Shown: positions 1 through 64,000 of the stretch, piece by piece
Layout of the letters: the number at the start of each line of letters is the position of its first letter
Position numbering within the stretch: the stretch's first letter is position 1
DNA from: Tubulanus polymorphus
Taxonomy: Eukaryota; Animalia; Nemertea
DNA length: 64,000 bases
Assembly: GCF_964204645.1 (NCBI RefSeq)
Contig: NC_134034.1
Location: 9,808,962 to 9,872,961, forward strand
Reading direction: 5' to 3'
The notes under the pieces: generated by a model
The model's input: only the letters and a program-made list of their open reading frames with translations
Database searches by the model: none
Told to the model about the DNA's origin: nothing
Made by a program: the position numbers and the translations under genes

Positions 1-321
1 CTCCCGAGTCCTCATCTCTCCTCGCTGAAAGGCCGCGATCACCGACTCGGCAGTGATCACTGACTCACGGCAGTCCTCTGTATTTATAAACGGACATACA
101 TCACGGACTCCCTAGAGTCCTTTGTACCTGGTAACGGGTAGCGATCACGGACGTTCATGATTCATCCGTGGCTTATTACCGGCAGCGATACGCGACTCTC
201 AGCTGAGTCCTCGTATTTCAACACGGATATCAATCGCTGACTCCCGCGAGTCCTCTGCAGTTGATAATACGCAGCTATCACTGACTAGCGGGAGTCGTTG
301 GTGTTTGTGAACGGACAGCGA

Positions 322-526
322 TCACTGACTCTCGATAGTCGTCTGCGTTTGCGTAGTAACCGGGTGTTTAACGGCGAGTTCTGATTGGCCGGCGGTGCTG
401 CCACCGCCGCTCGCGCACATCTGGTTTAATGTACAGAATGCCGACCCCGCGCTCGGTTTCAAAACGAACTGACTTTGTTTCAACGGGTTAAACAACAACG
501 GTTCTTTCACTACAGGTGGCGCTCTT
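322..526 (-). CDS. GLCCI1: FAM117/GLCCI1 exon 8 (terminal)
   Basis: RAPPVVKEPLLFNP...PSAGSAFC...TTIESQ*; cattgcag acceptor, phase 2. Confidence 0.88.
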
Positions 527-3500
527 CTGCAATGAAAAGAAATAAATAAATAATATATACGTACACCTGTTTATCAATAGTAGAAACTTAAAGATGAAAC
601 TTTGATGATCAATTTCAATCGGGACCCACGATGACTAGCAATGGATGATCACCAGGTGTCTCTGGTGTGCAGTAGGATATAAACTACTGCAGCAACAGAG
701 GGTTCTAATTGTTGCAAGTAAGGATCCACCAGGTGTCACTAGTGTGTAGTAGGACATCAACTACTGCAGCAATAGAGGATTCCACTTGTATAAGTGAGGA
801 TCCACCAGGTGTCGCTAGTGTGTAGTAGGACATCAACTACTGCGGTGATAAATGATTAAATATAAGCCTGAAAAGTGGCGCCATCAGCACTTACTTTGGT
901 TCAGTGATGATATTGACTTTTTCGCAGCCATCCGGCGGCTCACGACCAAATGAATACGACTTGTTCGGCCGCGGACTAATCGTGTGTTTTGGCAAGCTAA
1001 TTAATTCGGGACTATCTCCTTCTGCTGAAAGACTTATGGGACCTGAAAATACATAGACACACAGATTAAATACCAGAAATTAGACATTTTAACAGCGCGC
1101 TTTCAAAAACTGATCGTCCACACTTCACATTTGTTCGGTACTTCACCCGAGACATTTCTATTTGTAAATGAACTACAAACACCAGGACTCAGTTCCACAG
1201 TCATGAGTTAGAGTTAACTCTGAGTTAAAGTTAGTTCATTTTCAATGTTTTTAACCCAGAGTCAAATCTTAACTCAGAACAGTGGAACTGGGCCCTGACA
1301 TTAGATATTTTATCAGCTCACTATCAGAAACTGATCATGTATATAACTATTGGTTCTATACATTACCACCGTTACTACCAGTACTACCTGTGAGATCATC
1401 ATGGCTCCCACTACTTTAACATCGTTTTTGAAATATTTGGAAAAGTGATATTTTTCAGTCAGTACAAAAATCCGCGGAAAACCGCTGATCGCCGCGGGGA
1501 ATTCCCATCCCTGATTTATCAGTTTTTAAGTACCGGATTTTCCTCTCGGTCTCTCACGTACCTTTAGATTCAATCTCTTTCGTTTCGGTTTCGGTGTTCT
1601 CCGACGACCGGCTCGACGGACGAGACAAATCCATATGACCGGGAATAATCGGCGGGAACGACGGACTGATCGACTGCGACCGACTGCTCGTGCCGCTGTC
1701 ATGGTCGACGTAGCCAGAACACGGCGTCTGAGTATCGATGCTGCGCGTGCCGCTGCCTCCGCGTATCAGTTCCAGTACGGGAGCGCGGTGTCCGTCGGGC
1801 GTTGGCTCCTGTATATGCTACAACGATACAATCAAAATAATAATAACAATAATAATATGCAATCGATCGAAGCAGCATTGCGAACGACAGGATTTACATC
1901 TGAAAGTAGTCCCCAGGCTGGTGTCATAGTCATGGCTTAGATTCAAGACACAGTCTTAGCTCCGTTTGGTTCTATAGCCAATCTAACAACTTAAGACCAG
2001 TCTTAAGCATGATTCCCACAGTTATATGAATAAAAAAATCCATTCAAGGTTTTTCCCAAGTATTTCATGGATTTCAATTTTCCCAAATGGAATGAACAGA
2101 TACCATCATGCTACAGTAAACATTTTAGTGGTGACTGGTTGATAAAGGTGATTCTTAAGGGAAATCGCTGAAGAAAGTTGCCCTCTGCAAATGAAATACA
2201 TGAAATGTAAATGAATTTCCCAAATATTTCCCCGATTGGAGGAAATATTCCCAAGTTTTTCCTAATTTCCCTGTTCTGTGGGAACCATGCTTAAGATTAT
2301 CACGTTAGGACTTGATTTTTGACTATGGCACTGGCCCCTGATACCTAAGACTGGTTCTGTCGGATCAGCAATAGAAATACGAAGGTCTTATGCTGGTCTC
2401 AAATGTAAGCCATTACTGGGCAACTAGGCCTCGGGCCGAGTTAAGATGCGAGTCCAGAAGCGGTCTTAACTTCAAAGTTCGCTAAGTCGTTAAGATCAAA
2501 TACGCTTTGGCTGCAGTTCTTAAAGCTAAGATTTATTGACCGCGTGACTTCACACCTCGGAGAATCGAGACCTTCGAAGAGATTTTTACTAGCATGAAGA
2601 AAGATAGAAACTTTAGACGGGTTCCCGACTGACACTCACCCGATCTAAATCTATGTCATCATTCCCTGAGTGACTATTCTTCAGCACCAACCTTTCTATC
2701 TCCTGGAAATAAAAAAACAGCGCCAATTCAAAAAGTTATTTCGACACAGGGCGGCATCCAGGTATCTACGAGATATCCTTAGCCGAGTCATACCATCATA
2801 TTTCTGAGTGCCTCCTTAATAATTCTGATTTTGAGCATAATTTGTTTTTCATATTTTCAGGAGTGATATCCAATCTAATTTTGAGCATATTTTTCATATT
2901 TTTAAGGAGTAATAGCCTAGGGGGTCATTCATTTATTACATATGCATTAGGGGAGAGGGAGGGGTCAGTGCAATTGCGTACTGTAATGCTTAATGTATAT
3001 GAAAAAATGGCCGATTTTGCGTACAGAGGGGAGGGGGGTTGAAAAATTCAAATTTTATGCGTACGTAATAAATGAATGATCCCCAATCTGATTTTGAGCA
3101 TATTTCCAAAATGTTTTGTAGCAGAGCTTAACACGTTGGTTGCCAGTTCAATACGGTGTCAACTCCCTCCCTACCCCACATGTAACTAAGAATATACTCG
3201 TAGTTTGGCACCCGAGCTTTGCTCGAAATTAACCAGAGCATTGATAATGAAGCCGAATTTGTTCACATTGACATGTCTCAACAATCGACACCCCGAGTTC
3301 ACAGTCAGGTATCCACAATCCCTCACCTGCGAGTACAGAATCCCCCGGATAGTCAGGTATCCACAATCCCTCACCCGCGAGTTCAGAATCCCCCGGATAG
3401 TCAGGTATCCACAATCCCTCACCCGCGAGTTCAGAATCCCCCGGATAGTCAGGTATCCACAATCCCTCACCCGCGAGTTCAGAATCCCCCGGATAGTCAG

Positions 3501-6500
3501 GTATCCACAATCCCTCACCCGCGAGTTCAGAATCCCCCGGATAGTCAGGTATCCACAATCCCTGAGCTGCGAGTACAGTATACTAACCTGATTAAGACCC
3601 TCCACGCTGCCGCGTATACGAGGTACCCCGGTTTTCGGAATATGCGGAACCGGTATTCCTATCGCTTTGGAAGTTGTGATGATCAGGTTCGCGGTGGCGA
3701 GCGCCAGGTGGTGTCCGTGGATCGGCGACTGTCTCTGCTGGGCCGAACTCGACTTGCTGCTCTCTTTACTTCGCTGTAACCGTTGACGATACAACTGCAA
3801 CAATACAACGATAGCAGACGTCATTCGATCTGCGGGCGGAAAACGAACGCGTCGATCGCACATTTTTGAACACGAAGGAAGGTGTGGTGAGGTGACTGAA
3901 CTGTTACAGAGGGTGAGGGGGGCAGACGGTCAGATTATCTTCAAATAAACACAGGGTCCCTACGGATCAGTCATTCCTAATCCTAGATATAAGGAGTTTT
4001 TTAAGGAGAAAATTTCATATTTCAAAGAAGCGTCTGCATCGCTTTCATATCACTTTTACTGTAGACTAAATCAGTACTGTTTATCTCGGTAAACTGATAA
4101 TTCAGTGGTTTTTTAAACAAATTTTTATCCCTAAGACTACCTAAACTCGATTTTTTAATTTGCTAAAAATTCAGGTCCAAACATTATCGATTAAGAGATA
4201 GTCCACTCTAATACTACAAACTAGACAAAAATTTCTAATTGCCCATTTTGTAGGTAAAGGGGTTTAAATTGAAGGGGCTTCAAAGTTCAAGGAGCTTCTG
4301 GCATTTTGCTCGAATGAGTTTTTAAGGAATGACGGGTTTGTAGGGACCCTGAAAGGGATGGACGGTGTTACGAAACTCATGCGAGGAAATGGTACAGGAT
4401 GGAAGCTTATTCCAAGGGATAGTTTGAGATGATGACACAGATAGTTCATTCCAAGGGATAGTTTGAGATGATGACACAGATAGTTCCACAACGATAGTTT
4501 AATAGAGTTAGTTCGAGATAGTATCAGACAGATAAGTGAAGACAGTTTCGATGTAGAATTCGGTAATTACAATCGATTATTTCCGATGGATAGTTCAGGA
4601 AAGTTAGTTCCAGAACGGCAGAAGGATTACTCCTGCCGGATGGGTGGTTGGAAAGTTAAAGAGTTAGTTCAAGATGGCAGTCACTTGAGAGGGATGGTTT
4701 CAGGTGGATAGTTTGAGATAGTTGGTATAAGGTGGATGGTATTGAGATGGATAGTTCAAAGAAGTTAGTTACAGATAGATAGTTTGGGACAGCTAGTTTC
4801 GAAGGTGGATAGTTTAGGACAGTTACTTTCAAAGGTGGATAGTTTGGGACAGTTAGTTTCGAAGGTGGATAGTTTGGGACAGTTATTTCAAAAGGTGGAT
4901 ATTTAGGGACAGTTATTTCAAAGGGTGGATAGTTTGGGACAGTTATTTCAAAGGTGGGTAGTTTGGGACAGTTAGTTTCAAAGGTGGATAGTTGGGGACG
5001 GTTACTTTCAAAGGTGGATAGTTGCAGAGTTAGTTTCGAAGGTGGATAGTTGCGGACAGTTAGTTCAAAGGTGGATAGTTAGGAACAGTTAGTTTCGAAG
5101 GTGGATAGTTTGAGACGGTTAGTTTTGAAGGTGGATAGTTTACGACGGTTAGTTCGAAGGTGGATAGTTGGGGACGGTTAGTTTCAAAAGGTGGATAGTT
5201 GGGGACGGTTAGTTTCGAAAGGTGGATAACGGGTACTTGACGGTTTACCGGATACCTACTAATAAAGTGATATTTTCACGGATATTACCCACCGATGCTG
5301 AGCGTTTGTGTTTCTTTTTCACTTTCTCCGAAACCGATTCCTCAAAATCCTCAGTCTACGAAAATAAACCAAAACAAACGAGAAAATTAAATTCAAGGGT
5401 CATTTCAGTATATATAGGATACCAGCAGGATACACGTCTTTGATGGGTTGGTCGATGTGCAGACATAAAATAAGCGATAGTTGTCAATAATATGTTCCTT
5501 AACCCTTTCAGTGCGTCTACACCGCAGTGCAGTGTATATAAATCAGTGATTGATTTTGCTAGTACACCGCACTGCGGTGTATTGATGTAATTAGTAATTA
5601 TCTCTCTTGAAAAATGGCAGCACCTGTCAAACATAGTGAACTATTAGTAACTACCGATACACCGCACAACAGTGTAGACGCACTATAGTGGTATTCCCGT
5701 TGTTCAACACACTAGGGATGAATCTTCCAAAATTTTTAGATTATCTCCAGCACTATAGGGTATTGATTAGTCAGCACTGAAAGGGTTAACACAGGTACAA
5801 TCTCCCAACTCCCAATTGTATAGTTCACTAATTCCCACACACATACATCCACTTCACATGTTACCACCGCTAAAAATGGGGTACCCGCAACACCGACTAT
5901 CACGCCAGATGGCGTGCCGAGCACTACGTTGTCAAAACGGTTCATTTTCTATGAATTTTGAACTGGATCAAGACCAAATATACGATACTTTCATTCCTCT
6001 ACTCAGATATCGGTCTAGTTTTCATTAATAATTACAGATTCATTCATGAGAAAAGTTCATTTAGATCTAATTGAAATGTAGCAGAAATTGAAGCGCGGAA
6101 AACCGAGTAACTACTAGTGAACCCAGTAATACTAGCGAACCTGGTGGATCCTCGCCTGCCATACGTGGAATCCTCGATTGCCACAGTAGCACCACACACA
6201 AGAGTGGGACTGCTCCTGATTGCCACAGTAGCACCACACACAAGAGTGGGACTGCTCCTGATTGCCACAGTAGCACCACACACAAGAGTGGGACTGCTCC
6301 TGATTGCCACAGTAGCACCACACACAAGAGTGGGACTGCTCCCGATTGCCACAGTAGCACCACACACAAGAGTGGGACTGCTCCTGATTGCCACAGTAGC
6401 ACCACACACAAGAGTGGGACTGCTCCTGATTGCCACAGTAGCACCACACACAAGAGTGGGACTGCTCCCGATTGCCACAGTAGCACCACACACAAGAGTG

Positions 6501-7782
6501 GGACTGCTCCTGATTGCCACAGTAGCACCACACACAAGAGTGGGACTGCTCCTGATTGCCACAGTAGCACCACACACAAGAGTGGGACTGCTCCCGATTG
6601 CCACAGTAGCACCACACACAAGAGTGGGACTGCTCCCGATTGCCACAGTAGCACCACACACAAGAGTGGGACTGCTCCCACAGTCAGCGAAGTATTGCCG
6701 TTTCTTTTTTTGTTCGTCTTTCTTTCCAGTATCTCATAAAGCCAGTCATATTATGCTTTCCACCAAATAATTTCGAACTTGAACTTTTAGGCCTCATGTA
6801 TGCTAGCCAGTAACCTAAAACCTGGCGCAATTTACCACCTTTTTGCCAGATCGCCGAGCCTACACAACAACAAAAAAATGCCCCGATTTGCGCTTCGAAG
6901 CATAAAAACAAAACGAAATTGTCGCCAAATGAATCGTAAAAACATCCCCGACTGTTTCATGTTTATTTTATACGCGTAGGGACCAGCTGTCATTCATTCG
7001 TTATATATCATTATTCAAATTCAAACAAAGTCAGATAGTCAATATATATATATATATATATATATATATCTATCGGTATATGTATTCCTGAGGCGTAAAC
7101 ACGCGATGAATCTACATCGTAAATTACATTATCAGCCGATCTCTTACTGCGGTCACGACGACATTGCTGACCTAACGGGCCGCATCGTTCCAAATCAAAC
7201 GGAAATTCCAAATCAAAAATTCAAAAAAATCCACAAAAAAAATCGGAAAACTCGAAACGATGAGGGGCAGGGAGGGCGAAAATGGATGGTGGTGAGGGTC
7301 GTAAGAAAACGACGCTATTGTTTTCCCTGACTTGATCGACTAAGAATCCAATCAATTCACACACAGTCCAATACATTTAAGACATAGACATGAACTGTTT
7401 GATCTTATGACCCGCGATCTCAACAAATTTCCCCGACTCGCAGCTTTTCTACGGAATTCCCAGACTTTTTTCAAAGAATAATCCCTGACCATTCCCGTTT
7501 TAATACCATCAAAGGCCTTGAAAAATATTTCCGCTCCCTCCCTCCCTCCCTCCCTCCCTCCCTCCCTCCCTCCCTCCCTCCCTCCCTCCCTCCCTCCCTC
7601 CCTCCCTCCCTCCCTCCCTCCCTCCCTCCCTCCCTCCCTCCCTCCCTCCCTCCCTCGTCGGTTTCACATACCTCATGCACAATCGATCGGTTATAGCTGA
7701 ATCGTGGGGTTATAATGAGCTCAACGCAACTAGAGTCACGAACATCATCCTGTTTATCGAGACCACATCATCAAAAATATAT

Positions 7783-7846
<64 letters not shown>

Positions 7847-10800
7847 CATAAACAGGAAAAAATGTAGGCCACGACTGATTTTTTTGTAAAATTGTTGGTT
7901 GATTTTAATATTTTCAGGCTAATATTTCGCAACCAGCAGAGTTACACGCCTAATGTTGGAGTGAGGGCTGTTTTTTATCAAGAGGCTCCTCGTGTCACTC
8001 GTCACCAGCAAGAACAACAAGACACCAAAAATTCAAATTCGCAAATCAAATTATAAGTTATCCTCACTGAGGGTCATTCTTTCTCAAAGAGGTTCCTCGT
8101 CTCACTCGTCACCAGCAAGAACAACAAGACACCAAAAATTCAAATTCGCTAATCAAATTATAAGTTATCCTCACTGAGGGTCAATCTTTCTTAAAGAGGT
8201 TCCTCGTGTCACTCGTCACCAGCAAGAACAACAAGACACCAAAAATTCAAATTCGCAAATCAAATTATAAGTTATCCTCACTGAGGGTCATTCTTTCTCA
8301 AAGAGGTTCCTCGTCTCACTCGTCACCAGCAAGAACAACAAGACACCAAAAATTCAAATTCGCTAATCAAATTATAAGTTATCCTCACTGAGGGTCAATC
8401 TTTCTTAAAGAGGTTCCTCGTGTCACTCGTCACCAGCACGAACAACAAGACACCTCAATAAATCGAAAGTCCGAGATTTCTCTGAAGAAAATACCTAGTC
8501 AGAATTCGCTGATTTTTCCCTCCGGAGACTCCCCTGGTTAAGATTGTTTTATTTTCAATGAATAAATAATAAAAAAAAAGATCCGGAAATCCCCCGATTT
8601 TTGGTAACCGGTACGAACCCTAAAACGTTGTTCGACGAGATGAGTGTGAACTCACATTATTGTCGAACTGGATCGCGTTTATTCATCGGAACGGATCCTG
8701 AGCCGCCGGGTCGACGATGAGCGTTTGTCGTCGTGTAGACAATGACACAACGCCGCTGACAGTCGACGGGTCTAAGCGTTGTACACGTCACATGTATCGA
8801 TCCAACGCATACACACAACAGAGACACACGACTGATACAGGAATAAAAAACATTACACGACGCACGCGAGCCTAGATTTCTATTCCGACCCCCTGCTGTC
8901 GGAACCCCTCCCCGCCCCGACCGATAGCGAATTCATTCGGACACTCTTAAGCCCCCCCCCCCCACCGTCGAGGGCGGCGTCAAAATCGTAGGAATCTCGT
9001 CGCGACAGATTTCGCAGGGTCGAGACACGTCACGGGAGCTGCCGTAAAAAATCTCATTACAACTGATGTGTTTCAAAATTCATACGAAATTTCAATTTCC
9101 CGATCGAAATCTTAAAATATCCTGACGTAGCCCCCCCGGGTTATTTGCGCCGTATATTCCCCCAGTATAAAGCACGTCTGAAAAAACTCACTCTCCCTTT
9201 TCCCAAAGCCTCCGAACGAACCCCTCAACCCGAAACCTCCTACCTGAATTGTCTCATCACCTCGAAACATAAAACGTCGCGAGACAGCCAGGTGCGATAT
9301 ATATACGTCCGAAATTTCAACTGAGAAGAAAATGTGGTCGTTCCTTTCGGCGAGAGCTGCCTGCGTCTGCTGCTAATAAAATACTCAGCACCTGCAGTCG
9401 AAGCACTGCGTTTTACAGAGCTGCAAGCTGGCACCGTGCCAACGTGCATATTACAATAATGCCTACCCGATCACCCCCGTCGACGAGTGGACCGCCCCGA
9501 ATTGGCTACCCGCGTAACGCCGCTCGCTCGAACGGCGAGGGATAGCAGGTGTGCCAGCGAGATATTGACCGGTTTAGAGAGAAAAAAAAAGTGTCGATTT
9601 TATTCAAGAAGTTCAATTCTGATATATTTAGGCAGGTGTCAGATCATCGCGAAAAAAAAAACAGAACCGTGTTATAGACCGCGCGATTGGAAAAAAATAT
9701 CATATGAAACTTTTTAAATCGTTTTCCTGCACGAGTGGAGTGGAGAGGGAGGGGAGAGAAAGGTTGTAGCCTAATTACAGGATATTGAACCTGGGAGAGG
9801 GAAAGGGAGAGGAGAGGGGAGAGAGGAAAGAGGAGAGAAGAGGGGAAAAAGAGGGGAGGTAATGAAAGAGAAGGGGAGAGAGGGGGGAGGAGAAAGAGGG
9901 GAAGATAGGAAAGAGAGAAGGGGAGATCGAGGTTGTAATAACAGAATGTTGAACCTGGGAGAGGGGAAGAGGAGAAAAAGAATGGACGTAAGAAGAGGAG
10001 AGAGGAGAGGGGAACAGAGAATGGGAGAGAGGAGAGGGGGATCAAGGTTTCAACAACCTGGGAGGGTGAGGAGAGGAGGAGATGTTAATAACATAAATCA
10101 ATACAATCTCATTTAAAACTGGTTTTGAATTTTAATTTAAAGTTTTTTTTTTTTTTTTTTTTTTTTGCAGCAGCAGCAGCAGCAGCAGAGAGCGGCAATT
10201 ATAGGGTCATGCTTATCGGAGGAAACTCCCATAACTGTCGTCATAGCTTGGACGATCTTTGACCACTTTAAATCCAAATGACGAATTCATCAGAAATAAA
10301 TTATTAGGACTCAAAAACAGTGAAGAGTTGAGTAATGCAAAACCTTATCCAATGAAACCTCAACAGAGTTTGATTGTAGGGGTTTAATAGCATTTATGTA
10401 ACAGGGTCCCTACAGATCTGCCATTCCTGGATATACAGGGTCCCTACGGATCAGCCATTCCTGGATATACAGGGTCCCTACTGATCAGTCATTCCTGGAT
10501 ATACAGGGTCCCTACAGATCAGCCATTCCTGGATATACAGGGTCCCTACAGATCAGTCATTACTGGATATACAGGGTCCCTACGGATCAGCCATTACTGG
10601 ATACACAGGGTCCCTACGGATCAGCCATTCCTGGATATACAGGGTCCCTACAGATCAGCCATTCCTGGATATACAGGGTTCCTACGGATCAGCCATTCCT
10701 GGATATACAGGGTCCCAACAGATCAGTCATTCCAGGATATACAGGGTCCCTACAGATCAGTCATTCCAGGATATACAGGGTCCCTACGGATCAGTCATTC

Positions 10801-13800
10801 CTGGATATACAGGGTCCCTACAGATCGGCCATTCCTGGATATACAGGGTCCCTACAGATCGGCCATTCCTGGATATACAGGGTCCCTACAGATCAGTCAT
10901 TCCAGGATATACAGGGTCCCTACGGATCAGTCATTCCTGGATATACAGGGTCCCTACAGATCGGCCATTCCTGGATATACAGGGTCCCTACAGATCAGTC
11001 ATTCCTGGATATACAGGGTCCCTACAGATCAGCCATTCCTGGATATACAGGGTTCCTACGGATCAGCCATTCCTGGATATACAGGGTCCCAACAGATCAG
11101 TCATTCCAGGATATACAGGGTCCCTACAGATCAGTCATTCCAGGATATACAGGGTCCCTACGGATCAGTCATTCCTGGATATACAGGGTCCCTACAGATC
11201 GGCCATTCCTGGATATACAGGGTCCCTACAGATCGGCCATTCCTGGATATACAGGGTCCCTACAGATCGGCCATTCCTGGATATACAGGGTCCCTACAGA
11301 TCAGTCATTCCTGGATATACAGGGTCCCTACAGATCAGTCATTCCTGGATATACAGGGTCCCTACGGATCAGTCATTCCTGGATATACAGGGTCCCTACA
11401 GATCGGCCATTCCTGGATATACAGGGTCCCTACAGATCGGCCATTCCTGGATATACAGGGTCCCTACAGATCGGCCATTCCTGGATATACAGGGTCCCTA
11501 CAGATCAGTCATTCCTGGATATACAGGGTCCCTACAGATCAGTCATTCCTGGATATACAGGGTCCCTACAGATCAGTCATTACTGGATATACAGGGTCCC
11601 TACGGATCAGTCATTCCTGGATATACAGGGTCCCTACAGATCAGTCATTCCTGGATTTTTTAAGGAGAAAACTTAAACTTTCAATGAAGTGTCTGCATCC
11701 CTCTCAGATTCTTATTACTGTAGACTCCTCCTAAATCGGGACTGTTTATCTCGGTAAACCGGTAATTCAGTGGTTTTGTAAACAAATTCTTCTTATCCTT
11801 TTATACAAACCTAAACTTGGTAACTAATTCAGTAACCCCCAAGTAACCGGTTAATTGGATGAAAAAAATCCTGGTCCCAACTGTACTGACTTTTATAGGG
11901 GGTAATCAACAACATGCTGTACAACAATTTCTAATTTCTTATCCAATTGATTCTATTTAATTGTTTATTTCTCAAAATCGAAGGAGTTTAAAAGGAGTTT
12001 CTGGCATAAATTTAGTTCAGTTTCAAGCGCGTTTAAAATCATTGAGTTTTTAAGGAATCAAGGAATCGATGGGACTGTTAAATAATTAGGGGGCGGCACG
12101 GGGGGGCGGAGTTTCACGACATGTAATCGGTTAATTGTAAAGAAACTGGTTCTTCGAGGGGCTTCAATAACATTAAACCCGATCGTCGTTCCATCGCATT
12201 AAATAAAACTCAATCTAGGACATATCCGAAGATCCCCCAGTTAACCCTTTCAGTGCTGACTAATTAATACCCTATGCTAGAGATAATTTGAAAATTGTAA
12301 AAAATTCCATTGAATTGAATAAAGGGAATAGCACTATAGTGCGTCTATACCGCGGTGCAGTGTATCATTTATCACTGATTTATACACCACACTGTCGTGT
12401 AGACGCACTGAAAGGGTTAAAGGACGCGCGTCGGCAATAAATTTCAGTCTTATTTAATTTTAATTTAACATCAAACGCTACTACAAATGATATAACAAAC
12501 ATTATCATTGTAGTTCGCTGAATGGGAGCTTCAGTTCTCTGGATAGGAGCCAAATTTCACGAGTGTATCTACTAGTAGTACACAGTCAGCGCGGCTGCTG
12601 GGTCTAACGTTTTCGTTGAGGTGTATGTGGGGAAGATTTAAAGTCAGACAAAAGCATCGATTGCATTTTTGGCCCATGCCAAATTAGGCCCGGAACAACT
12701 GTGCGTTTAAGCCTGTTTGGCCCCGGCCTATTTGGCATGCCCAAAAATGTTGGACCAGCCCTCCGATATTCACTCCAGAAACTCAGGGATGGGTCGAGGA
12801 TATTCACTCCAGAAACTCAGGGACGGGTCGAGAATATTCACTCCAGAAACTCAGGGATGGGTCGAGGATATTCACTCGAGAAACTAAGGGATGGGTCGAG
12901 GATATTCACTCCAGAAACTCAGGGATGGGTCGAGGATATTCACTCCAGAAACTAAGGGATGGGTCGAGGATATTCACTCCAGAAATGCAGGGATGGGTCG
13001 AGGATATTCACTCCAGAAACTCAGGGATGGGTCGAGAATATTCATTTCAGAAACTCAGGGATGGGTCAAGGATATTCACTCCAAAAATGCAGGGATGGGT
13101 CGAGGATATTCACTCCAGAAAATCAGGGATGGGTCGAGGATATTCACTCTAGAAACTAAGGGATGGGTCGAGGATATTCACTCCAGAAATGCAGGGATGG
13201 GTTGAGAATATTCACTCCAGAAAATCAGGGATGGGTCGAGGATATTCACTCCAGAAACTAAGGGATGGGTCGAGAATATTCACTCGAGAAACTAAGGGAT
13301 GGGTCGAGGATATTCACTCGAGAAACTAAGGGATGGGTCGAGAATATTCACTCGAGAAACTAAGGGATGGGTCGAGGATATTCACTCCAGAAATGCAGGG
13401 ATGGGTCGAGAATATTAACTCCAGAAATGCAGGGATGGGTCGAGAATATTCATTTCAGAAACTCAGGGATGGGTCAAGGTTATTCACTCCAAAAATGCAG
13501 GGATGGGTTGAGGATATTCACTCCAGAAAATCAGGGATGGGTCGAGGATATTCACTCCAGAAACTAAGGGATGGGTCGAGGATATTCACTCCAGAAATGT
13601 AGGGATGGGTCGAGGATATTCACTCCAGAAACTAAGGGATGGGTCGAGGATATTCACTCCAGAAATGCAGGGATGGGTCGAGAATATTCACTCGCGAAAC
13701 GCGGGGATCAGTCGAGGATATTCACTCTAGAAACGCGGGGACGGGTCGAGGATATTCACTCCAGAAACTCAGGGATGGGTCGAGAATATTCACTCGCGAA

Positions 13801-16800
13801 ACGCGGGGATGGGTCGAGAATATTCACTCGCGAAACGCGGGGATGGGTCAAGGATATTTACTCTAGAAACGCGGGGATGGGTCGAGAATATTCACTCGCG
13901 AAACGCGGGGATGGGTCGAGAATATTCACTCGCGAAACGCGGGGATGGGTCGAGGATATTTACTCTAGAAACGCGGGGATGGGTCGAGAATATTCACTCG
14001 CGAAACGCGGGGATGGGTCGAGAATATTCACTCGCGAAACGCGGGGATGGGTCGAGGATATTCACTCGCGAAACGCGGGGATGGGTCGAGGATATTTACT
14101 CCAGAAACTCAGGGATGGGTCGAGGATATTTACTCCAGAAACTCAGGGATGGGTCGAGGATATTCACTCCAGAGACTCAGGGATGGGTCGAGGATATTCA
14201 CTTCAGAAATGCAGGGATGGGTCGAGGATATTCACTCCAGAAACTAAGGGATGGGTCAAGGATATTCACTCCAGAAATGCAGGGATGGGTCGAGAATATT
14301 CACTCGCGAAACGCGGGGATCAGTCGAGGATATTCACTCTAGAAACGCGGGGACGGGTCGAGGATATTCACTCGCGAAACGCGGGGATGGGTCGAGGATA
14401 TTCACTCCAGAAACTCAGGGATAGGTCGAGGATATTCTGATTAAAAGAGCATTTTAATTATCACATTCGTAAACGAAACCTGAGAGCACGATCAACTAAC
14501 TAACTACTTCTGAATGACAACTTCCTTTCACGACATTTCGCGTAAACACTTGGATCTAGTCCAAGAATCTACACGACACCTTATAATACATTATAATTTA
14601 CACTGGTTGACACCGACAATACAGAAATAGAGAATAACACCGTTAATAGAGAATATTATACCTAGACCCCCGGGAATCGCGGTAAAATGATCTCTTCTCG
14701 CTTTTCGACAAAAACAGCCGACCGACCGGATAGCACCTTTAAATTATTCTACGCTGGAGTAAGGCTGAAGGTTGCAGTCCCTAGGTTCATACTTATTTGA
14801 GTTCTTAGCCATCTAGGCCTTATTGATATTGACAGTGTCTGTAGAAGTTAGGCTCAGGTTCAAAAATGCACCTTTAAGTTACTGACCCATTCAGCGTACT
14901 GGTATCATCAGCAGGTTTGAGGTGTCTTTTATCTCTCCACACTCGAGCCCGCTATTCACAGCAGCACTTTAACCCTTTCAGTGCTGAATAATCAATACCC
15001 TATAGTGCTGGAGATAATTTGAAAATTTGAAAAAATTCCACCCTAGTGTGTTGAATAACGGGAATACCACTATAGTGCGTCTACACCGTAGCGCAGTGTA
15101 TCGTTAGTTACTAGTATTTCACTATGCTTGACAGCTGCTGCCATCTTCCAAGAGAGATAATTACTAATTACATCAATACACTGCAGTGCGGTGTACTAGC
15201 AAAATCTATCACTGATTCGTACACCGCACTGCGGTGTAGACGCACTGAAAGGGTTAAGGAGTTTCAAGGTTTCTCTTTTCCCTCAATTCGCTGTGGACAC
15301 TCAGGATAGGTCGCAAATTTTTCCTGCCACGAAACCGAGAGATGGACCTTTTGACCGTCAGGAAACTGCTTCCCGAATGAATCCAGGATTCCCGAGAGAC
15401 CAGTAACTCAAAGACCGGTACAGTATCTCATTAGACCTCGGTTTTAAGGCATATGGTCATTAAACCCGACCGACCACTTGGTTCTAAATGAAACGCTTAG
15501 ACAGGTTTTGATCCGTCTCTTCTGACATTTCAACGAAAATACGTTCAGTTGCGGAATAACACAATCGGTTATTTAACTTGATAAAAGTGCCTGATAGAGA
15601 GTTTGGTAGGTTTTGATCGGTCTCTAGCAATCAAGGAATTCTCTTCTGGGGCATTCGTTTCAACGAGAATACGCTCTACCTATTCCGGACTAACGTACTC
15701 TGTAGGCTTAAATCTGTTAGAAACAGCTGGTAGAGAGTTTGTAATCTGGAATTGCTCTAATCCTAAATCGGACTGTGTTAAATTTGAAACGTGACTTACA
15801 GTTGCAGTACGATAGAATACGCGTATTTACCTGAGTAGACTTATCGGTCATAACAAGCTGACAGTTTTGAAAACTCGGCCATTGCCCGGTGAGGTATGGG
15901 CCGGCGATGGCGTCCAACGAACCAGTGCGTTTAATATTACTGGGACTTGATCTCAATGGTTTCGGACGTTCAACTGAAATCAAACACAAATACATGAAAT
16001 CAATTTTACAAGTTAGTAATGACATAAGGCTCTTCAAATCCCTGTGATGGAGGATGTGTCTAATAGGACAGGGGTTTGTACTGTGACGGGAGTCTCATGA
16101 TGCCACCAGGTTCAAATCCCTGTGAAGGAGGATGTGTCTACTATGACAGGGGTTTGTACTGTAATAAGAGTCTCATGATGTCATCAGGTTCAAATCCCTG
16201 TGAGGGAGGATGTGTCTACTAGGACAGGGGTTTGTACTGTGACAGTCTCATGATGTCACCAGGTTCAAATCCCTGTGAAGGAGGATGTGTTTATTAGGAC
16301 AGGGGTTTGTACTGTGACAGTCTCATGATGCCATCAGGTTCAACTCCCTACGAGGCGACTTGAAGAGCCAGGCTAGCTGATGGGCCTGCGGCCAGACAGC
16401 TAATAGAGGCCTCTTTTTGGGACTGACTTTTTTCACTATTCAGGCTCCTGAGGCTATAAGCATCAACTGAGGATATAATGGACCTATTCCTCACACAAAC
16501 TCAGACCAAATAAAGTAACAAATCACTTCAGATAAAACGCAGGGTAATAGATCAGTAATGCCAGGATAGGCCTAAGGAGTTTTCAAAGAGAAAATTTCAA
16601 ATTTCAAGGAAAAGAGTTTCAAAGACTTATAAAGGCATTTTTCGTTTAAAAGTTTTTCAGGAATTGAGGAGTCGTCAGAACTGTATGCCAAACTGTTCCT
16701 TACAGGCATCACTCCACTTCACCAGAAACAACCGATGTCTTGTGTTGGAGTTTTCAGATTCGTCACAATGAAAGGGGCAGACTTAGGGTAGTCTCAGGGG

Positions 16801-18226
16801 TCCGGACCCCTACCTTCTCTTGTCGTCAAGACAGAGATTGTTATAGACTTAACCCTTTCAGTGCTGACTTAATAATACCCTATAGTGCTAAAGATAATTT
16901 GAAAATTCCACCCCAGTGTGTTGTGGCATGCTGCTAGGCTATAGTGCGTATACATCGCCATGCGGTGTATCGTTAGTTACTAATATTTCACTATGTTTGA
17001 CAGGTGCTACCTGCCATCTTTCAATGGAAAATAAAAACTAATTACATCAATACACTGCGATGCAGTGTACTAATGTCTATTTCAACCTGACTTGAGAGCA
17101 TTCCGGTTGGCCTAGCTCGCTCATTTTTGGTAGTAGCCTACATACCTGATAAAAGTCTTATTAGGACCAGAATGCATTGGCAGTCGACCTAAATCATCAT
17201 TTTTTAATCCATTTGAAACCGTATTGAAGGATATCCAAAAAGTCTTCACTGAAAGGGGTTAAATGAAGAGAAGTGACTCCATGATTTGAAAGTTTAACAA
17301 TATGTTTCCATGCCTACGTATCAAATTTCAGTTGGTAGGCATGGAGACATATTGTTTAACTTTCAAATCATGGAGTCTCTTTTCTCTCAGGAACCCCTCT
17401 CAATGCAGATTTTTTGGATATTCTACAATACAGTTTCAAATGGATTAAAAAATGATGATTTAGGTCGACTGCCAATGCATTCTGGTCCTAATAAGACTTT
17501 TATCAGGTATGTACTACTGAAACTGACTGAGCTAGGCCACCCTGTATGCTCTCAAGTCAGGTTGAAATAGACATTAGCAAAATCATCACCGATTTATACA
17601 CCACACTGCGGTGTAGACGCACTGAAAGGGTTCACCGGCAAATTCGAAACTCATCCTATTTCGAAAATTGCATATTTTCGGATTTATTTCTTGAAAATAT
17701 CTAGTAATGAGTGCTGGACTCGGCAAGTATCTTAAGCAGTGGCTGCTCTAGCTGATAAATGCCTTTTCTCTTCTTCCGCACCCCAGCCTTGCAAACATCC
17801 GAGATCCATCTCAGATTGTTGGAGAATATTACCTTTGATAACGTTAGCGGGTGAACTCGAACTTCTCGACGACGATTCGACCGCAGGACCGGATGTGGCT
17901 GCTGCCGGTGAAGACGTACCACCACAGCTGCGATGATTATCCGGCGGAGATCGACGAGGCGGCTTCGCGACGCGCTCCCACGGCGAAGCCATCGTCGGCG
18001 ACGACGACGGGCTGCCAACAACTACTTTTCGGCCGGCGTTATTCGTCGGGCCCGCGCGGCTCGACGTCGGGCCCGACACGCCACTGCCCTGCTGCATCAG
18101 CGAATGAAACTGAACGGTAGCTTTCATCGGACCCTGTTTACTACAGCTACCCCCAGCAGCTGATGACGACGAAGTCGACGCTGGGGACACATTTCGGCGC
18201 ACTCTTTGCGTCGGTAAATTTGACAT
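322..18226 (-). CDS. GLCCI1: FAM117/GLCCI1-family protein gene, 8 coding exons, ~500 aa
   Basis: Family motifs MKATVQF, RTGSLDAIAGPYLTGQWP, DKSTQT, HKRSAS, RQRLQRSK, SVEGLNQEIE, PDGHRAP, RSIDTQTP, SPRPNKSYSFGREPPDGCEKV and GSAFC. Exon lengths sum to 1503 nt with consistent phases. Probably co-orthologous to GLCCI1, FAM117A and FAM117B. Confidence 0.92.
895..1042 (-). CDS. GLCCI1: FAM117/GLCCI1 exon 7
   Basis: SPRPNKSYSFGREPPDGCEKV; ttttcag / gtaagt. Confidence 0.93.
1562..1808 (-). CDS. GLCCI1: FAM117/GLCCI1 exon 6
   Basis: EPTPDGHRAP...RSIDTQTP...KEIESK; atacag / gtacgt. Confidence 0.9.
2008..2289. mobile_element. MITE with CATGG TIRs and apparent 6-bp TSD (second copy 54412-54723)
   Basis: CTTAAG|CATGATTCCCACAG...CTGTGGGAACCATG|CTTAAG; the second copy is flanked by CTTTTC/CTTTTA. 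Confidence 0.75.
2640..2702 (-). CDS. GLCCI1: FAM117/GLCCI1 exon 5
   Basis: EIERLVLKNSHSGNDDIDLDR; tatttccag / gtgagt. Confidence 0.9.
2921..3084. mobile_element. Small MITE with GGGGTCATTCATTTATTAC TIRs (second copy ~25342-25505)
   Basis: ~25-bp terminal inverted repeats; two near-identical dispersed copies. Confidence 0.75.
3292..3580. repeat. 48-bp minisatellite, ~6 copies
   Basis: Unit GTCAGGTATCCACAATCCCTCACCCGCGAGTTCAGAATCCCCCGGATA. Confidence 0.95.
3588..3794 (-). CDS. GLCCI1: FAM117/GLCCI1 exon 4
   Basis: LYRQRLQRSKES...RGSVEGLNQ; gttgcag / gttagt. Confidence 0.9.
4690..5228. repeat. ~30-bp minisatellite, degenerating leftwards
   Basis: Unit ~AAGGTGGATAGTTTGGGACAGTTAGTTTCG. Confidence 0.9.
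5260..5355 (-). CDS. GLCCI1: FAM117/GLCCI1 exon 3
   Basis: TEDFEESVSEKVKKKHKRSASVGNIRENITLL; ttttcgtag / gtaggt. Confidence 0.85.
5499..5789. mobile_element. piggyBac-like MITE (family copy, orientation A)
   Basis: TTAA|CCCTTTCAGTGC...GCACTGAAAGGG|TTAA, with internal palindromes TACACCGCAnTGCGGTGTA. Confidence 0.85.
6177..6680. repeat. 42-bp minisatellite, 12 near-identical copies
   Basis: Unit ATTGCCACAGTAGCACCACACACAAGAGTGGGACTGCTCCYG. Confidence 0.97.
7535..7655. repeat. (CCCT)n microsatellite, ~30 units
   Basis: Direct reading. Confidence 0.97.
7962..8455. repeat. 107-bp tandem repeat, ~4.5 copies, with 214-bp dimer periodicity
   Basis: Identical spurious ORFs at 7992 and 8206, 214 bp apart. 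Confidence 0.93.
10402..11655. repeat. 34-bp minisatellite, ~37 copies
   Basis: Unit ACAGGGTCCCTACAGATCAGTCATTCCTGGATAT. Confidence 0.97.
12241..12420. mobile_element. piggyBac-like MITE, internally deleted copy (orientation B)
   Basis: Same TIRs and TTAA flanks. Confidence 0.8.
12764..14438. repeat. 34-bp minisatellite, ~49 copies
   Basis: Unit GGGATGGGTCGAGGATATTCACTCCAGAAACTCA. Confidence 0.97.
14969..15257. mobile_element. piggyBac-like MITE (orientation B)
   Basis: Same TIRs and TTAA flanks. Confidence 0.85.
15831..15973 (-). CDS. GLCCI1: FAM117/GLCCI1 exon 2
   Basis: RTGSLDAIAGPYLTGQWP...DKSTQ; gatttcag / gtaaat. Confidence 0.93.
16033..16350. repeat. ~80-bp tandem repeat containing a B-box-like GGTTCAAATCCC (related copies ~33985-34160)
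   Basis: ~4 units. Confidence 0.8.
16849..17634. mobile_element. piggyBac-like MITE interrupted by a foldback element
   Basis: TIRs at both ends; the consensus GTACTAGCAAAATC is split at TA by the insertion. Confidence 0.8.
17073..17574. mobile_element. 502-bp foldback (near-palindromic) MITE with TA target duplication
   Basis: TA|ATGTCTATTTCAACCTGACTTGAGAGCAT...ATGCTCTCAAGTCAGGTTGAAATAGACAT|TA; arms are complementary over ~240 bp. Confidence 0.85.
17833..18226 (-). CDS. GLCCI1: FAM117/GLCCI1 exon 1 (MSNLPTQRVRR...SPANVIK)
   Basis: ATG 18226, Ser/Pro-rich, AAG|gtaata donor in phase 1. Confidence 0.85.
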
Positions 18227-18413
18227 TTCTAGCGATTTAACTCCTAAAAGCGTTCGAACAAATATTCATCTACCAGTGTGAGCGATTTCGGGTCGATTCG
18301 ACGAGTTTTCGGCGAGTTTTTCAGCTTTTTCGGCGCATACTTTCTCTCAATTTCTGTCGTTCTGTAGAAACTCTCAACTCTCCGGGATCCGACGAGGAAT
18401 CTCGCACCGGCTC

Positions 18414-18497
18414 GTCACGTGTTCCCGATCCGCGTCGCTGATTCGTCGAAGCGCTCGACCTAGTTATGCAAATCAGGGAAATCCCCGCAATGACGTC
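18414..18497. promoter_or_regulatory. Putative FAM117/GLCCI1 proximal promoter motif cluster
   Basis: GTCACGTG E-box 18414-21, octamer ATGCAAAT 18466-73, kappaB-like GGGAAATCCCC 18476-86 and CRE-like TGACGTC 18491-97, about 190-270 bp upstream of the ATG. Confidence 0.5.
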
Positions 18498-20991
18498 GCT
18501 ACTGATTACTGTCGCAATGCGGAAAAAATGAAGAACCACGTTTTTTTAGAAATTAGAAATGAATTTTTGATAATTCTCTCGATTAAAACCGTTATCCTAG
18601 TTGCCAGTATTAATTGATAATTGGGGAAAAGAACTATTGGTTTTAAAGCGAAGAATTAAATTTCATTGAGTGGAAATTTCCCGACTTGATCCACTCGATC
18701 TGCCATTCCAATTTCTTCTGAAAGAAGACAGATCTTTCTTTATTCGGCGTTTCGATGGTGTCGGAGGGTATGACACAATTCATGTTGAAATACATTTCGT
18801 TCAGTCGTACCTAGTAGTTTTGACCAACAGAGCTAAAATGTACGATTATACTACTCAAATACAGTTAAACAAAGAAATTATAATATTTGCTGTCTGCTAT
18901 CCTGGCACTTTGCCAGTTTTCAATAGATGGCGGAGCTGAACTTGAATATTTATTTTGGTATAGTCTACCGTATTTAGGCCGTGTTGAGGATTGATTGCTA
19001 TCATTTTTTTAAATATCGAATCAGGTCGAGTTGGTCAGTCTATCGATATCTTAAAAGATTATGCCTATGGCATTTGGTTGTGTGGGGTGGCTCCGATGAC
19101 TACTCCGTCACTCAATTGCCGCTGTATGATATTTAGGAGGCCTCCGGTAGAACTTGTTATCCATCCATGCATGCTATTCGCGATTTGCTCTCCATCAAAA
19201 GAACTCTTCCTCGGCCAAATTAATACCACAGAAAGACGAAATATAATATAATTTTGAAATTATTTCAATTTTATTCTTCACAACATATTTTACAATACTA
19301 TGTTCATTTCTCGGCAAAATACTAACAAAATCCAACAAAAGAAAATTCTGGTATCTGGCCAGCACCTGCCACTACAATTTTTTGAAAATTTTTTCAGTTG
19401 GCCCACTCGCAAAAAAACATCGTAAAGACTTCCAACGAAACCAAATTTACAAATACTAATTCACTGTACAACGCTCTATTTCACTAATTCTTCATCATCC
19501 CTTCTACGAGGGAAAATGATTCCCGTGAGCACATCAATTAATGCAAGTTACTTTCTACAAATCCAACATAAAACTTGTACACACGCAATGACGAGTTGAA
19601 CTCCAGCAGGCCACCGTTTAAATAAGTGCGCATTACTATGTTAGCATATTATATTTACAAGAACTTGGTCAGGAATAGGTGCCGGGTTATCCTAGATACG
19701 TCCGCGGCGCCGATCTCCCGCCAAATTCGAGCCGCATGTCATATGCCAGCAACATTTATCTAATATACATCATAATATATATATATATATATGTATATTC
19801 ATTATTTATAGGTATTTACAAATATTCATCGTACATATTTATACGGTTAAACAGGTCTCGAGATGATATTTATAATATTTATAACATGAAGTTCATTATC
19901 GTAATCATAATTTTAAAGAAGCTTTTTATTTCGAGAAACGTTCGATCGATCTGCCTACGACAAAAGAACCATCCGGAAAATAATTCCGATATTGAAAATA
20001 AGTATCATTCAAATTCACGTTAATTCTGAGCATCTCCCCCCCCCGATTAAAGGATGCCGTTAAAGGCAGCGGATCGATTGATTATTGATACCTGCATATT
20101 TGTCTAATTAATTCAGGTGAAACCGTTTTGAAATTTATTAGCGTGTGACCTTAGTTGCCGAGTTCGGCTCCGGCCCCTTAAAAAAGACCCCTTTTGATGA
20201 TTCCTAGCCCGGCAATACTCGAATGATATTTCAACCTATAAAAAAACAAAGCCTTATTTCAAAGAGATTGTCTCTTATTACCCAATGATCGATGAAACAT
20301 TCCACGATACGGGGTCAATTTTTGACACGCCCCCTAGGGGCAAGTATGCACTTTATGAACAGCCCCCCCCCCATACTGGAAATCAGAGCCGCGATCACGC
20401 CAAAACGATTTGCCCGGGACCAGACCCCGAGTCACGCCTAATTTGGGAGAAAAATAACTCGCTCATCACTGAAATGCTATTAAAACAATGCTGCGGCAAG
20501 TGAGGAATCACTTCCAGAATCAGTTAGCGATAATTCGACCTGCTCTAAAATTCGGCACGGGCCCGTTCCGAAGATCATTGCCAAATTCGGCCCGCGTCAA
20601 ACAGGCACGGGCCCATTTGGCACCGGTGTGAACGGCGCGATCGCGGCTTAAACCGATCAAATTAGTTGAAGTAACTAGTTACATCGAAAAAACGGCTCGC
20701 GTAACTAGTTACTTAAATAGGGGAGGATATCTGCATTAAAAAACTAAGAGGACATCCGTCCTGCGGATACAAATACAGTATCGCCTGAAATCGGTGAAAT
20801 TATCATCCCGTTTTTATCCACTTTACACGAGAGAGAATATCGTTTAGAGACCGAAAGTCAATTAACACACTAACGAAACTAACAAACTAATTAACAAAAC
20901 GTTTGCTTAATTTATACATAAATATTCACTTCCTAACACATGACTATACGATCATTTTTTTACACAGCCTATTATTCCCTACAATACACTA

Positions 20992-21322
20992 CAGCAGAAA
21001 CCGGCTTAATTCGGGCCGGAAAAATTCTTCCAGTTTACGAGAAATCTTCATTAGAAGTCTTTTTCTCATAGTCAACCCCTGATATACTGCCCTCCGATAT
21101 ACTGCCACCCCCAGGTTTACTCAATGTACATCTCTATACAAATACATAGTAAAACACCCCCGATATAAACCGCCATACTCTCTATACTGCCAAAATCTTT
21201 CCGCGCCGATTTGGGCGGTATATCGGGGTTGACGGTACATGGATGAACGAATGGACTGCAAATAATATCCATAAGAGACCAAAATCCGGATTAAGTCTGT
21301 CCGGATTAAGTGGGTTTGACTG
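20992..21322. mobile_element. Tc1/mariner-type MITE with a second MITE (~21069-21235) nested inside
   Basis: TA|CAGCAGAAACCGGCTTAAT...ATTAAGTGGGTTTGACTG|TA; inner GTCAACCCC...GGGGTTGAC. Confidence 0.55.
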
Positions 21323-22604
21323 TATTATCGTCGTTCATCAGTGCTGCTTGCTCGCCACCATCCTGCTGCCCTAAACACAATTTGGACAGAAATTACAATT
21401 CACCGGATTTACGGATCAACGCGCCATCTTTTGAGCGAGCTCGCAATTACAGCAGAACGTCGCACTGATACTGAAACAACGGCATCATGCCCTTATCCCG
21501 CTGAGTCACCGCTTTTTTTTTTTATAAAAATGATTTCATACTGGATATAATCGACTAACAGGTCGACTGAAGTACGTTATAATGAGTTACGCAGTAGTCA
21601 AAGGCCATCTTTCTGCATCATTCAACCAAGCATCGGCGTTAGTTCGATTGAGTTTTCGTCCTTCGATAGTACTTACAAAAACAGACAAGCTCTATGAATC
21701 GAAATTTGTGCATTTCAAACATCCAAATGCGCTCCAACCCTCTAGACAAAATGATCTTAGACTGTTTTTAAAGTAAACTAAGTTCAAATGTTTAACCCTT
21801 TCAGTGCGTCTACACCGCAATGTAGAAATCGGTGATGAACTTTGCTAGTACACTGCACCATGGTGTATTGATGTTATCAATAGTTTTCATCTCAATTGGA
21901 CAAGGGAAGCACCTGTCTAACAGTGGAATATTAGTTAACGATACACTGCACTGCGGTGTAAATGCACTGTAGCCACATGCCGGTTATTCAACACACTGGA
22001 GTGACATTTTCAAAAATTTAAAATCATCTTCAGCACTTTAGGGTATTAGAAGATGGGTTAGAAGTCGAATCCTTTACAGGGTGGAACTGGGTGCAGTGAG
22101 TTGGATTTAGAGTCAAAATTACTTTTTCTTTACAAATGTCTTTAAAACCCAAGAGACAAATCTCAACCAGAGATCTATGCAACTGGCTACAGAATATTTG
22201 CGGAATTTCACGTCGTTCTACAGTACACCCTAGTGCGTTCCACTGAAATGGGCGAGTTGCAAAAAACCTTCTACGTCCCTGCCGATCATGCTCGAACTGA
22301 TTCTTTCTCACGTTGAAATGTTACATTCGCAAATGAAAATTAAAAAAAACAAAAAAAACATAATTTTTTAAAGGTCTGAAAGACATATGTAGATTCGAAT
22401 ATCTATAAAATAATAGCACATTTCATTTCTATTTTTTCAATGCGTTAAGTTTCTTTCAACCGCAACAAAATTCGTTAGTTCAAATATCAATGCCCTTTGA
22501 ACTGCCTTATCAAAGGCGTCAAATCCTGCAGCTTGGGTTCGGATACTGTGGCTACATTTTTCAAAGCAAGGTTGAAGTCCAAGTTGGTGGTATTTTTAAA
22601 TGAG

Positions 22605-23100
22605 CTTGCACCGGTCATAAGTAATTAGATCGGCTATAGAACTAAAATGAACCTAGACTGACCATGTTAAATTGGCTATAGGAATAAAATGAGCTGAGAC
22701 TGGTCTCAAGTTTTTAGATTGGCTATAGAACCAAAATGAGCCTAGACTGGTGATAAGTTGTTTGATTGACTAAAGAACCAAAATGAGCCTAGACTGGTTT
22801 TAAGTTGTAAGATTAGTTATAGAACCAAAATGAGCTGAGACTGGTCTCAAGTTTTTAGATTGGCTATAGAACCAAAATGAGCTTAGACTGGTCTTAAGAG
22901 TTGTTAGATTGGCTATAGAACCAAAATGAGCCTAGACTGGTTTTAAGTTGTTAGATTGATTATAGAACCAAAATGAGCTGAGACTGGTTTTGTGTTGTAA
23001 GATTGGTTTTAGAACCAAAATGAGCTTAGACTGGTCTTAAGAGATGTTAGATTGGCTATAGAACCAAAATGACCCTAGACTGGTTTTAAGTTGCTATATA
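22605..23100. repeat. 47-bp satellite family array (reverse orientation)
   Basis: Unit TTGGCTATAGAACCAAAATGAGCCTAGACTGGTCTTAAGTTGTTAGA. Confidence 0.9.
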
Positions 23101-25063
23101 AGTTGCTATATCAAATCCAAGTCTTGGCTGCGTGCAACTGGAATCAAGGACTAGCTTTAACTACATTACAGGGGCCAGTTTAGTCGCGGCTACCTGGAAC
23201 AGTAAGGACTGGTTCATCGACTGAAAAATGTAGCCCTAGTGCGATAACCCGTAAATATATATATATATAAATATATACATACATGAAATGCTACGATCAT
23301 TATTATTACAAAACAGTTTCAGAGCCCTTTTTTATTTCAATTAGGCCAGTGATTTCTCACAAGCCAATATGAAATTTTGCCCAAGTTTGCCGATTGGGCA
23401 AAACCTAACCGCAGCAGACGAACATTATATATTACGCAATATACATAACATAGTACAGCTGAGCACGTTTTTTTTTTCAATGTTATTTCTACATTGCGCA
23501 TCGGAGTTTTTTTCGTAACAAATTCATTTGCAACTTTCAGCGGGAATACCTTCGCAATATCTTCGAACGTTAAGGCAAGTTTCGATTGAACATATTGCAG
23601 TTTGGGAGGAATATAGCAGATCGTGACAATGACCCGTCCCTGCTCCGTCTGGCCTTGAATACGCATACGTGGGAGACGATTTATCGGCATCTCAAAACGT
23701 CTGATCAAGTGGAGTGTATTGCATCAATTCGGCATTACTAACTCTCTACCGGCCGCTTCTATCAGGTTTACAGATTACAAACTCTCTACCGGCCGCTTCT
23801 ATCAGGTTTACAGATTACAAACTCTCTACCGGCCGCTTGTATCAGGTTTACAAATTATGCTATTACGTAATAGATAGAGCGTATTCTGGTCGCGCCAGTA
23901 GAGAGTCTGGAATCGGTACAGACCAATCGAAACCTGCCTTACAATCACTCGATTCAGATATCAAACCGTTTATCGGATAGGCACATGTTTCATTACAAGC
24001 AATTCAAATCTGCATAATGAAATTAACAACGGGGAAAACTCTATATATACATTTAGGCTGTCGTTGATTTAAATGCTTCAAACAAAATCTAATTAAACCC
24101 TGCCCAACGCCTATTTTCCCTGTTTATACTGGCAATCAACAAATTTGTTATAAATATAAAATCTTGTCCTTTTTATTTCATCGACAAATTTTAAAAGACG
24201 AAAAAGTTGATATTACGATTTTTCGAACGAAAAAATAATTCGTTTAAGAAAACTTTTCTCGCATTTTTTGTTTGTTTAAAGGGTAGAATCCAAACAACGT
24301 TCCGCGACTTAGTCGGTTTGCACAGTAGACCCCGACTTAATCTGGATCAGGATTTCGATCTAATCCGGAGACATTATTTACAGTTACTTTTTCTCCCTCG
24401 AACTGCATCAATTTCAACTAGTCCTGTTCCAGATTAAGCGCAGTCTTAGGCAAGATGACCCGGTTTCACGAAAAAGTTAAACTCAAATTTGCGGTTTAGC
24501 GACAACCGATGACTTAGCATTTTCAAAATATTTATACAACAATTAAAACTGTTTTTGATCTGCGGTTCCGTTGCTATCGGTTACTTCATACTTTCAGAAT
24601 ATCTACAACAATTTGAAACGGTTTTCAATTTTCCATTTTGTTGCTATCGGTAACTTAATTTCTCCGAAGTAATAACAACAATCGAAACTTTTTTGTTTCC
24701 GTTGCTATCGGTTACATCATATTTTCAAAATATCTACAACGATTAAAACCGTTTTCTGTTTTCGGTGCTATCGGTTACTCGGTATTTTCAAAGTATCTAC
24801 AACAATCGAAATGGTTTTTTTTTTTCAAGGTTTTTTTTTTTCAAGCTCAATCTCTTTCGCGAAACCGGACCGAGCCGATCCCGAATCCTCGGAAGTATCT
24901 TCGCAGACGGTTGGAAAACTATAACGCCGCGTAGACAGCGGCGCGCTCTGTCGAACGCGGGTGTCAGCACACGGGTGGCGCCACCGGCCGGTCGCCGTCG
25001 TAGCAGCGGCAAAGGTAGCGCAGAATCTCGAGACTCACTCCGCCGGTCTCCGCGGGTCGGCTA

Positions 25064-25173
25064 TCAGGACGTGTTGCTCGTGTCGAGGTCCATCGTTTCG
25101 GCGGAACTTCGCGCCGGGTCGAGGAATTTACTCGACGGTGAGGTAGATGATGAGTCATCTTCGTCTTCGTCCA
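25064..25173 (-). CDS. PRKAG: PRKAG terminal coding exon ([36 protein letters not shown])
   Basis: gttttcag acceptor, phase 1 entry, ends in a TGA TAG double stop. Confidence 0.85.
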
Positions 25174-28100
25174 CTGAAAACAACGACAAAATCGGTTAAA
25201 ATTCGAGCGTTAATTCGAATTTTCAAGATTTTGAACTCTCACAGGGTCACTAAACCGCTGAAAAATGCTAACGGTACGAATACAAATATTTCCAGAAATA
25301 TTTAATCCGAAAGTGAAAGAAATGTTCTAAATATTCGGTAAGGGGTCATTCATTTATTACGTACGCATTAGGGGAGGGGGAGGGGGGTCAGTGCAATTTC
25401 GTACTGTAATGCTTAATATATATGAAAAAATGGCCGATTTTGCGTACAGGGGGAGGGGGGTTGAAAAATTCAAATTTTATGCGTACGTAATAAATGAATG
25501 ATCCCTTAGCAATCATGGATAATAAGACCCTCGAAGACATTGTATGAAAATCTAAAACAACAGCTATTGTCTTTTTCGTTATGTTACGGGTTTAAAGGGG
25601 AACTGTAGTGAAAAATTTTTTGTATCTAGATGTGTTAGAAACCTTTATAAATACATTTTCAAAACAGCAGAAAAACATTTCATCCAATACTTTATCCAAA
25701 AAAGAGGGTTTTGTAAAGTGACTGGCCACCGCCATTTTCTCCAAGTAGCAGATGCTTTTCTCTCGGCTGTGATGTAGTTGCGGCCCACTTCGATACATGT
25801 TACTGCTGCTATTCATAGTGTTTTCATCACTTAAAGTTCATTAACAGTTCTAAACTGCAGCATGATGCCACATCAGCAATTATTTGGATATGTTCACACA
25901 GTGAGTGGAAAAATAAATGTAAAGTCCCCACTGGCAGCCCAGCAGGTATATTTTAATCGCAATTTTCAACTGAGATCTTCAATGAGTGTATCTATTTGTG
26001 TACACACTGGAGTGTGTGATGGTCCGGGATACGTCATCAATGTTTACATGCCTCGCTTTGGAATTAAAATATGGCGGCTCTCATCTGCCGTAAATTCTGC
26101 TGATAACAGTATCAAAATCGTTGTATACAAGTTTATTAGGAAGAATTGGAAGTTTCAACTACCATTATGCTAAACAACAACAGTAGAAATGAATGGCCAA
26201 TTAAAATTTTTCGACTGCAGTTCCCCTTTAAGAGCTTATTTGAAAAAACTTTGATTATGTGCATTATTTTTTTATCAAGGGGGTTAAACCCTCAGTAACA
26301 CCGTTCATATTGCTGTTCAATTTAATCAGTAATCAACAGTAAGACCCTCGGTAACATCTTTCATATTTCTGTTCAAATTAATCAGTAATCAACAGTAAAA
26401 CCCTCAGTTACATCTTTCATATTTCTGTTCAAATTAATCCGTAATCAACAGTAAGACCCTCAGTAACATCTTTCATATTTCTGCTCAAATTAATCAGTAA
26501 TCAACAGTAAAACCCTCAGTTACATCTTTCATATTTCTGTTCAAATTAATCAGTAATCAACAGTAAGACCCTCAGTAACATCTTTCATATTTCTGCTCAA
26601 ATTAATCAGTAATCAACAGTAAGACCCTCAGTAACATCTTTCATATTTCTGCTCAAATTAATCAGTAATCAACAGTAAGACCCTCGGTAACGGCTTTCAA
26701 AGACGAGCCCGCGGGTCGACGTTGTTTAACTCACATTTCGGATTAAGCACCAGGAAATTCAGAAGATCGGACAGCGATAAAATTCCGACGACTTTTTTCT
26801 CATCGTCGACTATCACCAGACGATGTACCTGCAAAATAAAAACACATAAATACATGATCGATAACAATCTTCAACGCGGCTTTGTTTTAGCCGCATTAAC
26901 TCGTTTGCGACTATAAGTGACGCCAGTCACACGTGATTTATTTTTCGCAACACGACGCGACCATCTCCCCCGGTCTAACCGGGCGGCCACTTATATTTGA
27001 CTCGCTATTTCCCCGACTATTCCATGACATGCACAATACTATCCCCGCGTCTATATCGTCAAATACGACAGACATTGATGGAAACTGTTTGATCTTATGA
27101 CGCGCGATCTAGTAATCTCAACAAATTTCCACGACTTTTCCCTGAATTTTAGCTTTTTCGTCAAAATTCCCCGACTATTCCCTGTGGCCCACCGATCAAG
27201 GTTTCAACGAAAGTTGCTACCATTTTTTTTCCTTCTAAAGCAACGTGCGTGCAACTCAAGATTTCAGATATTCGACGTACCTCCGCTTTGACTATTCTCT
27301 CTAACGTAGCTGCCAATGTTTCCGATAATTTGCAAACTGCCACTCCTTCGAAAGACCCCTAAAAGAAATAATTCGAAACGCGTTCAGCGTCGATGGTCAT
27401 CATTCCGTTAACACAGCCGCACCTATTAATCGATTCTCATTGTTTTAAACCCATTCGGCGTACCTACGCTTAATATCAAAATTATCTCCAGGGTCCAGTT
27501 TCACAAAAAAGTTAAACTAAAATTTTTGGTGTAATTGCCATTGGTTCCTTTATGTTTTCATTGAGGACAACAATTCGAACTTAACCGTTTTAGGCTTAAA
27601 CTTTTTCGTGAAACCGGGCCCAGCACTTTTAGAAGTTGATTAGTCAGCATTGGAAGGGCGGTTAATTATCACGTACCTCTTTGGAGCGATGTTGTAAGGC
27701 CTGTTTAATCGTCACGTCTAAGTTGTTATAAGTCTTTTCAGCAGCTAAATTCTGAAACGGAGTATAAATTCACCGATCAGGAAAAATCATGTTCCAAAAA
27801 GTACAAGTTTTGGCAACAGGGGTGGAAATTTTTTCTAAGTTTTAATTAACAATATGAGGACATCGATAAGTCAGCACTGAAAGGGTTTTAACTGATTACT
27901 TACAATGGTATCAAATTTTGCATAAATATCGACGACGCGTCCGTGCTCGTCGACTACGGGCAACGCTGAAACTCGCCTCGCGACGAATAAACTTAAAGCC
28001 TGGATCAATGGCATATCCGGCGTCGCCTGCAAAACCGTTAAGAGAAATAATTAAACTCTTTCCCGACGAGCAGACAGGGGATGGAATCAATTGCCGTTGA

Positions 28101-31100
28101 AACTAACCGTGGCGATATTTTCGTATGTTCCTATTCGAAGTTCGCCTAAAGTTTTCTGTAGAAAGTTCGGAAGCGGCAATTCGTGTATCTGCAATGAAAA
28201 CGAACATTCATCGGTGTTAATCGCCAAATACAGAATGGTGTGCAGTTGGACATTGAGGATATCACTTGTGGCAATTGAGGATCCACCAGGTGTCACTAGT
28301 CTGCAGTAGGACATAGAAGATTCCACTTGTGGCAAGTGAGGATCCACCAGGTGTCACTAGTGGACAGTAGGACATAGAAGATTCACCTTGTGGCAAGTGA
28401 AGATCCACCAGGTGTCACTAGTCTGCAGTGGGACGTAGAGGAATTAACTTGTGCCAAGTGAGGATCCACCAGGTGTCACTAGTGTACAGTAGGACATAGA
28501 AGATTCATCTAGTGGCAAGTGAGGATCCACCAGGTGTCACTAGTCTGCAGTAGGACATAGAAGATTCACCTAGTGGCAAGTGAAGTTCCACCAGATGTCA
28601 CTAGTCTGCAGTGGGACGTAGAAGAATTCATGTGTCAAGTGAGGATCCACCAGGTGTCACTAGTGGACAGTAGGACATAGAAGATTCACCTTGTGGCAAG
28701 TGAAGATCCACCAGGTGTCACTAGTCTGCAGTGGGACGTAGAGGAATTAACTTGTGCCAAGTGAGGATCCACCAGGTATCACTAGTGTACAGTAGGACAT
28801 AGAAGATTCATCTAGTGGCAAGTGAGGATCCACCAGGTGTCACTAGTCTGCAGTAGGACATAGAAGATTCACCTAGTGGCAAGTGAGGATTCACCAGGTG
28901 TCACTAGTCTGCAGTGGGACGTAGAAGAATTCATGTGTCAAGTGAGGATCCACGTGGTGTCAATAGTCTGCAGTAGGACATAGAGGATTCCACTTGTGGC
29001 AAGTGAAGATCGAACATCGAAAATCAAGGATGACAGGCATGCTACCGAGTACTTACATAAAGATAAACAAATCTCAGAATTCGTTTGTGCGTCAACACGT
29101 AGAGGGCGTTACCGGTCACCGGGTCGATTACGGGCAGACGATGTACTTTACAGTCGATGAGTTTTTTGATGGCGTCGAATAAACAGGCGTCCGGGTGAAT
29201 GTAAATAAACGGTTTCGAGTGATCCTTTAGAGCATCTGAAAATACAAACAAATAATCTATACAATACAACGCTGGGGTGGCGAAACACCTCACGCAGGGC
29301 GGTCACTTTCCACCCATTAACAAACAAAGTTCAACTGCAATCTGCATTTCCGGGAGCGTCTGCTCACGGTAATTCATAATTTCCATAAAACTGCCGCAAA
29401 TAAAAAGACATCTAAACCTCACCTTTCCACGTAACGATTTTGTGTTCTTCCAATTCTTCCATTTTCACCTAAAAATAGAACGACAGATCGAAATGAAATT
29501 TCCGCAACTACAAATATCGAGACGCACAATCAATCACCGCTAAGCATAAACGGTTCCTAATCAATCAATGAATCAACGAATCAAAGAATCAGATCCGGTT
29601 ATTTTTTCGCGTTCAGAAATTATCAATTTTTCTAATCGAACGGAAAAAAAAATTCAAATGAAACTTCAGCAAAATCAACAAAGCTACAAAAAACCACGAC
29701 GATATCATGATAGAAGAAACAATAAGAGTCCCGATCAAGCGGAGGAGAGGGTGGGGTGGGGGTTTAACTTCTAAAACTACGAATACTTCGGGCGCAGACT
29801 TTTTTTCGGGTTATAATGGGGAACCGCAACACCTACTATCCCACCAGATGGCGTAACGAGCACTCCGTCTTTCGTTGCGAAAATAAGATCCGTCATTGAT
29901 CAACTTTGATCCGAATTATTAGCTCATCATGAATCCATACGTTATTACAAGATGCACCACCAAAAATCAACATTTGAATTCCTTTTTCTACTCAGTGATT
30001 GGTAATAGTTTTTGAAATTATTCATCGATCTAAGAAAAAGGTTCATTTGATTTCAGCTGAAACGTAGACGAAATTGATCACGAAAGATCGAGCAACTACT
30101 GGCGACACCTGGCGGATCGCCGATCGCCACCTGAAGTGTTGGTGGCACCTCCTCGCAGTCATTAATCGGTAAACAGTTGTCGGAAATCTATTTCAATCGT
30201 AGCTAAGAAGAACGAAACAGCCGAACATGCACAAAAATCATTCACAGGCTACCACACAACGATATTTACCTACTACACAATTTTACCCCGGTTCATCGTT
30301 CATCATTCAGACGTGGTTACCACATTCGCAATTCCGTTCTCTTTTCACCGGGGACACGCAGAGGGTGGTATACTAGGGTTCTGATTCTGAACACTTCAAA
30401 GAGGGCGCCGGTTGAGCCGATCGCCTCTGGATTAAGCTGATCCGTATTTGACTAGCGGTAATTTCGAGATATTTTTTGCTTAGATTTGACATTTGCTGAG
30501 GCATTGATTTCAGGTATCACCCCTTGTAGGGGCGTGGGTTTTGTGCAAGTAAGGGGTGATATACATTCTGGTATTTCAGGGGGGAAACCGCGGTCGAGCT
30601 CGGATTGGTGTATGAATCATTGAGATAAAGATGAGAGATGGCCTTACCTGCCAGGGACTGCGTCCGGAGATCGCATCCGTCGTGTCAGACGCCTAAACAA
30701 AACACATCGTTAGTGACTAACCGATTGTACGGGGGAAACTACACAGCGAGGATGGGTATGTCGTCTGCTGTGTTACATCGATCCGCTGGTTCTAATAACT
30801 GTGTTTAAGCGATAATCTCGCGGGCGGGGTTTGGGGGATCGTGGGTTTCATAAAAACAATCAAATCGATTATTACGATTTAACCCTTTCAGTGCCGACTA
30901 ATTAAAAGTACTGGAAATAATTTTTAAGTTTTCACAAATTCCATTCCGGTGTGTTGTATAACAGGCATACTACTTGTAGTACTCATTACACCCACTACAC
31001 CGCCATGCGGCGTATCGTTAGTTACTAATATTGCACTACATTCGACAGGTGCTGCCATCTTTAAATAGAGATAAAGACTGATTACTAATATTATCAATAC

Positions 31101-34100
31101 ACCGCGGTGCAATGTACTATTACCGATATTTCATGTTTGATAGGTGCTGCCATCTTTCAATCGAGGTAAAAACTAATTACTAATAACATCGATATACAGT
31201 GATGCGATGTTTTAGCGTAGTCCATCACGGATTGTAAACATCGCGTTGCAATGTGCTAGCATAATCCATCACGGATTGTAAACACCGCGTTGCAATGTGC
31301 TAGCATAGTCCATCTTTGGTTGGAAAACCGTAGTGCGATGTACTAGTGTAGTCCATCAAAGACCGTTAACATTATAAACACTGCACTGAAAGGTTTAAAT
31401 TGAACTGAATCCAGTAAAGAAATGGGTCGATTCGAGATGTTCTTTATGAAACCAGGGCCTTGGCGGCTTTTTAAAAATTGACGCCTGGCTATAGTGTCGA
31501 CCAATGAACTTAATCCGGGCCAGCGTGGGTCGGACTTGCAACTGCGATTCTCTTGACCGTAACCCGCCCATATATTGCCAGTCGACCTGCGCTCGCGTCT
31601 CAAGTCCACCATTGTACAACAGCCATTTTGGTTAATGTTGTTGCCCGGTCCAAATTAACCGATCTACGATTCGTAGTTGATTTGTTATAGACGGAATTTT
31701 TCCTCAAAACATTGATTCTAGTTTCAACTCCCCGCTAAACCATGTATACACACTACACAATGAACGGCACGACACGTAACAAGGAGGGAGCACCGGAAGG
31801 CGATTATAGCTAACTAAACAACATAAGCCGCGATGAAGTTTTTTATTTTTCGGCGTAGTTATTTCGAACCAGCGAACCATATAACGAAGCAGACGCCATG
31901 ATAACGAACTACAACAACTGCGGTGTATAGGTGGGGGTGATGATTATAGGGGGAGGCTGGTTTCATGGATACGGGCGCGAGGGAGGGAAGGGCAAATTAA
32001 CCCCCCTGCCCATTAGGAATATATCAAGATTCTTCGAAGATATTCCAACGTAAATTGGTCGAGATATTTTGAAGGTATTTCGATAACTTCAAAACCCGTT
32101 CCATGAAACCGTTCCGCCGCCCAGGGGGCAGTTTGTCAACGATCTATCACAATTTCGATTCTAACTTTTTGCAGGAATAACGATCAGTAAACACGGAGCC
32201 CGGAGAAATAATGCTTGGATCACCAAAGCCCTGTTAAATCATCGCGTTACCTTGAGGACCAGCTATTTTCAAGAAACAATACTATAACAGGGAATGACAA
32301 TACCAGCCAGCTATTCCACCAGGTGGCATGGCGAGCACTCAGTCTGACAATGCCGGAATTAGTTCAATTTAAGTTAACTTCGAACTTTTAGATTCCTGAA
32401 TCAAAACATACTCGGATATAGGCATAGTTTTCATTGATATCTGATTTAAGAGAAAATTTCATTCTATTTCAACTGAAATGTGCAAGAAATTGAACGCCGA
32501 AGACCGAGTAACTACTAGCGACACCTGGTGGATCCTCACATGCCACAAGTGGGATCGGGGGTTCCCCAATGTTTTTGTGCAACGGATAATGATCGATAGC
32601 TCTTAAAAGACACAAAGTTAAAATCGAAATGGAAAATATAACTCGTCGATATTTCGTTGAAAAATTGCGACGTTTAATACGCGAGTTGGAGCTGGGTTTT
32701 TTTTTATTCCTTTTTTTACGAGTGGGTAAAGAAAAGAACGATAAAATAGATGCAGGAAAATTAACAACTACTAAAATTGAACTCAATTAGAAAACAGTGA
32801 ACAACCGGAACAGAATACTACAGTAGACCGCGTTCACCTCGGAGTAGATCATCGCTCCGGTTATTGCGCGAGCTCCAGAAAAACATGATATTAATTTTCT
32901 TACTCCGATTCATTGCGACGACGACGCAAACCGCCGCAAATTCGAATCCCCGGAATTACGCGGTAACGCGCGAGATACCGAGGCAAACGCCGTCTGCCGT
33001 ATTCATCAAACTCGAACCGAAACCAAATTTTCAAACTCGAACTGAAGTTAACGCAATTAGCTTTTTAACCCTTTCAGTGCTGACTAATCAATACCCTATA
33101 GTGCTGGAGATAATTTGAAAATTCTAAAAAATTCCATCCTTGTGTATTGAACAACGGGAATACCACTATAGTGTGTCTACACTGCGGTGCGGTGTACTAG
33201 CAAAATCTATCACTGATTTATACACCGCACTGCGGTGTAGACGCGCTGAAAGGGTTAAGTCATTATCAATTTGCGAGTTTTTCACTGGCTTCCTATCATG
33301 ATTTCGAAGTACGATCTGCCTACACGGGTCACATCTACTCACCATAGATGAATCATAGGAGCGAACGAAATGGAAACTTTCCCAAATTTCAATTAGTTAC
33401 AAAGATTCCTAATCCCACATTTAGAATATGAGTCTGAAAATTTCCGAGCTAACATTTTTTTCGACGTAAGGTTAGAAATAATTGATACCTCGTTTCTTAT
33501 TTATGCCGAGCTAGAAAGTTGACCCAGTCGGCCGCCTATCTACCCCGTACATTACCTTTTTTTTTCAAAATCGAGATCAAGCTAACAGTAACAGGCCTGG
33601 CAGTTATAGAAATGAACTGACGACAAAAGTGACCCGGAAAAAGGTATCAATTTTTTTAGCCTTACGACTACATCCTTATGGTTGTCTTCAGGAATACTGG
33701 TGTGTATTAAGAGTTGAGATGTCAGACAGTAGGCAGATAGCATTCAGCAGTGAGTGTCAGACGTGAAACACAATAGCCGCCATATTTCTACATTATAAGC
33801 TGTTGTAGGCTTCGGAAGGAATGGAAACCCGACAGAGCTCACAATGCTGCTCCGTTGCAATATTGTCATCACTATTTGCGCTATAGTTGTTTCCAATTTC
33901 AGGAAAAACACAAGATCGCCATTTAAGCAGAGAAATCTAGAGTTTTGAAACATATCAGCTCTGTACTTTCCAACATGGCAGAGCCATCGGGTTCAAATCT
34001 CTGCAAGGGAGGAACGTGACCGTCTCATGATGCCAGCAGGTTCAAATCCCCGCGAGGGAGGAACGTGGCATAAACTCATCAGGTTCAAACCCCTGCGTGT

Positions 34101-37100
34101 TACCCTCGCTCCGAGGGAGGAACAGGGCAGAATCTAACGACGCCATCAGATTCAAACATCTTCTAAGCGGTAGGATGCAACTATCCGATGGCGTTTGGTT
34201 TTTGCCCGACGACATTTTCTAATATCTCTTCGTACTCATTCTAAACACCGACATAATTCATCGATACCTACGCGACTGGTGTACGCTCACTTACCAGGGG
34301 AGACTTGTAATATTTTTGAAGTATATTGATGAAGTCAGTGATTGTTAGCATGCCTGAAAATCAGAGACAAAAAAAATTCAATTTCACGACAATACCCGTA
34401 GGGTATTCGTCATCGATACACAGTCCGAGTCATCTATACCAGCCCCCATCACGATGGATATATTCCCCTTACTACGAATTACCCAAGTTTTCCCCGATTC
34501 TTCCGTGTTACGACAAAAACTTCCCTGAGGGAATCTTTTCCTGGTTTTAAAAATGTTATAATTCATTCATTTTTCATTGAATCACGTATTGATAAAGAAA
34601 CACGCGTAGTCAAAAGCATCATCAAAATTCCCTGAGTTTTCCAGGTTTCTTTATTTTGCAAATATTGTCAAATTCCCAGATTTTTTTTCTAGATTGTTCT
34701 GATTCCTAGAGTTTTCCGGGTCAGTGGCGCCACTGATTCTTACCGACGAAGTGTTGACTCGTGCTATCCCAGAGTGGCGCGGCGCGTACGCCGTTATAGA
34801 CAAGCGCAAAAAATGCTTTTTTAACCTGAAAAAAGACAAAAACGCGATTGAATTATAACCTACACGACAACCGTATATAAATGATCATCACACCGGTTCG
34901 AACCTGTTATCCCCATTTACTTATCAATAGCGATGTCAAGCAGGTTGCATGTTACTTCTGGTTAGGGGTGGTTAAGTGGGTAGTATTCACGGTGGGCGCT
35001 GTGTCTCGAGACTGCAGGGATATGTTTGAGCGATGTGTCCAGGGCTTCAGAGGTAGTTTCAGCAAATATGTCTAGGACTTTTAGAGGTCCTTTTGGGCTA
35101 CCGCTTGTGTCCAGGACTTAAGAGGTACTGTTGGGCGATGTGTCCAGGGCTTCAGAGGTAGTTTCAGCGAATATGTCTAGGACTTTATAGGTACTTTTGG
35201 GCTACCGCTTGTGTCCAGGACTTTAGAGGTACTTATGGGCAATGTGTCCAGGGCTTCAGAGGTAGTTTCAGCGAATATGTCTAGGACTTTATAGGTACTT
35301 TTGGGCTACTGCTTGTGTCCAGGACTTAAGAGGTACTTTTGGGCAATGTGTCCAGGGCTTCAGAGGTACTGGTATTGGGCATCTAGGGTTTTAGACGTTC
35401 ATGTACTTCGAGGAAATTCATCTGCGGCTTTCGAGGGGCTTAAGTAAGAGGTACTTATGAACAACTAGTCAATGTGCTGGTCTACTGGGGCCGGTTGTGA
35501 AGTCATGGCTTAGTCTAAGACTGACTTAGTTCTATAGCTAATCCAATAACATAAGACCACTTTCGGACTGTAGTCACGACTGCGCAACTGGCCGCGGGTG
35601 AAATGTACATCTGCCGGTGAAGACACTTACGTTTAGTTGAGTATCGAACACGACAAGTTTTGAACTGGTTGGAATTAAGTCGTAACATTTATGAGCGCGT
35701 GTGAACTTCGCGAAGACTTGCTCTAGATTTTCATCTGAAAAAAAGATGAAAAAAAATTCAACGACAAATATTCAGATCAGAAATATTTCCGATGAATTTT
35801 TCATAAAAATGTATTTTATGAAGCCTAAACTTCCGAGAGATTTGAATGACTAGACGAATTTTCACTTTTTATCGATCGTTAGATCTTTATGTGCTTCAAA
35901 TTAACCCTTTCAGTGCTGACTAATTAACTAATTAAAAGCGCTGGAGATAATTTGAAAATTCCACCCTGGTATGTTGAATAACGGGTATACCGCTATAGTG
36001 TCTACACCGCAATGCGGTGTATCGTTAGTTACTAATATTTCAGTATGTTTGACAGGTGCTGCCATCTTTTAATACAGATTACAACTAATTAATAATAACA
36101 TAAATACATTAATACACCGCCATGTGGTGTATTAGGAGTCAATCACTGATTTATACACCGCCACACGGTGTAGACCCGCTAAAAGGCTTAAGAGAAGTTT
36201 TCAAGGAATTGAGTAGTATTTGAATGTAGCGATGAACTGAATGGTTAAGATATTCTATTTACCGGTCAAGACCGATTAATATTTTGGATCACTTTCTCTG
36301 TAAAATTTGCTTGCGCTACGAAACTTTACAGCTTAAGTTTATAGCCATTCGAGTTAACTGTTGTGCATTCAATTTTAATTACCTAGGTCTTCGATTTCCA
36401 TATTTTGCATATCTGATTCCAGGCTGCATATCTGAAATAAACGATATAAAGACAACCTTGAAATAACCAACAGGCAAACGAATAAACAATCAATCATTAT
36501 AGCGCGCTGACTTATTTGGGTCAGGAACGTTTTCAATGCTCGTGGGTATCGAAGACACCTGTTTATAGATATGGGCAATTAAAATCATACGTGCCGCACG
36601 AGGAGTTGCGTACCTGCCACGTAAAGAACTGCACCAGATGGTAAGACTTACTACACGTTTTAAGGCAATGAAGGCTCCGGCAATAGAGGATTCTACTTAT
36701 GACAAGTGAGGGTCCACCAGGTGTCGCCAGTGTGCAGTAGGACATCAATAACTGCGGCAATACAGAAAAGTGGCAAGTGAGGATCCACCAGGTGTCGCCA
36801 GTGTGTAGTAGGACATCAATAACTGCGGCAATACAGGATAGTGGCAAGTGAGGATCCACCATGTGTCACCAGTGTGCAGTAGGACATCAATTATTGCAGC
36901 CATAGAGGATTCCACCTGTTGCATTGAGGATCAACCAGGTTTCGCTAATTGGGTAGTTGGATATCAACTAATGTCGCAATTAGGGGAGTCCATTTGTGGT
37001 ATCGGAAAGTGAAGATCCACCAGGTGTCGCCAAGATTCAAGTGCATCAGCAGTGGAAGTTTTCAGCATGGATGTGTAGCGAGGGTCCACCAGGTAGAACT

Positions 37101-40100
37101 AGGGAACATGAATTGTGGAAATTTCTTCTCACGATTAATATTAAAATCAAAATAGATCCATTAATTTCTCTTACTCAACAAATGACGAATAAAAATCATG
37201 CCATATTTGATTGATTATCAATGTAACCGAGTTCGCCTAAAGGGGGGCTTAATCTAGAAATAAAGAACAAACTCCGAGAGTATGTCCTACTACTGTTTGG
37301 CACGCCATCTGGTGGCACAATGATAAAACACCGACGCCAGATGAAACCGGACTTGTATCACAATGGTTAGGTCGCGTCATGATCTTACCTTATCAGGATC
37401 GCGGTATATGATATAATTCTGTCCGATCTCCCGCGCCCCTAACTGACTCGACTCCAGACTGCGGCTGTGCACTAGAGAGACATAAAACGTCGAATACATT
37501 ATATTTTCATTAACGAAATCCTAAACCATCATCACCATTGCAACATTCATTAGCATACGTGCCAACGAGTCATCGGTTCCTGGTATCGTAAAAATAGCGA
37601 ACCAGGAAATAACCGCAGATAAATCGATCAAACAATAGACTCGGTAAACTCTTTCATTCAATTTAGCTTTTTCAAAAAAAAAGAAAAACTTCTGGAGCCA
37701 ATTCCATAGATCCGTCACCTACTATCTTAATTTTTGAAAATGTCTCATAGAAAATTGAGTCTAAACGTCGCTACTCTCCTAGTTTTGAAAACGTCTGATA
37801 AAAATTGAGTCTAAACGTAACTACTCACTCAGTTTTGGAAATGTCGCCTACGATGTCTCGTGCCATAGGGTGGCAAAGTCAAATACTTTCTCTGATCTTT
37901 TCATAGTAATGGCATTTTTTCCATCGATTAAAATTTAGGACATTCTGTAGCCTACGGCAACCGAAATAGCTATCGTAATCTGTATAGGCCTATCAGAGAT
38001 CGTAGGCAATCTTAGAACTATAAATTTTATCTGCGTTATTATCTTTTTTTATCGATACAAAGTTCACCACTGCCGCGATTTGAAAACTATGTCAACATTT
38101 TAAAAATCGTGTCAACAAACGGTGCGCCCGACGATAAGAGAGCTAGAGAACCAGTGCGAGGGCGCAAGGTAAAACTCGATAAACGGGTAAGTGTTTTTTA
38201 TTTAAACACAACTTACAAACATGTTTTGTTTCAAGCGGTAGTAGAGTAGCTCAGTTGAGATAAGGCGTGATGCTGTTGCATCCACTAACAGTGCCAAGTG
38301 ACAAGTGGGTTCATGTCCTGCTTGCTGCTTACAGTGGACACTTCAATGATCCCATTGTGAGGTTAAATGAACAATCTAATAGGGTAGGCCTAACTTAGTC
38401 GTAAACGTAAAGCCAAAACAAACAATCCTCAAATTTGTGATCGCGTTCAAATAACGTAATGTATAACAGGATATTTTAAACCTAGATTTAGATTACCTGA
38501 TTATGCCGGGCATGAATAAGGACATTAAAACCTAAGTTAATCAGATCACCAAGGGCCTGAATCAGGTTATATATAAACCTAGCTACTAAAGGTTATATGG
38601 GTTAAGATTACGTTGGCTGTAAATAAATCAGGAAATATAAATTGTGAAGATAGATCGGCGGAGTTAAAACCGCGCGAACAATTTTAGAAGAATAAATCTG
38701 TGGGTTCACTTATCAGTATTCTGAATGATATCGCAAACTGCTGCCATATGAAATTGAAAGTCAGTCAGTGGTCGGGGTGTGGTGTAGTCAGTAACCTGAC
38801 TGTGGTTTAGTTGGACTGTGGAAGGAATTTTGAAGGCGGAATCTATCATGAATAAAGGTTTCCAGTGGAGAAATAACCAGGCTACAGCCGAGAAAAATAA
38901 CTGGAAACTAAAATTACGCAAAATATTAGGGTTGGGCCGCGGCAATTTCGCAATTTATTTCATCATCCAAAAATCAGTCAGAGAAATCAGACTGTCTGTG
39001 GTTGTCTCACAAATTCAATCCAATACCGGTGCAGACAGACATTTCAAACATTTATCAACGCCATACATACTCAAACCGGTCAGTAAACTATCCGAGTTAG
39101 CCTGTACCATGTCCATCTAGTTTAAAAACGCCACAAATTCGCCGGAAAACCACCGAAAACAGGCGAAATAAGCGAAAATTTCGCTATATTTTGAGCTGAA
39201 TTTGACAGAAATGGAGCTCAAGGTCGCCAGCCTCGTTCTAGGTGGTTTGTTTACTGATGAAGGTGAAGGTCGCCGCCGAGCACATGGCTACTCGTGGGGG
39301 CAGAATGTAAACAATAACACAATTCAATTCGCTTTTTATTGCCCCAAATAATTGACGACACGAAAACAATATTTCAAACCGCTTTGAAATTGTATGAAAG
39401 CTGGTGTGGAATATAATAGCCTAATAAATACATATTTCAAAATTACAAGGCCATATTTTCTGACAGGCTGTAATGTTTTAACAAATTGTTTTAACAAATT
39501 ATAACATTCGTTATCTTACTGTATTCAAAGATTACTATGTAAGATATTGTGCTTTCTCGAGAAAATAATGAATTATTATCATCGTTATTATAATTTTTAT
39601 TATATAACTATCATTATTGCCATAAAACTCACCTAATTGTCTGTGTTGAGTCCTCGGCGAGCTGGATGGGCTGATCTGTCAAAAAGAACCAAGTCAATAA
39701 AGTCAATAAAAAGTAATTACCATATGAATACGACAACAGAAACATTCATAATTTATAACGGGGTATAATAAAATAATATCGGTAACTAGCAACTAGGTCA
39801 ACTTTCAGGGCATGATTTACAAATCATTTTGTTTACTTTGACAAGCTACACGCAGTGGAGCGAAATAAAGGCAGTGTATGTTTGTATATATATATAAGCA
39901 TGAAATGAATTAATGTCCGTATAGTTTGTTTAAGAAAAATAATTCTAAAATTTTTCAGTTCTTCATCTATTCAGTGCTTTTTAGCGATTCAAATACGGAT
40001 GGACTCCTCAAATGAATATGTCTCTCAAGGGTCGATTTTGGGGTGGACTAGTCCATCTACTTCATAATTCAGATGTCTCCTCCAAAAAGTCGGGGATATT

Positions 40101-43100
40101 TTTTTGGGTAAATTTCAAAGGAAAAAGTAAATCCAAATGGGTTATGATAAGGGCCAGAAAAGCCTTTTTGTCCCAATTGTTCTGCAGGAGGGCCACCAGA
40201 AGCTAGACACAAATTTTCATGCTTGCAGCCCTCGCATAGGATTGCTGAATATGCCCTTTTCAAATTAAGTTTTGCACATTCCTATATTCAGGTCCATATC
40301 CATCAAGGAATCGTAGATCCGCGCTTGACTCACGAGTTGAAATATTGAAAATTAATTAATCTTTAAACTCGAGAGTTTTTATCGAACTCGCAAAACTGCG
40401 GAACTGGGTCCAAGTACTATGAATCACTTTGCGCGAGATTGAATAATTTGTAGACAATATTCCAATCGCGATAGGCACAAAAAATTCTCAACAAACAGCC
40501 ACCAAATTTTGCGAAGAAAGAAATAAAATCATATTTTTTACAATTTTGGAAAGCGTAAAATATGATAATTCAAGCGAAATTTGGCCATTGAAGAAGAAAA
40601 ATTTGAAAAATTTTAATCTACGCGACCGTAGCATTTCTGTCTCCAAAAAGATTTCAGATATCAGAATTTTTAGTCTACAATCTGCGAGTGGGATTTCACC
40701 ACCTTACTCATATTTCAAGTGGGGTGATTTTTTAGAATTCTTGAAAAAGAACTAGAATTCTGAAAAATCGCCCATTATTTTTTGCCGAACCAATTGCCAA
40801 CCTTGAGGGCACTATTCTCTGATTTCATGTCGAATCAAGACCGAGGACCAGTCACACATTCTTCATGGCTTAGATTTAAGACTGGATATAGAACCAAAAT
40901 GAGCTCGGAATGGAACAATCTAACAACTTAAAACCAGTCTGTGCTCGTTTCGGTTCTGTAGCCAATCTAGCAACTTAAAACCAGTCTAAGCTCATTTTGG
41001 TTCCATAGCCAATCTAGCAACTTAAAACCAGTCTAAACTCATTTCAGTTCAATGACCAATCTCACACCTAACAACCAATTTTAAGAGTTTAAGGCCGCCT
41101 TTTGAACTTAAGTTTAGTGGTGCGAAAGTGGTCTTAAATCTCAAGACTGGTCCAGCTATAGAACCAACACGGTCTTAGACCGGTCTTAATTCTAAACCTA
41201 TCACTATCGAACCGGCCGTCGGTTCGTCAGGTTGAATGGAAAAAAAGAAGAAATACTTTTCCGAAGTGTGGAAGCCATCATTACCTCAAACCCTAGAACT
41301 ACATTCACTAATAAGTCGTTAAATAATCAATATTTCGACACGGTTAATTACCCAGTCCAGGTTATATTTACTGCTTACAGTACAAAACATGAAATACTCT
41401 CACGCCAAACATAAACGCATACACTACATATCTAATCAGTTGGCTCAGCGCCAAACGGAATTGATAAATAAATTATGTTGATAAAACGAGAATATGTTTT
41501 TAAACCAAACACTACTCGACAGACTAGACACTAAAGAGCGGGCGCGGGTACTCGAGGAGGTAAAACGCACGCCGCTGCTGATAAACCTGTGATAAACCTC
41601 TTCAGAGGATTACCACAGTGATTGATGACGGAGTAAAATGTGATTCAAACGCATCCATGAAATTCTCGGGATCCGCTTCATCGACTGGCCGATCCAGGGT
41701 TCTTACGAGACCTCTTTAAGACCGTCAAAATTTCCCTATTAGCATAGGGGGCATTTTAAGCAGTCAAGGGCAAAATATTATCACTACAAAAAAAAAAGAT
41801 TTCAAAACAGTGATTTCTGTAATTGGAAAACTGAGGCACAATTTTGTCGAATTTCTAGAAAATCGTATTTTCCTTTGCGAACGCCCTTTTCTCATGAAAT
41901 GGCCGTACGACCCTTAGATCTCAGATCGGCGACCCTCAGATCTCGCCAGCAGGTGAATCCGGGCTTCATGGCTATTGAATCATATTAACATCATCGGTGT
42001 TATCACCAGCAACGGGTTTTAAAGGGTTAACATATATCAACAGCATGCCTGAAAACCAAGGTAAAACGAAAGTCCGTTCCGTCGGGATATTGCTAGTTAT
42101 GGGTTATAAGTACGAAAAAAATTAAAAGATCTAATCCACAAGAGCTTGGAATTCAAAGTATGGGAATCTATTCGATATATCCGAGATATTTCGATCGGAA
42201 AATGACGCGCGCAATTTTTAATCGCGCGAAATTCTGAAAATCGTTCGCGTCATTTTCTAACGCCTTATCGCGACATCTCGAGTTTTCCACACATCCTCCC
42301 TCGGCAGGGATTCGAACCCGATGGCATAACTCAACTCGGCCACGACACAAAACCCTGCCTAGACAATAGACCCGGTGCGCAGCTTAGATGATGTCATTAT
42401 TAGCCAATCAGATATGACGTTTTATTTGAGCCCAGGTTTTCCATTTATAGTTTATCAGTGAAATCTTCCTCAGCAATTATACAACGAGCAATCTGATTGG
42501 TGCAGCAAGTTTTCCTGCGTTTAACCTGTGCATGTACCTGTACACCCGGTCTAGTGCGGCAGGCTGAGTCTAGCAATGGTATCAGGTTTTAATCCCTGCC
42601 GAGGAGGGATGGACATTCCAATTTCCGCAAATCATTTTCAACCTTCTCCTTAATCAATAATTCATTAGAAACAGAATTTCCTTATTAACCATATTCAAAA
42701 AAAAAAGAAGAAAAGAATCAAGAAACGTAATGAGAAAATGAACTAAAAAGAAAGTAGAATAGATGTAGGGTTTAGTGATATATGATACGATATTAATATT
42801 AATCCCTATAAATCTCTCTCCGGATAAGATTATATTGAAACTTACAAAAACATCATCATCACCCTAAAAATACACACAGTTTCAAAATGAAATTTCGATG
42901 AAAATAATCATCAAATCTGACGAATCTGGGGTCATATTAACCTCTTCAGCGCGTCTACACCGCAGTGCGGTGCATGGACATTGCTAGTACACCGTATCGT
43001 GGTGTATAGGTGTAATTAGTTTCTATATCTTTTGAAAGATGGCAGCACCTTGAAACATAGTGCAATAATGGTAACGATACACCGCACCGCAGTGTAGAGG

Positions 43101-44590
43101 CACTAAAGCGGCATGCGAGCCTAAAATAGGTAGAAGTATTCTTCCTGGAACATCATCCTAACAGATTGTCATCGTTAACCTTTTCAATGCATCTACACCA
43201 CAGTGCGGTGTATAAATTTAAAAGTGATGAATTTTTTTAATCTCCATTGAAAGGTGACAACACTGTAGAATAGTAGAGTGATGATACACCGCATAACAGT
43301 GTAGACATTCAATAGAGGTATGCCGGTGATACAACGCACTGGGGTGGAATATTTTCGGTGGTATTTCGATCTAAATAATTTAGGGGGGTATGGCAAAAGC
43401 CCTACAAGTCTATAGCCACCATCATACGGAGACAAAACTGGCTTGGATCGGCTTGGCCCGTGCTGAATTAGACGGCGCGTTCACATGTAAATCACTCACT
43501 CGATACAGAAACGCAATAATTTGACCCACGCTTAAGTTTGGCACGGACCTGGAACGACATATTTGTGGGCAAACAGGCACAGACCCATTTGGCACTCGCC
43601 TAATCTTGCACGAGTCGATAAACCTTGTGTGGTCGCAGGTCACAGAGAATACTGAATTTGGGATGTCGGGTGTGTGAGTGTCACATGCAAATCAAATTAA
43701 ACATCTGTTCTTCTACTGTTTGAACCCCTATCACTATCCCGACAAACCCCTATCCATAAATAACGTTGGAACTTTGCCAGAGCGCTCTCCGTGGGCCGGC
43801 TTAATGCGATTATTATCAAATTTATGATGAAATCGAATTCTCGAGAGGGAATCTTACACTCGATGTTTGTAACGGGCTACGAAATGCTAAAGAAATCATA
43901 ACACGCGATAAACGGCTGCTGTGCGCGCGGGTCGGCGATTGTCTGAAATTAATCGGAAAAGAAATTTAATTCCGCAAAATTGTGTTTCCATGGTTCAATT
44001 CAGGGGCTTTCTTTCAAATGCCATATTTTGGGCGTGTACCCGTCCCTGAATCAGACCTTATAGATCACTGTCCCTCGGCTTTCTGATTGAATACCACGCC
44101 AAGCGAGATCAATTTCAATCTATCCGATCAATAAATAAAACGATTTTCCATAAAATTTCTAAGCAATATGTAAAATAGGAATAGTCGCCAATTTTAGACC
44201 CCTCTCCCTGAGGAGGCGAACCTACATTAAGCCTCAAACCTCAATCGATAAAAAACATCGAACCCTCCCCCTCACGTGGATTACATTTCTGCTCAACTAA
44301 ATCGGGAAAAATCATTACTATTTAGAATGGGCGTAAAAAATCTTCCGCCCCGTTGCCAAGCAACGCGTAGTCTGCCGCGTTGCGCAGAGATCGCCCGTAT
44401 TAGGAAAGAAACGCGGCAGGTATCGTTTTTATCGACGAATACATATACAGCGACGTCGGCGGGTATGTGTGCGTTATACCGCTGCCTGATTTCACCGCTG
44501 ATTCCGTCCAGCTGTCACGCCGACCCTGGCAAGCTACCGATGACAACAGTGTCGTTTACAAATGATCGATTATAATATAAAGGGAACTAT

Positions 44591-44645
<55 letters not shown>

Positions 44646-47600
44646 AGAATTTGCATTTCCCCAGTGGGGGCAGTGTCGAGATTTCATGAGGTGCTGCTAT
44701 TAATAATGAAAGTGAAATATCTAATAAGAATAACTATCTAATAAATACCTAAATCAATCAGAAGGCTAATAGTCAAGGGAAGTAAGATCAGTAATCAACA
44801 GTAAGACCCTCAGTAACTTTATATTTCTGTTGAAATAAATCAGGAACCAACAGTAAGACCCTCAGTAACATCTTTCATATTTCTGTTCAAATTTATCATT
44901 AATCAACAGTAAGACCCTCAGTAACATCTTTCATATTTCTGTTCAAGGGGGCTAAGCCCTCAGTAACACCTTTGGGTAAGACCCTCAATGATATATTTTG
45001 CATTCGTAGAAATGTCACCAGGGCACTGAACCAAAGTGTCGGTAAAAGGGTGAATTTCTTTCCAAGAAATTTTCACTACAATATTAGAGAAATGCTGAAA
45101 TTAATCAGCAATCAAGGTAGGGAAGGTAACTCACTATAACTCATAACCAACTAGAAATCATTCATTTTTACAATAGGAGGAAAAACTTGTTACAACTTTG
45201 AAAAGTATACAACGATAAATCGGGAAAAACTCGAAATCATTCATCAGGGTCTAACACCTGCAGTAAAGGTCACCCTTCCACTGTGTGGCGCTAGTGTTAT
45301 TAAAGGATAGTGTTATGGTTAGGATAACGTCGTACAAAACAAATAAGGGACGCCTAAACTGTAGTCGCTCCATTCATAGATATTTTCGAGGTGGTGTTGA
45401 TTTCTCTGAAGTCGTCGTTCTAAAAATAATGACCGTTCTGTTCGGTGCTTGTATTCGTTATTACTCGGTGCGTGTATTCGTTATTACTTGGTGCGTGTAT
45501 TCGTTATTACCAGGGGTTCCGTTTCGTAGACCGGTGGCGACATCGATCCAGGGTAATTTTCGAGAGACTTTCTCGAGTTGCACCGGTCGATGAAACCAAT
45601 CCCCGGGAATGATTTCATATCCACACGAACGGGAAACTTCCCCAAATAAACATTTTAAAAAATAGCAACCGGGCCGAAAAGTCAAACCAACTATAGCCGA
45701 ATGATTTAAGCTCGCTCTAAAATTTAAGCCCATTTACTTTTTAAGAGCAACCTTTAAAGCCTTTTTTTGAAAATCTATTGTGGCAAGTGAAGATCCACCA
45801 GGTGTCGCTAGTCTGCAGTAGGATATCAACTATTGCCGTAACAGAGGATTCCTTCGGTGGCAAGTTATAATCCACCAGGTGTCTCTAGTGCGCAGTAGGA
45901 CATCAACTACTGTGGCAATAGAGGATTCCACCCGGTGGCGGTAATGTACATAAAGCTAACTCAATTGAAAATTGACTAAATGTAGATGGATAATGTTCTA
46001 TTACTGTAAGGTGTAAGGCACGCCATCTGGTGAGATAGCTAGTATGTCCTACTGTTTTGATGCGCCATCTGGTGGTATATCTAGCAAGTATGTCCTAGTT
46101 TCGCCATCTGGCGGGATAGTTGGCGACACAGTCATCGAGAGGCCTGTCGTTCTTCGGACTAGATTAGTTTGACCGTCGGAAACGTTACTGTGGTTGGGGG
46201 TGGGGTGTACAACACACTGTGACCTACCAGATACTAAACTACTATACTGAGATACTGATATAAGATATACACACACACACACACACATATTGACACTTAC
46301 CACTTCACCACTAATTGTATTAGCACGTGGCCGGTGATCGAAGAACTGCGGATTCCGATAACGCGGATCGTATAAAACATGTCCGACGCGTTCACCGGGC
46401 GATCGGTGTCCTCCTCCGCCGGGACTGTTACCCTGACTACGCGGGCTATCACCGGCGCTGAATCGCTGGTACAGCTTATCGACCGGCACGCCCATCGGAC
46501 TGCGCGCGGCTTTACGCGTCGTCGCTGCGGGCGCCGCGCCGTCGACCGTTCGTCCTTCGAGTATCTGGCTCATCGGCGTCGGCGTTTTCGGACTCGTACA
46601 CGGGAAGTCTAACATTTTATTCGCGCTGGTCGGACTCGGCGAGCTGCCCGCGCTGGTCGCCACGTTGTTCTTCTTGCCCCACGAGCCCGAACGCGGCCTG
46701 TGCGAACCGGCGAACTCCGGGCTGTTCATCAAATTATCGTTCTGCAAACTCAGCTTCTTTTTCGCCTTCTGACTACGAAACGAGTCGAACAGATTTTTCA
46801 CCTTGTTGCCGCTCGGCGACACGATGACCTTCATCGACTCGTCCTGCGACTTGTGGCGCTGGCGATTTTTCGGCCGCACGAGGTTTTTGATGCCGCCCGA
46901 ATTCGAGCGCGGGCGGTACGCGCCGTCGACGAAGTCCGCCGCCGTGTTATTTGGTTCGCCGGATGTGTCCGATTCCAATAGGGGCATAGCAAAGTGACTT
47001 AAATCCTAAAATGTAAAATTTTTTCATTATATACTCGGGTGGGTTTGTCGCCCTCTAATAAGCACCAATACGTAAATAAACCCGGTTTATTTCATTAATC
47101 CGTTAAAAACTATCAAACCATTCCCGTGTTCAGGCGATAGTGCTGCGCCCTATCGTCTAAACCTCAAACTACGAAAGTATGACCCGTTAAAATGAAAATC
47201 CAATCGCGAAAAATTAAAGGGCACTTTTATTCCTTCCACCCCCCAACTATTCCAACATACACGGAAACTGTTTGATTTTACGCCCGATTTAGCTATATCT
47301 ACAAATTCCAACGACCATTCCCTGACATTAAAAAAAAAGAAGACATTTCCCAGACCTTTCCCAGATTTCCAGGTATAAGTGGCAACCCTGAAAATTATAT
47401 ACATACATTGATTAAACTACTAGCGCAATCTATTGTCTAAATCTATTACTAATAAACGGCAGGAACAAACACCAAATAAAGGGTTAACTACTGGGTAGAT
47501 TTCCCTTGGGTAAAGCATCAACTCGAGTATATGTTGGAAATGCATCTCGAATAAGTAATAGTAATACAGGGCTGCCCAAATCATAAACGTGTTATTAGTA

Positions 47601-50600
47601 ACGTATTGAATACAAGAAATGTTCAAATTAATCAGTAATCAACATTAAGACCCTCAGTAACATCTTTCATATTTCTGTTCGAATTAATCAGTAATCAACA
47701 GTAACACCCTCGGTAACATCTTTCATATTTCTGTTCAAATTAATCAGTAATCAACAGTAACACTCTCGGTAACATCTTTCATATTTCTGTTCAAATTAAT
47801 CAGTAATCAACAGTAAGACCCTCAGTAATATTTTTCATATTTCTGTTCAAATTAATCAGTAATCAATAGTACGACCCTCAGTAACATCTTTCATATTTCT
47901 GTTCAAATTAATCAGTAATCAACAGTAAGACCCTCAGTAACATCTTTCATATTTCTGTTCAAATTAATCAGTAATCAACAGTAAGACCATCAGTAACATC
48001 TTTCATATTTCTGTTCAAATGAATCAGTAATCAACAGTAAGACCCTCAGTAACATCTTTCATATTTCTGTTCAAATTAATCAGTAATCAACAGTAAGACC
48101 ATCAGTAACATCTTTCATATTTCTGTTCAAATTAATCAGTAATCAACAGTAAAACCCTCAGTAACATCTTTCATATTTCTGTTCATATGAATCAGTAATC
48201 AACAGTAAGACCCTCAGTAACATCTTTCATATTTCTGTTCAAATTAATCAGCAATCAACATTAAGACCATCAGTAACATCTTTCATATTTCTGTCCAAAT
48301 TAATCAGTAATCAACAGTAAGACCATCAGCAACACCTTTCGTATTTCTCTTCATATTAATCAGTAATCAACAGTAAGACCCTCAGCAACACCTTTCATAT
48401 TTCTGTTCATATTAATCAGTAATCAACAGTAAGACCCTCAGTAACACCTTTCATATTTCTGTTCATATGAATCAGTAATCAACAGTAATATCCTCAGTAA
48501 CATCTTTCATATTTCTGTTCAAATTAATCAGTAATCAACAGTAAGACCCTCAGTAACATCTTTCATATTTCTGTTCAAATTAATCAGTAATCAACAGTAA
48601 GATCCTCAGTAACATCTTTCATATTTCTGTATGCATCAAACAAATCAAATCAGTATTTCTTGTTATGAAATAGTAACAAATACTGAAAACCAGGAACTTG
48701 GAAGGCATGGTAATAGTGATTGAATATCTACAGCGCCCTTATCACAGTGATACAATTTTCAACGGCACTTTTCATTAAAATCGGTATTATTACCTTATTA
48801 CCCCCCCCCCTCGCCTAAAACTCTAACATGTATCAGAGTCATCTCTCACTGGGGAGAAGTAACATATGAGCAGAAGTCATCTATCAGGCCAGGTACCCAT
48901 TTACTCCTGGGTGGAGAGAGGCAATGAGGATTACTGTCTTGCCCGAGGACACTACGGCAAAGTACCGGGTTCGAACTCGTGACCCGGCTTGCCACAGTCG
49001 AACGCTCTAACCACTCGCCCCACACCATTCCCTCGGAGTAAAAGGGTTAATAATCCCATGCAATATGAAATTCATAGAATGCGTGAAACTCGTAATTGCT
49101 CGAGATTATTCAAATACGAATGTGACGCTCAATTAGCGTCCGATGTTAGCAGGAACGCGGACGCAGCGCGGATTACTGTTCAAACCCCGGCCCCATTCAG
49201 CTCATCAATTCCGATACATAACGAACCATTCTCCCGGCGAGGGCGGAAAAGAATTTAATTGAGGATTTATCGTGGCAGACGCACAAACGGCGACATTAGC
49301 CCCGAGGGGGGGGGGGCTTGAGATAATCAACCAAATCCGGACGACGAGTTCCTTGCGCAATTACTCGAAATAAACGGTCAGTTCGTTCGTGAAATAGACT
49401 CTCGAGTTCGCGTTTTTCAATAGAGAAAATCTCGCGACTAGAATAAAAACGAATCGGAAATGTTTCCTCGAGTTAACAGTTAATTTCGATGTTTCGACCA
49501 GTATCCGAACGTTTCCTGAAGCTAGTAGTCCGATTTCAGCATTTAAACTAGATATCCTGATTAGCCACCTTCAGGAGTACTTATAAGTATTTTAACGAAA
49601 TGATTGTAATAAAAAGAATCCAGCATTCAACCCAAAAAACTATACCCTAAAAGACATCTTCAAGAACGCTTAGAGTTGTGTAACAAAATTGTGATATTTT
49701 ACAATGCAGAACAAAGGGACTATCTAAGTATTAAGATATCATACAAACTGGGAATCATATACGGCTTCGCACCATTACGAACTATTTAAAAAAAGTTTAT
49801 TGCGTACTATAGTCCATTTATGAATGGATGAGACAACATTTTTTGTTTTCCCGTAAAATTTCAGGGCTACTATATGTTTTTAGGGGTGCACACCCCCTAA
49901 CCCTTTACTTGGATCCGCCCATGGCTATCCGAAGTCGAGTCTGCTGTATCATTTTTCGTAATGACCTATACAGGCGCTGAGTCTTTCGTTCTTGAAACGC
50001 ACGAAAACCTAATCTTTAATTCTAAAGATCTCTACAATTGTTTCAAAACAATGGCCGTGCAACATTGATGTTACGAATCGTAATAAAAATCTCTCACTTC
50101 CATGACAAAAAAAAATCAATCGCAATTTTCCCTCTGGCACTACACAAAAATCAATCCCTATGGAAACGCGTATTAACCCTTTCAGTGCGTCTACACCTCA
50201 GTGCGGTGTATGAATCAGTGATGTATTTTGCTAGTACACCGCACTGCGGTATATTGATGTAATTAGTAATTAGTTTTTATCTCTATTGAAAGATGGCAGC
50301 ACCTGTCAAACATAGTGAAATACTAGTAACTAACGATACACCCCGCTGCAGTGTAAACGAACTATAGTGGTATTCCTGTTATTCAACACACTAGGGTGGA
50401 ATTTTTTTTAAATTTTAAATTATCTCAAGCACTATAGGGTATTGATTAGTCAGCACTGAAAGGGTTAACAGACTATTTGATCGAAATGCACTTTAAAAAA
50501 AATTCATGACAAAGTAACAAGTGACATTGTACGATAAAAATCAATATAATTATTTTCAAAACCTAAAGTTAGAAGTGGTACACGACACTACGTGTATGGG

Positions 50601-52796
50601 AACATGTTTTCTCTAGCCGAAGGCTCATTTGTAAACAACGAATATAGATTTTTCGCTCGGCTATTCTGAGAAAGCGGTTTTATTAGCGACAATGTTATTG
50701 CGGTACATGCTGTCTTCATTGACCTTGTCGTATTGTGCAAAACAGACGCAAAATAACAGAAAATTTCGTCGTCGTTTGCAAAACAACACCACCTGGTGAG
50801 GGGCTACTGACAACAAATTTAGGTCTTTGAAAATGAGCATGATGTCTGATGTTTGTAGTTAATTTTCAATCAAAAACGTCTCAGGTGAAGTTCTGAACAC
50901 ATGTGAAGTGTGGACGATCAGTTTGAAAATTTGCTGATAAAATGTCTAAAGTCTGGTGTTTGTAGTTCATCTTCAATTAAATATGCCTCAGGTGAAGTTC
51001 TGAACACATGTGAAGTGTGGACGATCAGTTTTTGAAAGTGTGTTGATAAAATGTCTAATGTCTGGTGTTTTTAGTTTAGTTTATCTTCAATTAAAAATGT
51101 CTCAGGTGAAGAACTGAACACATGTGGAGTATGGACGATCAGTTTTTGAAAGTGTGTTGATAAAATGTCTAATATCTGATTTTTGTAGTTCGTTTTAAAA
51201 TTAATATCAGTCTGACCGATGAAGTCCTGAACACAAATCAATGTAGGCCGACACATTGATATACTTATTTTCAGAATAATTCTAGCGAGACCAACCGACC
51301 GACCTCACTGACCTCGACAAACAACCAATAAAACTTCGCCCTCATTACGATGAATAAAAAAAGAAGAAAGAAAAAAAGGGCCAGCAGAGTAAAGAAATCG
51401 CGCATCAAACATTTCATCGTCATTAGATCATCAAAACAGTAAAATCGCATGGAATCCGGGAAACCCTAGACGCCTTACATTACATCGACGCGCGCACTGG
51501 AGAGTCCTGCATGTATTGCGTAAACAAGTAACGAGCATTAAAAATATGACGACCTTGGTGGTAAAAACGGTGCAATCGACGACCTAATATTCGCGCTGTT
51601 GTTATTACAGTTATTCGTTATAGTAGTGCCCTAACATTACGGTTATAGGGGGGGGGGGGGCGACAGAGGTCTCGAAACGCGAATCCAACCAACTATGTCA
51701 TATTGGTGTGGTCTAATATAATAACACAAAAACAATTTATATGACTATCTAGTCTCCAGCACTGGTTGACAAACAAGCTACAATATCACGTGTGCGCGGC
51801 GCCTTCTTTATAGTAGGGGCTTAACTTTGTGTCTTGAATGCGTTCATTTACGCACAACGTATTGACCTTACCAGGCTGAGGGTGTTTGTTATGCCTTACG
51901 GTGTTATGACTTGACATGAGACTAGTTTGTTGGTCGTACAGGAACAGTCGGTCTATTCAATGCCTATGATATTTAGTGAACAATTCGACCGCATGAGAAC
52001 AAACATAGCAAACTGGATCCAGCAAATCAGGGCGACCACTTGACATGCTATCCCCCCCAACGGACCCCCCTCCCCCCAATTATTCCCTGATACACACATT
52101 ATTTTCCCTGACTTGATCTGCTAAGAATCCGATCAATTTACATAAATACATGAGACAAAGACAGAACTGTTCGATTATACGCATGATCTATCAATCTCAA
52201 CAAATTTCCATGACTTTCCACTGATTTGTTGCTTTTTTTTTAAACAAAATTCCCTTTTAAAAGAAAAGGAATTTCCCTGGGTTATTCCTGTAAATGCATG
52301 ACCTCATTTCAAAAGTCAAAACAGCAAATTGAGTATTTTCAGAGAGAGACTGGTAACAACAACAACAAGAGGGTGAAAGCACCTTGACCTTCATTTCCGC
52401 TCGTGCAAACAAATAACAAACCGCAGGGTACATAACCATAACAGACTTTTGTGTAGAGCATGACCTGATTTTCATAACTGTGGTTCTCAAATAGTAAACA
52501 CTGGGAGGTTAACCCTCTCTACAACACGCCCCCCAGGTCCGCCGCACCACGCCTATTTTCTATTCGCGATATCATCCAGGTTGCGGGTGACACGTGCGCG
52601 CCAGCGCCTACCCCCACAACAACACATGGCCTGACTACTCCATCGGAACACATCTGTGACACGTGATAGAGTTGGCCACAGTCAGTAGGTCAGGAAATAT
52701 AAATCCTCAGCTATCTCCATGGTATCTAAACCTTGCCTATGATATCAAAGGTATCTAAACGCTGCCTATGATATCAAAGGAGGGGGGCTGCCCTGG

Positions 52797-52869
<73 letters not shown>

Positions 52870-55800
52870 TTTGCTATATGCGCAGATGGAAATTGATATT
52901 TAAAAAAAAAGAAGATACAAACAGTATCGACATATATGTAATGAATGCGCAAAAATATCTAGGTCCCCGCATACATTAACAGCACCTGAACAGCCGTTTT
53001 CAATGGAACTATCTCCACGCTGTGCATAATGTGTAGGCAGTGACTTTTCCAACATTGTTTTACACAAGTATATGGACGTCGAGAGCTTTTTACTCTTACT
53101 CGTGAAAAAAGTTTCACCCGAAAATCGATCTAGTTTCGTACTGGCGATAGAACAACGTCTACGGCTAAAAACCCAAACCTTTGCTTTGATCTCGCTCGGT
53201 CGGTTTCCGCATGTTTTCAAACTTAACTGTTTTAAGCCGAAACGTTTTTTAACGAAACTTTCATAACAAGGATTGATACGCGGTTGAAAGCTAAGCTCAG
53301 GGGCTGAGAAGACCAAGAACAGCGGTAGTCAACTTGTGACCGTTGATTGCTGATTGTCGTCAGTCGACTCGGGCTTAGCTTAGATCTAGCTTGTGACTAT
53401 TGATTGCTGATTGTCGTAAGTCGACCCGGGCTTAGCTTAGATCTAGCTAATGACCGTTGATTGCTGATTGTCGTCAGTCGATCCGGGCTTAGCTTAGATC
53501 TAGCTTGTAACTATTGATTGCTGATTGTCGTCAGTCGATCCGGGCTTAGCTTAGATCTAGCTTGTGACCGTTGATTGCTGATTGTCGTCAGTCGACTTGG
53601 GCTTAGCTTAGATCTAGCTTGTGACCGTTGATTGCTGATTATCGTCAGTTGACTTGGGCTTAGCTTAAATCTAGCTTACGATTTCGAATTTCAAACGGAA
53701 ACCGACGCGATCGAAACGTTCTTTTTATCTCCAGATAAAGAGTTCATCAAGCGTTCTTCGCGCAATAAAGTACACGCGACCCGATAAATCGCTGAGCAGA
53801 CGTGCAGAGAGCAACCGGGAAACTGGGGAACTGTTACGGCATCTTATCCCGATTCATACCTCACTGTTTTATTCTAGGAGAGCAAGAAATTTACATTCAT
53901 AACTCATCAGTCATAATAACATAGTATATTAACACCAGTACCATGTATGTTCAGTTACTCCTGTTCTGACCCCGTGAAACCCATTCAGGGTTTCAGTGCC
54001 TTAGATTTCTAAGTACAGCCTATTGGCTCGCATTGTATCCCTCGGAACTAACATCATGTATAAATATTTAAAAAAAAAAAAAATTTGTATCGATTATCAT
54101 TTATATTGTATGTACGGTTTACGAAACATGAATATCTATCTACCTAACGCCATATAACTGGACATTTTTATTTGACTTGCTCAATTCCCTGACATTTTAT
54201 CTGATTCGCTTTTTCCCTGACACGCAAGTTATTTTCCCTGACTTGATCTGCTAGGAATTCAATCAATTCAAGCACAGTCAAATACGTAAGACATAGGCTA
54301 AACGATAACTGTTCGATTTTTACAAGCCATCTAGCAATCTCAACACATGGATTCTAGCAATCTTTTTATGAAATACCCCACTATTCGCTGACTTCTTAAA
54401 GAAAACTTTTCCATGGTTCCCGCAGTCATATGAATTAAAAACTCCCAAGTTTTTCCCGAGTATTTCGTGGGTGATTTTTTAATTTTCCCGAATGCAAATG
54501 AACACATATCGTCATGCTACAGTCAACATTTTAGCGGTGACTGGTTGATAAAGGTAATTTTCAAGAAAGATCGCCGAGAAAAGTTGCCCTTGGCAAATGC
54601 AATATGTGAAATGTAATGAATTTCCCTGATTTGAGGAAAATTTTTCAAATTCCCAAATATTTCCAAACCGAGAATTATTATCTCAAAAGTTTTTCCCAAT
54701 TTCCCTGTTCTGTGGGAACCATGCTTTTATCTGGTTTCCAATTCAGTGGCCACCAGTCTGCTTCATTGGTAAAACCATACAATATCTAACGGTAAGATTG
54801 TATTAAGGCTGCCTTTACGATGACTAATGAAAAGATGCGCTATCACTAAACTCAGGGTTAGATTGATTAACTCTCGGAAATTTCATATAATTTTTCTCAT
54901 CATTTTTCCCCACCGAGAAGCGGAACTATTACTGATCACAATCCTGACAGATTAAAGATAAAATCACTTATCAAATTTTTGAGAGCTTGTGTCCGATGAA
55001 ATATATCTCAAATATATTGACGGATATTTTTCTTGAATTTTCCACAAATTTTCATGATTTTTCCAGATTTTTTCACGTCAGTTACCGATCGCGTCTGAAC
55101 GGATCGAAAATAAAAAATCTCTTAAAACTTTCTCGTACATAAATTCTGATCTCTACAGTGCGTTTCATAAAAAAGGGATCGAAAAAAAACTCACTTTTCT
55201 CAAATTTTTCGTAAACTTTCATGATCTTCGCAGATTTTTCATATTTTTCTTTAAATCGATTTTTCAAAAATCTTTTTTTCTAAGCGGACATCCACATTTT
55301 TCGCGCCGATCTGACTGACTCCTATACCACAATTTCAAACGAACTACACATAGCTCTCAACACTTACCATATCGTCGGTATCCATAGGGTCTTGGTGGTG
55401 GTGATGATGATGATGGGGATGAGGATGGTAAGGAGGGGATAAACTATGACAAGGATAACTCGCTCTATGCCTGTTATGATTGTAGTAAATCGGCGTCGAC
55501 GGCGGATGTCCCGGTATTCGGGGCGGGTCGCCGCGACCCGGCGCGGCGCCGTTGCTCGTCTTTTCGCCGTTGGGCGCCGCGCCGCCGCCACCACCGCCGC
55601 CGAATTTCATTTTCAACATTTTCGCCGTCGATCCAAAGGTAATCCGACGTTTTTTTTTTCGATAAAGTTCGAGGTTTAATCCGTACGAACGAATCGCCGT
55701 CGAAAACGGTCACCGGCGTCTAAAAATCCTAATCAAATCCTATCGGGAAAGAATGAAAAACGAGATCCCTACTGAACTATATATATATATATATATAGAG

Positions 55801-58800
55801 AGCGAAGCGCGCTGCGTTCGCGCGGACCCTGGGACAAACAATGCGAAGACAACGGTACCTACTCCTTGTCCAAACTTCGCTTGCAATAAATTTGAATAAA
55901 TTTCATCGTTATCTATCCAGGTATCTACAAGCTGTGTAGCCTATGCTTAGTCGCATGCGCACGAGGACAGAGACAGCTCTAACACGATTCCTACACAACA
56001 ACAAGAGGACCTCCGTTCAAAACATTCAAACTAACCAGCAGCGTACCGGTACTGTCTCTCTATACACTCCAACCGCTCGGTTAGAAATTACCGCGACTCC
56101 TGCACGACGCGCCGATCATCCGTGTATCTCGTCGGTAAAATCTCGTCACCAGAAAACAAGTCGCGACGAAGAAGACGACGACGACGAAAACATGTCACCG
56201 AAAAAAGCGATAACGCGATCAGTGCGCATCCGTATTCCGTACTAGAACCACGTGGTTGTGAGAGAGGGAGAGAGAGAGAGAGCTAGCAGCTAACACCCAC
56301 TCCGCGTGCATGCGTGTATATGTAATGTTGTGTAGCGAACATGTGGCCTGATCTCTCTCTCTAGCTCTCCTACTGCTATTCATAAATAATATTATTGATT
56401 CAAGCGAACGAACCACGTGGTTTTCCAATAACAACAGTCAGCCGAGTTGAACGCGAGTTCAATGCCAAGAGTGAATAATATAACAAAACCATGTGCACAG
56501 AACTCGGCTGTCAAGCGCTGATGAACTATTTTTGATATCTGAGACCTGGCTAGGGTGACATTCACCCAGTCCTGGCAGTGGCTGTCTCCACAGTGTATCT
56601 ACATTGCTCTACGATCCTGTGTAACCACCCACCCAGACACGTTCATTCAAATTCGCGTGACTTTTGCCGACACAACTACTGTCGGCATTTTTGCCTGTGT
56701 TCAAACTGTGATATCTCAGCAAATAAACAACCGATTTTGATAAATAAACTATCTACACTAACCTTATGATGTCTTACGTTTGTTCATTATATCATTTTGA
56801 CGATAAATCTGATTTTAGTACGATTAAATTTAAGATACAAAAATGATGCGCTGTTTAGCGATGAGACACACATCGCTGAAGTGTCTTGTTGCTAACGAAC
56901 TAGTGTTACAATGCCTAGTTTCAAAGTGAAAAAATGGTGTCATTTTTGCTATTTCTGTATTCAAATCGCATCAAGCACGGACTATGATGAAGAAACCTCC
57001 GAATGAATATAATAATAAGAAAACTGAATGTTTGAGGTTTGTAAAGAGAGTTTATTTTTCACAATCGGTTTAGTGAAACTGGATTTCTGGTGGTTTAAAG
57101 TCACAGTGATTTAAGAGTATCGAGAAAATGTCGTTCGTGTCTTAGTGTCTGTGGTACATCAGACACTAAGGTTCTTGGTGAAGGGTGACACAATTAAGAG
57201 TACAAATAACCTTAGCAGCATCAGCGTTTAGTCTATCTTGGCCTCGAGGACGCTAAGTTCTTAGAACTAGGAGTTCTTCTCGAACTAGGGGTAAAAATAA
57301 TACAAGGGAACGTAACCTTAATCGGAAGCCTATGTAGCCCCAAGTCTATAGGCGAAACGTTGCTCAAAATAAATATACTCTTTTAACTCAAGAACTTTGA
57401 TTCTTTGGCTGAATTATTGCGGCGTATTCACTTGTATTATTAGAAGTTTCTTACCCGAAAAATGCAGTCGGAAAAAAGATCTGCACTAGGTGTTGAATTG
57501 GATTAATGGAGCAGGGAGTGCTACTACTGAGACCCTTGGGTTATCGTTGAGATTGCGCTTTTCGTCAAGACAGATATACACGGTTAAAACCTACAAATAT
57601 GACAGTCATCGCATTGGAAATTGCATCTTCCGGGAAAATATTTCTTCAAAAATATCCTACAACTGAGGGCTTCGGCCATTGTCATGGCTGTTTAATCAGA
57701 GAAATGCCTTTCATTTTCTTCAGGACCCCAGCCATCAAAATTTCCTAGATCCACCCGGCGACCCCTATGGGTGACAGTCACCAGGAAACATAAAAAACAC
57801 TTCAAAACGATACACTACCAATCGACTACCTAAAACAATCGCGTTTGAAAAAGCGTCGAAAAAAATACATACGGCTGCCATGCGACGATCTAACAAACCT
57901 GCAAAATTAACCGCTTAAAATATCGCACTCGCGTTTTCTACGACATAACTAGCAAAAAAACCTACAAAACTATTTCAACGACGTTCTAAGATCGACTAAC
58001 ACACGCTCTAAAACTCGCTGATTAGACTAAAAATGCTTTTCGAAAAATAAATCTAAAAAATATATATTCAGAGATGTAAATTATCGTAAACCTTGTCCAT
58101 CGGCGCGCTGGTATCTATAGGTTTGCTCGGCGGAAAAAATACCTACAAGAAAACGGTTTTTAGAAATGAGATTATTGAATTAGTTTATTAACAGTTACAG
58201 AGACAGGGATCCCGGGTGTTGGGGGTGTGGCAGGGAGAGATCTGAGTGTCTCGCCAAATATAACAACAACAATCCCGCAATATATTGACGACATTTCAAA
58301 GTTAATCTACATCAGACCATTTCGGGATTTATCTAAATCCCATTTTCTGAGAAACGATTATCTTTTTTGCGATTACCTTTCCGGGTAAGAGGGGATTTAG
58401 ATAAATCACGGAACTCGCCGTCGAAAATGAAGGTTCACAATTTTAGGATTGTCGATAAATTGGTTTGGACCCTCGCATTTAGGCGAAATAACAGGAAAGA
58501 ATCTGACACCAAGTCTGACACCTTTCCTTCGTTTTAACGAAATTGTCCCTTTTCAGATTCGTGTTTCGACAAAATCCTCTTTAAAAAAAAAATCAAGTGT
58601 TTTTTTTTTTTAATAAATGGGGCGCTCGGAATTTTGAAGGTCTTTCCGAGATCCCCAGGTACGCAATATACCTCAGTTGATATTCGCAATATGAATCAAT
58701 AAGAAAAAACATAATTCTCGACGATGAGCTCCATCTATCAGAAAAATTGAAAAATACTCTCGCTCGGTGAGCTGAATACCTAATGGGGGACCGTATCAGC

Positions 58801-61501
58801 AATACGCATGAAAGAAAAAAGCCGTCTATTGATTTTCTAATAAAACGGATATGCGCGCTGGCGTTTAGAGCGCTAACACGAGAAATATCGATGAAATACT
58901 ACATATTCATAAAAGTGCAGTTTTAGTATCCGCGCTATACACAACAGAGACTGTATTCATAACTAGATTCTCAACACTGTGGGGGTGGGGGGGGGAGGTG
59001 TTCGCTCGGGATTAGAGGACGTAGTTCGCCTGGCGAAGAAAAAATACTTCTTCAATGTCCTTAGTCCTTACAGGTCATTGCAGGGCCCGTTTTTATAGAC
59101 CGGTATTACCTTTAACCCCGGGGTTGACTGAATTGATAATAGATTGAGTTAGCCCCCGGGTTAAAGGTAACACCGGTCCCTAAAACCGGGTCCTGGATAT
59201 CATAAAATCCAAGACTAAAAGTTCAAGAAAAAAACAGCCCGAATGTTTCCTTGAAGTCGAAGCTTCATTTCGCATAATAGATTCCCGGAGTGATTCGCGT
59301 AGTCCCAGCTCAGATTCGAGACCAGTCTAAGACTATATATTGTTCCTAAAGCCAATCTCACAACTTAAAACCGGTCTAAGCTTACTTTGATTAAGCCAAT
59401 TTAACAACTTAAGACCAGCCTAAGCTCATTTTGGTTCTATAATCAATCTAACAACTTAAAACCAGTCTAAGCTTATTTTGATTAAGCCAATTTAACAACT
59501 TAAGACCAGTCTAAGCTCATTTTGGTTCTATAATCAATCTAACAACTTAAGACCAGTTCCAAAGCTCATTTTGGTTCTACAGCCAATCTAACAACTTAAG
59601 ACCAGTCTTAAGATTTAATAACACTTTTCCGACTGAAGTCATGCTTATGCAACCCAACCCCGAAGAAGACTGAATGAATTCGAAACATTGAATAAATCAT
59701 TAGCTCAAGGAAACATTTCAGACTCTTTCTTTATCATCGGAGTGGGATTTTATATTACTATATTTACAACTCGGACTCAGAGTGTTCCATCAATGGTTAG
59801 AGCTCGATATGATACGGTATTCCTGACAATCAGGATATAGTCGAAACAACAAATGGATTATTAACCGATGGAAACTTTTCGGACTCATCTCCCCCTCTCT
59901 CCGTCTTTCCCTCGCTCTCACTCAACACTGTAAACTTTACTTAGGATTATGTAAACTATAAAATGCCAAATGTCAGTTCACCTGACTCGGTACGTACACA
60001 ACCAACGCAAATAAAATCCTCTTTATTACCGAGATTGCGCGATAAATTAAAACCTAACGACTTGCAACGGGAAAAATATTATGAAATTCGCACACATGGT
60101 TCACATACATCGTCGCATCGAGTATATGACCAAACTGAACTCATAAACAGGAGAGATGGCTTAACTCAAATCCAAGAGGACGGGCCTAAGCTCGTTTCGG
60201 TTCTATCACCTAGCTAACAACTCAAGACACCAGTCTCAACTCATTTTAGTTGTATCACCAATCTAACAACTTGAGACCAGTTTCAACTCATTTTAGTTGT
60301 ATCACCAATCTAACAACTTGAGACCAGTCTAAACTCATTTTGGTTTTATAACCAATCTAACAACTTGAGACCAGTCTAAATTCATTTTGGTTTTATAACC
60401 AATCTAACAACTTGAGACCAGTCTAAGCTCATTTTGGTTTTATAACCAATCTAACAACTTAAGACCAGTCTAAACTCATTTTGGTTTTATAACCAATCTA
60501 ACAACTTGAGACCAGTCTAAACTCATTTTGGTTTTATAACCAATCTAACAACTTAAGACCAGTCTAAATTCATTTTGGTTTTATAACCAATCTAACAACT
60601 TGAGACCAGTCTAAGCTCATTTCGGTTCTATCACCAATCTAACAACTTATGACCAGTCTAAGCTCATTTCGGTTCTATCACCTAGCTAACAACTCAAGAC
60701 ACCAGTCTCAACTCATTTTAGTTTTATAACCAATCTAACAACTTGAGACCAGTCTCAACTCATTTTGGTTTTATAACCAATCTAACAACTTAAGACCAGT
60801 CTAAGCTGATTTTGGTTCTATAACCAATCTAACAACTTAAGACCAGTCTAAGCTGATTTTGGTTCTATAACCAATCTAACAACTTATGACCAGTCTAAAC
60901 TCATTTTTGTTTTATAACCAATCTAACAACTTGAGACCAGTCTAAGCTGATTTTGGTTTTATAACCAATCTAACAACTTAAGACCAGTCTAAACTCATTT
61001 TGGTTTTATAACCAATCTAACAACTTGAGACCAGTCTAAACTCATTTTGGTTTTATAACCAATTTTAAGAACAGTCTTATCATTACCACTTTTGGATTGG
61101 AGTCACGACTGCACGTGAGACTCCCCGAGACTCCCGATACTGCACCCGACACTCCCCCAGACTCCCCGAGACTCCCGATACTGCACCCGACATTCTCCGA
61201 GACTCCCCCGAGACTCCATGAGACTCCCCGAGACTACCGATAGCACCTGTGTTTCCCTGTTTCGGAATTTCACCCGAAAACGTCATCTATAATCCTTCAG
61301 TTTCATAACAACCGTTGCTCGCACGCGCGTTACAGCATCAACCACCGCAAGAACGCCCCCCCTCGGTTTACCACCCCCGTCGGTATACCGCCCCCTCGAT
61401 ATACTTACATCAACGTCGCAGTGTTCCGTTACGACTATAGTTGGCGTTGGCGTCGTGTTCTCCTTTTCGGTGGTGTCGTGTCGTCGATGATGAAAAGCCA
61501 T
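25064..61501 (-). CDS. PRKAG: AMP-activated protein kinase gamma subunit gene (whole multi-exon locus). Predicted ~751 aa from the 55619 start including the small exons; ~362 aa from the 39116 start
   Basis: Spliced exons give [96 protein letters not shown] and VHRLVIVD...LSLSDLL, i.e. the four CBS repeats of AMPK gamma. All core junctions are GT-AG and phase-consistent. Confidence 0.97.
25596..26227. mobile_element. Kolobok-like non-autonomous DNA transposon
   Basis: TTAA|AGGGGAACTG...CAGTTCCCCT|TTAA; 5'-RR termini with TTAA target duplication; no transposase ORF. Confidence 0.7.
26288..26692. repeat. 56-bp satellite family array, ~7 copies
   Basis: Unit CAGTAACATCTTTCATATTTCTGTTCAAATTAATCAGTAATCAACAGTAAGACCCT. 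Confidence 0.95.
26735..26828 (-). CDS. PRKAG: PRKAG 94-nt exon, CBS4 ([31 protein letters not shown])
   Basis: Conserved motif; ttttgcag / gtgagt. Confidence 0.97.
27281..27358 (-). CDS. PRKAG: PRKAG 78-nt exon, CBS4 start ([26 protein letters not shown])
   Basis: Conserved FEGV..C...ETL motif; cttttag / gtacgt. Confidence 0.96.
27677..27751 (-). CDS. PRKAG: PRKAG 75-nt exon ([25 protein letters not shown])
   Basis: Conserved motif; gtttcag / gtacgt. Confidence 0.96.
27904..28026 (-). CDS. PRKAG: PRKAG 123-nt exon, CBS3 ([41 protein letters not shown])
   Basis: Conserved motif; ttttgcag / gtaagt. Confidence 0.97.
28108..28188 (-). CDS. PRKAG: PRKAG 81-nt exon ([27 protein letters not shown])
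   Basis: Conserved IGTY motif; cattgcag / gttagt. Confidence 0.96.
28258..29010. repeat. 61-bp tandem repeat, ~12 copies; relatives at ~640-850, ~36680-37035 and ~45780-45930
   Basis: Unit GAGGATCCACCAGGTGTCACTAGTCTGCAGTAGGACATAGAAGATTCCACTTGTGGCAAGT. Confidence 0.95.
29057..29235 (-). CDS. PRKAG: PRKAG 179-nt exon, CBS2
   Basis: [60 protein letters not shown]; ttttcag / gtaagt. Confidence 0.97.
29423..29468 (-). CDS. PRKAG: PRKAG 46-nt exon ([15 protein letters not shown])
   Basis: Conserved ELEEHKI motif; atttttag / gtgagg. Confidence 0.97.
30648..30692 (-). CDS. PRKAG: PRKAG candidate 45-nt cassette exon ([15 protein letters not shown]) in the CBS1-CBS2 linker
   Basis: gtgttttgtttag acceptor, CAG|gtaagg donor, 15 open codons, phase 0-0. 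Confidence 0.55.
30879..31398. mobile_element. piggyBac-like MITE, degenerate copy with internal duplications
   Basis: TTAACCCTTTCAGTGC start and GCACTGAAAGG end. Confidence 0.7.
33065..33258. mobile_element. piggyBac-like MITE (orientation B)
   Basis: TIRs and TTAA flanks. Confidence 0.8.
34295..34353 (-). CDS. PRKAG: PRKAG 59-nt exon ([20 protein letters not shown])
   Basis: Conserved motif; ttttcag / gtaagt. Confidence 0.97.
34744..34825 (-). CDS. PRKAG: PRKAG 82-nt exon, CBS1 ([27 protein letters not shown])
   Basis: Conserved motif; tttttcag / gtaaga. Confidence 0.97.
35028..35372. repeat. ~104-bp tandem repeat built from ~33-bp subunits, ~3.3 copies
   Basis: Recurring TGTGTCCAGGGCTTCAGAGGTA / TGTCTAGGACTTT. 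Confidence 0.85.
35631..35734 (-). CDS. PRKAG: PRKAG exon, start of CBS1 ([35 protein letters not shown])
   Basis: Conserved AMPK-gamma motif; ttttcag / gtaagt. Confidence 0.97.
35901..36191. mobile_element. piggyBac-like MITE (orientation B)
   Basis: Left TIR intact, right TIR degenerate. Confidence 0.75.
36383..36431 (-). CDS. PRKAG: PRKAG 49-nt exon ([16 protein letters not shown])
   Basis: tttatttcag acceptor, G|gtaatt donor. Phase 0-1 is needed to link to the CBS1 exon. Confidence 0.85.
37389..37471 (-). CDS. PRKAG: PRKAG 83-nt exon ([28 protein letters not shown])
   Basis: tctctctag acceptor, AAG|gtaaga donor, phase 1-0. Confidence 0.85.
39108..39116 (-). CDS. PRKAG: PRKAG candidate short-isoform first coding exon (MDM)
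   Basis: tagATGGACATG|gtacag with an in-frame stop just upstream. Phase 0 joins the 49-nt exon at 36431. Promoter-like sequence at 39120-39320. Confidence 0.5.
39120..39320 (-). promoter_or_regulatory. Putative internal promoter of the short PRKAG isoform
   Basis: Non-repetitive GC-richer patch directly upstream of the MDM exon, with forkhead cores TGTTTAC 39248-54 and GTAAACA 39307-13. Confidence 0.4.
39633..39675 (-). CDS. PRKAG: PRKAG 43-nt exon ([14 protein letters not shown])
   Basis: tctttttgacag acceptor, G|gtgagt donor, phase 0-1. Confidence 0.8.
42846..42863 (-). CDS. PRKAG: PRKAG 18-nt microexon (GDDDVF)
   Basis: gtgtgtatttttag|GGTGATGATGATGTTTTT|gtaagt: consensus donor, good acceptor, phase 0-0. 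Confidence 0.6.
43858..43886 (-). CDS. PRKAG: PRKAG candidate 29-nt exon ([10 protein letters not shown])
   Basis: gatttctttag acceptor, AGT|gtaaga donor, phase 1-0. Confidence 0.5.
44480..44525 (-). CDS. PRKAG: PRKAG candidate 46-nt exon ([15 protein letters not shown])
   Basis: cttgccag acceptor, GCG|gtataa donor, phase 0-1. Restores frame together with the 29-nt exon at 43858-43886. Confidence 0.45.
45511..45618 (-). CDS. PRKAG: PRKAG candidate alternative first coding exon C ([36 protein letters not shown])
   Basis: ATG preceded by an in-frame TAA, 36 codons, CTG|gtaata donor in phase 0. Confidence 0.5.
46301..47005 (-). CDS. PRKAG: PRKAG large N-terminal extension exon ([13 protein letters not shown]...[11 protein letters not shown]), 705 nt
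   Basis: ttttag acceptor, GTG|gtaagt donor, 235 open codons. The start resembles vertebrate PRKAG2 'DLSSFAMPLLD'. Confidence 0.9.
47621..48630. repeat. 56-bp satellite family array, ~18 copies (also ~44785-44975)
   Basis: Same unit as 26288-26692. Confidence 0.96.
48715..49033 (-). mobile_element. tRNA-derived CORE-type SINE
   Basis: A-box TGGGCGAGTGG, B-box GAGTTCGAACC, then GTGTCCTCGGGCAAGAC...CCACCCAGGAGTAAATGGGTACC, resembling the CORE domain. 3' end approximate. Confidence 0.7.
50173..50468. mobile_element. piggyBac-like MITE (orientation A); further partial copies at ~21792-22055, ~42937-43110 and ~43174-43380
   Basis: TIRs and TTAA flanks; clear homology to 5499-5789. Confidence 0.85.
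50845..51235. repeat. ~110-120-bp tandem repeat, ~3.5 copies (inverted relative at ~1065-1185)
   Basis: Recurring CTCAGGTGAAGTTCTGAACACATGTGAAGTGTGGACGATCAGTTT. Confidence 0.8.
52798..52866. repeat. (TA)n microsatellite
   Basis: Direct reading; others at ~7042-7068, ~7778-7840 and ~44590-44645. Confidence 0.95.
53333..53678. repeat. 57-bp minisatellite, 6 copies
   Basis: Unit CTTGTGACCGTTGATTGCTGATTGTCGTCAGTCGACTCGGGCTTAGCTTAGATCTAG. Confidence 0.95.
54412..54723. mobile_element. MITE with CATGG TIRs, second copy
   Basis: Homologous to 2008-2289 along its length. Confidence 0.75.
55368..55619 (-). CDS. PRKAG: PRKAG alternative first coding exon B (Gly/Pro/His-rich, [10 protein letters not shown]...[16 protein letters not shown])
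   Basis: 84 GC-rich codons from ATG to an ATG|gtaagt donor, phase 0; joins 47005 in frame. Confidence 0.75.
58092..58142 (-). CDS. PRKAG: PRKAG candidate 51-nt exon ([17 protein letters not shown])
   Basis: ttttcttgtag acceptor, 17 open codons, AAG|gtttac donor (weak). Phase 0-0, with an internal ATG in good context (gcgccgATGG). Confidence 0.4.
59082..59195. mobile_element. Short palindromic Harbinger/Tourist-like MITE (similar-style elements ~1184-1296, ~27490-27623, ~35487-35596)
   Basis: CAGGGCCCGTTTTTATAGACCGG...CCGGTCCCTAAAACCGGGTCCTG hairpin. Confidence 0.55.
60186..61075. repeat. 47-bp satellite family array, ~19 copies (also ~40870-41200, ~59320-59612)
   Basis: Unit ACCAATCTAACAACTTRAGACCAGTCTAARCTCATTTTGGTTTTATA. 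Confidence 0.95.
61409..61501 (-). CDS. PRKAG: PRKAG candidate alternative first coding exon A ([31 protein letters not shown])
   Basis: ATG at 61501; 31 codons end at GAT|gtaagt in phase 0, compatible with the acceptor at 47005. A CpG-rich leader lies upstream. Confidence 0.65.
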
Positions 61502-64000
61502 CGCATTCGAAACGCGCGAACGCCGCTCGCGAGATCGCTTTTTTCTTTCACGCGAATTCCGCCCGCGAATTCAGTCGACTTTCGAGTTTTTCGAGTTTTC
61601 AATTCGACATTTTTCGATCGGTTTTTTTTCGCGTCTTTTTCGTGCGCGACCGACGACGATCGAGATAGATCGAGATATTTCGGGCGTCTCGAAGTTTGTT
61701 TTTTTTTTTTCGTAAATTCCGCGAAAGTTTTGAAACTACGATCAACCGACGACTTACGACGGTTTGCTGTAATTCGCTTTACCCACGAATAGAGCGCGCG
61801 CGCGTGGTTATTACTCGACGAACGAGTTTTACGAAAATTCGCCGGAATTATTTCGCAAATTTACCGCGAACATCATTTTAGAAACAAACATGGATCTATA
61901 CATATGTATATATATACATTACATATACGCTAAGCACGGATTATATATACATATATATATATTTATATACTAATAAAATATTGATCTTAGTAATAATAAA
62001 TGTTTATCACAATGATGTCAGTACAAATATCCGGACATAAATAAACGGATCTGAACAAAGGTCTCTCTTTCTTTCTTTCCCTCTCTCTCTGTGTCTTCTC
62101 TTTTTCTTCTTTACCCGTAAGAAAGGTTTTACGAAAACCTGTTCTCTGTATATATATATATATATTTTTTATGCTGTGCGACGAATTTCTTTCTAAGCTA
62201 TATATAGCGGTAGGCTGTAGACCGCTTTTCGAAGAGACCCGCTTTATTTATCTATAGGTTGACTTCGGTAATCCGGACACTGCGCGCATATTTGTACAAA
62301 TACATTCTAACCTATATCTATATATATACATATATAGATATATATATATAATTATATCTGTACAGCGATAAAACGACGTAGTTTTTCTTTTTTTCTTTTT
62401 CAAACCGTCCGATCCTCTGGTCGCGCTCGCTGGGTGAGTTTCCGTCGTTTGTTTGTTCGCTCGCCCCGGGGTAGGAGGAAGGGGACGCCGCGCGGGGTCG
62501 CTAGGTCTATCCCCCGGAGTAGCTGTAACTGTGTAATTCGCCTTTGATATGCGACATCGCGATCGTTCGTTCTCGAATTTTCGATGTTAAACCGACGTCT
62601 TTTTTTATTTCGGACGAGAGATTTTCGTCGTCTCGTGTTTTTTTTTCCGCGGCGTCGGCGTCGCGTAACGATGCTAATTTCGTCGTCGTGTCCGTTGTAG
62701 TTGTTGTTGTGGTCTAACGATTTCGAAACTAATTAACATCGTTATCGTTAAAAAACCGATACACATACATATATGTATTCAGTGGAATCGGACCTGCTGA
62801 AAGACGCCTGAACCTCTATACACAGTTCCCTATGACTCGATAGTATCCTTTCTCGAACACTAAAACAAGGATATATGGGAATAACAGCGCCGAGATATAA
62901 AGACTCCCACGACCGGTATCGCGTGACTCGATCGCGAATTAATATCCTTTCTCGAACACTAATACAAGGATATAAACGTATATAGATTTATCGGACTCCT
63001 TGAACCGCTATGCACCGGTCTCGTACCTCGCGCGATTACGAATCGGTATCCTTTCTCGAACGCTAAAACGAGGATTACATATATCGGACTAACAGCGGGT
63101 ACGCTGCGCTCTCGTGACTTCGAAGCCCGCGTATAGTAGATATTGTTTCGTATATACACTCTCCGCATACGCACTGCTGACTGATCGCCGAATTTGGCCG
63201 CGTTTCAATTGTGTCGTCAATTAAAATATCAGAAATATCGTTGTTGTTAACATTTATTACGACTATCCAGGGCTGTTGTATAATGATATCCGATATCTCG
63301 CGCCGGGCGCGCGCCGACTGAAATTTTTCGACACCTTCTTCGCAGATGACCGGGTCTCAATCCGTCGATACGACCCCTGAGAGCGAAACGAAACACAGCT
63401 GACGACGACGCTTAATCCGATGACCACCGATCTCGCCGGAGAATTCCGTACAGGAATCGCACGCGCGATATAGAAACTAATAAAAGCGCGGTACGCCGCT
63501 GATTGTTTTTTGTTTTTGTTGTTCGTCTAGGTGAAACCTGTTCGCTCTCTCACTCCTCTGATTCAACAACAACACGACCACCACCGCCACCGCCGCTACT
63601 ATCGCAGCGTTACACGACGACCTACAACCCCTCGCTCGGCGAAATAAGACACGCCTGAAGCCCCCATAAACATTGCTGCAATGGTTTAGTTTTCGCGTAA
63701 ACGGGGGTCGTCTCCAAAATATCATCGCGCTCGGATTATGTGGCGGCTTTTTGGATGCGCGGAGTCGCTCGGAATAGTAACTTTGCAGTTGATTCAACCC
63801 GTAAGAATTTTTCAGATAAAGCAACCATGTGAAAGGCCACTAGCCAGGTGACATCCCCCCACCACCGTCCTCCCCCCCCCCGCCTTAATATATACATCCT
63901 GAAAGATGCCATTTCTGAGGGGATGAGTGTCAAATTTGCAGGTTTTAACGACCTGGTCCCGGTTTCATAGACTGGGTATCAAAGTTTTATCCCTAGGGGT

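Follow-up and report, generated by a model that had tools for sequence, protein, structure and literature searches.

The window considered here, that is, the whole 64-kb stretch of Tubulanus polymorphus DNA that was analyzed, carries on its minus strand the gene LOC141911886, which encodes a PRKAG2-like AMPK gamma subunit. The initial annotation had read the gene as AMPK gamma, and this identification was borne out both by the presence of a CBS-repeat core orthologous to PRKAG and by the RefSeq proteins, which mapped back onto the window. A profile search matched the exon chain to XP_074659072.1 (isoform X2), one of the five RefSeq proteins in the LOC141911886 cluster, and Pfam recognized nothing but CBS in the worm protein. 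The mapped proteins place a disordered N-terminal extension in a 705-nt exon (47005 to 46301, phase 0 at both ends) and, downstream of it, an 18-nt phase-0 cassette microexon (42863 to 42846), a 43-nt Ser-Pro-rich exon (39675 to 39633; ISPSSSPR...), an 83-nt linker exon (37471 to 37389), and a 49-nt exon (36431 to 36383) ending in the conserved MEIEDL that precedes CBS1. The location first proposed for the microexon, between the 705-nt exon and the CBS core, is therefore correct, with the last three small exons also lying before the core. The coding exons of the CBS-repeat core and of the C terminus, mapped from the RefSeq proteins and by Pfam, span 25067 to 35734 and comprise 35734 to 35631, 34825 to 34744, 34353 to 34295, an optional 30692 to 30648, 29468 to 29423, 29235 to 29057, about 28188 to 28108, 28026 to 27904, 27751 to 27677, 27358 to 27281, 26828 to 26735, and 25173 onward. 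The optional exon of the core is 45 nt long, frame neutral, and skipped in RefSeq isoform X3; at its place, Lineus and Pomacea have unrelated inserts.

The 5' part of the gene is variable as well. RefSeq mapping locates alternative first coding exons at 55619 to 55368 (isoform X4) and at 61501 to 61409 (isoform X5), while the first exon of isoforms X1 to X3 was not found within the 64-kb window. A possible further alternative first exon on the same strand (43858 to 44007) is covered by an RNA contig over 43886 to 44007; it has an ATG at 43899, 14 residues, and a donor at 43858, with no depth in the bin below, and is absent from all five RefSeq proteins of the cluster. This arrangement suggests that the candidate exon would give a short isoform. 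An exon homologous to the 705-nt exon was found across lophotrochozoans, and its first 10 residues (47005 to 46976, minus strand), which we take to match a segment of human PRKAG2, are nearly invariant across spiralians and may represent the most conserved motif of the tail. As for the long open reading frames at 3200 to 3860, 6050 to 6770, and 12700 to 14440, their repeated translations indicate that they are by-products of tandem repeats and not genes.

The microexon reads GGT GAT GAT GAT GTT TTT, is flanked by the acceptor tatttttag and the donor gtaagt, and encodes GDDDVF (residues 361 to 366 of isoform X1). The sequence originally given for an isolated, frame-neutral 18-nt exon was exact, and RefSeq annotates the same coordinates, which rules out an artefactual exon. 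Alternative splicing, also claimed at the outset, is supported by the RefSeq predicted models, from which both inclusion and skipping are known: isoforms X1, X3, X4, and X5 include the microexon, whereas X2 is without exactly those six residues. The microexon is thus real, optional, and already present in the public predicted annotation. Among the public RNA contigs mapped to 42700 to 47100, one of 3,057 nt (run X1) spans the large exon and stops matching the genome precisely at the 46301 donor, as expected of spliced RNA; the junction check therefore succeeded for this donor, the 18-nt exon itself being too short to be placed. With a length within 27 nt, canonical splice sites, frame neutrality, and models of both inclusion and skipping, the feature has the properties of a cassette microexon. 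Furthermore, it resembles the eMIC/SRRM4-dependent neural microexons in length, in frame preservation, and in the long AG-exclusion zone, which is 51 nt upstream of the exon. However, different from those microexons, for which UGC and a branch-point consensus are typical (PMC8797185), the Tubulanus exon lacks both a CUAAY branch point and a UGC close to its acceptor; in particular, no TGC occurs within 40 nt of it and no CTRAY lies upstream, so that the eMIC-dependent signature is incomplete.

The encoded peptide represents a candidate linear motif. GDDDVF conforms to the D/E-D/E-V-F consensus and is identical to residues 140 to 145 of human SPRED2, the core contacting RSK2. A PDB search with the 26 residues around the exon returned, as the sole match, the SPRED2 peptide bound to RSK2 in 8EQ5; the likeness (EVGDDDVF versus ELGDDDVF) is longer than the minimal motif, at a non-significant E value of 0.85. 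In 8EQ5, DDDVFT is the only ordered part of the SPRED2 peptide, and a 12-mer starting with GDDDVF binds RSK2 at 36 uM (PMC10248553). The motif lies in a disordered region of the AMPK gamma tail, as had been supposed, since the AlphaFold pLDDT is below 50 over residues 352 to 401. Moreover, the worm RSK gene, with exons at 30,644,125 to 30,644,900 of contig G000:C1, retains the KAKLGM loop, which an intron interrupts, and residues equivalent to W252, F259, F268, R300, F303, K304, R305, and N306, but none equivalent to N307. Because the core is identical to that of SPRED2, the site is disordered, and the pocket of the worm RSK is kept, weak binding of RSK by GDDDVF in vitro appears plausible.

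Like the motifs of SPRED2, GAB3, FGFR1, CNKSR2, and GTSE1, the one in the tail sits in a disordered context of a signaling protein that has RSK-type substrate sites, and the genome encodes an RSK whose pocket is intact. It is possible to hypothesize, as the initial annotation did, that splicing switches RSK recruitment to AMPK. [quoted passage not shown] The identity with the ordered core of the SPRED2 peptide, the low pLDDT of the surrounding residues, the retained pocket, and the optional nature of the exon are all consistent with such a switch, and this part of the proposal stood; the expected conservation and the support from the phosphosites did not. As regards conservation, the motifs of SPRED2, GAB3, FGFR1, and CNKSR2 are reported to be evolutionarily conserved and come with binding data, whereas the candidate motif of Tubulanus is known from one species, in an optional microexon; the validated cellular DDVF motifs had in fact been chosen as evolutionarily conserved (PMC11984722). 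The same work bears on the statement that SPRED proteins bind RSK by DDVF, which holds for SPRED2 but not for the family in general, SPRED1 and SPRED3 being without the motif (PMC11984722).

The upstream exon had been credited with four RxRxxS/T sites, and exactly four were counted (S161, S178, S233, and T355 in isoform X1 numbering). Such sites occur at 3 to 7 per tail in all 35 of the aligned orthologues, including every one without the DDVF motif. Being ancestral and present in every orthologue examined, they lend the motif no support, and the fact that the phosphosites are older than the motif speaks against a switch built around it. The tail as a whole recalls the long isoforms of human PRKAG2, which likewise combine several first exons and a CBS core with a disordered tail rich in Ser-Pro and basophilic sites but, unlike the Tubulanus gene, have no known DDVF microexon. 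Regulation of the human gamma2 tail involves phosphorylation and 14-3-3: the tail binds 14-3-3 via pT97/pS122 and has mTORC1-sensitive SP sites (PMC13142926, PMC11879883). The 14-3-3 sites may be created by autophosphorylation or by other kinases (PMC13142926, PMC11879883), and a contribution of kinases other than AMPK would suit the RSK hypothesis.

For the comparison among lineages, we fetched 292 AMPK gamma proteins with a CBS core, a redundant set with many isoforms per species that covers more than 40 named species of molluscs, nemerteans, arthropods, a brachiopod, and a bryozoan. Only the four Tubulanus inclusion isoforms presented [DE][DE]VF in the tail, and none of the 287 non-Tubulanus orthologous proteins or isoforms had a strict DDVF there. 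The check for DDVF in orthologous PRKAG loci thus failed in every other lineage reached, and a conserved RSK site common to lophotrochozoans is ruled out. For the close relatives (other Tubulanus species and palaeonemerteans), neither the protein search nor the metagenome scan gave a usable orthologue; the contigs of run X6 gave no match either, and a pattern search for relatives combining splice sites and motif gave three matches, all of them GC-rich chance matches.

Within Nemertea, Lineus is only distantly related to Tubulanus. In Lineus longissimus, the same phase-0 intron hosts a 27-nt cassette microexon encoding FQFPSVPYQ (L022, 38938 to 38964), which is skipped in the RefSeq isoform X2, and a second Lineus-like worm, known from a metagenomic contig, has FQFPNLPYQ between the same splice sites (L004, 4072 to 4098). 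The Lineus longissimus microexon shares with that of Tubulanus the intron, the phase, the cassette type, and the skipping in one RefSeq isoform; different from it, however, both its DNA and its peptide are unrelated, with no acidic residues and no DDVF. A hidden DDVF microexon in Lineus was also considered and rejected, since the corresponding introns contain no such codons in any plus-strand frame. At the protein or transcript level, other optional inserts were found at the junction in Biomphalaria (LSVLRQ), in Mytilus (FASLIQ), and in a cephalopod-like transcript (10 residues); those of Biomphalaria and Mytilus may be either cassette exons or products of alternative acceptors. Judging from these sequences, one intron of spiralian AMPK gamma appears to be a repeated host of short optional inserts of unrelated sequence. 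Both microexons of the FQFP[SN][VL]PYQ type have a second, inner acceptor in tandem, 6 nt farther downstream. In a possibly annelid contig (L027), the intron holds three or four tandem exon-like copies of 48 to 51 nt, of the xxPYPPSPLLDKR type (11207 to 11257, 14589 to 14636, 16666 to 16713, and 18024 to 18071), which could be mutually exclusive exons.

The orthologous slot weighs against the RSK hypothesis, as it holds an unrelated conserved peptide in the Lineus-like worms, and the motif is missing from all the other lineages reached. A functional RSK switch, if there is one, would therefore be confined to the Tubulanus lineage, and a selected function of DDVF in the AMPK gamma tail is doubtful. 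In its most specific form, in which the ancestral slot would have been refilled in the Tubulanus lineage with a bona fide SPRED2-like docking motif, so that exon choice decides RSK docking to AMPK and its phosphorylation, we consider the idea rather unlikely.

The microexon could also have arisen by young or near-neutral exonization of a short, T-rich intronic stretch of GAT repeats, with no function of its own, being tolerated because the frame is kept inside a disordered region. The low complexity of its DNA, the lack of likeness to the Lineus microexon, and the missing UGC and branch-point consensus of eMIC-regulated neural microexons (PMC8797185) would agree with such an origin. However, the strong splice sites together with the 51-nt AG-exclusion zone, the inclusion of the exon in four of the five RefSeq models, and the conserved peptide in the homologous slot of the Lineus-like worms argue against it, and we judge it improbable.

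We favor, at a rough probability of 0.55, the reading in which a cassette microexon that varies among lineages tunes a disordered phosphoregulatory tail, the DDVF match being incidental. Between its large RxRxxS/T exon and the exon rich in Ser-Pro, lophotrochozoan AMPK gamma has, in a phase-0 intron, an old and variable splice slot, which the lineages fill with unrelated peptides of 6 to 10 residues. In Tubulanus, inclusion would change the distance from the basophilic site T355 to the Ser-Pro cluster that begins at S368 and place three negative charges in between. Such changes in spacing and charge could affect how the tail is phosphorylated and how it binds 14-3-3, a role that is documented for the tail of human gamma2. 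The likeness to DDVF is probably incidental; GDDDVF may have a weak affinity for RSK in vitro and yet not have been selected for docking. Counted against the tuning of the tail are the SPRED2 match that extends beyond the minimal motif, the circumstance that the motif makes up approximately the whole exon, and the excess of GDDDVF in the genome described below. Moreover, genuine docking motifs are often restricted to a single paralogue or lineage, as with SPRED2 in comparison to SPRED1 and SPRED3, and for this reason a lineage-specific RSK function is possible.

If the RSK hypothesis were true, RSK would have a docking site on an AMPK subunit, and a DDVF motif would be switched by splicing; we found no description of either. 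Our literature search returned nothing that connects RSK with the AMPK gamma tail and nothing on this microexon. Were the motif functional, ERK-RSK signaling would be tied directly to AMPK, the energy sensor, under the control of splicing, and a docking motif would have originated within a microexon, though in a single worm lineage that has received little study. Should the motif not be functional, what is left is more modest, namely, an optional RefSeq exon in an intron that repeatedly hosts unrelated short optional inserts.

The frequency of the motif helps to put the match in perspective. DDVF-like matches number 222 in human proteins, 67 of which dock in AlphaFold (PMC11984722), and three viral DDVF proteins showed no RSK binding when tested (PMC8812568). 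In the part of the human DDVF screen table that was available, no AMPK gamma subunit is among the entries, which counts against the RSK hypothesis. Assuming 500 to 2,000 microexons and a tail-like composition, we roughly estimate a chance expectation of about 0.02 to 0.3 DDVF-bearing microexons per genome, a rate at which one such case is no surprise when many genomes are scanned. In the Tubulanus genome, about 13 distinct sites code for GDDDVF, compared to 4 to 6 for look-alike control peptides, a mild excess; several of these sites fall in short frames or repeats. Furthermore, we could notice a transposon-like repeated reading frame that contains GDDDVFT in a basic, Ser-rich N-terminal stretch and occurs in at least four copies (L037, L043, L045, and L052; contigs C1, C3, and C4 of G000). 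A mobile element bearing an RSK-docking-like motif is conceivable from these reading frames.
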